Assembly (NCBI RefSeq): GCF_006345805.1
Contig: NC_043007.1
Span: 19,964,001 to 20,028,000, forward strand
Direction: 5' to 3'
Length of the DNA stretch: 64,000 nt
Source of the DNA: Octopus sinensis
Lineage: Eukaryota
Every line of letters begins with the position of its first letter. The stretch's first letter is position 1. The notes under the pieces are model-generated. The model was given only the letters and a program-made list of their open reading frames with translations. It did no database searches and was not told where the DNA came from. The translations under genes were made by a program, and so were the position numbers. Positions 1-64,000 of this stretch are shown here, piece after piece.

Positions 1-57
1 GGAATCATCATTCCTTGCCTTGCGGCACATTTACCATGCTTCTTCCACTCATGCTTC
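1..57 (-). CDS. RNASET2: RNase T2 coding exon 6 (CAS II), truncated by window edge
   Basis: Acceptor tcttttattctag|G AAG CAT GAG TGG AAG AAG CAT GGT AAA TGT = (W)KHEWKKHGKC. The first G completes TG|G of the previous exon. Confidence 0.95.
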
Positions 58-177
58 CTAGAATAAAAGAGAGAAAAAGAGTGAATTCGAAAGACTAAGT
101 CAGTGATTAAAACTTTGTGCTCAAAAACAATCAAATTTCCCTGTAATTCCACCAAACCATCTTAGAAAAGGACATAC

Positions 178-574
178 TCTTTACTCTCTTTTACTTGTTT
201 CAGTCATTTGACTGTGGCCATGCTGGAGCACCGCCTATAGTCGAGCAAATCAACCCCGGGACTTAATCTTTGTAAGCCCAGTACTTATTATATCGGTCTC
301 TTTTGCCGAACCGCTAAGTAACGGGGACGTAAACACACCAGCATCAGTTGTCAAGGGGGACAAACACACACACACACATACATACACACACATATATATA
401 TACATATATACGACAGGCTTCTTTCAGTTTCCGTCTACCAAATCCACTCACAAGGCATTGGCCGGCCCGAGGCTATAGCAGAAGACACTTGCCCAAGGTG
501 CCACGCAGTGGGACTGAACCCGGAACCATGTGGTTGGTTAGCAAGCTACTTACCACAAAGCCACTCCTGCGCCT
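178..574 (-). mobile_element. tRNA-derived CORE-type SINE (family A)
   Basis: Head ggcgcaggagtggctgtgtggtaag (A box), ggttcagtccc (B box), CORE-like ccttgggcaagtg, tail gaaacaagtaaaagagt. Partial copies also near 1052, 12535, 30570, 46275, 52280, 54090, 55495, 55785, 63360, 63740, 63965. Confidence 0.8.
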
Positions 575-577
575 GAA

Positions 578-945
578 GAATTATGTACATTATTTACATT
601 CGATGGATATTTGTCCTCATCTTGTTTGTTGTCAACACAACGTTTCGGCTGATATACCCTCCAGCCTTCATCAGGTGTCTTGGGGAAATTTCGAACCTGG
701 GTTCTAATTCCTAAGGTATTTTTCGATGTTGTTGTTGTTGCTGTTGCTGCTGCTGTTGTTGTTGTTGTTGTCATTATTCAGGTCACTACCTGGAATCAAA
801 CTCGGAATCTTGGGGTCAGTAGCTCGCGCTCTTAACCACTACGACATATGAAGGCTGGAGGGTATATCAGCCGAAACGTTGTGTTAACAACAAGCAAGAT
901 GAGGACAAATATCTGTCAAATGTAAATAATGTAAATAATGTTTAT
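578..945 (-). mobile_element. tRNA-headed element with 3' hammerhead-like motif and an inverted tail copy (PLE-like SINE)
   Basis: Minus strand: A-box-like tagtggttaag, B-box-like gagtttgattcc, (AAC)n linker, gacac-CTGATGA-a-ggctg..cagcc-GAAA-cgtt-gtgtt. An inverted partial tail lies at 851-945. Second copy at 53637-53982. Confidence 0.7.
634..679 (-). ncRNA. Minimal type I hammerhead ribozyme motif
   Basis: Stem I GACAC/GUGUU, core CUGAUGA, extra A, stem II GGCUG/CAGCC, GAAA, palindromic ACGU stem III, H17=U. Folded by eye only. Confidence 0.65.
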
Positions 946-1284
946 TGCTGAATCAGATATAATCAAGCAGACCTTTGATAAATTGTCTTCCAGTCATTAC
1001 TACTCTGTATTTTATTGAGGCATAGTGTAACTTGGACTATTTTCTTCACCATGAGGAGTGGCTGTGTGGCAAAAGAGACCGATAGAATAAGTACTGGGCT
1101 TACAAAGAATAAGTCCCAGGGTCGATTTGCTCGACTAAAGGTGGTGCTCCAGCATGGCCGCAGTCAAATGACTGGAACAAGTAAAAGAGAGATAAAAGAG
1201 AGATCTCTTAAATATAGAGCTAAACAACAGCATCGTCTTAATAACTCTAAACCAACTGGAAATATTTCACCAATCATCATCATC

Positions 1285-1745
1285 ATCGTTTAACATCTGT
1301 TTTCCGCGCTAGCACAGGTTGGACGGTTCGACCGGGGTCTGGGGAGCCAGGGGCTGCTCCAGGCTCCAGTCTGATCTGGCAGTGTTTCTACAGCTGGATG
1401 CCCTTCCTAACGCCAACCACTCCGCAAGTGCAGTGGGTGCTTTTTACGTGCCACCTGCACAGATGCCAGAGGGGTCTGGCATCGGCCACGATTGGTTGGT
1501 GCTTTTTATGTGCCACCGGCACAGAAGCCAGTCGAGGCGGTGCTGGCATCGGCCACATTCGGATGGTGCTATTTATGTGCCACCGGCACAGAAGCCATTC
1601 GAGGCAGGGCTTTCATCGGCTACAATCGGTTGGTGCTTTTTACGTGCCACTGGCACAGAAGCTAGTTGAGGCGGGGCTGGCATCGGCCACGTTCGGATGG
1701 TGCTTTTTATGTGCCACCAGCACAGGTATCACAACTACTGTTTCC
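1285..1745 (-). mobile_element. RTE 3' end with several internal ~66-bp units
   Basis: catcatc tail + ggatgcccttcctaacgccaacc + repeated ggtgctttttatgtgccaccggcac. Confidence 0.8.
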
Positions 1746-1959
1746 ATTGATATTTGGTTCGATGTTCATGTACATGCAATAAGTGTGGAATAATACTGTC
1801 TTGCCTCTGCTGGGATCAATAGCAGAAAGGTGTATAAGAAACAGACTGGACAATGGATAGAATTCAAGAAGAGCCAGACAAGGATGCTGTGCTGATATAA
1901 TTAAACATTGCATGTTAGAATATGCAGTATGGTACTTGGTTATATCTCTGGCTCCCATG

Positions 1960-2210
1960 CCGACAGCACGTAAAAGCACCATCCAAATGTGGTTGATGCC
2001 AGCCCCCTTCTGGCCCCTGTGCCAGTTGCACGTAAAAAGCACCCTCTACGCTCTCGGAGTGGTTGGCGTTAGGAAGGGCATCCAGCTGTAGAAACCCTGC
2101 CAGATCAGATTGGAGCCTGGTGCAGCCTCCGGGCTTCCCAGACCCCAATCAAACCATCCAACCCATACCAGCATGGAAAACGGACGTTAGACAATGATGA
2201 TGATGATGGT
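1960..2210 (+). mobile_element. RTE 3' end
   Basis: ggaagggcatccagctgtagaaa ... gatgatgat tail. Confidence 0.75.
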
Positions 2211-2451
2211 ATATCTTTCTCCTCCACATCATCATCATTGTCATTATTTTCACACCCACTTTTCCATGCTTGCATGGGTCAGATGCAGTTTATTGAAGTA
2301 AATTCTCTACAGCTGGATACTCTTCCTGTTGCCAACCCTTACCTATTTCCAAGTAACATAATATTTCCCCATGGCCACACATGTGATATCACACTCACTC
2401 TCACATACACAGTTGAGTCAAAAGTTTTTGTATTTCAAGCTTTAATTAATA

Positions 2452-2759
2452 CTAGCAATATCGCCCGGCGTTGCTCGGGTTTGTAAGGGAAATAACTATA
2501 TAAGCATTTTTAGAGAGTTACTTCCCTTATATAAACCGAGCAAAAAATGCATTAAAAAAACGAAAAAATGATGGTAAATTTTTTTTAAATCGTAGACTCA
2601 TCGTAGACGAGCGCTAATACCCAGAAGGGCTCGATATGAATCACGACTATAAGATACCCGCTTTTAGTTAAACTGCACTGCAAAATGTGGGAGTAGTTAG
2701 GAATCTAAATCGGAGGAGACAGACTCTCACACACACAACTTCAGTTTTATATATAAAGA
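2452..2759 (-). mobile_element. Non-autonomous Helitron
   Basis: A|TC...CTAG|T termini with a sub-terminal GC-rich hairpin-like segment (caacgccgggcgatattg); homologous to three other copies. Confidence 0.8.
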
Positions 2760-2787
2760 TTTCAAAAAAATTACGCTTGAAAAGCAT

Positions 2788-3720
2788 TTATTCATCAAAT
2801 ATATACCCCATCATATTCTGTTGTCTGTTGCCATGGTTATACCAGAAGCTCAATTCCAAGCTAATACCATTTAGCTGGTTTACAAGCAAAAAGAACCTCC
2901 TGCAACCATTTTCAAGTTCATTCATATTATTAAACCTCCGTCCATGTAGGAAATAAGCCATGGCTTGGAGAAAGTGATAACCCGATGGTGCAAGACCAAG
3001 ACTATAGGCAGAGTGGGTCAACAATTCAAGCCCCTCGGGTTCACAATCGGTCATGTTGGCAATCTGTGTTGAGGCATTGTTATGCTGTAGGAGTACTATT
3101 TCTTTACTAGCCACAAGGGGCTAAACACAGAGAGAACAAACAAGGACAGACAAACGGATTACGTCGATCAGATTGAGCCCAGTGTGTAACTGGTACTTAA
3201 TTTATCGACCCTGAAAGGATGAAAGGCAAAGTCGACCTCGACGGAATTTGAACTCAAAACGTAGTGGCAGACAAAATACCTATTTCTTTTACTACCCACA
3301 AGGGGCTAAACATAGAGAGAACAAACAAGGACAGACAAATGGATTAAGTCGAATAGATCGAGCCCAGTGCATAACTGGTACTTAATTTATCGACCCTGAA
3401 ATGATGAAAGGCAAAGTTGACCTCAGTGGAATTTGAACTCAGAACGTAGCAGCAGACGAAATACCGTTAAGCATTTCACCTGGCATGCTAACGTTTCTGC
3501 CAGCTCACCGCCTTTGCCAGCTTGCCGTCATGCTGTAGGAGTGCACACCTTTGATTGACCGGTGCTGCATAGCAGACTTTTAAAACACTGTTAGTGTTCA
3601 CAGTATAACCATCTGGAACAAACTCAAAATGAAACACCCCCACTTGAAATTCCACCGGGCACAACACAACCGTTTGTTCAAACCACCTTTGTTTCACAAG
3701 TTCTGAAGCTTGACCAGAAT
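2788..3720 (-). pseudogene. Mariner transposase relic split by a SINE dimer
   Basis: GVFHFEFVPDG.TVN (ORF 3488..3697) and LLQHNNA...LLTHSAYSLGLAPSGYH..FLHGRRF (ORF 2788..3114) match mariner HDNA and YSPDLAPxD regions, degraded. Confidence 0.8.
3095..3529 (-). mobile_element. tRNA-derived SINE family B, dimer, 13-bp TSD
   Basis: TSD atgctgtaggagt at 3082-3094 and 3530-3542. Head ggcggtgagctggcagaaacg, B box gagttcaaattcc, body gccgaggtcgactttgcctttcatcctttc (resembles the Meta-type SINE domain). Confidence 0.85.
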
Positions 3721-3839
3721 AACTGGCCTATTTAAGAGTACCCTTCAATCACCGGGCAATGAACTGCGCTTGTGAAGACCTGTTGAGTTAAGTGAAGTCA
3801 TTGTTGTGGTCAATGACAGTATTGCCTGATTGGCACCCG

Positions 3840-4105
3840 AACCGGTGACCACGTAAAAAGCACCATTCGAATGTGGTTGATGCCAGTACTGCCTGACTGG
3901 CCCTCATGCCAGTGGCATGTAAAAAACACCCACTACACTCTCAGAGTGGTTGGCATTAGGAAGGGCATCAAGCTGTAGAAACTTTGCCAGATCAGATTGG
4001 AGCCTGGTGCAACCTTCTGTCTTGCCCATTCTCAGTGAAACCGTCCAACCCATGCCAGCATAGAAAGCGGACGTTAAACGACGACGATGATGATGAAGAT
4101 GATGA
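3840..4105 (+). mobile_element. RTE 3' end
   Basis: Same motifs and (GAT)n tail. Confidence 0.75.
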
Positions 4106-4584
4106 TCAGGAGACAAATACCAATGTTCCCATGAGGCAGGCTTGAAAATTCTAGAGGGATCCATCTTTACATATGGTGTTGAGCACTCAAGTGCACTGTT
4201 CCTTTGCATGTATCTATACACCCACAAGGCCTTGTTTGGCTTGGGGTTATAGTAAAAGACATTTGCCCAAACGGCCCCATGCAGTGTACCCGAATCTTAA
4301 ACCATGTGATTGGGAATGAAACTTCATAATCCCACAGACATGGCTGAACTTATATTATGTATATCTGGAGCTAAATTTACAGTTCACATCTAGATATTCG
4401 ATTATCTATGTGATATACGTCTACTGTATCTGGCCTACAGCTACCCAATAGCTACAACTCAGGTAAAGAAAAATTTGCAACAATTGACATCAGATTACAC
4501 TAACAGTTAGCAACAACATTTTGGCAATGTCACAATCCATTGACTGAATGTTGCTAAATAATGAAAATCACAGACAATGATAGG

Positions 4585-5220
4585 CATTCATCATTATCAT
4601 CATCATTGTTTAACATCTGCTTTCCATGCTGGCATGGGTTGGACGGTTCGACCGGGGTCTGGGAAGCCAGGAGGCTGCACCAGGCTCCAATCTGATCTGG
4701 CAGTGTTTCTACAGCTGGATGCCCTTCCTAATGCCAACCACTCCGAGAGTGTAGTGGGTGCTTTTACATGCCACCAGCAACGGAGCCAGTCAGGTGGCAC
4801 TGGCAACGACCACGCTCAAATGGGGCTTTTTACATACCACTGGCATGGGAGCCAGTCAAGCTGCACTGGCAACGACCATGCTCAAATGGGGCTTTTTACA
4901 TGCCACCAGCAAGGGAGCCAGTCAGGCGGCACTGGCAACGACCATGCTCAAATGGGGCTTTTTACATGCCACCAGCAAGGGAGCCAGTCAGGCGGCACTG
5001 GCAATGACCATGCTCAAATGGGGCTTTTTACATACCACTGGCATGGGAGCCAGTCAGGCTGCACTGGCAACGACCATGCTCAAATGGGGCTTTTTACACA
5101 CCACCGGCATGGGAGCCAGTCAGGTGGCACTGGCAAAGACTATGCTGAAATGGGGCTTTTTACATACCACCAGCATGGGACCCAGTCAGGCAGCACTGGC
5201 AATGACCACACTCGAATGGT
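4585..5220 (-). mobile_element. RTE 3' end with 7 x 66-bp minisatellite (4765-5215)
   Basis: Unit starts at 4765, 4831, 4897, 4963, 5029, 5095, 5161. Explains ORFs 4577..5254 and 4758..5228. Confidence 0.85.
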
Positions 5221-5241
5221 ATCATTAGAACAAAAACTTAC

Positions 5242-5303
5242 CAAAATTCTTTAGATGGTGAGGAGTAACTTGGCCACTTCTCATTCAACTGACTCTCCAT
5301 ACT
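5242..5303 (-). CDS. RNASET2: RNase T2 coding exon 5
   Basis: ttttaatttgcag|AGT ATG ... GAA TTT TG|gtaagt; 62 nt; SMESQLNEKWPSYSSPSKEF(W). Confidence 0.93.
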
Positions 5304-5869
5304 CTGCAAATTAAAAAAAAAATAACATCAAATTTTGACACAAGAAATATCAGAGTATTTATTTTATTGAACCCAATAGGCAAAAAAGCAACATTCAATT
5401 TGGTGGAATTTGATCTCAGAAGGTAGAAACGGACAAAATACCGCTTAACATTTTGCCCAGGATGCTAACGAGTCTACCAAGCTCACTACCAAAGGTGGGC
5501 ACTGTTAATCAGTAAGTTACCTTCGTTAACTGTGAATCAGTTAATTCTTTAAAAATGTAACGTTAGTTATTAATAAACAGTTAACATTAATTTTGATTAT
5601 AGAAAAATAAACAAAAAATCCATTTTTGCTCTAAAAACACCTTTAAAAGTTGCCAAAACTTAAAAAATCCATTAACTTCAATTCAATCGAAGTTAAAGGA
5701 AGTTAACCCAAGTTGACTTGAGTGAATGGAAGTTAAATTTAACAGAAGTTAATTAGTCTGATAATGATTTCCGACGTTAAATTAAAAGTCAGATCAATAA
5801 CGAAAATGTTGACTTTGTTAATTAACGATTAGCAGATTACCAGTTTGGTGCCCAGGTTTACTCACTACC

Positions 5870-5912
<43 letters not shown>

Positions 5913-5919
5913 TGATGAT

Positions 5920-6055
5920 GATGATCATCATCGTCGTTTAACGTCCGTTCTCCATGCTAGCATGGGTTGGACGGTTCGACCGGGGTTCTGGGAAGCCAGA
6001 AGGCTGCACCAGGCTCCAGTCTAATTTGGCAATGTTTCTACAGCTGGATGCCCTG
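5920..6055 (-). mobile_element. RTE 3' end fragment
   Basis: catcatcgtttaacgtccg...ggatgccc. Confidence 0.7.
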
Positions 6056-6223
6056 GTGATGGTAATGGTGATGATGATGATGATGATGATGATTATGATG
6101 ATTATGATGATGATAATGATGATGATGATGATGATGATGGTGATGGTGATGATGGTGATGATGATGATGATGATGATGATGATAATGATTATGATGATGA
6201 TAATGATGGTGATGGTGATGATG

Positions 6224-6255
<32 letters not shown>

Positions 6256-6485
6256 GATGACGACAATAATAATAATAATGATGATGATGATAATAATGAT
6301 GATGATGATGGTGATGGTGATGATGATGATGACGACGACGATGATGATGATGATGATGATTATGATGATGGTGGTGATGATGATGATGATGATAATGATG
6401 ATTATGATGATGATAATGATGATGATGATGATGATGATGGTGATGGTGACGACGATGATGATGATGATGATTATGATGATGATTT
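6055..6485. repeat. About 430-bp degenerate (GAT)n microsatellite
   Basis: Direct reading; produces the poly-Met and poly-Ile ORFs. Confidence 0.97.
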
Positions 6486-6766
6486 CAAATTTTTGCACAA
6501 GGCCAGCAAGCTTGGGGCGGGGTGAAAAAAGAAAAGAATGTGGAGGCAGAAGAATGAAGTAAGTTGAGTAGGTTTTCAGTATCGTGAGAGGAGAGTGAAA
6601 GACAGATACAAGACGGATAGGAATTGGTAAATATGAGTTGGAGGGGGGGGGGGTAATGGGAATGAAGAATGGATGTAGTAGCACAGAGGAGAGGGAGTGA
6701 TGACTGGCAGCATACAAATGGCAATACAGTTAGGGTTACAGTTAGGGTTAGATTTCTAGTAATTAC

Positions 6767-6839
6767 CTTTATTTTATTGAAATCAAAAGGAGCTCCTCTT
6801 GGGCAAAATTGTGGGCTTGAGCCATCTGAATCTGAAGGC
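6767..6839 (-). CDS. RNASET2: RNase T2 coding exon 4
   Basis: tactttattttag|G CCT TCA ... ATA AAG|gtaatt; 73 nt; (W)PSDSDGSSPQFCPRGAPFDFNKIK. Confidence 0.92.
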
Positions 6840-6901
6840 CTAAAATAAAGTAGAATAAAAATTAAAATAATAATTGCATTGATTTATATTTCTTACCATG
6901 T

Positions 6902-7282
6902 ATGGAGGCGCAATGGCCCAGTGGTTAGGGCAGCGGACTCGCGGTCGTAGGATCGCGGTTTCGATTCCCAGACCGGGCGTTGTGAGTGTTTATTGAGCGA
7001 AAACACCTAAAGCTCCACGAGGCTCCAGCAGGGATGGTGGTGATCCCTGCTGTACTCTTTCACCACAACTTTCTCTTACTTCCTGTTTCTGTTGGTCCTG
7101 TATTTCAAAGGGCCGGCCCTGTCACTCTCTGTGTCACGCTGAATATCCCCGAGAACTACGTTAAGGGTACACGTGTCTGTGGAGTGTTCAGCCACTTACA
7201 CATTAATTTCACGAGCAGGCTGTTCCGTTGATTCGGATCAACCGGAACCCTCGTCGTCGTAACCGACGGAGTGCTTCCATCC
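6902..7282 (+). mobile_element. tRNA-derived SINE family C (tail type 1), 14-bp TSD
   Basis: Head ggaggcgcaatggcccagtggttagggcagcggactcgcggtc...ggtttcgattccc. TSD atttcttaccatgt at 6888-6901 and 7283-7296. Confidence 0.85.
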
Positions 7283-7429
7283 ATTTCTTACCATGTTGAA
7301 ATAACTTTAATCATTGATCATCCGTCATTAGAGAGACTTTGAACAATAATTTTATACTGAAGCTGTTAGTTCAGCAGGTTATAGCTCTCCCCTGCTGGAA
7401 GAACCTTAATGCTTAGCTCTATCTACGAC

Positions 7430-7610
7430 GATTTCATCTCAATCGAAGGAGAGGGGCTTTCCCCGTCCGGGTTGCGGATCCGTGGAATAAGCTGCCGGAC
7501 GAGATAGTGAAGATGCCGACGACCGCTCAGTTCAAAGTCTGTCTTGACCAGAAATGGCCTGAACTCTTTGTATGACCCTGTACATAACTCCCTGTCCCCC
7601 TACATGGCCT
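7430..7610 (+). mobile_element. CR1/L2-type ORF2 C-terminal fragment (different family)
   Basis: Translates AFPVRVADPWNKLPDEIVKMPTTAQFKVCLDQKWPELF. Confidence 0.65.
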
Positions 7611-8215
7611 TGCTCTGAGAGTGTAGTGGGTGCTTTTACATGCCACCAGCAAGGGAGCCAGTCAGGCGGCACTAGCAACAAAAAACTGCTACTCAGACTT
7701 TCATGTTCCCATTAACATTATTTAGCATTTAAACCGGCCATATCCGGCCAAAAGTATTCTGCCTGTTTTATGTTCAAACTGGCCAGATCTGGTCTCTCAC
7801 ACCAACCCTACAATATCGTTTTAAAAATTAACAGCTACCTCATCAAAATCTCAAAGCTACGAGATAATGCATGATTAATTCAAAACAATGTGGATGAAAA
7901 AGGATTAACTTTGGCAGAATAATGCGAACACTAAAGGCTTAAACAATGTTAATTAATTAGATGCTAATTTTAATTTAATAACCCAAGCATTCCATAAAAT
8001 TAATGAAAACCTTAGAAATATTAATGGTAATAGTAATCATCCACCCTCAATTAAGAAATCGTTGACAGATTTACTAAAATGATATTTACAAGAATATACA
8101 TGTATAACATATGCTTTACATATACAGTATATAAAGATACCAGTAATTATAAAAATATATAACATACAGGAATAGAAATTGGGAAAATATCTTGTATTGA
8201 TCCCCTCCATTTTCT

Positions 8216-8249
<34 letters not shown>

Positions 8250-8250
<1 letters not shown>

Positions 8251-8480
8251 GTACGACCTGTTCACTGATAAAATTCCTCGCTAGCGAGGAATTTTGTCAG
8301 TGAACAGATATCGGTCTCAAAGCGACAAAAATATTTTGACACCGATTAAATTGAAATGTTGAAGTGAATCTAATGGTTTTGTGTGTTTTTAAATGGCTTA
8401 TAAACACCTTCCACACTGCAATTGCTTGTCTCAGCACATGATTTCAGATCAGGTCACTTGCTATGCAAGTACATCTCCAT
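8250..8480. mobile_element. DNA-transposon-like fragment with internal palindrome
   Basis: 8358-8478 is the reverse complement of about 22932-23060; hairpin ctgttcactgataaaattcctcg/cgaggaattttgtcagtgaacag. Confidence 0.55.
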
Positions 8481-8499
8481 AATGAAGAAAATTACTTAC

Positions 8500-8558
8500 C
8501 ATAAACCATGAATTGTCCAAGTATTCCGAGTTGTAAGTTTACGGAGGCAGTAATCGTT
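8500..8558 (-). CDS. RNASET2: RNase T2 coding exon 3 (CAS I)
   Basis: tctctatttcag|AAC GAT TAC ... GGT TTA TG|gtaagt; 59 nt; NDYCLRKLTTRNTWTIHGL(W). Confidence 0.95.
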
Positions 8559-9309
8559 CTGAAATAGAGAATATACCGATATAGTAGTAGTGGTTGTGAT
8601 GGTGTTGGTGGTGGTTGTGGTTGTAGTGGTGGTGGTTGTGGTTGTGGTTGTAGTGGTGGTGCTGGTGACAGAAGCAGTAATAGTATCAATAGTGGTGGTC
8701 ACTATGAGTATAGGTAGAAGAGCTTTGTCTTTGTAATGGCTGGTTGTTGGTGGTGCAAAGAAAAGAATCATGGAATTTACCAGATTCCGCTTTTTATCTT
8801 ATTGTTTGGAGCAGCAAGACTTCCAGGACGCTTGGTTGATGTGCAAATGAAGTAGTAAAGCAAACTAGATTTGGCAAACAATAGGAAGAGAGGGAACTAT
8901 CCTCCTCCTCCTCCTGCTCCTCGTCATCGTCATCATCGTCATCGTCATCGTCATCGTCGTTGTCATCGCCGTCGTCGTCGTCATTTGAACATACACTTTT
9001 TTATGCTTGCATGGGTCAGATGGAATCTGTTGAAGTGGATATTCTACAGCCAGACGGCTTTCTTGTCATCAACCATCACCTGTTTCCAAGTAAGGTTAAG
9101 AAGATTGGAAACAAAAAGTCACCACTTGCACAATGATGACAACCACTGACAACTTGTCATGCAATACCAAGTCATGGAAACAGTAACATACACACAAACA
9201 CTTATATGCATACAATTACCAATTTTCTCATATGGTATATTTTTAGACAACTGTACAGAATGTCTTTTACATAAAACCATTGGTAGTCTTTTTCATCCAC
9301 AAACAAGGT

Positions 9310-9338
9310 ATATATGTGTATGTATGTGTGTGTATATA

Positions 9339-9380
<42 letters not shown>

Positions 9381-9406
9381 ATATATAATATATATATATA
9401 CATACA

Positions 9407-9447
<41 letters not shown>

Positions 9448-9509
9448 ACATATATATATATACATACATATATATATATATACATACATATATATATACA
9501 TACATATAT

Positions 9510-9541
<32 letters not shown>

Positions 9542-9559
9542 CATACATACATACATACA

Positions 9560-9591
<32 letters not shown>

Positions 9592-9600
9592 ATATACATG
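9310..9600. repeat. (TA)n/(TACA)n microsatellite
   Basis: Direct reading. Confidence 0.95.
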
Positions 9601-9679
9601 CATTTATATATATCATCTTAACATGCACTTTTTTTATGCTTGCATGGGTCAGATGGAATCTGTTGAAGTGGATATCCAT

Positions 9680-10915
9680 AGAAATGTCCCCAGATGTCTA
9701 TGTGAGCATGGAAGACCTCCTCAGTAAAATCAGTACTTGCAACCACTCCAACAACCTCACAGGTAGTATGGATGTGTTTTCACTCTACCCATCTAGACAT
9801 AGATTTCGCTGTGGAGAAATGCATTGAAATAATCTGTGAGAGTGAAGTTGAGTTCCATGAAGTCAACACAAGGGAACTGGGCCTCTTCCTTAGACTAAGC
9901 TACAACAGTGACTATCTAGACGACCATGACCCCTTTAGATTCTGCCCCACCAGATCACAGAGGGGAAGACCACCCACCATCACCTCAGCAGTGAAGAAAA
10001 GCACCACAGAGTGCTAGAGTGGCTGGACTGTACCCACCTAAGACCCTGAGAGCAACAACCAGGTGAAAGGAATGGTTGCACATGCAAGAGGGGCCAGTGT
10101 AACAACTACCTTGAAGAACCGCAGAGTAAAGTTTGACAGGAAACAATACATGCAGAAAGGCAGTGAGCTGGCAAAAACGTTAGCACGCCGGGCGAAATGC
10201 TTAACAGTATTTCGTCTGCCGTTACGTTCTGAGTTCAAATTCCGCCGAGGTCAACTTTGCCTTTCATCCTTTCAGGGTCGATTAAATAAGTACCAGTTAT
10301 GCACTGGGGTCGATATAATTGACTTAATCTATTTGTCTGTCCTTGTTTGTCCCCTCTGTGTTTAGCCCCTTGTGGGTAGTAAAGATATAGGTATAAAATT
10401 GACAAATATCAAGGAGTGATGTTTGTAGAGGCCACAGCGCATGGAGAACTAGCTCGTAGATTTAGGGAAGCCCTGAAGGAGACCAAACTCAACATTAAGA
10501 TTGTTGAAAAGTCAGGGAACTCCGTCAGATCACAACTATGTAGGACGCACCCTGTGAGAATATCATATGCACCAATGATAACTACATGGTTTGTAGGATT
10601 AGCCCTGGCATTAACTGTAGAACTCGAAATGTAGTCTACAGCATAAGATGCATAGAAGGGGCTTGTAAAGACATGAACATGACATACATAGGGGAGACAT
10701 CTAGGAGTATTGCGGAAAGACTAAATAAACATTTGAGACAATATGACGACAAAAAACAGTCCTCTATACTCTACCAACATGCCAAGGTCCAACATGGAGG
10801 GAACCTGGGTCAACTTGACATCCACATTTTACCCAACCACCCAAAGGACCCAACACTCAGACAAATACAGTAGTAAGTTCTCATAAATGAAACTAAATAG
10901 GAAATATACGTAGTA
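9680..10915 (+). pseudogene. Penelope-like element relic: RT fragment and GIY-YIG endonuclease
   Basis: GSMDVFSLYPS (RT motif region, frameshifted) at about 9760-9795; NVVYSIRC...TYIGETSRS...R (GIY-YIG) in ORF 10586..10873. Internal deletion and a SINE inserted at 10160-10392. Confidence 0.8.
10160..10392 (+). mobile_element. SINE family B
   Basis: Monomer inside the PLE relic. Confidence 0.8.
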
Positions 10916-11012
10916 GGTAATCATACCCTCGTACCCACAGTTTATATTTATATACAGGTAGAATAGTTAGTGGGCTGTTGTGTAGATAGATGTGTGTGTC
11001 TGTGTGTGTGTA

Positions 11013-11429
11013 TACTCTTTTACTTGTTTCAGTCATTTGACTGCGGCCATGCTGGAGCACCGCCTTTAGTCGAGCAAATCGACCCCGGGACTTATTCTTT
11101 GTAAGCCCAGTACTTATTCTATCGGTCTCTTTTTGCCGAACCGCTAAGTGACAGGGACGTAAACACACCAGCATTGGTTGTCAAGCAATGCTAGGAGAAC
11201 AAACACAGACACACAAATACACACACACACACATATATATATACATATATATATATACATATATACGACAGGCTTCTTTCAGTTTCCATCTACCAAATCC
11301 ACTCACAAGGCATTGGTTGGCCCGGGGCTATAGCAGAAGACACTTGCCCAAGATGCCACGCAGTGGGACTGAACCCGGAACCATGTGGTTGGTTAGCAAG
11401 CTACTTACCACACAGCCACTCCTGCGCCT
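11013..11429 (-). mobile_element. SINE family A
   Basis: Full-length, same head and tail. Confidence 0.8.
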
Positions 11430-11718
11430 GTGTATATATATGCACATGTATGTAGGCAAATGGATATGAAAGTAAACAGACAGGCATGCAGATGGGATAG
11501 GTACTCGTGTCTGTGGAATACTCAGCCACTTGCATGTTAATTTCACGAGCAGGCTGTTCTGTTGATTGGATCAACTGGAACCCTCGTCGTCGTAACTGAC
11601 AGAGTGCCACGATTTTTTTTAATTAACTCAACAAATTGAGAATCTCAAGTGTGTTTGTAGGGACTTTGACAAGAAAAAAAAATTAATGACTGAATACAAC
11701 AAACATTGTAAGACTTAC

Positions 11719-11776
11719 CACTTCACAAAATACACCAGACCATTGTTGAGCAAAAACGTAATGATCAAATTCAGTC
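11719..11776 (-). CDS. RNASET2: RNase T2 coding exon 2
   Basis: ttacttaattgacag|G ACT GAA ... GAA GTG|gtaagt; 58 nt; (G)TEFDHYVFAQQWSGVFCEV matches the D-x-x-x-F-x-Q-Q-W-x-x-x-x-C N-terminal T2 motif. Confidence 0.92.
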
Positions 11777-11878
11777 CTGTCAATTAAGTAAAAGAAATAA
11801 TTACAACGCATTGATTATCATATTAACAAAGATTCAGTTAAGCAAGTGGCTCTCTACCAAGGCCCATATGACCCTTAA

Positions 11879-12322
11879 CCCTTTCATTACCAACCCGGCT
11901 GAAACTGGCTCTGGCTCTTTAGTACAAATGTCTGGTTTTCAAAAGTTCTGAATTAAAACCTTCCACCAAACCTTAGTCACAATTTATGTCCCTAACTCTA
12001 GCTTAACCCTTTCATTACCATATTTCTGTTGAGATACTCTGTGTTTCTTTCAATTAATTTTAAATATAACAAAGAATTATTAAAATAATGTAGTCATCAT
12101 TAAGCTAATGTTAGGAACAAATTGTGACTAAGATTTGGTGGAAGATTTTAATTCAGATCTTTTGAAAACAAGACATTTGTATTACAGTGCCAGAGGAGGT
12201 TTCAGGCGGGTTGGTAACGAAAGGGTTAATGATAACGATGTTATTTTACTTAATTCTTTCTTATATTTAAAGTAATTGGAAGAATCACTGAGCATCTCAA
12301 AATAAATTCAGTAACGAAAGGG
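11879..12322. mobile_element. piggyBac-type MITE with a same-family copy nested at 12007-12225
   Basis: TTAA|CCCTTTC ... GAAAGGG|TTAA for both the outer and inner elements. Confidence 0.8.
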
Positions 12323-12945
12323 TTAAGGGGTACATTTAAGATTCCGTTGTTAAAATTTTATTGTGCAATAAGATTGGTTATAATTCTACAATATACAAAA
12401 TATTTTAACAATATTTTTTAATACAATTCCAAATAATATTTAATTATAAAAAAATGATAAATTCCTCTATTTACATAATATTGAGGTCACTTTCATTCTT
12501 TTGTTGTCTTACCATTTTTATCAATATATATATACTCTTTTACTTGTTTCAGTCATTTGACTGCAGCCAGTGCTTTTTATGTGTCACCGGCACAGAAGCC
12601 AGTCAAGGCGGTGCTGGCATCGGCCACGTTCGGATGGTGCTTTTTACATGCCACCGGCACAGGTATCACAACTACAATTTCCATTTGATTATATATATAT
12701 ATATATATATATACAACAGGCTTCTTTCTGTTTCCGCCTACCAAATCCACTAACAAGGAATTGGTAGGTTCGAGGCTATAGTAGAAGACACTTGCCCAAG
12801 GTGTCGTGCAGTGGGACTGAACCTGGAACCATATGGTTGGTAAGCAAGCTTCTTACCACACAGCCACTCCTGCGCCTGTGTATATATATGCACATGTATG
12901 TATAAAGATTTAGTGCCATATACAAAAAAGGTTTGAAGTACTTAC

Positions 12946-13001
12946 CCATGAATGGTATTAAAAGAAGCAAGAAGCAGGAAAACAACCAGGTACGACTTCA
13001 T
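12946..13001 (-). CDS. RNASET2: RNase T2 coding exon 1 (start codon, signal peptide)
   Basis: tttgttctctccacag|ACAAA ATG AAG TCG ... CAT GG|gtaagt; MKSYLVVFLLLASFNTIH(G). Phase 2 matches the next exon. The acceptor 5 nt before the ATG implies an upstream non-coding exon. Confidence 0.88.
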
Positions 13002-13280
13002 TTTGTCTGTGGAGAGAACAAAGAAAGAAACTACAGTTAATAAATTTTTATTATTCATGGTGAATATTGGCTTCAAACTTTGGTAGGGCGCTAGTAATTC
13101 GGGGTGGGGGAGAGATTAAGTCAATTTACACTGACTCCAGTGCTAAACTGTTACTTAATTTATCAACCGTGAAAGGATGAAAAGCAAAGCCGATCTCAAC
13201 AGAATTTGAACTCAGAATATAAAAGATGAGCAAAAGCCTTTGCCCGGCATGCCAAAGATTCTTGCAGTTGACTACCTTAA

Positions 13281-13684
13281 CCCTTTCGTTACCAACCCAG
13301 CTGAAACCATCTCTGGCTCTGAGTACAAATGTCTTGTTTTCGTAAGTTTTGAATTAAAATCTTCCACCAAACCTTAGTCACAATTTATGTTCCTAACACC
13401 AGCTTAATGATAACTAAGTTATTTTACTAAATTCTTTGTAATATTTAAAGTAATTAAAAGAAACACAGAGCATCTCAAATGCTTGAAACCACCTCTGTCT
13501 CTGTAGTACAAATGTCTGGTTTTCAAAATTTCTGAATTAAAATCTTCCACCAAACCTTAGTCACAATTTATGTTCCTAAAACTAGCTGAATGATAACTAA
13601 GTTATTTTACTAAATTCTTTGTTATATTTAAAGTAATTGAAAGAAACACAGAGCATCTCAAAAGAAATATGGGAACAAAAGGGT
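13281..13684. mobile_element. piggyBac-type MITE with internal duplication
   Basis: ttaa|ccctttcg ... aaaaggg|ttaa. Confidence 0.75.
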
Positions 13685-13954
13685 TAAAAGTCTTTATATG
13701 ACACAAGCACCAGGAGCATGCTAGACTGCACCTTCACCAGAATGTATGTCAGTCATTGTTCAGTTTTCAAGATTTCTTGCCAATAGAGAAAGAACCGGTT
13801 TCTAACTTAGATCCAAGGCACCGTCATTTGAATTTCAACATCAACAACAGGGTATTTTTGTATGTAAATGTGCAGATTTGTATGTTTTACTTTATGTATG
13901 TATTTCCAGTACATGAACAAATGGTTTTTTTTATACATTTTTTTTCTACTGCTG

Positions 13955-14945
13955 GTGACAAAAGGCCTCTCGCACAGAGTGAAAGGCAGACTGTATGATG
14001 CGTGTGTACGAACAGCCATGCTACATGGCAGTGAAACATGGGCCGTGACTGCTGAGGATATGCGTAAGCTCGCAAGAAATGAAGCCAGTATGCTCCGATG
14101 GATGTGTAATGTCAGTACTCATACTCGGCAGAGTGTAAGTACCTTGAGAGAAAAGTTGTATCTTGAGAGAAAAGCTGGACCTAAGAAGCATCAGTTGTGG
14201 TGTGCAAGAGAGACGTTTGCGCTGGTATGGTCATGTGGCGAGAATGGATGAAGATAGTTGTGTGAAAAAGTACCACACCCTAGCGGTTGAGGGAACCTGT
14301 GGAAGAGGCAGACCCAGGAAAACCTGGGACGAGGTGGTGAAGCACGACCTTCGAACTTTAGGTCTCACTGAGGAAATGACTAGAGACCGAGTCCTCTGGA
14401 AGTGTGCTGTGCGCGAGAAGACCCGGCAGGACAAGTGAGTCCATAACCCGTGGCCTTCTACATGGGATGGAGCCAGCCTACGTATGCATACCTTCCCTTC
14501 TTGGGACACAAAACTCTACTTGTGAAGACCCGTTGAGGCAAGTGAGGATCAGAATGGAAATCGATCAATGGAAATTACAGATGTGTTACCAGTGCCGGTG
14601 GCATGTAAGAGAACCTTCCGTTTCGCGACCGTTGCCAGCACCGCCCCGTTTTGTGTCCGTTGCCAGCCTCGCCTGGCCCTCGTGCCGGTGGCACATAAAA
14701 AGCACCATCCGTTCGTGGCCGTTTGCCAGCTCTGTCTGGCACCTGTGCGGGTGGCACGTAAAAAGCACCCACTACACTCACGGAGTGGTTGGCGTTAGGA
14801 AGGGCATCCAGCCGTAGAAACACTGACAGATTTGACTGGGCCTGATGAAGCCTTCTGGCTTCACAGACCCCAGTAGAGCCGTCCAACCCATGCTAGCATG
14901 GAAAACGGACGCTAAACAATGATGATGATGATGATGATGATATAG
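13955..14945 (+). mobile_element. RTE-clade LINE, 5'-truncated, with 3' UTR and (GAT)n tail
   Basis: YDACVRTAMLHGSETW ... RLRWYGHVARM ... GRGRPRKTW; frameshift at a small duplication near 14146-14173. The 3' UTR runs directly into the gtgccggtggcac...ggaagggcatcc...gatgat repeat found throughout the window. Confidence 0.88.
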
Positions 14946-15287
14946 TAGGAAGGCGAACACATTACACACCCCTTCAAGTAGGTGACCCAGCTCAATCTGT
15001 AGAAAAAGTGTAGGTAGAAACTCCATAAGATGTACCCAGTGTAAGCTATGAAACGCATAAGAGGTGCAGTAATACCAAAGGAAGATTAACCAGGAAGATA
15101 GCTTTCGAGTGCGGCAGATGCACAGGGACAATAAACACCACAGATGCTCAGTAAAACAGATTCCATCACATGACAGGCAGAGAAACTGGATGTAGTTGAT
15201 AGCTTCCGCTACCTAGGTGACCAAGTCTGTAGTGGGGGTGGATGCTCAGAGAGTGTTACCACTAGAATAAGAATTGCCATATTGAAG

Positions 15288-15656
15288 ACTCTTTTACTCT
15301 TTTACTTGTTTCAATCATTTGACTGCGGCCATGCTGGAGCACTGCCTTTAGTCGAGCAAATCTTTGTAAGCCCAGGACTTATTCTATCGGTCCCTTTGCC
15401 GAACCGCTAAGTGAGAGGGACGTAAACACACCAGCATCGGTTGTCAAGCAATGCTAGGAGGACAAACACAGACACACAAACACACACACACATACATATA
15501 TATATATACATATATACAACAGGCTTCACTCACAAGGCATTGGTAGGCCCAGGACTATAGCAGAAGACATTTTCCCAAGATGCCACGCAGTGGGACTGAA
15601 CCCGGAACCATGTGGTTGGTTAGCAAGCTACTTACCATACAGCCACTCCTGTGCCT
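15288..15656 (-). mobile_element. SINE family A
   Basis: Full-length. Confidence 0.8.
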
Positions 15657-15745
15657 GTCATTTTGTTTTATATTTTAATACAAACACACACACACACACA
15701 CATAAAATACACTTAATTGAAATAAAGTTTCCACAAAATTAAACA

Positions 15746-16160
15746 GACGCAGGAGTGGCTGAGTGGTAAGCAGCTTGCTTACCAACCGCATAGTTCTGGG
15801 TTCAGTCCCACTGCCTGGCACCTAGAGCAAGTGTCTTCTACTATATCCTCAGGCCAACCAAAGCCATGTGAGTGGATTTGGTAGATGGAAACTGAAAGAA
15901 GCCCCTCACATGTATATGTGTGTGTTGTATTGTGTGTGTGTGTGTGTGTGTGTGTATTCATGTGCCTGTGTTTGTCCCCCACCATTACTTGACAACTGAC
16001 GTTGGTGTGTTTACGTCCCAGTAACTTAGTGGTTCGCCAAAAGAGACCGATAGAATAAGTACTACGCTTACAAAGATTAAGTCCTAGGTTAATTTGTTCG
16101 ACTAAAGGTGGTGCTCCAGCATAGCCGCAGTTAAAATGACTGAAACAAGTAAAAGAATGA
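15746..16160 (+). mobile_element. SINE family A
   Basis: Full-length; head-to-head with the previous copy. Confidence 0.8.
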
Positions 16161-16214
16161 AAGAATATCTAATATAATAAACGGGAATGTCAGTGTGTCA
16201 CACTTTTTCAGGTT

Positions 16215-17114
16215 TAAGGGATTAAGTCAATTACATCGACCCCAGTACATAACAGGTACTAATTTAATCAACCCAGAAAGGATGAACAGCAAAGTCGACC
16301 TCGGCGGAATTTGAACTCAGAACATAACGGCAGACGAAATACCTATTTCTTTACTACCCACAAGGGGCTAAACACGGAGGGGACAAACAAGGACAGACAA
16401 ACGAATTAAGTCGATTACAGCGACCCCAGTGCGTAACTGGTACTTATTTAATCGACCCAGAAAGGATGAAAAGCAAAGTCAACCTCGGCGGTATTTGAAC
16501 TCAGAACGTAGTGCAAGACGAAATACCTATCTCTTTACTACCCACAAGGGGCTAAACACAGAGAGGACAAACAAGGACAGACAAACGAATTAAGTCGATT
16601 ACAGCGACCCCAGTGCGTAACTGGTACTTATTTAATCGACCCAGAAAGGATGAAAGGCAAAGTCAACCTCGGCGGAATTTGAACTCTGAACGTAACGGCA
16701 GACGAAATACCTATTTCTTTACTACCCACAAGGGGCTAAACACAGAGGGGACAAACAAGGACAGACAAACGGATTAAGTCGATTACAGCGACCCCAGTGC
16801 GTAACTGGTACTTATATAATAAACCCCGAAAGGATGAAAGGCAAAGTCGACCTCGGCGGAATTTGAACTCTGAACGTAACGGCAGACGAAATACCTATTT
16901 CTTTACTACCCACAAGGGGCTAAACACAGAGAGGACAAACGGATTAAGTCGATTACAGCGACCCCAGTGCGTAACTGGTACTTATTTAATAAACCCCGAA
17001 AGGATGAAAGGCAAAGTCGACCTCGGCGAAATTTGAACCCAGAACGTAACGACAGACGAAATACGGCTAAGCATTTCGCCCAGCGTGCCAACCATCCTGC
17101 CAGCTCGCCGCCTT
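16215..17114 (-). mobile_element. SINE family B tandem multimer (one head, 4-5 body units)
   Basis: gacgaaatacctat junction repeats at about 16333, 16518, 16703, 16886. Confidence 0.85.
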
Positions 17115-17873
17115 AATGTTTAGCTTTATAATGAAACAGCAAAAGCACCACAGCATGTGGAAGCCCTGACCACGAAACTCGACATGCTAAAAATAACAGC
17201 TAAATGTCTGGAGAATTTGTGTGTGTGTGTTTGTTTGTGTGTGTGTGTTTGTTTGTGTGTGTGTGTTTGTTTGTGTGTGTGTGCTCGCGCGCGCTACAAT
17301 TTCTACAGCTTAATCAAGTGAACAAAGAAAAAAGCAGACAGAAATATATTTTACATACCTGTCATATACGTCGGTTTTGTTTTTTCACTTTAAAGGTAAG
17401 CGATTCTGATAGAAGCGATTACTTTGCTGTCAATTCATTGGATTAATCCTAACAAAATACTACAAGTTCAGTCACTGAATTAGCACCTTTGTGTTCTTCA
17501 TACCAGATAAGGTGGCTTTTAAGCGTGCGCGCGTGCGTGTGTGTATTTATATATTTATGTATTAACTTTGTTGGGTACTTCACTAGCGGTAGATTGGATA
17601 TATGTTATTCCATGGAGGGTTGCATTTACAACCCCTATCTCAATTTGTATATTTTGATTTTGATTTTTCTAGTTTCAGCTTATGAGCTGTGGCCATGCTG
17701 GGGCACCGCCATTATATATATATATATATATTGGTAAAAACTTTAAGATAACGGTAAGTTACATATATATATATTTTAAAAATAGGATAAAATCTTCATA
17801 AGAATTTATCAAGTAGTTAGCGTGAAAACCTCATAAGAGAAAAAAAACATCAATTTTTTTTTCTTTTAAATGT

Positions 17874-18122
17874 ATTCATTTTTATTTATAGAGGGCATTA
17901 TTACACATAAATGCCTCACGCTAGGAGGGACTTTCAAAGTTAAAACTATTAAAATAAACATATCGTACCGAAAGCAAATCTCGAAGCAAGTCATTTAAAA
18001 AAAGAATTTAGCTGCGGATCACCAGTGATTTCGTATGTTTATTTTAGTAGTTTTGACTTTGAAAGGCTCTCCTAGCGTGAGGCATTTATGTGTAATAATG
18101 CCCTCTATAAATAAAAATGAAT
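17874..18122. mobile_element. MITE-like foldback (about 100-bp arms)
   Basis: attcatttttatttatagagggcatt... / ...aatgccctctataaataaaaatgaat. Confidence 0.7.
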
Positions 18123-18174
18123 AAATATATATATATATATACTTTATTTTAAGCAGCAGAAAATTCAACAAAAT

Positions 18175-18212
18175 CTGTTACTCTGAGTTTCTCGTTGCCG
18201 TTCATCAGACAG
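18175..18212 (-). ncRNA. Hammerhead-like motif (stem III ACU-CAG-AGU, GUA site)
   Basis: CUGU-CUGAUGA-aCGgcaaCGa-GAAA-CUCAGAG-UA-ACAG. Stem II is only 2 bp plus a GNRA loop. Confidence 0.45.
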
Positions 18213-18842
18213 TTTTTGCTAGAATGGAACTTATATATTAATTCAATCTATACTCTTACAAACGCTACACTTTTAAAAAGAAATGTACTTGTTTGATTGG
18301 CCCTTTAGAAAAAACGGTCAATCTTCGAGCGATAAACAAAAAGGTCAAAAATATATGTATATATATATAAAAAAACTTATAAAAATTATAAAAATTATAA
18401 AATCCGAGGAAAAAACCGAGGAAAAAACCTATTGCCGTTAATGAAGACAGTACAAATTAATGCATAGAAATTAAACCTGTTATAAATACTGCAATACATA
18501 TTTATATTAAAATCCACATATATATATCAACATACACAAAAGGATGGCGTAAACGCCATACATACATATACAGACGTATGAATATGAATCTAAATTATAC
18601 ACATAAAAGCATGTGTACATATATTGACGCAAACCGTCTCGCACGCAAGCTAAAATTCATCTATGTAGCAATTCTCATATACTGAGCAAGGAGGGGGACG
18701 AAAGAAAGGAAAGAGAGAAAAAGGAACGAAAGAGAGGGGTGGGGTGGGGGGAAAAACTTGTAGCGATGTTATTGGCATCTATAGAGGCCAGTATACATAC
18801 ACAAGTTTGAATTGATACATATACATACCGTCGTGTGTATGC

Positions 18843-18886
<44 letters not shown>

Positions 18887-18888
<2 letters not shown>

Positions 18889-19030
18889 TTTATTTTAAGC
18901 AGCAGAAAATTCAACAAAATCTGTTACTCTGAGGTTCTCGTTGCCGTTCAATCAGACAGTTTTAGCTATGAACGGCAACGAGAAACTCAGAGTAACAGAT
19001 TTTGTTGAATTTTCTGCTGCTTAAATAAAG
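18887..19030. mobile_element. Foldback element with hammerhead-like motif in each arm
   Basis: Arms 18887-18959 and 18968-19030 are inverted copies of the 18140-18215 sequence. Confidence 0.65.
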
Positions 19031-19109
19031 CATATTACTCTACCACTGGTATTTGAGTACTCTTTTTTCCACCTTGTTTCACATTTATGTGTTTACTCCG
19101 GTATATATA

Positions 19110-19420
19110 TATAAAGTTAATCCAAAGAAGAAAACAAAAAAGACAACAACGCAAGGAGGTGGAACAATTAAAGTATTATTAGGCGCTCAGGAAAAAAGGG
19201 AAGAAGGAGGGTATAACGTTTCGAGCGGAGCTCTTCGTCGGAAACATAAGAGAAAGAAAGATCCCGAGGTGGGAGGACAGAGGGAAAAAAAATGCAAGTG
19301 GTCTTCACGGGGTAAACATACTGAAAGGCGGAAGTGGTAGACAAGAGGGGACAGGTTTTCAAAGACAGGAGAGCGGAAAAAGAAGGAAGGTAAAACACAG
19401 TGAACGAGATGAAGAGGGTG
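19110..19420 (-). mobile_element. PLE-like repeat with hammerhead-like motif (copy 1)
   Basis: Begins after (TA)n with aaagttaatccaaa; homologous to 21205-21420. Minus strand gttt-CCGACGA-a-gagc-tcc-gctc-GAAA-cgtt at 19211-19245. Confidence 0.55.
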
Positions 19421-21092
19421 TGTGTGTGAGTTTGTGCGTGTGTGTGTATGGATGTATATGTTGGGCGACGGCTAGTGGCAAGCAGCAGTAGTAACAGTGT
19501 GCGAGATGACAGGGGTGTGTGTTTATTAGTGCGTGCGTGTGTGTGTATGTGTGTGTATGTTGGGCGAAGGCTAGTGGCCGTAGCGAGTCACAGGTCAGAA
19601 GCAAAAGGAGGAAGAAGGGGAATGTGTGCGTGCGTGTGTACGTCCCGTGTGTGTATTTTGTTGTAGTATGTGTGTGCATGTGTGCGTTTTGTTGTGTGTA
19701 TGGCGAGTAACTGTGCTTAACTGAGTGTATGTGTGGGTGGGTGTGTGTGCTTATATGTGCATAAATGTATAATTGTGAGCATGTATGTATGTGTGTGTCT
19801 GTGCTTATATGTGTGTACGTATGTGTAAGTGTGCGTGCGCGTGGAGGTATATGTTGCGTGTGTGTATGTGCCGGTGTGCATGTGAATTCGTGTGTAAGTG
19901 TGTGTGCGTGTATTGTATATATATATGTAAATGTGTGTGTGTGAGTGCATGGGAGTGAATGTATGTATGTATGTGCATGTGTGTACAAAAAGTAGGGGTA
20001 TTATATGTGTGTTTATATGTTTATGTGTGTGTATATATATATGCATGCAAGGAAACAATTCGCAACTGAAGGAATGATGGAAAAATACTCCCGCGGTGAC
20101 AGGCGTAAGAGAAACCCAACAACGCGCCGGCCCCAGACACGAACCCGAGATATAGCCAGAACCCACAGGCGTGCGTGCGTGCATGCATGTATGTATGCGT
20201 GCGCGCGCACATGCATATGTGTGCGCGTGCATGCGAGTGTGTGTGTAAGTATGTGTGTGTGTTTGTATGTGTGAGTGTGTATGTATGTATGTCTGTGTGT
20301 ATGTGTGTCCATATGACTATGTAAGTATGTGTGTGTATATGTGTATGGGTGTATGTATGTATGTATGTGTGTGTGTATGAGTGTGTGTGTATGTATGTGT
20401 GTATGTGTGGAAGTGTGTGTGTGTGCATGTGTGTGCGCGTGCATGCGGGTGTGTGTGTAAGTATTGTGTGTATGTATGTGTGAGTGTGTATGTGTGTATG
20501 TCTGTGTGTATGTGTGTCCGTATGAGTGTATGTAAGTATGTGTGTGTGTATATGTGTATGTGTATGGGTGTATGTATGTATGTATGTGTGTGTGTGTATG
20601 TATGTATGTGTGTATGTGTGGAAGTGTGTGTGGGTGTATGTATGTATGTATGTGTGTGTGTATGTATGTATGTGTGCATGCGTGTGTGTGTGTATGTATG
20701 TGTGTGCGTGTATATGTGTGTATGCATGCATGCATGTGCGTATGTATGTGTGTGTGTGCATGTGTGTAAGTATATGTGTATGTGCGTATATGTGTGTGTA
20801 TGTGTGTGTGTATGTATGTGTGTAGGCGTGTGTGTATAGGTGTATGTGTGTATGTATGTATGTTTGTGTGTGTGTGTATGTATGTATGTATGAGTGAAGG
20901 TATGAATGTATGTAAGTGTGTGTGAGTGTGAGTGTATGGGTGTATGTCTGCCTTATGTATGTGTGTGTGTGTATGTGTGTATGTATGTGTGTAAGTGTGT
21001 GTGCGTGTATGTATGTAGGTATGTAGGTGTGCGTACGTGCATGCATGCAGTGTGTGTGTATGTATGTATACCCACACACAACACGCAGCACG

Positions 21093-21152
<60 letters not shown>

Positions 21153-21210
21153 ATATATATAATATATATATATTATATATCTATATATAATATATATATA
21201 TATATATAAA
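19420..21210. repeat. About 1.7-kb degenerate GT-rich simple-repeat tract followed by (TA)n
   Basis: Direct reading; contains short non-repetitive islands, e.g. about 20050-20170. Confidence 0.95.
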
Positions 21211-21420
21211 GTTAATCCAAACAAGAAAACACAAAAAAACACAGCAGCGCGAGACGTGGAACAATATAGTATTATTGGACGCTCGGGAAAGAAGGGAAGA
21301 AGGAGGGTTTAACGTTTCGAGCGGAGCTCTTCGTCGGGAACAAAGGAGAAGGAAAGATCCCGAGAAGGGAAGACAGAGGGAAAAAAATTGCTGGCGGTGC
21401 TCACGAGGTCACATGTTACA
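21205..21420 (-). mobile_element. PLE-like repeat with hammerhead-like motif (copy 2)
   Basis: Same start motif aaagttaatccaaa; hammerhead-like motif at 21307-21341. Confidence 0.55.
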
Positions 21421-22878
21421 TACATACATACATACATACACACACACACAATTCTATAAAAACACTACGCTCAATTGTTATATTAGGAGATTAAGGTGTG
21501 GTAATTTCGTTAAAGCAGGTATGTAACGTGTAAAAATACGGGGACGAAACAAATAAAGATAGAAAGTGTACTTTACCTACATATTTTAATGAAATTTCCA
21601 CACTTCAATATACAATACATTTCAGATTAGTGGTGGGGTTAAAAATTATGATTTTATTTCTTTTGCCTATTCGTAATCTCCGACATGCAAAACTTAGGAA
21701 TCTGGATAAACTTTTTTCAAAAGAATGCATTTTTGAAGGTGAGGTGCGAATCTGCAGTAGCCCCGATTATTCTATAAACACTTCTTTTGTATGTGCAAAG
21801 AGGAAGATGATTAACATTAAAAAAATTCTTTCTTACTTGTATCATAAATATCCACAAAGCGTCGAAAGAATTTACGGCGGCGCCCACCAAAATCAGTTGA
21901 AGATCAACAAAGTAACGAACACAAAAGACTGCCCCTAACTTAAACGATCGGTTGTTTTACTCTGAAGTAAGAACGTAGGATTTTGAAATTTGTCCTTGTT
22001 CACTAACGCTACACTAATGTTAAGACTAGCTATACCCAGAAATAAAAAGCAATTACTGCTTCTAATTAAAAATGGTAGTAAATTCAGTCACACGCTTATG
22101 ACTAGTTTTCGGCCCTGTGCAGTGGTTTCCCAACCATTATTTTCCTATGGATGGGTCCCTTAAATCATATACACAGATGGACCCTCATAGTTATTTAAAT
22201 TCATATACTTTTATAATTAAGTATCATTAGTATTTGTACAAAATAATCGTTGAAATACTTCATATTTTGTAGTAGAAGTGTAACGAATTTATCGACCATA
22301 AGTATCAACAAAATGTTATACGGAACCCCAAGAGTCGTATGAACAGTTGAGAACCATTGGTCAAGCGTGTCCAAATTTTCCCGGACTTTTCGACCCATGA
22401 CCACAACGTCTGGAACCCGCTGAACTGTCTGAATTATTTTATCGTTGGGTAGACGCTCTGATTTCAAATTTCGCCAAGATCAACTTTTCTTTCATCCTTT
22501 CGTGGGGTAAGAAATAAAGGGCCAGTCAATATTGAAGTACCAGTTATTCTTTGTCCCTTCTTTTGAGTTGTACCTGAAATGGAAATACCCAGCAAGCCCT
22601 TTCACACAGCGACATTCTGATTCGATTTAAGAATTACACAAACACTGCAACACATATCTATAAAGCACTGATAAATGTAATTTACGAAGGAACACCTCAG
22701 AACGCCTTGACAAGGCCGACGTACAATTCATAGCGGGGCGAAGGTAAAGAATACGCACACCACCCCGTTTTCGACGTAACCCTAACCCTAAACGCCGAAA
22801 ACGGGTGGTGTGCGTATTCTTTACCCTCGCCCACAACAGGATCATGTATGATATATATATATCATGGTGCTGGTGATG

Positions 22879-22909
<31 letters not shown>

Positions 22910-22926
22910 ACTGTGTGTGTGTATGT

Positions 22927-23390
22927 ATTACGGAGATGTACTTGCATAGCAAGTGATTTGATCTGAGATCGTTGTGCTGGAACGAAAACAATTGCAGCGT
23001 GGAAGGTGTTTTTAAGCCATTTAAGAAACACAAAAGCAGTTCGATTCACTTCAACATTTAAGTTTAATTTGTCAAAATATTTTCGTCGCTTTAAGACCGC
23101 GACCTGTTCACTGACAAAACCTTGTGCTGCATCTGAGAAAGTAACAATTAGTTCGTTATATATATGTACGTATGTATGTGTGTATGTATGTATGCACGCA
23201 TGTATGTATGCATGCATGTATATATGTATGTACGTACGTACGCCTGTGTGTATGTATGTGTGTATATATATATACATATATACACACACACATATATACA
23301 CACATACATAACTTAAATGTTTGAAGTGAATCGAACGGCTTTTGTGTGTTTCTTAAATGCTTACAAACACCTTCCACGCTGCAATTGTGT
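22927..23390. mobile_element. Same family as 8250-8480, with inverted partial copy
   Basis: aattgcagcgtggaaggtgttt (about 22990-23010) versus aaacaccttccacgctgcaatt (about 23365-23386). Confidence 0.5.
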
Positions 23391-23391
23391 G

Positions 23392-23452
<61 letters not shown>

Positions 23453-23465
23453 CACAATAATATGT

Positions 23466-23621
23466 ACATTACTCGATAGTCAAGATAAAACTCTGAGTTT
23501 CAGATGCCGAAGTGGGAATCCACAACACCATCTCTTCGCCAGATAACCGAAGAGATGGTGTTGTGGATTTCCACTTCGGCATCTGAAACTCAGAGTTTCT
23601 ATTTGACTATTGAGTAAATGT
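23466..23621. mobile_element. Near-perfect foldback with hammerhead-like motif, abutting the scaffold gap
   Basis: Arms 23466-23540 and 23547-23621. Plus arm gataa-CCGAAGA-gatg..catc-t-GAAA-ctcagag-tt at 23542-23602. Confidence 0.6.
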
Positions 23622-23721
23622 NNNNNNNNNNNNNNNNNNNNNNNNNNNNNNNNNNNNNNNNNNNNNNNNNNNNNNNNNNNNNNNNNNNNNNNNNNNNNNN
23701 NNNNNNNNNNNNNNNNNNNNN
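23622..23721. other. Assembly gap (100 N)
   Basis: Run of n; true size unknown. Confidence 0.99.
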
Positions 23722-23775
23722 CCACGTGTATGTGCACATGCACGCAGCTGTATATGCCGGGTCATAGTGCTAGTA

Positions 23776-23829
<54 letters not shown>

Positions 23830-23833
<4 letters not shown>

Positions 23834-24095
23834 CGTGACCGACCAGGCTATCAGATGTTGCTACACATCGCTGGTCACAAAGCGCTTTGCATTGTTTTAG
23901 CCTTCAAATGACGCCACCCCGCTGGCTAAGCGAGCAGGCCAACAGAAGAAACAGTAAGAGAAAGTTGTAGCGAAAGAGTACAGCAGGGATCGCCACCACT
24001 CCAATGCCACACTCACAATGCCCGGTCTGGGAATTGAAACCGCGATCCTACGACCGAGAGTCCGCTGCCCTAACCGCTGGGCCATTGCGCCTCCA

Positions 24096-24096
<1 letters not shown>
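23830..24096 (-). mobile_element. SINE family C (tail type 2)
   Basis: Same head. Tail ...ggcctgctcgcttagccagc...gatagcctggtcggtcac, also present alone at about 63620-63725. Confidence 0.78.
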
Positions 24097-24479
<383 letters not shown>

Positions 24480-24757
24480 GGAGATAAGAAAACGGAGAGG
24501 ATATAAAATTGACAGCACTTGACTATGAATATTTGGGTACACTACCAGCAATATATTGGATAGGCACTATCCCTTAGTTGGTTTCTCAAACTCACCCAAA
24601 GCTCGAGATGTGGCTGACCTCTTCATGACCTGGTGGGACAGAAAACTTAAACAAATTTTAGCAGAACAGTTGTCCCAAACATTCGGGCAAAATGTTGTTG
24701 AAAGGCCTCACACATCCTTTCAGGCTCGAGTAATTCGCGCCCTTGTTCATTTGTAAG

Positions 24758-25480
24758 TCACCTATTGGTGGCTCTGTTGCTTCGTTGCGCCTCCGCCACT
24801 CGGGCCTCTCGGGTGGCTCCAACTCCTTCGTTCCTCAGAGCACGCATCCTAGCTCTAACAACGCATCTTTCCTGTTTGGCGTTGAATTGTTGGTCGAGGG
24901 CCAACCTCGCTACCAGCACATTGGACGCGATACCAGTTCTAAGTGCCTCTTCTAATTTCTTAATTAGGTCTCCCTCTATTTTATTTCGGTCTAATGCTAG
25001 AGCTTTACAGTACCTAACCGTTTCTGCTTTAATTGCTTTCTTTATGGCATACCGCCATCTGTTGTTGATGATAGCACCCGTCAATGATCCCTTAACTAAT
25101 ATGCTAATCTGGTCCCTGTAAGCCTGGCGTGCTGTGAACGACGCGTTTATCTTCCAGTAACCGGGACCCTGCCTATGTTTCTTATCTAAGTCAAGTGAAC
25201 AAGTCACAAATTTGTGGTCTGTGTAGCTGACTATATGGAACTGTGGACAATCTACACTATCTTTATCCACTGTCCTACAGAATACTCTAAGTACGATCTG
25301 GACGACCCGATGCGGTTGCTCCACGTCCACATTGGCACATTCGGGTGGTCCAGTCAATGCCTGTCAGACAGTTGGAAACGTCTAAGCAGGTCTTTGAGGC
25401 ATTTACATCCCCTCCTATTACTATCTCTGCCCACGGAGTCTAAATGCCTGTCCAGGGTAGCGTTCCAATCCCCCACTAAA
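24758..25480 (-). pseudogene. L1/Tx1-clade ORF2 fragment (endonuclease C-terminus)
   Basis: TDHKFV...GPGYWKINAS motif in ORF 24758..25357. Confidence 0.75.
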
Positions 25481-25559
25481 AGTAAAGGTCGAGACGTTCG
25501 TGGTTGTTTTTTAAGCATATTTTGTTCACTCTTATTTTCATATATAACATTTTCAATTA

Positions 25560-25956
25560 TCTTTATATATAAAAGTGAGGTTGTGTGCTGTCTGTCTCCT
25601 ACGATTTAGATTCCTAACTACTCCCACATTTTGCGGTGCAGTTTAACCAAAACCGGGTATCTTATAGTCGTGATTCATATCGAGCCCTTCTGGGTATTAG
25701 CGCGCGTCTCCGAGGAGTCTACGATTTTTAAAAAAATCTACCATCAATTTTTCCCATTTTAATGCAATTTTGGCATATATAAGGGAAGTAACTCTCTAAA
25801 AATGTATTATTAAATCTCAGGACGTAAAATGCTACAGTAACACCCCCCCCCTTTGTGGTTAGCCATATTGAGATGGCTATTATACTTTACATCTCTAAAA
25901 ATGCTTATATAGTTATTTCCCTTACAAACCCAAGCAACGCCGGGCGATACTGCTAG
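25560..25956 (+). mobile_element. Non-autonomous Helitron (with internal extra segment)
   Basis: a|TCTTTATATATAAAAG ... gcaacgccgggcgatactgCTAG|t. Confidence 0.82.
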
Positions 25957-26499
25957 TAACATATAAACATGTACGTCGTTTGGAACATTGTCAGTTTACA
26001 AGATTTTGCCGGCAAATTTTCAAATTAACATAAAAATTTATTTACATGAAAGAAAATTACCGGAGACATAACAATATGGACGACACGTGCTATTTTCAGG
26101 ATGGTGACCAACAAAATGTGCAATCACGCACAAAATGACAGGTTCCAAATCCTGTTTCTTGATTGGGTGAAAATAATCAAACTTTAAACCTCAATAACTT
26201 TTTTAAAACATTTTTCTGGAAAAAATAAAATAACTCCAGCAATTCAGTTTGGGCAAGGGGATTACTGTGCCAAATTTTAAAATTTTCGGTAAACTTTAAT
26301 TTTTGGTGCCACTGACAACCAAACAGAAAAGATCCTTGATGACGCTAATACCAACACCAGCGACACCAGCGACACCAACAACAACAGTAGCAGCAGCATC
26401 AACACCAACATCACCAACAGGCACACACGAAGATACATCGGATGTTCCGGTAACTCGTTCAAGTAGCACTTCTCCAACCACAGACCCTCTTTCAGGATC

Positions 26500-26860
26500 C
26501 CGGAAAAGAGATACGCTATGTTTGGTGGCTGAAGGACGTAATATCATAGGAGATCCTAGAAAATTCAGGCCCCTACATAAATGGGACCAAGCATTGTAAA
26601 CTGTGCGTTGCTGAACGGACAAGGTTATTAAAGGACTCCTTCGACCCCGGGAACATCCTTAACTCTAAGCCGGCAGTCTTCGGACCCTACTTGCACTTCA
26701 GGAAATTACCGTTGCCGTTCTGAGATCTACACGACAACAGGGTCAATTATGATTAGGGAAGACAATTCCCTGTTGTTGGCAAAGAATAACGAGGTCTTTT
26801 CTTCCTCCATTCTCTAGAGAGGCCATAGGCCCAGGGTCTGAAGAAACGTTGTAAAGCTAA
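26500..26860 (+). pseudogene. Possible PLE ORF C-terminus relic
   Basis: KHCKLCVAERTRLLKDSFDPGNILNSK resembles the CxLCxxE...LN C-terminal motif of Penelope-type ORFs. A degenerate GAAACGTT hammerhead-like remnant follows near 26815-26850. Confidence 0.4.
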
Positions 26861-26987
26861 GTGCTTTATGGACGAAAAACCCAAGTTAACCTCACAGACC
26901 GTCCATATCTATCTTTATCTATATACTCTACTGCTCTGTAACTCAGAGTGCGCTTCTTTTTCCGATTTATGACTTACCGACAACACG

Positions 26988-27048
<61 letters not shown>

Positions 27049-27718
27049 CCGGCAGGTTTCACGCCAGTGCCTCCTAAGTGGAAGCAATATTATCGATAAT
27101 GGCCGAAATTGCGCGCGACTCTCTGGCCAATAACTCAAGAGGAGTTGATGACCTCCTGTGTTTTCCATTCGTCTGTGTATTTAGTATATGTTTGTATGTC
27201 TATTTACTACACGTTTTTAAATTAAATCTATATATATATCTATCTATCTCTATATATATTTATCTATATATATATATATAATTTTTTTTCAGAATAAGAT
27301 AAAAGCAACCCAAGGCTGTGAAGATTTTAGAACATTTATAAATAGGTTTTACAGCTGTTTCCGGGATATATTTTATACCTTTTCATCGGAGACGGTGTGA
27401 GAAGATGGTTAAGCAATAGTTAATTTAGATAAGATACGAAATAGAGAGTGAAGTGGAGGAATGAAAATAGGTGTGAGATATGCAGGGATATTGCATTATT
27501 TAGGCAGAATGGTTTACATATAAGATAATAATGAATCTACAAATGCAATATCCCTGCATATCTCACATCTGGCCCAAAACTGTGTTTTCCGTTCAACTGT
27601 GTATTTAGTATATGTTCGTATGTCTATTTACTACACGTTATTTTAATTACACACACACGCACATATATGTGTATACATACAGGTATATCATATTTTTCGT
27701 TGTCTTTTTATTTAATCC

Positions 27719-27791
<73 letters not shown>

Positions 27792-27965
27792 TACAAATTG
27801 AGATAGGGGTTGTGAGTGCAACCCACCATGGGATAACATATATCCAATATACTGCCAGTAAAGCACCCAACAAAGTTAATACATAAATGTTAAGAATTGC
27901 GATGCAGTTAATTCATTCATTGTATTATATGGGCGAAGGTAAAATGTTTTACCTCAAATTCACAA

Positions 27966-28162
27966 TACAAAATAAGAAAATGGAGAAATATGAACTACAT
28001 ATGAACATCAAGGTCAAACACAATAATACAGAACAAAACAGTGCACATCAATGAGTGCACTGTTTTGTACAATACGTATTGTACAATAAGTACAATACGT
28101 ATTGATGTTCATATGTAGTTGGTTATTGATTAAGGTGTATTCCTCCATTTTCTTATTTTGTA
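27966..28162. mobile_element. Short foldback of the aataagaaaatggag-terminated family
   Basis: aaataagaaaatggag ... ctccattttcttattt termini; internal actacatatgaacatcaa / ttgatgttcatatgtagt. Confidence 0.55.
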
Positions 28163-28163
28163 T

Positions 28164-28203
<40 letters not shown>

Positions 28204-28204
<1 letters not shown>

Positions 28205-28424
28205 TACTCTTTACTCTTTTACTTGTTTCAGTCATGTGACTGTGGCCATGCTGGAGCACCGCCTTTAGTCGAGCAAATCGACCCCAGGACTTATTCTTTG
28301 TAAACCTAGTATTTATTCTATCGGTTACTTCTGCCGAACCGCTAAGTTACGAGAACGTAAACACACCAGCATTGGTTGTTAAGCGATGTTGTGGGAACAA
28401 ACACACACACACACACACACACAC

Positions 28425-28476
<52 letters not shown>

Positions 28477-28639
28477 GACGGGATTCTTTCAGTTTCCGTC
28501 TACCAAATCCACTCACAAGGCTTTGGTCGGCCCGAGACTATACTAGAAGTCATTTGCCCAAGGTGCCACGCAGTGGGACTGAACCCGGAAGCATGTGGTT
28601 GGTAAGCAAGCTACTTACCACACAGCCACTCCTGCGCCT
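28204..28639 (-). mobile_element. SINE family A
   Basis: Full-length. Confidence 0.8.
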
Positions 28640-28996
28640 ATAGATTATTAAGGTATGTAGGGAAATATGAGACAAGGTGGAGGGGTGACAGAGCGAGGGG
28701 GGGTGAGTTATATAGCAGTTGTTTTGGCTCAAAGGAACTGGGTCGATAATGGAACAGGTGTGCAGAGACGTATGAAATTTTGGAGACAGGGATATGAATA
28801 GGGAGGTAGTAGAGGTTGACAGGTTGGAATCCAAAGGAGTGGGGTAGTAGTTATTAAGTACTTTAAGTAGCGAGGACAAATAGGAGGGTAGTTAGGGGGG
28901 TGGGGAGGTTATGTGGGAAGTAGTGGTTTAGGAGGATTTGGAAAGGTATGTATGAGAAAGTTTAATAGCGGCAGTATCTGTTAGGTAGAAGGCTGC

Positions 28997-29680
28997 AAGG
29001 CGGCGAGCTGGCAGAATTGTTAGCACGCTGGGCGAAATGCGCAGCCGTATTTCGTCTGCCGCTACGTTCTGAGTTCAAATTCCGCCGAGGTCGACTTTGC
29101 TTTTCATCCTTTCGACTTAATCCGTTTGTTTCTCCTTGTTTGTCCCCTCTGTGTTTAGCCCTTTGTGGGTAGTAAAAAAATAGAAATAGGTATTTCGTCT
29201 GCCATTACGTTCTGAGTTCAAATTCCGCCGAGGTCGACTTTGCTTTTCATCCTTTCGACTTAATCCGTTTGTGTGTCCTCTCTGTGTTTAGCCCTTTGTG
29301 GGTAGTAAAGAAATAGAAATAGGTATTTCGTCTGCCATTACGTTCTGAGTTCAAATTCTGCCGAGGTCGACTTTGCCTTTCATCCTTTCGGGATCGATTA
29401 AATAAGTACCAGTTACGCACTGGGGTCGATATAATCGACTTAATCCGTTTGTTTCTCCTCTCTGTGTTTAGTCCCTTGTGGGTAGTAAAGAAATGGGTAT
29501 TTCGTCTGCCGCTACGTTCCGAGTTTAAATTGCGCCGAGGTCGACTTTGCCTTTCATCCTTTCGGGATCGATAAATTAAGTACCAGTCATGTACTGGGGT
29601 CGATATAATCTACTTTGCCTCTCCTTGTTTGTCCCCTCTGTGTGTAGCCCCTTGTGGGCAGTAAAGAAATCAGAAGGCTG
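28997..29680 (+). mobile_element. SINE family B tandem multimer (one head, 4 body units)
   Basis: aaataggtatttcgtctg-type junctions at about 29185, 29318, 29492. Confidence 0.85.
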
Positions 29681-30342
29681 CTAGGCTAGCATTGTCTTAA
29701 GTTCAAGTTTAAATTTAGTATGGACGTTTATAGTTATTGGCATTAAATAGATTTAACAGAGTGTGCGAAAGACGAATCGAAACAGAAAATCTATCAAGTA
29801 AATAAATAATGACGCATAGAACTTTTTTGTTTTTTTTCTTTTTGCATGGATGCAATGAAAGTGAACGTTAATAAACCATGGGCCCCATAAAATCTCAATA
29901 TGAACTGAAAATATTTTTGTTAAAAATCACCCCTGTACGCCTCCAGCATTTAGACCAAGCTTATGCGTTACGGTTATACACCAAGCGCTTGCTTATGTGT
30001 AGCTAAAAAGAACACGCATCATTAATTTTCAGGGACATATTTAAAATGCGAAGTGCTGTGTTTACCTTCAATTCTTATAAATTTTTCTATTTTCTTCTTG
30101 GTACTTATTTCACTCTGCTTTATCTTTTTAAGGTGATCTTTTAGCCATTTTTAATAATCTGTTTATCAAATATACTGATTTTCACTTACCTGAAAGTCTA
30201 TGAGTCAAAATTCTCTTCGTTTTGATATATCAACACGACTGAGGAAGATTTCTTTGTATAAGTAATATAAACACCCAACGTAGCACTTCTCCACAACAAC
30301 CAGCGTGCATATTAAATTTCCTTCCCTTTTATAAATAAGTTG

Positions 30343-30560
30343 GAGGCGGCGAGCTGGCAGAAACGTTAGCGCGCCGGGCGAAATGCGTTGCCATATTTCG
30401 TCTGTCGTAACGTTCTGAGTTCAAATTCCGCCGAGGTCTTCTTTGCCTTTCATCCTCTCGGGGCCGATAAATAAAGTACCAGTTTCGCACTGAGTCGATG
30501 TAATCGACTCAATCCCTTTGTCTGTCTTTGTTTGGCCCCTTGTGGGTAGTAAAGAAATAT
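30343..30560 (+). mobile_element. SINE family B
   Basis: Monomer. Confidence 0.75.
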
Positions 30561-30675
30561 ATATAAAGTTGGAGCGGCTGTGCGGTAAGTAGCTTGCTTA
30601 CAAACCACATGGTTTCGCGTTCAGTCCCACTGCGTGGCACCTTGGGCAAGTGTCTGTATGTATGTATGTATGTAT

Positions 30676-31654
30676 ATGGATCTTTTCATTTTGACCGGCA
30701 GATTTTTAAAATAATTTCTTTCTAACTAAACACTTTTAAACTTCGTATACTGGTAGTGTGTTACATAAAACATATTTTTCTCTTGGCTTTCTTGAGAAAA
30801 TTCTGTAGTTTGTAAGATATTTCTTGCATTTCGGCAACTTCAACCAATCAATGATGTCTATTGAGGTGAATGCAATTTCTGCGGTTGTTTGTCAATGCGG
30901 TGTCATATCAGTTCGTCACTGTTATTTATGAGAAAAAAGATACCCTTCCCCCACCCCTAACCCCACATGTATAAAAAAATTAAAATTTTACGGAAAGTGA
31001 CGATCTTCTTCAAATGTAAACAAATTACACGTGTGTGGCCATAAACTGAGGGGTCACTGGTAAACAGAGTTGGATAACAAAACCGTTCCCTCTTTAGTGT
31101 CCACCCATAATTATGACCCTAGTATCGATCTATTGCATTTCAATCTGCTTTAGGGTTAGGGTTAGGGGTGGGGGGAAGGGTATCTGTTTTTCTTCAGAGA
31201 TGTAAATAAACTCAATCTGTTTCTTAAACGAATATATAATAGGTAATGTGTGTATCTGTGCAACAGAGAGGGAAATTAAAACTGCATATGTTGTGAACTT
31301 AGAATCTGTGTTTATTGATAAAAGTTTAATAACGATAATCTTTTATTCATACGAACGTAACTGATATGAAATATGTCATAAATAACTGTGACACATTGAT
31401 ATGATACCGCCAGAAAATGTTGTTGACACACTACGGCAGAAATTGTATCCACCTCAATAGACGTCATTGATTGGTTGAAATTGCCGAAATGCAAGAAAAT
31501 AAACAAGAAATAGCTTACAAACTACAGAATTTTCTCAAGAAAGCCAAGAGAAAAAGATGTTTTATGTAACACATTCTACCAGTAGACGAAGTTTAAAAGT
31601 GTTTAGTTAGAAAGAAATTATTTTAAAAATCTGCCGGTCAAAATGAAAAGATCC

Positions 31655-31656
<2 letters not shown>
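30676..31656. mobile_element. About 1-kb MITE with long TIRs in TA context
   Basis: atggatcttttcattttgaccggcag... / ...ctgccggtcaaaatgaaaagatccat. Imperfect inverted homology for about 250 bp plus an inner inverted repeat with ccctaaccc/gggttaggg. Confidence 0.8.
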
Positions 31657-31736
<80 letters not shown>

Positions 31737-31739
31737 ATT

Positions 31740-34050
31740 ATTATTATTATAATGATGATGATAATGAAATTATTGTATACAGTGCTCAGGTGCACCACAA
31801 CTTGTCAGAAAGTGCGTATAAGGTATATGCAGTAATGTACAAATGTCTGGAAAGCGAACACTGTATGAGTCAGATACATGCTTGTGTGTGTATGGAGGGG
31901 AGAAAATCAGGTGTAGTGTTGGCAAATCTCAGAAAGCATGGAAGTTTTGAAGGATGCAGTGCTCCGACAACAAACAACTTATGCCGGCAGTTAGTTCCAT
32001 GCTTCAGCAATTCTCAGCGTGAAGAAATGTTTCCTAAAGTCATGGGAGCTGTGCTGTTTTCTGACTTTGTAAATATGTCCACGGGTATTAGACGGATGGA
32101 GTTTGAAAAGGTGCTCAGAGTTATTGTTAGTAAGATGGTTAATAATTTTATGGGTGTCTGCCAACTCAGCTGCCGTGTCCATGCCCAGGGAAGTAAGGCG
32201 TTCAGAATATGGCAAATGCCTGATGGAGGGTGTTCTCTTGATTGCAATTCACTGAACGGCTTCCAGACGATTAATATCCTGGGCAAGATAGGGGTTCCAG
32301 ACCGGTGATGCAAATTCCAGGTGAGCTATATAAAGCCGCAGATAGATAGCCGGAGAGCAGCTCACAAAGGACTTGGTGAGTGATGCCAAGACACCCTCAG
32401 CCTTCTTGGCAATTTTAGCGATGCGTTTTATCCAACGGAAATCGCTGTCGACAATAACACCCAGGTCACGTTCACACGAAGACTTTTTGAGATTAGTATT
32501 GTGGAGGGAGTAAGTGGACGCTGGGTTTCTCCTCCCAAAATGCATGGTGGTACATTTGTCCACGGCCAGCTTGAGTTGCCAGTCCATGATCCACTGCTGC
32601 ATTGTGTCCAGGTCTGCTTGCAACAGAGATCTATAGTGTACAGGATTTGACCTCTTTATTTCGAGATACAGCTTGATGTCATCTGCATATTTCAGCACTG
32701 TGACATTCTTTAAGTTGGCATCTATGTCATTAACATATGCAACAAATAAAAGGGGGCCAAGAACAGATCCCTGTGGTACACCAGATGTCATCTCATAGGG
32801 TGAAGAGTGCTGTCCTAGAACTGTGACAACCTCTTTTCGGCCGAAAATAAAGGACTTCAACCAGTTATAGAGTTCGTCTCTTACGCCCAACGCAGAGAGT
32901 TTCACCATAAGTCTTTTGTGTGGCACAGAGTTAAAAGCCTTAGCGAAGTCCAGGTAAACAACATCCACCCAGGATCCGCGATCAGTGATTTGAGTAATGT
33001 CCTCAAGAAACTCGATGAGTTGATTACAGCAGCTGGAGTTAGGAATAAATCCAAATTGTGACGGCTGGATGAGGCTGTGAAACTTCCAGAAGTTCCCGAG
33101 GGTTTCCCTGACACAGGATTCCATCAGTTTGGCGATGCAGCTAGTAAGACTAATGGGGCAATAGTTGACAGGCGATGTGCGGTCACCTTTTCAAGCAGAG
33201 AGATAACACTGGCAGTTTTCCACTGCTCTAGAGTAACACCATTGTCAAGACAGAATTGGAAGAATAGAGAAAGTTGGCTTAGAAGAAAGTACCCACCGCG
33301 TTTGAGAAGTAGGTATGTAACACCATCGAGACCAGGAGAGGCATAATTACGTTTATTCTTAAGGTGGCGTTGTAGCATTGCTGGTGTAAATTGCATAGAA
33401 GATATAGAGTCCGGTGTCAGAGGTGATGAAGATGAAACATTTTGGTCTTCGACAGTAAATATGCCGGCATAGCATCCAGCAATGATTTCTGCACACATTC
33501 TTTGGGACTGCCAGTAATCTGCCCTGTGTGGGAATTGCGAAGAAGACCAACTGGAGAGTGGGGTCTCTGCTTTGAGTGCACATACTTCCAGAACACTTTG
33601 CTGTCAGGGTTGGTTGCAATGCGTTGTTCAAATTCAAGCACTGCCTTTTTTTGTCACCTGCTTGAGGTGGTTGGCTGACCTGTCGCGCTTTTACCCGTTG
33701 ATCTCTGATTTGTGCAATTTGTATTCCTGTTCAGCCTTACGGCGTCCCTTCCTGGCAGGTCGTACTGCTGGAGTCTCCCAAATTGCACTATTGGGTGTTT
33801 TTTTTAGTGCTTCTGTGGTACTGATGCTGCACATGCCGCCCATATTGAATTCAGAATGTTCTGGAGTATAGTGTCCACATCTCCATAGGCATAAAATTCG
33901 AGCCAGTTTGGGCGTTGCAGCTCAGTACAATAAGAGCTCCAGTCTGCTTTATTCCAGTCAAAGCGGGCAGTTTGAAGATGGTTGTAGTTTTTGTTACAAC
34001 CAATCAGAGACAAGTCGGCCATGATCAGAGTCACCTAAAGGTTCTTCAGT
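31740..34050 (-). mobile_element. CR1-clade LINE, 5'-truncated, frameshifted ORF2 (endonuclease end + RT)
   Basis: YLDFAKAFNSVPH, SGVPQGSVLGPLLF and YADD in ORF 32249..33124. Neighbouring frames 33124..33498, 33417..33641 and 33804..34034 continue ORF2. 3' UTR ends aataatttcatt(att)n. Confidence 0.92.
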
Positions 34051-34085
34051 AGTGACATATATATGGTATGTATGATAGTGATATA

Positions 34086-34383
34086 TATGATGATGATGAA
34101 AGGCAAAGTCGACCTCGGCGGTATTTGAACTCAGAACGTAACGGCAGACGAAATACCTATTTCTATTTCTTTACTACCCACAAGGGGCTACACACAGAGG
34201 GGACAAACAAACGGATTAAGTCAATTACATCGACCCCAGTGCGTAACTGGTACTTATTTAATCGACCCCCCGAAAGGATGAAAGGCAAAGTCGACCTCGG
34301 TGGAATTTGAACTCAGAACGTAACGGCAAAAGAAATGCCGCTAAGCATTTTGCCCGGCGTGCTAACGTTTCTGCCAGCTCGCC
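34086..34383 (-). mobile_element. SINE family B partial dimer
   Basis: Head plus repeated body. Confidence 0.75.
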
Positions 34384-34619
34384 TCGTTGTGTTTAAAATA
34401 TACTGAATTGAAATCATTAAAAATAAGCCCAGGTATGAAAGACAATTTTAGAAATGTTAAGGGACGTAACTCTTAATTAATCTATGACTTTTATCTCCCT
34501 TCATTTATATTATAATAATGATGATGATGATAATAATAATAAGAAGAAGAAAGAAGAAAGAAGAAGAAAGAAGGAAGAAGGAAGAAGGAAGAAGAAGAAG
34601 AAGAAGAAAGAAAGAAAGA

Positions 34620-35107
34620 AAACATTGTGTACAGTGCTCAGGTGCACTACAACTCATCAAAAGTGTATGTATAATCAGGTGTAGTTTCGGCGGATTTCGG
34701 AAAGCATGAGGGCCTTAAAGGATGCAGTGTCATGGCAGTCAACAACTGACGCAGGCAGTTTGTTCCATGCTTCAGCAAATCTTAGCGTGAAAAAATGTTT
34801 CCGAAAGTCATGGGAGCTGTGTTGTTTTCTGACTTTGTAGGCATGTCCACATGTGTTGGACACATGGAGATCAAAAAAATTGTTCGGTGTTGTTGTTGGT
34901 GAGGTGGTTGATAACTTTGTGGGTGTTTACCAAGTCCATCGCCAGACGCCGAAGCTTCAGTGAATCCATGCCCAGGGAAACAAGGCGCTCAGAGTATGGT
35001 AGGTGTCTGATGGAGGGTATGCGTTTGGTTGCACGTCTCTGAACAGATTCCAGGAGGTCAATGTTCTGAGCAAGATAGGGGTTCCAAACTGATGATGCGA
35101 ATTCCAA
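34620..35107 (-). mobile_element. CR1 3' fragment (related family)
   Basis: EFASSVWNPY...LESVQRRATKRIP...KHFFTLRFAEAWNKLPASVV. Confidence 0.85.
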
Positions 35108-35842
35108 GTGTGGTCGTATCTTTTACGCTTTCCTCTTCTTTTATATATAAATATATAAATTAGTGGTTTTCAACCAGGTTTCCGCAAGAAGTTACAAAAC
35201 TGCTAAAATCGGCAGTAATTTTTAATTCTCCTGTGCAGATATGTGTGCATAAGACTATTAAGTTATTGCACATGGGTTCCTCAAGCCAGTGGAATGTTTC
35301 CTTGGGGTTACCGCTCCAGCAAAAAGTTTGAAAAGCACTGATATAAATAAAACAGAAGACGAATATGAGAAGAAAAGTTTGCGCAAACGAACGGGGGTGG
35401 GGGGTGCTAAGAGAACTTTCAGAAAATTCACAAGATCCGATTTTTCCTTCATAACTTTAACGAAAATGGATATATATTGATGAAATTTTATAGAAATACC
35501 GTTCAAATGGCATAGAATACGATTATAGAGAAATTTCTGGGGGAAATGTTTTCCGAAGGGTTTGGAAGAAGATTTCGGAAAATTCACATGATCCGTTTTT
35601 TGCGCTTATAACTTTCAGGAAAATGGATATCTTTTAATGAAATTTTAGATAATAAATGTTCCATATTAACTTTGCTAAAGTATGTTAAGATACGGAGTGT
35701 ATTAATTCATCAATGACAGTCACTTGGAAAGCATCCAGAAGAATTTAAAAATTGATAATGACTGAGAATCAATGACATGGCAATGCTTGTGATTTTGTTA
35801 CTAAGATATAGGCATAGCTGTATGGTAAGAAGTGAGCTTAGT

Positions 35843-36160
35843 GGAGGCGCAATGGCCCAGTGGTTGGGGCAGCAGACTTGCGGTCGGAGGATTGCGGTTT
35901 CAATTCCCAGACCGGGTGCTGTGTGTATTTATTGAGCAAATATACCTAAAGCTCCACGAGTCTCCAGCAGGGGGTGGTGGTGACCCTGGTTGTACTTTTT
36001 CGCCCCAACTTTCTCTCACTCGTTCTTCCTGTTTCTTGAGTAACGCTTCAATGGACTGGTGTCCCGTCCAGCTGGGGGAGAACACATATGTCATAGAAAC
36101 CGGGAAACCGGGCCCATGAGCCTGGCTAGGCTCGAAAAGGGCGCATAAATAAATAAAATA
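35843..36160 (+). mobile_element. SINE family C (tail type 3)
   Basis: Same head. Tail ...gaaaccgggaaaccgggcccatgag...gggcgcataaataaataaa. Confidence 0.75.
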
Positions 36161-36581
36161 ATCTGTGAAGATAAAGGTGGCGAGCTGGCAGAAACGTTAG
36201 AACGCCGGGCGAAATGCTAAGCGGTTTTTCGTCTGCCGCTACGCTCTGAGTTCAAATTCCGCCGAGGTCAACTTTGCCTTTCATCCTTTCGGGGGGCTCG
36301 ATTAAATAAGTACCAGTTACTTGTGGGTAGTAAAGAAATAAGAAGTGAGCTTTCTGACCACACAGATCTAGGTTCAGTCCCATTGCATGACACCTTGGGC
36401 AAGTGTCTTCTACTGTTACTCCAATAATTCAGGAACTAACTTGTGCTGATGTCATAATAACACAGCCTTGAATAGTTTTATGATTAAACCATTCCAGTTC
36501 ATGATATCAGCTCAGATAAAACTGTCGGTGCAGTCACCGGTCAACTAAATTTTGAATTAATTAATTGTAAATCACAATATT

Positions 36582-36957
36582 GGATGGAAGCACTCCGTCG
36601 GTTACGACGATGAGGGTTCCGGTTGATCCGAATCAACGGAACAGCCTGCTTGTGAAATTAACGTGTAAGTGGCTGAGCACTCCACAGACACGTGCATCCT
36701 TAACGTAGTTCTCGGGGATATTCAGCGTGACACAGAGAGTGACAAGGCCGGCTCTTTGAAATACAGGTACAACAGAAACAGGAAGTAAGAGTGAGAGAAA
36801 GTTGTGGTGAAAGAGTACAGCAGGGATCACCACCATCCCCTGCCGGAGCCTCGTGGAGCTTTTAGGTGTTTTCGCTCAATAAACACTCACAACGCCCGGT
36901 CTGGGAATCGAAACCACAAGTCAGCTGCCCTAACCACTGGGCCATTGCGCCTCCACG
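36582..36957 (-). mobile_element. SINE family C (tail type 1), 12-bp TSD
   Basis: TSD aatcacaatatt at 36570-36581 and 36958-36969. Confidence 0.85.
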
Positions 36958-37775
36958 AATCACAATATTAATGAGTACATGAGACCAAATTATACTCCAA
37001 TTAAGCTGAAAAACTTAAAGTTGAGAAAATTAATGAATTGGTGATTGGTTCGTTACTGGATTATAATGGTGTTCATCATTCAAAGAAAACTATCAAACCG
37101 CAAGAAATACTTCATTTGTGACTTTATTATTATTGTGTTAAATTGTATAATCATAAAATCTAATTCCAGATTAAAGTTATACAATTGCTGTTAATTTTTA
37201 CTAATTTTACAATTTCATATTTCATTGTTTTTTCTTTTCCTTTATTATTTTTTTTTAAAGGAGGATGAATGCTGTGATTTAATGTTTCTTGAAAAGTTGA
37301 TGCATTGTGTAGTAGGCGAGTCCACTCTCTTACTTAAGCAGAACGTTGAGTTGCGAGTGTCATTCGTTGAATAAAGTCTTAGGTATACGCATCACTTGTT
37401 GCTACTTCTTACAACAGATACATAATCAAAATCAATACAAACAAGCTCCTCAGGCATGACATTAAACAACTCAGGGGAAAGGGTACTATCAGGGAGCAAA
37501 AACAACACTGCAATGAAGAATTGCCTTCAAACCCTATCAGAAAATGTAGTTTGAGAAATACACCCCAGCGAACACTTGAGCAGTCATTCTTCATGCTTTC
37601 AAAGAAACTTTTGAGTAAACAGCTGAGATAGTAAAGAAGGAAAAAAAAATCTTTCAAAAATCATGGATCAGTGCAGAGTTAAAATGTTTCAATCAACAAA
37701 AGCAGCAGAAGCAATCACTGAACTAAATGACTAAACTCAATGATAAACATGTTTGGCTAAAAGTATAAGGTCAAT

Positions 37776-38109
37776 GGCGCAGGAGTGGCTGTGTGGTAAG
37801 TAGCTAGCTAACCAACCACATGGTTCCGGGTTCAGTCCCACTGCGTGGCATCTTGGGCAAGTGTCTTCTGCTATAGCCTTAGGCCGACCAATGCCTTGTG
37901 AGTGGACTTGGTAGACGGAAACTGAAAGAAGCCTGTCGTATATATGTATGTGTATGTGTTTGTCTCCCTGTCACTTAGCGGTTCGGCAAAAGAAACCGAT
38001 AGAATAAGTACTGGGCTTACAAAGAATAAGTGCCGGGGTCGATTTGCGCGACTAAAGGCGGTGCTCCAGCATGGCCGCAGTCAAATGACTGAAACATGTA
38101 AAAGAGTAA
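37776..38109 (+). mobile_element. SINE family A
   Basis: Near full-length. Confidence 0.8.
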
Positions 38110-38664
38110 TGGTTTGATGAATTCATTTGTTTGCAAAGCAAAAGAAATGCGTAAACATTTGAAATATTTCCGGATTTCTTTCTTCCCCCAAAGCAAAACA
38201 TTTACTCATTAGCAATAAACAGAAATATTGGAAAGAGTAAAATGCTCTTCGGTAAACCAATACTCAAACCATATTTACAAGCAGTGTCCTTAATTAAGAT
38301 GGTATTTCTGTTAACCCCTGAAGCAAATCAAACATGGATAACTGCTGAATTGTTTCTGTTTTAGAGGGAAACAGCTTTTATGTACTGTATATTATATCAT
38401 GAACATTGAAGTGAGGCTTGTAAGTCTAGGATTTTAGTTCACGGGTTTGTAATTCTGCTCAACAGAATACATGAAAAAAATATCTCAAGATTCCTTAAAA
38501 GAAATTGGATTTGATTTGGTACAGTTACTGCAGATATGCTATACAATGTCTTCTTGGGAAGGTGACTGAAACAATCTAAAACATTGTTCGCCTTCTTAAA
38601 CTTATCATAAAGTATCTGTTAGGTTAGTCTCACACACAGTTGTTTGATATAAGTAAAATGGACT

Positions 38665-38745
38665 TTCTAATACATACCTCACTGTTCGCCATTCTAATAC
38701 ATACCTCACTGGTCACCATTCTAATACATACCTCACTGGTCACCA
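38665..38745. repeat. 3 x 27-bp tandem repeat
   Basis: ttctaatacatacctcactggtcacca units at 38665, 38692, 38719. Confidence 0.9.
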
Positions 38746-39855
38746 TTGTATTTGTACCGGAAAGATATCATGCAAAGATATGGTACCAATACCGTTGAAT
38801 TGAAAATATTAAAAGGAATTAAACAAAGATAGACCACATCATCTTCCCTTCTCAATATTTATATCAGAAACCTCTACATGATGTTGATGATATATTGAAA
38901 AGACTTTCAGACAATAAACATCATCATCATCATCGTTTAACGTCCGTTTTCCACGCTAGCATGGGTTGGACACTAAATGATAATATTCATTAGGCAAATG
39001 ATACTGCACTAATCAGCCAGAATGTTGAGAAATGATTTTGCAGATATCGTGAACATTGTTTGCGATTAGTAGCTGCCAATTCTATGAAAATAAATGCCAA
39101 GCCAGTAAGACACCAAACAAGACTATTCTCATTTCAAATGATTAGGTTCAACTAAAACCAATAATAGAAACTGTTTAATAGATATTTCTGCTTGTACTGA
39201 TATAACGAAAAGAAAATTCCTAGAGTCTGAAAACGAAGACTATGGAGTAAGTTATGTAGAGGTGCATGCCTGGACATTTAATACATGGGAAAGATGCAAA
39301 ATGTAATCTTGTTGAGTTGTGCACGTGGAGAAAGATGAACGATGTTATGTATCTGCTTGCAGGAAAAGAGCACAAATGAGAGCACACTGGAAGAACTTGC
39401 ATCTACTCTTAATAGGTACATATGACGGCCCCCTTTCTTGGTGTTGGAAAAGACAGCAACGGAACATCAAAAGGGGAAGGCTTACGCTCAGTATGTGGTC
39501 AGCATATCTTGATAAGACGCAGCTAAATAATGATCAATATTGCAAAACGGGTCAAGAGTGCAACAGGTAGTGAGTGTACAGGTGTTGTGTAGGTGGAAAC
39601 AGCAGAAAAACAATGGTCAGTCGGTTGGTATGCAGAGATGATTTATTCTTGTCTATCTCGATTACCTAGTTTACCTAGTTGTTCTTCTTCAGTAATCTGC
39701 TGGTTTGGTTTCACCTGAACAGCATTCAGACCAGCGTTAATGAAAATATGAAGAAATGCAGAAGATCATATGATTACAATGGTATCAAGTTGAAAATAAT
39801 TCACACAAGTCCAAAGGCTTAATTGCTGTTACATCACACCAGAAATAGCTTATTT

Positions 39856-40179
39856 TCACTTGTTTACAGAAGCGAGAACATCTGAACTTTGTAATAAGGA
39901 TATTTTGGTTTTCGGTAGCATGGCTTTTAGCTTGTCGTTTAATTGTCCCATGCTTATTTCATTTGACAAGTTGGTCTTGTTGGAAAAATTTTGATCATCT
40001 AATGAGACAAAGGGAATTGATTCCATGTTACTTTGAGAGACGTTTTCAAATGCATTCATTTCAGTGTCAGTCAAATTTTGTGTTTCACTGATCTTATTTC
40101 GGACAAAACCCCATTCCAGGAACTTCAGATTTACAAGTTTTGTTACCAAGGCAAATGTGTTGCTGTTTATCACGGCAGG
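39856..40179 (-). CDS. F-box/LRR gene last coding exon
   Basis: ttttattttgtcag|CCT GCC GTG ... AAC AAG TGA; PAVINSNTFALVTKLVNLKFLEWG...VNK*; 324 nt. Confidence 0.85.
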   Translation of the reverse strand, partial: PAVINSNTFALVTKLVNLKFLEWGFVRNKISETQNLTDTEMNAFENVSQSNMESIPFVSLDDQNFSNKTNLSNEISMGQLNDKLKAMLPKTKISLLQSSDVLASVNK

Positions 40180-40552
40180 CTGACAAAATAAAAAAAATGT
40201 AATAAATGAAATGAAAATATAAACAGAGAGAGAAAGACACACACACACACACACACAATGAGTGATTCAAAAGTCCCTTTAAAAAATTTCGGCACATGGC
40301 TTGCAAGTTTAGGGTAAGGGGTAAGTTGATTACACTGACCCCATTGTTCAACTGATACTTAATTTATAGACCCCCAAAAGGATGAAAGGCAAAGTCAACC
40401 TCTGTAGAATTTGAAGTCAGAACATAAGAGAAAATGCCGCTAAGAATTTTGTCTGGTGTGCCAATGATTCTGCCAGCTTGCTGCCTAAAGGTCTCTTTAA
40501 AATAATAATTTTATATATTATTTGAATAATAAAAGGAACTTTTGAATCAACC

Positions 40553-40585
<33 letters not shown>

Positions 40586-40700
40586 AATAATATTAGGGTA
40601 TTAAAGATTATAGAAATTTTTACTACCAGTGGCCTAGTGTACAAAAAAATTAGTCAATAGACTGTATATTATTCATATAAAATACAGTGTACATTAAAAA

Positions 40701-40901
40701 ACATTAAGAGGCTTCCATCATAGGAATCCATTTCGCTAGAAAGAACAGTTAAAGTCCAAACCACTAATTTAATTCCCGGACCATTAGATGGTAAATGTTT
40801 TTATTTTTCATTCCCTTCGAGAATTTATCCCTAATTAGTGGTTTGGATTTTAACTGTTCTTTCTAGCGTAATGGATTCCTATCATGGAAGCCTCTTAATG
40901 T
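40701..40901. mobile_element. MITE-like foldback (about 70-bp arms)
   Basis: acattaagaggcttccat... / ...atggaagcctcttaatgt. Confidence 0.65.
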
Positions 40902-40909
40902 ATTTTGTT

Positions 40910-41173
40910 GCCAGCCTCGCCTGGCCCCCGTGCCGGTGGCACATAAAAAGCACCATCCGATCGAGGCCGTATGCCAGACTCGTCTGGCACCTGTGCCAGT
41001 GGCACGTAAAAAGCACCCACTTCACTCATGGAGTGGTTGGCGTTAGGAAGGGCATCCAGCCGTAGAAACATTGCCAGATCAAACTGGGCCTGGTGCAGCC
41101 TTCTGGCTTCCCAGACCCCGGTCGAACCGTCCAACCCATGCTAGCATGGAAAGCGGACGCTAAATGATGATGA

Positions 41174-41178
<5 letters not shown>
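40910..41178 (+). mobile_element. RTE 3' end
   Basis: Family motifs and tail. Confidence 0.75.
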
Positions 41179-41217
<39 letters not shown>

Positions 41218-41565
41218 ATGTATATATATTATACTTTTGCATGAAGAGTGGTGACTGACTTTGAAGCTTCGGCCTGCTCGCCTTCAACGACAAGTCACTG
41301 TCACCATTCTTTTTGTAAAAGTATATTATACTCCACAAAGAATATTGAATAACTCTTCAATTTAAAGTGGAACTGTTTTTATTATAACTCAACATAAAAA
41401 CGAACATTAAGAAAGAAAGAAAGAAAGAGACACACAAAGTGACAGAGGAAGAAAGAAAGAGTTAAAGAGAGAGAGTGGGGATAGCAGTTGGTTATCGTTA
41501 AAAAGTTAATTTAATGATATAAAACAAATGCAGATTAATAAATTTAGCGAAATGCAAGGGGTTTC

Positions 41566-41624
<59 letters not shown>

Positions 41625-41804
41625 CAAAAATGATGGTAATTTTCTGTAGTTTTATTTTTAAACCTATTTGTGATTAGTGAAGGGTTTCCAAGAATATCTC
41701 TCTGATTCCTATAACAAAAGTTTGTGGACTTGTATCAATTTTGGTCCTTTATGCTACTGGTATTTAATACATCGGTTGTCAAGTGATGTTGGGGGGACAA
41801 ACAC

Positions 41805-42045
41805 AGGCGGCGAGCTGGCAGAAACGTTAGCACGCCGGGCGAAATGCTTAGCGGTATTTCGTCAGCCGTTACGTTGTGAGTTCAAATTCCGCCAAGGTCG
41901 ACTTTGCCTTTCATCCTTTCGGGGTCGATAAATTAAGTACCAGTTACGCACTGGAGTCGATGCAATTGACTTAATACCTATGTCTGTCCCTGTTTGTCCC
42001 CTCTGTGTTTAGCCCCTTGTGGGTAATAAAGGAATAGGTATTTAA
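41805..42045 (+). mobile_element. SINE family B
   Basis: Monomer ending aataggtatt. Confidence 0.78.
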
Positions 42046-42497
42046 TACTTAGTTCTTTGGTACCATTCTTATTGCATGTCCACAGTAACCCTAGTTACTA
42101 AAGAGCTTTGAAATCAACCCCAAAATCGCCCAGCCTTGCAGGGCTGCACCCACAGAGGTGCCACCACTTACAAATAGAACACGGTTGCAGGGCCATAAAG
42201 AAAATGCGAACTACGCAAGTCCAGAGCCAACTTCTTGCTTTCAATTCCAACAGACCAGCAGTGTCTGACCCACAGTACAGTCTTCCAAGCAATCATTGGA
42301 CTGATTGGCCACAGTTGGATACACTGTGCCGTCTTCTCCCAGGCGATGTCCTTGGTCATCACTGACAACAACAGACAAAGTAGTAGTAGTAGTAGTAGTA
42401 GTAGTATTGTTTTTACTACAACTCAGCTCAGCTGAAAGTTCAAATTTAAATTGCAAATTCCTAAAACTATATCTATTCCAATTATACAGTAATGTTT

Positions 42498-42856
42498 AGG
42501 CGCAGGAGTGGCTGTGTGGTAAGTAGCTTGCTTACCAACCACATGGTTCTGGGTTCAGTCCCACTGCATGGAACTTTGGGCAAGTGTCTTCTACTATAGC
42601 CTCAGGCTGACCAAAGCCTTGTGAGTGGATTTGGTAGACAGAAACTGAAAGAAGTCCGTCGTATATATATAGATATATGTTTGTGTGTCTGTGTTTGTCC
42701 CCCCAACATCGCTTGACAACCGATGCTGGTGTGTTTATGTCCCCATAACTTAGCGGTTCAGCAAAAGAGACCGATAGAATAAGTCCTGGGGTTGATTTGC
42801 TCGACTAAAGGCTGTGCTCCAGCATGGCCACAGTCAAATGACTGAAACAAGTAAGA
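42498..42856 (+). mobile_element. SINE family A
   Basis: Full-length. Confidence 0.8.
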
Positions 42857-43283
42857 GAGAGACTTCTTGTAGAGCGGTGAGGGTGGTGGGAGGTTCTACC
42901 TTCCATTTGCAAGGGATCGATGAACTTCACTGCGTAACTGTTCTGACTAAAGAAACCTCAGCATCATTCTGAAGCAAGGTTTTCAAACGTGTAATGTCCA
43001 CTGCCAAAGAGCAACAAGCACTGACCTATGGTAAGTAAAAGGAGGGATAACATGCAGGTGGTGAATCTCCCCTGTAGAAGGGAGAGAGAGAGAGAATGGA
43101 GTGAGAGAGAGAGAGAGAGGGAGGGAGGGAGAGAGAGATGAGGGAGACAGAGAGGGAGAGAGGAGACAGAGAGAGAGAGGAGACAGATAGGAAACAGATT
43201 GAGAGAGAGAACGGAGAGAGAGAGAGGAGAGAGAGAGAATGGAGAGAGAGATAGAAAGACATAGAGAGCAGTAATGTTCTCAC

Positions 43284-43395
43284 CTGATGAGTTGTGTCTG
43301 GCCAAATCACCAATTTTGAAAGATTATTCAGTGGACTCAGTTTGGTGTGCAATTTGTCAGATATGACGAAGAGCATTAGTTCAAGTTCTCTTAAA
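43284..43395 (-). CDS. F-box/LRR gene exon (LRR)
   Basis: cgttttctttcag|T TTA AGA ... CAT CAG|gtgaga; (C)LRELELMLFVISDKLHTKLSPLNNLSKLVIWPDTTHQ; 112 nt. Confidence 0.9.
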
Positions 43396-43689
43396 CTGAA
43401 AGAAAACGAAAAGGGATCCAGTTAAGTATTTGAGTCCCTTCAGCTAAAACCCGACCACAAAACTAGGCCTCCCTTTTTAAAATATGGAACGCAAGTAACC
43501 AATGTACCATTTATAAATAACATGGTCCCACATCGCAAGAATCATAATCACTCATTAAAAACCTTGTTTCAATGACTGAAACAATTATATTATATTTCTT
43601 CATTTCTTCTATCTCTTAATTATGTGTCTGCCTGCAACTAATTTGTTGATATCACGATTATATTAAATAATGACATTCGAGCGAGGTCA

Positions 43690-43965
43690 TTGCCAGTGCC
43701 GCTTGACTGGCTCCTGTGCTGGTGGTACATAAGAAACACCATTTCAGCGTGGCCATTGCCAGCACCGCCTGACTGGCCCTCGTGCTGGTGGCATGTAAAA
43801 GCACCCACTACACTCTCGGAGTGGTTGGCATTAGGAAGGGCATCCAGCTGTAGAAACTCTGCCAGATCAGATTAGAGCCTGGTGCAGCCATCTGGTTCGC
43901 CAGCCCTCAATCAAACCGTTCAACCTATGCTAGCATGGAAAGCGGACGTTAAACGATGATGATGT
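43690..43965 (+). mobile_element. RTE 3' end
   Basis: Family motifs and tail. Confidence 0.75.
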
Positions 43966-44765
43966 TGAATGAGTAATTTTCTTTTTCATTGTATACCAGT
44001 TTAAATTCTGGCCTATGTTTAACTAATATCATATCATCATCATCATCACCCTCCACTTTTCTATGTTTGCATGGGTCTGACGGAATTTGTTGAGGGCAGA
44101 TTTTGGCCAAATGCCATTCCTATCACCAAACCTCACTTGATTTCAGGCAAGCTACTATTCCAAACGGCCAGAAATATTTTTCCCACAGAATACTGGAAAC
44201 AAACAATATTGCTTGTATGACAATGATGCTCATTTACAAATATCATGTGATGTCTGTACATACATACTGGGTACACATAAATACAAGAAGGGCTTCTTTC
44301 AGTTTCCATGATTAAAAAAAAACTAAGAAATTGGTTTTCCCAATCATGTGGTATTGAGTTCACTCTCACTGAATGGCACCCTTGAGGAAGTGTCTTCTGC
44401 TATAACCTCAGAACAACAAAAGCCTTGTGAATGGATTTGGTAGAGGAAACTGAAAGAAGCCATCATATGTGTGTGTGTGTGTACTCTTGTGTTGATTTTA
44501 TGTGATTGAGTAAAAGCAGCATCAACATATAAGCTATGATGTCCAGTTCTCCAATGAAAAACATGTCCAGTTATGGGGAAACATTACCTTACTTGGAAAC
44601 AAGTCTGGGTTGGCAACAGGAAGGGCATCCAGCCATAGAAAATATGCTTCAACAAATTCTGTTCGATGCATGCAAGCATAGAAAAGTGGACATTATGATG
44701 ATGATGATGATAGGGCGGCACTGAATTAATATAATTCTGAATGAAGTACAATAAATGCTACTCAC

Positions 44766-44872
44766 CATTTTAAGTTGCCCAATGCCTTTGCCAAGCTGAC
44801 ATCATTTAAATTACCACCAAGTTCAAGATGAAGCCTTTCGAGATTCACAAGTTTACCTAACTGGAAATATGT
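44766..44872 (-). CDS. F-box/LRR gene exon (LRR)
   Basis: ttcttttttacag|ACA TAT ... AAA TG|gtgagt; TYFQLGKLVNLERLHLELGGNLNDVSLAKALGNLK; 107 nt. Confidence 0.9.
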
Positions 44873-45253
44873 CTGTAAAAAAGAAGTGAATAGAATCCAT
44901 TGAATAGAAGATAAAATTTGATATTTGCAAAAGAGAGAGATTTCATCAGTAAAAAAAACCATCATTGGCCGGGTAGTGATAAGTTAAAATTTGATCTTGA
45001 CCTCTCAGGTATTTGTGTCCATAGATTTATTAAAAGTTGAAATTTTATTAATGCCACAAGTTCAAACCCCAACACTGATTTTATCATGTGACCAATCTGA
45101 TGAGCAAGTACGAGTTGTAAAGTGATTTCAACAACTTGTTAGAAATAGCAGCTAAGTCTCCCTCAAATCACACCTAATCGTTTATAAACAAAAAAAAGTG
45201 CAAAAGCCACATTAAATAGTGTAGGCCTTAAATCAGTGTGTATGAGTGTGTGT

Positions 45254-45294
<41 letters not shown>

Positions 45295-45448
45295 TGTCTC
45301 CTTATTGGTCACGCAGGGCTGAACACAGAAGGGACAAAATACAAAGTAGAGCTTTTGTTTTTGTGAAAAAGAAGAGACGGAAAAAAAAGAAAGAAAAAAA
45401 AAGGTCGAATTCCAAACGAAAGGGATTGTGAAAAAAAAATAGATAGAT

Positions 45449-45611
45449 AGGCGCAGGAGTGGCTGTGTGGTAAGTAGCTTGCTAACCAACCACATGGTTC
45501 CAGGTTCAGTCCCACTGCGTGGCATCTTGGGCAAGTGTCTTCTGCTATAGCCCCGGGCCAACCAATGCCTTCTGAGTGGATTTGGTAGATGGAAACTGAA
45601 AGAAGCCTGTC

Positions 45612-45673
<62 letters not shown>

Positions 45674-45868
45674 TTGTCCCCCTAGCATTTTTTGACAACC
45701 AATACTGGTGTGTTTATGTCCCCGTTACTTAGCGGTTCGGCAAAAGAGACCGATAGAATAAGTATTGGGCTTACAAAGAATAAGTCCCGGGGTTGATTTG
45801 CTCGACTAAAAGGCGGTGCTCCAGCATGGTCGCAGTCAAATAACTGAAACAAGTAAAAGAGTAAAGAG
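45449..45868 (+). mobile_element. SINE family A
   Basis: Full-length. Confidence 0.8.
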
Positions 45869-46077
45869 AGATAGATGATAGACAGACAGACGGATAGATA
45901 GATGTTCTCAACTATCAGAAAGAGTGTTAAGAGAAAACATATTAAACATTTCAAAACTGAAACTGCCTCTGGTTATTATGCAAATCCTTGTATTTTAACA
46001 TGTTTATATTTAAGTTAAAAACTTTATCAGCCTTGGGTTGACTAAAACCTCGTGAGACGGAAAGTGAAGGAAGACTG

Positions 46078-46275
46078 TCATCATCATCATCATCATCATC
46101 ATCGTTTAACGTCCGTTCTCCATACTAGCATGGGTTGGACGGTTCGACCGGGGATCTGGGAAGCCAGAAGGCTGCACCAGGCTCCGGTCTTATCTGGCAA
46201 TGTTTCTACAGCTGGATGCCCTTCCTAACGCCAACCACTCCGTGAGTGTAGTGGGTGCTTTTTACGTGCCACGTG
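46078..46275 (-). mobile_element. RTE 3' end
   Basis: Family motifs and (CAT)n. Confidence 0.75.
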
Positions 46276-46531
46276 TGTGTATTTGTCCCCAACACCATTG
46301 CCTGACAGCCGAGGTTGGTGGACTTACGTGCCCATAACTTAGAGGTTCAGCAAAAGACATCGATAGAATAAGTATTAGGCTTACAAAGAATAAGTCCTGG
46401 GGTTGATTTGTTCAACTAAAGGTGGTGCTCCAGCATGGCCCCAGTCAACTGACTGAAACAAGTAAAAGAATAAAGGAATAAAGATATTTTGGATTAAAGT
46501 TTGGGATCAGTTTTGGTAACGCAATACCTAC

Positions 46532-46636
46532 CTCAGATGTCCAGTTGGTACATTCCCCCAACTCTAATACTTTCAAGCTACGGAGTTCTCCTAAGTAATC
46601 AAAATCGTGATCACTGGCTTTCAAAGATGTAATAGA
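46532..46636 (-). CDS. F-box/LRR gene exon (LRR)
   Basis: tttcctttgcag|TCT ATT ... TCT GAG|gtaggt; SITSLKASDHDFDYLGELRSLKVLELGECTNWTSE; 105 nt. Confidence 0.9.
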
Positions 46637-46659
46637 CTGCAAAGGAAAAAAAAATATAT

Positions 46660-46888
46660 ATTTCTTTACTACCCACAAGGGGCTAAACACAGAGGGGACA
46701 AACAAGGACAGACAAACAGATGTAGTCGATTACATCGACCCCAGTGCGTAACTGGTACTTTATTTATCGACCCCGAAAGGATGAAAGGCAAAGTCGACCT
46801 CGGCGGAATTTGAACTCAGAACGTAACGGCAGACGAAATACGGCTACGCATTTCGCCCAGCGTGCTAACGTTTCTGCCAGCTCGCCTT
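46660..46888 (-). mobile_element. SINE family B within the 383-bp intron
   Basis: Sense to the gene; tail ends about 20 nt before the acceptor at 46637. Confidence 0.8.
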
Positions 46889-47019
46889 ATATATATATAT
46901 ATATATTTCAAAAATGTAAGTACTTGAGTTAATCTGTTCAACTAAAATAAGCCTCAATCTAAATCTATGAAATATAATAAAAAGTTAATATGAAAAAATA
47001 TTTTTAAAAAAATACTTAC

Positions 47020-47164
47020 AAGATGTCGAAGTTGCTTTAATTTAATCAATTCAAAGATCCCAGATGGGAAAGATGCAACTAAACCTCCTGTGCCACGTAG
47101 CTGTAGTTTCTTCAACATTTTTACATTACAAAATTTGGTAAAATCAATCTTGGTTGGTGTTGTC
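47020..47164 (-). CDS. F-box/LRR gene exon (LRR; absent from ORF track)
   Basis: ccatttactag|G ACA ACA ... CAT CTT|gtaagt; (W)TTPTKIDFTKFCNVKMLKKLQLRGTGGLVASFPSGIFELIKLKQLRHL; 145 nt. Confidence 0.9.
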
Positions 47165-47393
47165 CTAGTAAATGGAATGATACCAAAAGAGATTGCTCAA
47201 TAGAATCATGTATTAACTAAATGAATAAAAAATTTCAATATATTACTGTTGTTATGAATGTCATAATAAAATTCTGATATCAAATTCCTATTTTACAGAA
47301 AAATAAAAGGAAACACAGATGCGGAATGGTTGTGAAGACAGCTTAGAAGATTGAGTAAATACTCTAAGAAGACGGAATTATTATTGTAAAATA

Positions 47394-47696
47394 TCTTTAT
47401 ATATAAAAGTGAAGTTGTGTGAGTGTCTGTCTCCTACGATTTAGATTCCTTACTCCCACATTTTGCGGTGCAGTTTAACCAAAAGCGGGTATCTTATAGT
47501 CGTGATTCATATCGAGCCCTTCTGGGTATTAGCGCGCGTCTACGATGAGTCTACGATTTAAAAAAAAATTTACCATCATTTTTCCCCATTTTTAATGCAT
47601 TCTTTTTTTGCTATTATATAAGGGAAGTAACTCTCTAAAAATGCTTATATAGTTATTTCCCTTTCAAACCCAAGCAACGTCAGGCGATACTGCTAG
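47394..47696 (+). mobile_element. Non-autonomous Helitron
   Basis: a|TC ... CTAG|t. Confidence 0.82.
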
Positions 47697-47871
47697 TCTG
47701 ATATACAAGCAGAAAAAAAAAATCCAGCTTTTCTTGAAGTCAATTTTACTGGGTTGAAAAAAACACCAATGACAAATTTAGTTAAAGATTTACTGCGAAA
47801 TATGACTGATGTTAAGTATGGATGGACTTTTGAAATAGCTGACTCAGTATATTTTTTAAAAAACGGTTTAA

Positions 47872-48078
47872 CCCTTTCGTTACTGTATTTATTTTGAGAT
47901 GCTCTGTGTTTCTTTCAATTATTTTACATATAACAAAGAATTTAGTAAAATAACTTAGTTATAATTAAACAAGTATTAAGAACATAAATTGTGGAAGATT
48001 TTAATGCAAAACTTATGAAAACAAGACATTTGTACTACAGAGCCAGAGCCGGTTTTGGCCGGGTTGGTAACGAAAGGG
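47872..48078. mobile_element. piggyBac-type MITE
   Basis: TTAA at 47868-47871 and 48079-48082 flanking CCCTTTCG...CGAAAGGG. Confidence 0.82.
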
Positions 48079-49351
48079 TTAATATTTCACTGATAAAGTT
48101 TGTACAGATATTCTCCAAACCTATGATGTGCCCTTCTTTTTTTTCTTAAACCTTAATTGTTATAACAATGGTAGGAACTCCAACTGAAATAGAGTCTATT
48201 ATAAACAAGTACTTGCGTAATATTGAGTTTTTTATCTAATCTTTTGATCCACACTACACAAGAATATTCCTATGATAATTTTGAATTTTGGTAATTCTAC
48301 AGGTAATTAATGCTTTCATACTGGTTCAAAATATTGGCACAAGGCCAGCAATTTCAGGAGAAGGAGCAAGTCAATTACGTGGACCCCAATGGTTGACTGG
48401 TTCTTATTTTATCAACCCCAAAAGGATCAAAGTCAAAGTCAATTTCAACAGAATTCAAACTCAGAACATAAAGATTGATAAAATGCCATGGAGCATTTTA
48501 TCTGCAATGCTAATGATTCTGCCAGCATGGGGCCTTAATAAATACTTTAATGATGTTATGTTTGCATTCATCTCAACAAAGTATGAATCACTTATCCTGA
48601 TCCTACTTTTAATTGTCTTGCACATATGAACTGTTTTCATCAGTATATTTACATGTAAGTATCTAATTATACAACAGACTACAGGGCCTTGCTAAATGCT
48701 TTCAATATTTCCCTTACACTAAGGCGATGAGCTGGCAAAAACGTTGGCATGCCGGGCGAAATGCTAAGCGGTATTTCGTCTGTCTTTATGTTCTGAGTTC
48801 AAATTCTGCCGAGGTCAACTTTGTCTTTCATCCTTCTGAGGTTGATAAATTAAGTACCAGTTGTGTACAGGGGTTGATCTAATCAACTGGCCCACTCCCG
48901 CAAAATTTTGGGCCTTGTGCCTAGGGCAGAAAAGAATATTTCCTTTACACTTGCTACACCACAAATATAGCATAGATAGGATCATGTGCTAGAATCCAAT
49001 TTATATTAATCTTTTTTTTTTCAAGTAGTTTAATGACCATATTTGGTTAACAAACATCAGAACTCTGCCCGGAGTCACTCATACATTTCAAGCAGTTAAC
49101 GATAATAGTTAGTAAAAGCACATAGGCTAGTGATTAGAGATGCACTCAAGATCATAAGGTTGTGGTTCCAATTCCTGGACTGGGCAGCGCATGGTATCCA
49201 CAAGCAAAACACTTCATTTAGCATTGCTCCAGTTCACACAGAAGTAAATGAATTCCAGCAATAACCAGGAAGTTAACCCTGCAACAGACCCAGTATCCTA
49301 TTCCAGGGGAGTGTTGTAACCTTATACACCACAGAAACTGGGTTAAGCTTC

Positions 49352-49592
49352 GAAGGCGGCGAGCTGGCACAATCGTTAGCACGCCGGGCGAAATGCTTAG
49401 CAGTATTTCGTTTGTCTTTACGTCCTGAGTTCAAATTCCGCCGAGGTCGACTTTGGCTTTCATCCTTTCAGAGTCGATAAATTAAGTACCAGTTACGTAC
49501 TGGGGTCGATGTAATCAACTTAATCCCTTTGTCTGTCCTTGTTTGTCCCCTAATGTTTAGCCCCTTGTGGGCAATAAAGAAGTAGGAAATAG
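49352..49592 (+). mobile_element. SINE family B with 18-bp TSD
   Basis: TSD gaaactgggttaagcttc at 49334-49351 and 49593-49610. Further copies near 36175, 40310, 48330, 48721. Confidence 0.88.
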
Positions 49593-50021
49593 GAAACTGG
49601 GTTAAGCTTCAGTCTTAAGAGTCCTAGGGATCATGAGAGAATTAAGTCCAAGTAACGAAGGCACTGAAGCAGCAGTCCTCATGGATAATGTCTTCCTATC
49701 CCATATAAGCTTATTAATTAAAAGAGTAACCAGTACTTGTCTAAGTTAATTTGATGATCTCGTTAATTAAGAATAACAAGTGTGGCATCCTATCACCTTC
49801 TTCAGTTAAAATGAACAGGAAAAACAAAAGCACAAATACTTTAAGATGTGGATTCAGCTAAAAATCATTAATGGAATAATACAAACTTCAATTTGTCATA
49901 ATGAAATTATTAGTCATATGTAGTATTGTTTCGGGTAATCATGTGACAATACAAGTAAAGCAAAAAGACCGAAAATAGTGAATTAGTGAATTTACAAGAA
50001 ATAGCACAAAATAACATGTAC

Positions 50022-50224
50022 CATTGTTGTTCATTGCTGATATCACTTATTCTTTTAGCAGTCAACTCTTGCAAATTGGGGAGCTTCTCACAGACTGTAT
50101 ACAACATAAGGGCAGGTACTTGATCAAAGTAGATTCGTTTTAGTGTTGTCAGTTGATCTAGAACAGGAGTTAGTTGGTGCCAAATGCGATTCCAATCATC
50201 TCCTAACTTCATTCCTTGTAGATT
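50022..50224 (-). CDS. F-box/LRR gene exon (LRR)
   Basis: atactgttgtag|AAT CTA CAA GGA ATG ... CAA TG|gtacat; NLQGMKLGDDWNRIWHQLTPVLDQLTTLKRIYFDQVPALMLYTVCEKLPNLQELTAKRISDISNEQQ; 203 nt. The donor is weaker, but its phase fits the next exon. Confidence 0.85.
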
Positions 50225-50327
50225 CTACAACAGTATAACAGAAATTTATGATGCCACTTCACATTTCTAAAAGTAAGACAATGTTCTTAAAAGAAACACA
50301 AAACAATATTTAAAGTATCTTATTTTC

Positions 50328-50890
50328 ATCATCATCATCATCATCATCATTTAACGTCCGCTTTCCATGCTAGCATGGGTTGGATGATTTGACTGAGGGC
50401 TGGCGAACCAGATGGCTGCACCAGGCTCCAATCTTGATCTGGAAGAGTTTCTACAGCTGGATGCCCTTCCTTACGCCAACAACTCTGAGAGTGTAGTGGG
50501 TGCTTTTACGTTCCACCGGCACGGGGGCCCAGTCAGGCGGTACTGGCAATAACCTCGTTCAAATGTTTTTACACGTGCCAGTAAGGCGACGCTGGTAACG
50601 ATCATGCTTGAATGGTGTCTTTTACATGCCACCTGCACAGAAGCCAGTTAGCTGCTCTGGCAATGATCACGCTCGTATGGTGCTCTTTGCACCCTGCTAG
50701 CACGGGGCACAAGTGCCAGTAAGGCGACGCTGGTAACGATCACACTGGAATGGTGCCTTTTATGTGCCACTGGCATGGAAGCAGGTTAGCCGCTCTGTCA
50801 ACGATCACACTCGTATGGTGCTCTTTGCACCCCACAAGCACGGATGCCAGTCATCGAATTTGATTTCGATTTCACTTGCCTCAACAGGTC
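50328..50890 (-). mobile_element. RTE 3' end with internal tandem units
   Basis: Extends to gaagacctgttgaggcaagtga, shared with the RTE 3' UTR at about 14525. Confidence 0.75.
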
Positions 50891-51144
50891 TTCCCTTTCG
50901 TTACAATACTTCTGTTGAAATTCACAGCATTGGTTTAAATTAATTTTGAAAAATGAAGAATCATTCAAATATATGTCATAATTAAGCTGATGTTTCAAAC
51001 ATAAATCATGAGGAAATTTTGATAGACTTTTTTAATTTAGATTACTTTAAAACAGGGAATTTGTATGACAGAACTAGGGGCAGTCTCCGGTGGGTTAGTA
51101 TCAAAAAGGTTAGATATAAACTAGGAGTAAGTTTTGACACTTAC

Positions 51145-51231
51145 TAATTCTTCAACAGTATGTTTGTTAAAATATTTTGTGGCCAAAGTCCAATTAGAAA
51201 TTCTTGTATTATTCAAGTGAATGGCTTTCCA
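51145..51231 (-). CDS. F-box/LRR gene exon (end of F-box; absent from ORF track)
   Basis: ctttttatttcag|TGG AAA GCC ... GAA TTA|gtaagt; WKAIHLNNTRISNWTLATKYFNKHTVEEL; 87 nt. Confidence 0.9.
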
Positions 51232-51573
51232 CTGAAATAAAAAGAATAAGAATCAGCAATGCGAGGATACATGTGAATGAGAGCATGCATATATATGCAT
51301 ATGACAAAAATAGCAAATCATGGTAGCCGCAAATTTCAAGAGAAGGCCATTAGGATAAACATCAAAGTGCAGGAAAATATTAGACATTAAGAAATTAAGT
51401 AATGATTGTTATTTCTAGTTTAGGAAAACAAAACATTGTTCCTTGCAATATTACCATCATCATTTTAACGTCCACTTTTACATGTTTGCCAAAGAGGCAT
51501 ATTTTCTATGGATGGATACCCTTGCTGACACCAACCTTCATGTTTCCATGCAAGGTGATATTTCCCCAGGACA

Positions 51574-51871
51574 TCTTATATATAAAAGAGAGGTTGTGTG
51601 TCTGTCTCCTACGTTTTAGATTCCTAACTACTCCCACATTTTGCGGTGCAGTGTAACCAAAAGCGGGTATCTTATAGTCATGATTCATATCGAGCCCTTC
51701 TGGGTATTAGCGCGTGTCTACGATGAGTCTACAATTTAAAAAAAAATTTACCATCATTTTTTTTCCACTTTAATGCATTTTTTCGCTATTATATAAGGGA
51801 AGTAACTCTCTAAAAATGCTTATATAGTTATTTCCCTTACAAACCCAAGCAACGCTGGGCGATATTGCTAG
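51574..51871 (+). mobile_element. Non-autonomous Helitron
   Basis: a|TC ... CTAG|t. Confidence 0.82.
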
Positions 51872-52832
51872 TTGGAAATAAATGACTCCGCTTGCATGAC
51901 AGTGATACTCATTTACAGCTATCATGTAGTGTCAAGACCAGAAGGCACAAACACGCTCACTCTCTCTCTCTTGCTCTCTCTCGCACACACACACACACTG
52001 GGCTGCTTTCAGCTTCCATCTTCCAATCACGAGGCTTTGGTTGGCCCAAAGCTACAGAAGACATTTGCATAAAGAGCCATACAGTGGGAATGAACCAGAA
52101 CCCTTCTGGTTGAGAAGCAAACTTCGAAACTACACAGCCACAACTGTGCCTATCTACATCATCACCATCATCATCATTTAACATCCATTTCCCATGCTGG
52201 CATGGGTTGAACGGTCTGACAGGAGCTGGTAAGGGCTGAGAGCTGCACCAGGCTCCATTGTTTAGTTTGGCATAGTTTATATTCTTTTATCTGCTTCAGT
52301 CAATTTGACTGCAGCCATGCTGGAGTAACGCCTTTAGTTGAACATATTGACCCCAGGACTTATTCTTAATAAGCCTGGTACTTATTCTCTTGGTCTCCTT
52401 TTGTTACAGGGACATAAACACACCAACATTAGTTGTCAAGCAATGGTGGGGGAACAAATAGACACACAAACAGACACACATATATATATATATATATATA
52501 TATGATGGACTTCCTTCAGTTTCCGTTTACCAAATCCACTCACAGGCTTCCGTCAGCCTGAGGCTATAGTAGAAGACACTAGCCAAAGGTACCATGCAGT
52601 GGTTGGTAAGCAAGCTACTTACCACACAGCCACTCCTGTGCCTATAAATATTATATATATATATAAATATGCATGTATGTGTGTGTGTGTGTATGTGTGA
52701 AGGTGCTAGCTTAAATTAGAATATGGTGCATTACATTATAAATATCAACTCCATATACTAAATTAGTACTTTAATAAACAATTTATTTCAAAATATACAG
52801 TTATGTACGAATGAATAACTTATTATACTTAC

Positions 52833-52884
52833 CAGAGAAGGCTGAGTCGCAAGTTGGTGCCATGATTTACAAACCAATGAGCAT
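52833..52884 (-). CDS. F-box exon, minimal form (could extend to 53577 via upstream repeated acceptors)
   Basis: ctttccaacag|A TGC TCA TTG GTT TGT AAA TCA TGG CAC CAA CTT GCG ACT CAG CCT TCT CTG|gtaagt; (R)CSLVCKSWHQLATQPSL; 52 nt. Confidence 0.85.
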
Positions 52885-53636
52885 CTGTTGGAAAGAGTAA
52901 GAAAATAAAGGCTATTTAAATCAAGGAAACTAGATCCAATAACATTTGCAAGTTGGTGCCATGATTTACAAACCAATGAGCATCTGTTGGAAAGAGTAAG
53001 AAAATAAAGACTATTTAAATCAAGGAAACTAGATCCAATAACATTTGCAAGTTGGTGCCATGATTTACAAACCAATGAGCATCTGTTGGAAAGAGGAAAA
53101 AAATAAAGACTATTTAAATCAAGGAAACTAGATCCAATAACATTTGCAAGTTGGTGCCATGATTTACAAACCAATGAGCATCTGTTGGAAAGAGTAAGAA
53201 AATAAAGACTATTTAAATCAAGGAAACTAGATCCAATAACATTTGCAAGTTGGTGCCATGATTTACAAACCAATGAGCATCTGTTGGAAAGAGGAAAAAA
53301 ATAAAGACTATTTAAATCAAGGAAACTAGATCCAATAACATTTGCAAGTTGGTGCCATGATTTACAAACCAATGAGCATCTGTTGGAAAGAGTAAGAAAA
53401 TAAAGACTATTTAAATCAAGGAAACTAGATCCAATAACATTTGCAAGTTGGTGCCATGATTTACAAACCAATGAGCATCTGTTGGAAAGAGGAAGAAAAT
53501 AAAGACTATTTAAATCAAGGAAACTAGATCCAATAACATTTGCAAGTTGGTGCCATGATTTACAAACCAATGAGCATCTGTTGGAAAGAGGCAAAAAAAT
53601 AAAGACTATTTAAATCAAGGAAACTAGATCCAATAA
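52846..53636 (-). repeat. Tandem array, 8 x 99 bp, of 3' splice site + partial F-box exon
   Basis: Motif gcatctgttggaaagag recurs at 52881, 52980, 53079, 53178, 53277, 53376, 53475, 53574. The array is open in frame (ORF 52788..53594). Units differ by a few substitutions. Confidence 0.97.
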
Positions 53637-53982
53637 TACAGTTCTGTATTTAAGAGATGAGGAATTATGTACATTATTTACATTCGATGGATATTTGTCC
53701 TCATCTTGTTTGTTGTTAACGCAACGTTAACCACTACTCCATATGCCTGTAGGCATATGGCATAGTGGTTAAGAGCACGGGCTACTAACTCCAAGATTCC
53801 AAGTTCGATTCCAAGCAGTGACCTGAACAATAATAATAATAACATTGAAAAATACCTTAGGAATGAGAACCCAGGTATGAAATTTTCCCAAGACACCTGA
53901 TGAAGGCTGGAGAGTACATCAGCTGAAGCGTGTTAGCAACAAACAAGATGAGGACAAATATCCCTCAAATGTAAATAATGTT
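53637..53982 (+). mobile_element. Second copy of the tRNA-head/hammerhead element, with 10-bp TSD
   Basis: TSD gatccaataa at 53627-53636 and 53983-53992. Inverted tail fragment, then tRNA-like head (tagtggttaag ... aagttcgattcc), then a degenerate hammerhead at 53892-53934 (GAAA->GAAG). Confidence 0.75.
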
Positions 53983-54023
53983 GATCCAATAACATTTGCA
54001 TAACCTTAGAAAAAACATCAAAA

Positions 54024-54092
<69 letters not shown>

Positions 54093-54321
54093 TTTTACTT
54101 GTTTCAGTCAGTTGACTGCGGCCATGCTGGAGCACTGCATTTACTCAAGCAAATCGACCCTAGGGCATATTCTTTGGTAAGTCTAGTACTTATTCTATCA
54201 GTCTCTTTTGTCGAACCGCTAAGTTACGGACATGTAAACACACCAGCAACGGGTGTCAAGCAATGTTGGAGGTATAAACAGAGACACACAAACATATACA
54301 CACACATATATATTTATATAT

Positions 54322-54562
54322 CTGTAATATAATATGTGACAATTATTCAGTTGCCATAACAAGACTCCAAGTTTCGGATATCGGGGCGGAAACCTGCTCC
54401 GTCACCTCTTCAGTTATCGAGGCAATCAAAATATGCTATTTTATATGCTACATTTTGACTGCCTCGATAACTGAGGAGATGCTTGAGCAGGTTTCCGTCC
54501 TGACATCCGAAACTCGGAATCTTATTAAGGCAACCAAAATATTGTCACATATTATATTACAG
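54322..54562. mobile_element. 241-bp foldback with complete hammerhead motifs on both strands
   Basis: Termini ctgtaatataatatgtgacaat / attgtcacatattatattacag. Hammerheads at 54358-54418 (-) and 54466-54526 (+). Confidence 0.7.
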
Positions 54563-54900
54563 GCGTAGGAGTGGCTGTGTGGTAAGTAGCTTGCTAACCA
54601 ACCACATGGTGCCGGGTTCAGTCCCACTGCGTGGCATCTTGGGCAAGTGTCTTCTGCTATAGCCCCGGGCCGACCAATGCTTTGTGAGTGGATTTGGTAG
54701 ACGGAAACTGGAAGAAGCCCATCATATAGGCGCAGGAGTGGCTGTGTGGTAAGTAGCTTGCTAACCAACCACATGGTTCCGGGTTCAGTCCCACTGCGTG
54801 GCATCTTGGGCAAGTGTCTTCTGCTATAGCCCCAGGCCGACCAATGCTTTGTGAGTGGATTTGGTAGACGGAAACTGAAAGAAGCCTGTCGTATATATGT
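54563..54900 (+). mobile_element. Two tandem 5' halves of SINE family A
   Basis: Heads at 54563 and 54729. Confidence 0.78.
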
Positions 54901-54943
54901 ATATATATATATATTATATATATATATATATATATATTATATA

Positions 54944-55340
54944 ATTAGGGCTTAGTAAAATAAATTACTTTGCCACATACTGAATTTGCTAGAAATAGCA
55001 GCCAAAAAAGTTTTTTTGCCATTTCCACTACTTAAAGAAAATTTTTCTCAAGGGTATGTTCTTTCTTTTTAGTGCTTCCAAATCCAAAATAAGAAATGTT
55101 TAGCTGACGAAAGAAATGCTGAGTTTATTTGGCTAATCTAGAAACGTTAACGTTCTCAAATAATCTTTGTACTTGTGATATTTTTCTGTTTTTACCTCCA
55201 TACCTTCGTGAGTTATTTTGAGTAAACATTATCTGAGAGAAATTTTCTTTAAGTAGTGGAAATGGCAAAAAAACTTTTTTGGCTGCTATTTCTAGCAAAT
55301 TCAGTATGTGGCAAAGTAATTTATTTTACTAAGCCCTAAT
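54944..55340. mobile_element. MITE with about 115-bp TIRs, TA flanks
   Basis: attagggcttagtaaaataaattactttgcc... / ...ggcaaagtaatttattttactaagccctaat. Confidence 0.78.
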
Positions 55341-55439
55341 TATATAATGTAATATTTTGAATTCGCCTTAAATGGTCCTTTTACATACTGAATACTTGGT
55401 GAAATTGATTAATAACTAATTAATTTTACCCTCAATTGT

Positions 55440-55494
<55 letters not shown>

Positions 55495-55964
55495 TGTGTG
55501 TCTGTGTTTGTCCCCCTAGCATTGCTTGACAACTGATGCTGTTGTGTTCACGTCCCCATCACTTAGCGGTTCGGCAAAAAGAGACCGATAGAATAAGTAC
55601 TGGGCTTACAAAAAGAATAAGTCCCGGGGTTGAGTTGCTCGACTAAAGGCGGTGCTCCAGCATAGCCGCAGTCAAATGACTGAAAAGAGTAAAAGAGTAC
55701 AGCTAAATTCCTCTATTTACATAATATCAAGGTCTCTTTGATTCCTTTGTTGTCTTACTATTACTATTAATCTCTATATATACGACAGGCTTCTTTCAGT
55801 TTCCATGTACTAAATCCACTGACAAAGCTTTGGTTGACCTGAGTCTAGAGTAGAAGACATTTGCTCAGGGTACCATGCAGTGGGACTGAACCCAGAACCA
55901 TGTGGTTGGTAAGCAAGCTACTTACCACACAGCTACTCCTGCACATATATATATAAAACACCAT

Positions 55965-56187
55965 TTGAGTGTGGTCGTCACCAGTACCGCCTGACTGGCC
56001 CTTGTGCCGGTGGCACATAAAAGCACCCACTACACTCTCGGAGTGGTTGGCATTAGGAAGGGCATCCAGCTGTAGAAACTCTTCCAGATCAGATTGGAGG
56101 CTGAAGCAGCCACTTGGCTCGCCAGTCCTCAGTCAAACTGTCCAACCCATGCCAGCTTGGAAAGCGGATGTTAAACGATGATGATAT
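55965..56187 (+). mobile_element. RTE 3' end
   Basis: Family motifs and tail. Confidence 0.7.
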
Positions 56188-56419
56188 ATTGATAGATAGA
56201 TAGATAGATAGATAGAGAGGTAGCTTCTATTTATAGCACATTGCTATCATCAAAATGCTAAATCATCATCGTTTAATATTCACTTTTCCGTGCTGGATGG
56301 ATTGGATGGAATTTTGTTGAGGCAAATTTTCTGCAGCTGGATGCCCTTCCTGTTGCTAACCCTCTCCCGTTCCCATGTAAAGTAATATTATCCAATGATC
56401 AGACAGAGGATTTGGGATA

Positions 56420-56795
56420 AGGCGGCAAGCTGGCTGAAATGTTAGCACGCTGGGCGAAATGCTTAGCGGTATTTCGTTTGCCGCTATGTTCTGAGTTCAA
56501 ATTCCACCAGGGCCGACTTTGCCTTTCATCCTTTCGGGGTCGATAAATTCAGTACCAGTTATGCACTGGGGTCGATATAATTGACTCAATCCGTTTGTAC
56601 TCTCTGTGTTTAGTCCCTTGCGGGCAGTAAAGAAATAGGTATTTCGTCTGTCTTTACGTTCTGAGTTCAAATTCCGCCGGGGTCAATTAAATAAGTACCA
56701 GTTATGCACTGGGGTCAATATAATCGACTTAGTCCGTTTGTCTGTCCGTGTTTGTCCCCTCTGTGTGTAGCCCCTTGTGGGCAGTAAAGAAATAA
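56420..56795 (+). mobile_element. SINE family B dimer
   Basis: Junction aagaaataggtatttcgtc at about 56630. Confidence 0.78.
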
Positions 56796-56872
56796 GATTT
56801 GGGAATGAAGGACACCACTTACATGACAGGGACATTCGTTTACAACTATTTTCTGATGTGAAGGCAAGGAGT

Positions 56873-56907
<35 letters not shown>

Positions 56908-57302
56908 CAGGCTTCTTTCAGTTACAGGAATATAAAGATTTATGACAAATCTTTTAAAACCACTCTAAAAGTAAAGAAAAGATTGCATTCTTTTTTTATT
57001 TTTAATTTTATTTAATTTTATTTTACATGTATTTTAAAAAGAAAAAATCTCTGGATTTTTATGGTTTGAACACCCGGCATTTAGGATCTGGCAATTCATT
57101 ATACACCAGTCAAGTTGGACAATGCAATAGATATGATTTATACCATTCAGAATATGGTAATAAAATGGAATGGATAGCATTAGTTCTTGCGTATCATGGG
57201 CATCTACAAATTTTTGTTTCTTTGGAGATTTTAGCTATGCATATAATATGTAGTTGTGTGTGTGTGTTTGTGTATATGTATATGTGTGTGTATATATATA
57301 TT

Positions 57303-57582
57303 GCTCAGCCTCGCCTGGCCCCCGTGCCGGTGGCACATAAAAAGCACCATCCAATTGTGGCCGTTTGCCAGACTCGTCTGGCACCTGTGCCGGTGGCACG
57401 TAAAAAGCACCCACTACACTCACGGAGTGGTTGGCGTTAGGAAGGGCATCCAGCCGTAGAAACATTGCCAGATCAGACTGGGCCTGCTGCAGCCTTCTGG
57501 CTTCCCAGACCCCAATTGAACCGTCCAACCCATGCTAGCATGGAAAGCGGACGCTAAACGATGATGATGATGATGATGATTA
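57303..57582 (+). mobile_element. RTE 3' end
   Basis: Family motifs and tail. Confidence 0.75.
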
Positions 57583-57589
57583 TATATAT

Positions 57590-58110
57590 ATAGCAATAAG
57601 AAAATAGAGGGGATCAATAGGTGGTTCATCAACTTTTAGACATTATATTATGTTAACTTATTTATTTATTTACTAAACTGACAATTACAATAATATACAT
57701 ACATATACAAATTATTCTTTACATATAAGATATAAGATAAAAAATATATTAATATATAAGGATACCAGTAATTATTACAAAATAACATACGTGAATATAA
57801 ATTGGGAAAATAGCTTACAGCTGTTTCAACCAAGAGGTAAAAATACCTCATTCTACCTTTATTACTCAAGTAGACTGAGGTATTTTTACCTCTTGGCCGA
57901 AACAGCTGTAAGATATTTTCCCAATTTATATTCATGTTTGTTATTTTATACTAATTACTGGTATCAATATATATTAATATATTTTATATTTTATTTGTAA
58001 AGCATTATATGTTATACATGTATGTATATTATTGTAATTGTCAGATTATATAATGTCTAAAAGTTGATGAACCACCTATTGATCCCCTCCATTTTCTTAT
58101 TGCTATATAA
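57590..58110. mobile_element. AT-rich foldback (about 250-bp arms) with aataagaaaat(g/a)gag termini and GAAACAGCTGTA motifs at the inner ends
   Basis: Left and right arms are reverse complements around spacer 57851-57875. The same terminus appears at 8200-8220, 24480-24505, 27966-28162 and 58320. Confidence 0.7.
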
Positions 58111-58844
58111 ATTAATGGTAAAATATCTCTTTACCTTCACCCATTGAGTACACTAGGTAATGTAATTGCAATGCAATAAAAATGCTTTGGTGTATTAATA
58201 ATTGGGTATTCTACCAACAGTATATTGGATAGATATTATCCCTTAGTTGGTTGGATTCACAACCTCTAACTTTCTTGGAGTTATATATCTATCTATCTCT
58301 CTATATATATATATATTACAAATAAGAAAATGGAGAAACACATTAGTTGGTTTATCAGCTTTAGGATATTAGAATGTTGACTTATTTATTTATCAAAACG
58401 ACAACCATAACATACATATATACAGTATAAAATTCAATACATATAAGATAAGAATACTAGTAGTTATTAAAAAAAAACATTAATATAAATTGTTAAAATC
58501 ATTAAAATCACTTACAGCTGTTTCAGCCTATGGAAAAAAGTAATTTGTTGTGCCTATACATGTCAATTGTATTGAGGTTGTAGCCAGTTGTGCTTGTTTT
58601 TGTCACATATATAAAAACAATTTCCCATTAAACTGAAGAATTACTCAATACGTTTTAGTAGAGAACATGTTTATTAAACTTCTACAAGAAGTGGGTGAAT
58701 AGTGACTTCAAAGTTTTGGCTTGTTAGTCTTCTTCGTCCCTCTTCTCTCACACATGCACACACACACACACACACACACACAACTGTTTCAAGAAAATGT
58801 CTCGAGTTTAAAACATTTCAGAGTAAATTTATTCAGAAACTCAC

Positions 58845-60082
58845 CTGGCAAGATCTCCTGCACTTAAATAGTGAAATATCTGCAGCATACTAGAGTAGCC
58901 AGAATATAATTTTTTGAAAGGACACAGGTAGTTGTTAAATTTGCTTCGGCACTTTTGAACTTTGCTGATTGTTTTTACAGATTCCAAGGTTTTACTTTTA
59001 TCTACAGCTGGATTGCTTTCACTTGCTTTGTTCTTCTCCAAGAGAGACACAGAGTAATCTTTGGTACTATCACCAGACACAGTACCCGATGAAAAGGTTA
59101 TATTCATTGTGGTTGTGGAGCCACTGGGTACCGAAAATGTCTTGGGTGGCAGAAAAACCTTTAATCCTTCAGGTGTGTTTATGCAACGGGATGGGGGGAT
59201 AAAGAGCTGCATGTTATTGATGCGTAATGCAAGAGGAAGAGAGGAATCTAAACGCTTTGCTACTGCTAATGGTAATGTAAGAAGCTGGCCCGAGCGTGGG
59301 TAATTGTCTTTGCCAGCATCACCATCCCTAACATTACTAGAACTACTTGGAGATGAAGCTGGAACTTCCAGTTTAATATTGGCTGATGATAGATTAGGTT
59401 GTGAGTGAGTGGAAGTGAGAGATTTAGATGAAGCATTTACAGGACAATCAGATGGTGGTGATGATGATGATGAGGTAGTATCATTCAAGTCTTTTGGGGT
59501 TTGGATGAGTGTATTGAAAGAAGCACTTGTAGAGGGAGTGTTTGTGACTGTGAAAGTGTTGGGTGCTGTAGTTTCTGAAATACTGCTGGTGTCTTTCAGC
59601 ATTGAAGAAGGAACTGAATGAGGTAAAGGTGGCGAAGAGTGAGACAGAGTCTTTGATGCGTTTAATGAGTTATTAGATTTGTTTGATTTCAAACGAGGAC
59701 TTACGGACGCTTGCAATGTATTGAGTGAAGCTTGGATTTGAGATTTGCAATCTGGGATGTCTGAAGAGGACTGCAAGTCTTTTATATGATAGGATTGTGA
59801 GGGATCAGGTGATAAGGAATCGGTGGATTTTACAATGTTCATGACAACGTATCTAGGGGATCCATTCGAAGCACTTTTTAACAGCTGAGAATCAGATTTG
59901 GATGCTTGAGATAAAAAGTTTGTATCTTTAGAAAGCTGAATCACAGATGGCATGGTAGATTTTCTTCCCTTTTCATTATTCCATGAAGAATGATGCGTCT
60001 TGACTGTTCTATTACCAGACAAACTATTAGATGCAGTGGTTTCAACTGGGGGAATCCAATCACCAAGATCCATTTCACAGTT
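58845..60082 (-). CDS. Large exon: end of PHD, Ser/Thr/Pro-rich linker, start of F-box
   Basis: gactaatttcag|AAC TGT GAA ATG GAT ... CTT GCC AG|gtgagt; 1238 nt; contains ORF 58841..60073. NC completes the last CxxC of the PHD; ends YSSMLQIFHYLSAGDLA(R). Confidence 0.93.
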
Positions 60083-60174
60083 CTGAAATTAGTCAAATTA
60101 GAGGTAATAATTAATCTAATCATCTAACAAAGAGTATAATTCAAAGTCAATTTAGTTTTAAGAAAAATAAAAAC

Positions 60175-60584
60175 AGGCGCAGGAGTGGCTGTGTGGTAAG
60201 TAGCTTGCTAACCAACCACATGGTTCCGGGTTCAGTCCCACTGCGTGGCACCTTGGGCAAGCGTCTTCTACTATAGCCCTGGGCCGACCAATGCCTTGTG
60301 AGTGGATTTGGTAGATGGAAACTGAAAGAAGCCTGTCATATATATGTTATATATATGTGTATATGTATGTGTGTGCATATGTTTGTGTGTCTGTGTTGTC
60401 CCCCTAGCATTGCTTGACAACCGATGTTGGTGTGTTTACGTCCCCATCACTTAGCGGTTCGGCAAAAGAGACCGATAGAATAAGTACTGGGCTTACAAAG
60501 GATAAGTCCCGGGGTCAATTTGCTCGACTAAAGGTGGTGCTCCAGCATGGCCACAGTCAAATGACTGAAACAAGTAAAAGAGAG
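60175..60584 (+). mobile_element. SINE family A
   Basis: Full-length, about 90 bp from the acceptor of the large exon. Confidence 0.8.
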
Positions 60585-60784
60585 AAATCTGTAAATGGGA
60601 AGAAGGGAAGATTTGTCTGTCTTGTGTATCGCATGACACAAACGACTTACTTGCCCGGTGTCAATGTATCATCTGATAAACATTGCTATTTTTTTTTTAA
60701 ATCCCACAGTAATTTGGGACTTGTGTAAGGAAAACTTTATATTACCCAGAAAGTATAAAACATGCATGCACATATGTATATGGC

Positions 60785-61615
60785 AGCTGACTTGGCAGAC
60801 ACCCGTAAAATTATCAACCATCTTACTAACAATAACTCTGAGCACCTTTTCAAACTCCACCTGTCTAACACCTGTGGACATGTTTACAAAGTCAGAAAAC
60901 AGCACAGCTCCCATGACTTTCGGAAACATTTTTTCACGCTAAGAGTTGCTGAAGCATGGAACAAACTGCTAGCATCAGTTGTTAGTTGTCAGAGCACTGC
61001 ATCCTTCAAAACTTCCATGCTTCCTGTGATTCGCCAACACTACACCTGATCTTCTCCCCTCCATACACACGCAAGCATGTATCTGACTCATACACTGTTC
61101 ACTTCCCAGACATTTGTACATTACTATATATGCTTTATACACACTTTTGACAAGTTGTGGTGCACCTGAGCACTGTATACAATAATTTCATTATTATTAT
61201 TATTATCATTATTATACATACATAGATACATCCTTCAAAAGTCGGAGCACTGCATCCTTCAAAAGTAGGAGCACTGCATCCTTCAAAACTTCCATGCTTC
61301 CTGAGATTCGCCAACACTACACCTGATCTTCTCCCCTCCATACACACGCGAATATGTATCTGACTCATACACTGTTCACTTTCCAGACATTTGTACATTA
61401 CTGCATATGCTTTATATGCACTTTTGACAAGTTGTGGTGCACCTGAGCACTGTATACAATAATTTCATTATATATTATATATATCTTGACTCATACACTG
61501 TTCACTTTCTTGACTTTTGTACGTAATTCTATGTTCTGTACATGAACCTTTGATGAGTTGTAGTGCACCTGAGCACTAGACACAATAATTTCATTATTAT
61601 TATTATTATTATTAT
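60785..61615 (+). mobile_element. Three consecutive CR1 3' ends
   Basis: HFFTLRVAEAWNKL then three 3' UTRs, each ending gagcactgtatacaataatttcatt or a close variant (about 61190, 61470, 61595). Confidence 0.8.
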
Positions 61616-61721
61616 TATAAGGATTAACTAAATGTCTGAAAACCAGACATTTAGGACAAACTTATGTTTTCAACTGGCAAAAGGTTAATACTAAGATTGG
61701 TATAATGTTAAAAGTGCTTAC

Positions 61722-61884
61722 TTTGCATTTGAAATTTTGAGGAACCTCATCTTCTTTCAGGTTTACACATGAATTATGAAATAGACACATGCATATATCA
61801 CAATGCAGTTGAGGAGGAATGCCTGTAAGGCCTGGACAGTTGAGGGAACAGGGTTGGAAAGAATTTCTTTTGTTCATATTAACT
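61722..61884 (-). CDS. PHD-finger exon (most 5' exon found in window)
   Basis: tatttattgcag|A GTT AAT ATG ... TGC AAA|gtaagc; VNMNKRNSFQPCSLNCPGLTGIPPQLHCDICMCLFHNSCVNLKEDEVPQNFKCK; 163 nt. Confidence 0.9.
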
Positions 61885-62282
61885 CTGCAATAAATATAAA
61901 TTGAAACATTTAACAAATTGTGATTTACAGTGGTGGTCACTACAGATTGAACATACAATGAAGCAAGCCTCTGAGATTGTTTTTGGTTTAGCCATTTAAG
62001 TAGATTTAGAAAAGCACTGAAATCTAAATTAATATTTGTAAAAAAAATGGAAAATGAAAGAAGCCCTCTTTGTGTGTGTGTGTGTGCCTTCACTTTCTGT
62101 GATAGTTGCAAAGGAGTGTTATCAACATGCACGTGATGTCCTTCATTTCCACTATCCCCTAAAAATATTTAGATACAGAGGGTTGGCAACAGGAATGGCA
62201 TCCAGCCAAAAAAAAAACAGCCTTGATACATGCATGGAAAAGTGGAAGTTAAAATGATGATGATGATGATGAAATCTTTAAC

Positions 62283-63220
62283 CCTTTTGATAGCAACCTG
62301 TCTGAAACTGCCTCTGGCTCTAGTATAAATGTCTTGTTTTCAAAATTTCTAAATTAAGATCTTCTACCAAATTACAATTTATGCTCTTAACACTAGTCAC
62401 AATTTATGCTCTTAACACTAGCTTAATGATAACTAAGTTATTTTACTAAATTCTTTGTTATATTTAGAATTAATTGAAAGAAACACAGAGCATCTCAAAC
62501 GGCTGAAACTGGCACTGGCTCTGTAGTACAGATGTCTTGTTTTCATAAGTTTTGAATTAAAATCTTCCACCAAACCTTAGTCACAATTTATGTACCTAAC
62601 ACAAGCTGAATGATAATTAAGTTATTTTACTAAATTCTTTGTTATATTTAGAATTAATTGAAAGAAACACAGAGCATCTCAACAGAAATATGGGAACAAA
62701 AGGGTTAAAAGCACTCATGCTGGTACCATGTAGAAAGCACTAGTGATGACGTCACAGTAACCCTTTTGATACCAACCCACCTAAAACCACCTCTAGCTCT
62801 GTAGTACAAATGTCTTGTTTTTATAAGTTCTAAATTAAGATCTTCCACCAAACCTTAGTCACAATATATGTTCCTAACACTAGCTGAATGATAACCAAGT
62901 TATTTTACTAAATTTTTTGTTATATTTAGAATTAATTGAAAGAAGCCCCGAGCATCTCAGCAGAAATCATCATCATCATCATTTAGCGTCCACTTTCCAT
63001 GCTAGCATGGGTTGGACGGTTCAACTGGGGTCTGGGAAGCCAGAAGGCTGCACCAGGTCCAGTCTGATCTGGCAATGTTTCTACGGCTGGATCCCTTCCT
63101 AACGCCAACCACTCTGTGAGTGTAGTGGGTGCTTTTTACGTGCTACCGGCACAGGTGCCAGACAGGCCTGGCAAACGGCCACGGTCGGATGGTGCTTTTT
63201 ACGTATGGTAACAAAAGGGT
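62283..63220. mobile_element. Cluster of piggyBac-type MITEs (about 62283-62705 and 62761-63220, the latter interrupted by an RTE end)
   Basis: ttaacccttttg ... caaaagggttaa termini; internal sequence shared with the 13281 copy. Confidence 0.7.
62965..63205 (-). mobile_element. RTE 3' end
   Basis: Family motifs and (CAT)n. Confidence 0.7.
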
Positions 63221-64000
63221 TAAACTGTAATAAAGTGTTGCTGCTACTATTTCGGTTACTTGCTCTGCTACTCTATGTATTGGCATCAATGCAATCCTAC
63301 AGATGATTTTTAGGGGACTTCAAATGAAAGACAAAAGCAAATTATTGAAAACTGTCTATTTTTTACTTGTTTCAGTCACTGGGTTGTGGCCATACTGGGG
63401 CACCACCTTGAAAGCTTTCACTCCAAGAAATCAACACCACACTTATTTTTGAGCTTGGTACTAATTCTATTGGCCAATTTTGCTGAACTATTTAAATTAC
63501 GGGAATGTAAACAAACCAACACTGGTTGTCAAGTGGTAGGGGGAGAGACAGACAGACACAGACTCAAACACATACATACAAACATACATACATATATATA
63601 TATATATCACGTGATTAAATGACCGACCAGGCTATCAGATGTTGTTACACATCGCTGGTCACAATGCGCTTCGCATTCTTTTAGCCTTAAAATGACGCCA
63701 CCCCACTGGCTAAGCGAGCAGGCCTATATATATATATATATATATATACATGATGGGCTTCTACACAGTTTCCAACTACTGAATTTACTCACAAGGCATT
63801 TGCTGGCATGGGGCTATAATAGAAGACACTTGCCCAAGGTGCTGTGCAGTGGGACTGAACCCAGAATCACGTGGTTACAAAGCAAGCATCTTAACCACAC
63901 AGTCATGCCTGCACCTTTACATGAATTCTAAACTACAAATGGAGAAAGAATTTCAGAATTGTGAAGGAGTGGCTGTGTGGTAAGTAGGTTGCTAACCTAC

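What the first reader, a model, noticed from the sequence alone, without database searches (positions are those of the whole stretch)
52833..53636. Eight in-frame tandem splice acceptors: a 33-aa ladder inside the F-box
Seen: each 99-bp unit holds a pyrimidine tract, CAG, and codons for (R)CSLVCKSWHQLA, but only the last unit has the donor. Because 99 is a multiple of 3 and there are no stops, acceptors at 52884, 52983, 53082, 53181, 53280, 53379, 53478 or 53577 all give in-frame exons (52 to 745 nt), adding 0-7 copies of CSLVCKSWHQLANVIGSSFLDLNSLYF(L/F)(T/P)LSNR. Unit variants alternate (LT, FP, LT, FP), suggesting 198-bp higher-order amplification and a real array. The unit junction sits on a TGC microhomology. 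Known: the F-box binds Skp1. Inference: acceptor choice or array length could tune or break SCF assembly, and the most upstream acceptor may be the default.
Basis: partly seen in the sequence, partly recalled or inferred. Interest (0 to 1): 0.8.

Follow-up and report, generated by a model that had tools for sequence, protein, structure and literature searches.

The report
Tandem splice-acceptor repeat in octopus F-box gene
In the Octopus sinensis genome a 99-base piece spanning the end of an intron and the start of a small F-box-coding exon is repeated eight times head to tail, giving eight in-frame splice acceptors, but two related octopus species have one copy and every annotated protein uses only the last acceptor, so it is most likely a lineage-specific minisatellite with little or no effect on the protein.

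Summary
On the minus strand, 52849-53641 holds eight 99-nt units. Each unit is 63 nt of intron 3' end (branch-point candidates, pyrimidine tract, CAG) plus the first 36 nt of a 52-nt exon. Only the last unit continues into the rest of the exon and the GTAAGT donor. All eight acceptors are in frame and stop-free.

The gene is Octopus sinensis XP_029642448.1, misnamed "serine-rich adhesin for platelets". It is really an MBD, PHD-like, F-box and LRR protein conserved in molluscs and a brachiopod. The exon encodes the second half of the F-box.

The 99-mer occurs nowhere else in the 2.7-Gb genome. O. vulgaris and O. bimaculoides each have one unit. Both RefSeq isoforms, and every homologue examined, have an uninterrupted F-box that corresponds to the acceptor at 52884. 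The idea that the most upstream acceptor is the default is therefore not supported. An isoform ladder is possible in sequence terms but has no evidence, and no RNA data could be reached.

The array is unlikely to be an assembly artefact. The units differ only in the pyrimidine tract and form a stepwise series, from O. bimaculoides-like (proximal unit) to O. vulgaris-like (distal unit). Internal junctions also keep the empty site of a transposon that sits in the distal unit. This suggests the first duplication predates the sinensis/vulgaris split.

The parts
52849..53641 (-). Array of eight 99-nt units (u8 proximal = 52849-52947 ... u2 = 53443-53541; u1 distal = 53542-53641, 100 nt). Each unit is 63 nt of intron 3' end plus 36 nt of exon 5' end.
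   Evidence: TRF period 99, 7.9 copies, 98% matches; exact 99-nt spacing; unit alignment A1; the 99-mer is found only here in the 2.72-Gb genome
52833..52884 (-). Canonical 52-nt exon, (R)CSLVCKSWHQLATQPSL, the second half of the F-box. Acceptor CAG| lies before 52884 and the donor |GTAAGT begins at 52832.
   Evidence: Sequence; tblastn of XP_029642448.1 residues 1758-1775, 100%; used in all four annotated octopus proteins
52983..53577 (-). Seven extra in-frame acceptors. The first exon base would be 52983, 53082, 53181, 53280, 53379, 53478 or 53577. Each has its own pyrimidine tract and branch-point candidates: TTGAT at -37, TTTAT at -22, and CTTAC at -14 in u3/u5/u7 only.
   Evidence: no annotated or collected protein uses them
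53637..53982 (.). 346-bp dispersed transposon (50-nt terminal inverted repeats 53671-53720 / 53932-53981) inserted in the distal unit.
   Evidence: Inverted repeats; at least 125 matches genome-wide, full-length copies 81-87% identical; same insertion, 346/346 identical, in O. vulgaris; absent from O. bimaculoides
53627..53636 (.). Target-site duplication GATCCAATAA, proximal copy.
53983..54000 (.). Second target-site copy plus CATTTGCA. This is the 5' end of the distal unit and the ancestral intron sequence that supplies the TGC microhomology.
   Evidence: The 18-mer GATCCAATAACATTTGCA is identical to the seven internal junctions
58845..60082 (-). Upstream exon. It ends ...MLQIFHYLSAGDLA + AG (first half of the F-box), followed by the donor AG|gtgagt.
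51145..51231 (-). Next exon downstream (WKAIHLNNTRISNWTLATKYFNKHTVEE). It supplies the conserved W that ends the F-box.
   Evidence: tblastn, 100%
39859..61884 (-). The part of the gene inside the window: PHD-like exon 61722-61884, then the F-box and LRR exons (50022-50224, 47020-47164, 46532-46636, 44764-44873, 43284-43394, last exon 39859-40181). The MBD exon and a 1124-codon first exon lie beyond 64000.

Best explanation
This is a 99-bp minisatellite specific to the Octopus sinensis assembly. It arose by microhomology-mediated tandem duplication (TGC at both breakpoints) of a segment that happens to span an intron/exon boundary. The copied segment carries a complete 3' splice-site module plus the first 36 nt of the 52-nt exon that encodes the second half of the F-box of an MBD/PHD-like/F-box/LRR protein. 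Later unequal exchange expanded the array, partly in 198-bp steps. The mature mRNA is made with the acceptor nearest the only donor (52884), which gives the conserved, uninterrupted F-box. The seven upstream copies are then intronic decoys that are spliced out with the 6-kb intron. At most they yield minor in-frame +33n-aa isoforms, which would uncouple the F-box from the LRR domain. What is shown: the array, its uniqueness in the genome, its absence from two other species, and the annotated protein. What is inferred: which acceptor is used, and why.
For: - The array and its anatomy are established.
- The 99-mer is unique in the genome.
- O. vulgaris, in an independent ONT-based assembly (PMC10700109), has one unit. 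O. bimaculoides also has one unit.
- TGC microhomology lies at the breakpoints.
- Both O. sinensis RefSeq isoforms read through the 52884 acceptor. X2 differs from X1 only at its C-terminal end, downstream of this exon.
- No protein in the 15-billion-protein collection carries the insert.
- Nine homologues, from cephalopods to a brachiopod, keep fixed spacing between W..LA and ..LW.
- The flanking introns are long: about 6.0 kb upstream and 1.6 kb downstream (coordinates). In that architecture, splice sites closest across the exon are favoured (PMC9225289).
Against: - No RNA-seq or Iso-Seq junction counts could be reached. The RefSeq model could rest partly on homology.
- The eight acceptors are identical from -12 to +36. 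The upstream units have equal or more uniform pyrimidine tracts, so nothing in the sequence disables them.
- In human data, equally strong 3' sites more than 20 nt apart tend to favour the upstream site. That bias is only reduced, not clearly reversed, with long introns (PMC9225289).
- Exons of 151 and 250 nt (acceptors u7 and u6) are of normal size.
- Copy number in a long-read assembly polished with short reads may be inexact.
Confidence: 0.62

Rival explanations
1. One reading: acceptor choice among the eight sites, or array length, produces a ladder of in-frame isoforms with 0-7 extra 33-aa blocks inside the F-box. This would tune or abolish Skp1 binding or SCF geometry.
For: - All eight sites are sequence-competent, in frame and stop-free.
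- The upstream pyrimidine tracts are not weaker.
- Upstream 3' sites are often preferred when strengths are equal (PMC9225289).
- The array seems to have persisted for a long time.
Against: - No annotated isoform or collected protein carries an insert.
- The family never has an insertion at this point.
- O. vulgaris and O. bimaculoides do without the array.
- Being in frame and open in one frame is not improbable. My rough estimate is about 1 in 10 by chance, from the unit length and three out-of-frame stops.
Confidence: 0.15
2. The most upstream acceptor (53577) is the default, giving a 745-nt exon.
For: It is transcribed first, and human data show a general bias toward the upstream 3' site.
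Against: - RefSeq X1 and X2 use 52884.
- A 745-nt internal exon full of pyrimidine tracts and branch sites, between long introns, is poorly suited to exon definition (established knowledge; PMC9225289).
- The product would carry 231 extra residues inside a domain that is invariant in length across phyla.
Confidence: 0.05
3. Assembly artefact: the array, or most of its copies, does not exist in the animal.
For: - The reference is a long-read plus Hi-C assembly with 20,491 contigs (PMC10700109), and tandem-repeat copy number can be misassembled.
- No second haplotig or independent O. sinensis data could be checked (one search found only this locus).
- The sister species has one unit.
Against: - The novel junction TGC|AAATG is present seven times.
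- There are five distinct unit types. Their variant bases are exactly the O. bimaculoides or O. vulgaris states and form a homoplasy-free series. An assembler would not invent that.
- The junction preserves the empty transposon site seen in O. bimaculoides.
Confidence: 0.05
4. A recent duplication inside O. sinensis from an O. vulgaris-like single unit. The first copy would have included the transposon, which was then lost between its target-site repeats or skipped by a second template switch.
For: - O. vulgaris, which split about 2.5 Mya (PMC10700109), has one unit with the transposon.
- The units are identical outside the pyrimidine tract.
- The transposon and the distal unit are identical between the two species.
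Against: The proximal unit would need four changes back to exactly the O. bimaculoides states (columns 37, 47, 49, 51 of A1). It also needs an extra precise-excision step.
Confidence: 0.13

Closest known systems
[quoted passage not shown]
   Same: A short tandem duplication spans an exon/intron boundary, so the spliceosome sees duplicated, identical splice sites.
   Different: Those cases are single duplications of a donor, or of a donor/acceptor pair, and their splicing was tested in minigenes. Here an acceptor module is present eight times, in frame, in a wild reference genome, and its splicing has not been tested.
Intronic VNTRs that modulate splicing, e.g. ABCA7 (PMC5954066), TERT VNTR6-1 (PMC11830802) and the human spl-TR catalogue (PMC10078293). 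These were seen only in the search listing and were not read.
   Same: A minisatellite lies next to a splice site, and its copy number could affect splicing.
   Different: Those repeats lie wholly within introns and act as regulatory sequence. Here each unit is itself a full 3' splice site plus coding sequence.
Tandem alternative acceptors (NAGNAG and other alternative 3' splice sites)
   Same: Competing in-frame acceptors would add or remove residues.
   Different: NAGNAG sites are 3 nt apart and are chosen at the second catalytic step. Here the sites are 99 nt apart, each with its own branch site and pyrimidine tract, so the choice would be made at initial recognition (PMC9225289).
FBXL-type SCF substrate receptors (SKP2, FBXL5, FBXL3) and KDM2A/B
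   Same: An F-box is followed by leucine-rich repeats. The best solved-structure matches are FBXL5 and SKP2. The PHD-like, F-box, LRR order recalls KDM2 and, from my memory, FBXL19.
   Different: This protein has an MBD (methyl-CpG-binding) domain, and Pfam reports neither CXXC nor JmjC. No vertebrate member was seen among the hits examined, and Skp1 binding is untested.

Membership tests
F-box domain (Pfam PF12937 / PF00646) | Profile match above the curated cut-off | tested here: met
   F-box-like 52.1 bits against a cut-off of 24.3, and F-box 34.6 against 20.5, residues 1744-1781 of XP_029642448.1. The repeated exon part matches profile positions 23-40.
F-box domain (Pfam PF12937 / PF00646) | Binds Skp1 | not testable with these tools
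   Only sequence similarity to Skp1-bound SKP2 and FBXL5 chains is available.
FBXL (F-box plus LRR) substrate receptors | Leucine-rich repeats directly after the F-box | tested here: inconclusive
   LRR_14 scores 39.3 bits, just under the cut-off of 40. The SKP2 alignment runs through the LRR region at E = 1e-4.
KDM2 / FBXL19 family | CXXC zinc finger (and JmjC in KDM2) upstream of PHD, F-box and LRR | tested here: not met
   Pfam reports MBD, F-box and LRR only, with no CXXC or JmjC. The PHD match is weak, E about 0.006-0.009 and below cut-off.
Minisatellite / VNTR | Head-to-tail array of 10-100-bp units | tested here: met
   Period 99, 7.9 copies, 98% matches.
Minisatellite / VNTR | Copy number varies between individuals | not testable with these tools
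   Only a between-species comparison was possible: 8 units in O. sinensis, 1 in O. vulgaris and 1 in O. bimaculoides.
Alternative 3' splice sites | Each site has a branch-point candidate, a pyrimidine tract and AG | tested here: met
   yUnAy motifs lie at -37 and -22 (and at -14 in four units). Pyrimidine fraction is 0.82-0.86 over -25..-4, and all eight sites have CAG.
Alternative 3' splice sites | More than one site is used in transcripts | not testable with these tools
   No RNA data were available. The annotated proteins show only the 52884 site, and protein searches for the insert were empty.
Microhomology-mediated tandem duplication | Short identical sequence at both breakpoints and a clean head-to-tail junction | tested here: met
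   TGC precedes both breakpoints: intron ..TTATGC|AAATG and exon ..ACTTGC|GACTC. Seven identical junctions are present.

The most novel reading that the evidence does not exclude
The array is a long-lived, copy-number-variable cassette of fully competent splice acceptors. Its use inserts 33-aa blocks between helix 3 of the F-box and the conserved LW. A heritable repeat length would then set the ratio of active to uncoupled forms of a methyl-CpG-binding SCF receptor. The confinement of all unit variation to the pyrimidine tract would then reflect selection on acceptor strength.
Probability: 0.08. Interest if true: 0.75.

Novelty: new member of a known kind. Interest (0 to 1): 0.4.

Why it matters
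Eight identical, complete 3' splice sites sit 99 nt apart in front of a single donor, all in frame and therefore not subject to nonsense-mediated decay. This would be a clean natural test of how the spliceosome chooses among equal acceptors in a long-intron animal: exon definition, first-transcribed-first-used, or proximity across the intron. One set of junction counts would answer it. The locus also shows how a microhomology duplication across an exon boundary can persist and expand without breaking a conserved domain. The host gene, mislabelled as an adhesin, belongs to an uncharacterised family that pairs a methyl-CpG-binding domain with an F-box/LRR receptor. If the upstream sites are silent, as seems most likely, the feature is a curiosity of repeat evolution with no functional consequence.

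Tried and rejected
- **Protein searches for the insert.** I searched the 5.8-billion-cluster protein collection with the 273-aa array frame and with an 88-aa two-unit piece. The aim was to find transcripts or other individuals carrying the junction. Neither search found anything. This leaves isoform use and polymorphism untested; it does not disprove them.
- **Exact look-up of the O. vulgaris protein CAI9730641.1.** This gave no locus. The longer isoform CAI9730640.1 did.
- **KDM2/FBXL19 identity.** I first suspected this from the PHD-like exon, then rejected it because Pfam finds an MBD and no CXXC or JmjC.
- **The 99-mer as a dispersed satellite.** Rejected, because it occurs only at this locus.
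- **Transposon-insertion order.** I first read the transposon as proof that the duplication simply preceded a private O. sinensis insertion. The insertion is in fact shared with O. vulgaris, which forces the more complex history given in the full report.
- **A transcription error of mine.** I miscopied the bases just upstream of the transposon and thought they differed between the species. The alignment shows they do not.
- **Literature search for acceptor-junction duplications with tested splicing.** One query found nothing and two were malformed.
- **Structure prediction of insert-bearing isoforms.** Not attempted. A spliced hypothetical protein is not an admissible input, and the array frame alone lacks the first half of the F-box.

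Full report
**What is there**

The window is G000 contig 11, 19,964,001-20,028,000, from a 2,719,151,902-base genome in 13,516 scaffolds. These figures match the Octopus sinensis assembly GCA_006345805.1 as tabulated in PMC10700109. The protein encoded here is XP_029642448.1 of O. sinensis, on a record of the same length as contig 11.

Tandem Repeats Finder reports a 99-bp array at 52849-53636: 7.9 copies, 98% matches, no indels. Read on the minus strand, each unit has two parts. The first is 63 nt of intron 3' end (AAATGTTATTGGATCTAGTTTCCTTGATTTAAATAGTCTTTATTTTCTTACTCTTTCCAACAG). The second is 36 nt of exon (ATGCTCATTGGTTTGTAAATCATGGCACCAACTTGC).

The acceptor string occurs eight times at exactly 99-nt spacing. 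The first exon base falls at 52884 + 99n, up to 53577. Only the last unit runs on into GACTCAGCCTTCTCTG|gtaagt.

The reading frame set by the upstream donor (58845, AG|gtgagt) is open through the whole array (273 codons). The other two frames of the unit contain stops. Pfam matches positions 23-40 of the F-box-like profile eight times. The junction 18-mer occurs 8 times against 0.01 expected. The 99-mer occurs nowhere else in the genome. Every factual statement in the finding is therefore correct.

**The gene**

A HMMER scan of 1.84 billion representative proteins with the upstream exon found a 2135-aa protein, 100% identical over that exon. Its 90% cluster has four members:
- O. sinensis XP_029642448.1 (X1, 2135 aa)
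- O. sinensis XP_036363066.1 (X2, 1993 aa)
- O. vulgaris CAI9730641.1
- O. vulgaris CAI9730640.1

All four are named "serine-rich adhesin for platelets", a label that probably reflects only the long serine-rich exon.

Pfam finds an MBD domain (residues 1099-1171), an F-box (1744-1781) and leucine-rich repeats just under cut-off. A weak PHD-like finger lies in the exon at 61722-61884. The best solved-structure matches are FBXL5 and SKP2.

Homologues with the same layout are "uncharacterized" or "MBD domain-containing" proteins. They come from oysters, scallops, clams, a gastropod and the brachiopod Lingula. tblastn places the exons in the window. The repeated exon encodes residues 1758-1775. 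The following exon (51145-51231) starts with the conserved W.

**Which acceptor is used**

All four annotated octopus proteins read ...FHYLSAGDLAR-CSLVCKSWHQLATQPSL-WKAIHL..., which corresponds to the acceptor at 52884. X2 differs from X1 only at its C-terminal end, after residue 1992. Two searches of the protein collection with the array frame found no protein carrying HQLA-NVIGSS. Nine homologues from four animal classes keep the same spacing between W..LA and ..LW.

By alignment to SKP2, the insert would fall between YRLA and SDESLW, at the end of the F-box just before the link to the repeats.

The flanking introns are long, about 6.0 kb and 1.6 kb. In that architecture the splice sites closest across the exon tend to pair (PMC9225289). 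The same paper shows that for 3' sites of equal strength more than 20 nt apart, the general preference is for the upstream site. With long introns that preference is only reduced.

The upstream units are not weaker in sequence. They are identical from -12 to +36, and their pyrimidine tracts are equal or more uniform. My conclusion that 52884 is the main site therefore rests on the annotation and on conservation. It does not rest on a sequence argument. Minor use of the sites giving 151-nt and 250-nt exons cannot be excluded. No RNA reads were reachable.

**Comparison with other species**

*O. vulgaris.* The orthologous locus (GCA_951406725.2, assembled from ONT reads) has one unit and no 99-bp array.

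*O. bimaculoides.* This species also has one unit.

*The transposon.* In O. sinensis a 346-bp dispersed transposon lies in the most distal unit, flanked by a 10-bp target-site duplication. It has 50-nt terminal inverted repeats and at least 125 matches in the genome. The same insertion, 346/346 identical, is present in O. vulgaris. O. bimaculoides has the empty site. The seven internal unit junctions of O. sinensis carry the empty-site sequence TGC-AAATG-TTATTGGATC-TAG.

*Variation among units.* In the alignment of all units with the two single-copy species (A1), every variable column lies in the pyrimidine tract. The states form a series without homoplasy:
- O. bimaculoides
- u8 (C37, C47, T49, A51)
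- u7, u5 and u3 (T37)
- u2 (C51)
- u6 and u4 (T47)
- O. vulgaris and u1 (G49)

The proximal unit therefore keeps the outgroup states, and the distal unit equals the O. vulgaris copy.

*Inference.* Two independent features point the same way: the empty-site junction and the pyrimidine-tract states. Both suggest that the first duplication happened before the transposon inserted, and so before O. sinensis and O. vulgaris split. That split is put at about 2.5 Mya, and the split from O. bimaculoides at about 34 Mya (PMC10700109). The O. vulgaris reference haplotype would then have collapsed to one unit that keeps the distal 5' part.

I give this history about 0.55. About 0.3 goes to recombination between an array-bearing empty-site allele and a transposon-bearing single-unit allele. 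About 0.15 goes to a recent duplication with loss of the transposon copy. In all three scenarios the variant pattern is hard to reconcile with an assembly artefact, although the exact copy number remains unverified.

**Unexplained points**

1. All variation among the units lies within about 15 nt of pyrimidine tract, and none in the other 84 columns.
2. A stretch of about 717 bp shows at most one mismatch between O. sinensis and O. vulgaris. It covers 54164-53542 plus 52848-52755: the transposon, the distal unit, the exon and 80-odd nt of the next intron. Windows of 700 bp across the gene average 10.8 mismatches, and only two windows, both in the large coding exon, have one or fewer. If the units were as old as the species split, some differences outside the pyrimidine tract would be expected. 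Recent re-expansion (the 198-bp alternation of u3-u7) or homogenisation must therefore be invoked.

**Verdict**

The feature is best filed as a minisatellite born from a junction-spanning, microhomology-mediated duplication. That makes it a new member of a known kind: junction duplications (PMC9052919, PMC3265369) and splice-adjacent VNTRs (PMC5954066, PMC11830802). Its main value is as a natural test of acceptor choice, and one set of junction counts would settle it.

Noticed in passing
window 39859-64000 (-) and about 12.4 kb beyond the window's high end (G000:C11 up to about 20,040,430; loci L009-L010): The host gene is annotated 'serine-rich adhesin for platelets' but encodes an MBD, a weak PHD-like finger, an F-box and leucine-rich repeats. 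Homologues with the same order are unnamed proteins of bivalves, a gastropod and Lingula. Among the hits examined no vertebrate member was seen. A methyl-CpG-binding F-box receptor appears to be uncharacterised.
   Followed up: partly
window 53637-53982 (target-site copies at 53627-53636 and 53983-53992): A 346-bp transposon with 50-nt terminal inverted repeats and a 10-bp target-site duplication. It belongs to a large dispersed family (other copies 81-87% identical). The insertion is shared with O. vulgaris, base for base, and is absent from O. bimaculoides.
   Followed up: yes
window 54164-53542 and 52848-52755, against L019 34827-35538: About 717 bp around the transposon, distal unit and exon show at most one mismatch between O. 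sinensis and O. vulgaris. Flanks within a few hundred bases differ by 3-12%, and 700-bp windows across the gene average 10.8 mismatches. No explanation was established; constraint, a recent exchange and chance all remain open.
   Followed up: partly
window 52886-52912 and the same offset in each unit (alignment A1 columns 37-52): All differences among the eight units lie in the pyrimidine tract. They form a stepwise series from the O. bimaculoides state (proximal unit) to the O. vulgaris state (distal unit). The A at -14, which gives a CTTAC branch-point-like motif, is present only in units 3, 5, 7 and 8.
   Followed up: partly
L019 35611-36420, against window about 52663-52683: O. vulgaris has about 800 bp of extra sequence in the intron just downstream of the exon that O. 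sinensis lacks. This is probably another insertion difference.
   Followed up: no
window 52865-52870 and every 99 nt upstream: Each unit's exon part contains a donor-like TTT|GTAAAT. It is weak by consensus (no G at -1 or +5) and is also present in the single-copy species.
   Followed up: no
window 44764-44873 (-), protein residue 1992: RefSeq isoform X2 (XP_036363066.1, 1993 aa) matches X1 up to residue 1992 and then ends. It therefore lacks the last LRRs and the C-terminal tail.
   Followed up: no
window 54561-54886 and 50571-50843: Two-copy tandem repeats of 167 bp (97% matches) and 138 bp (85%), made of SINE-like sequence that recurs throughout the window. Local tandem duplication seems frequent in these introns.
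   Followed up: no
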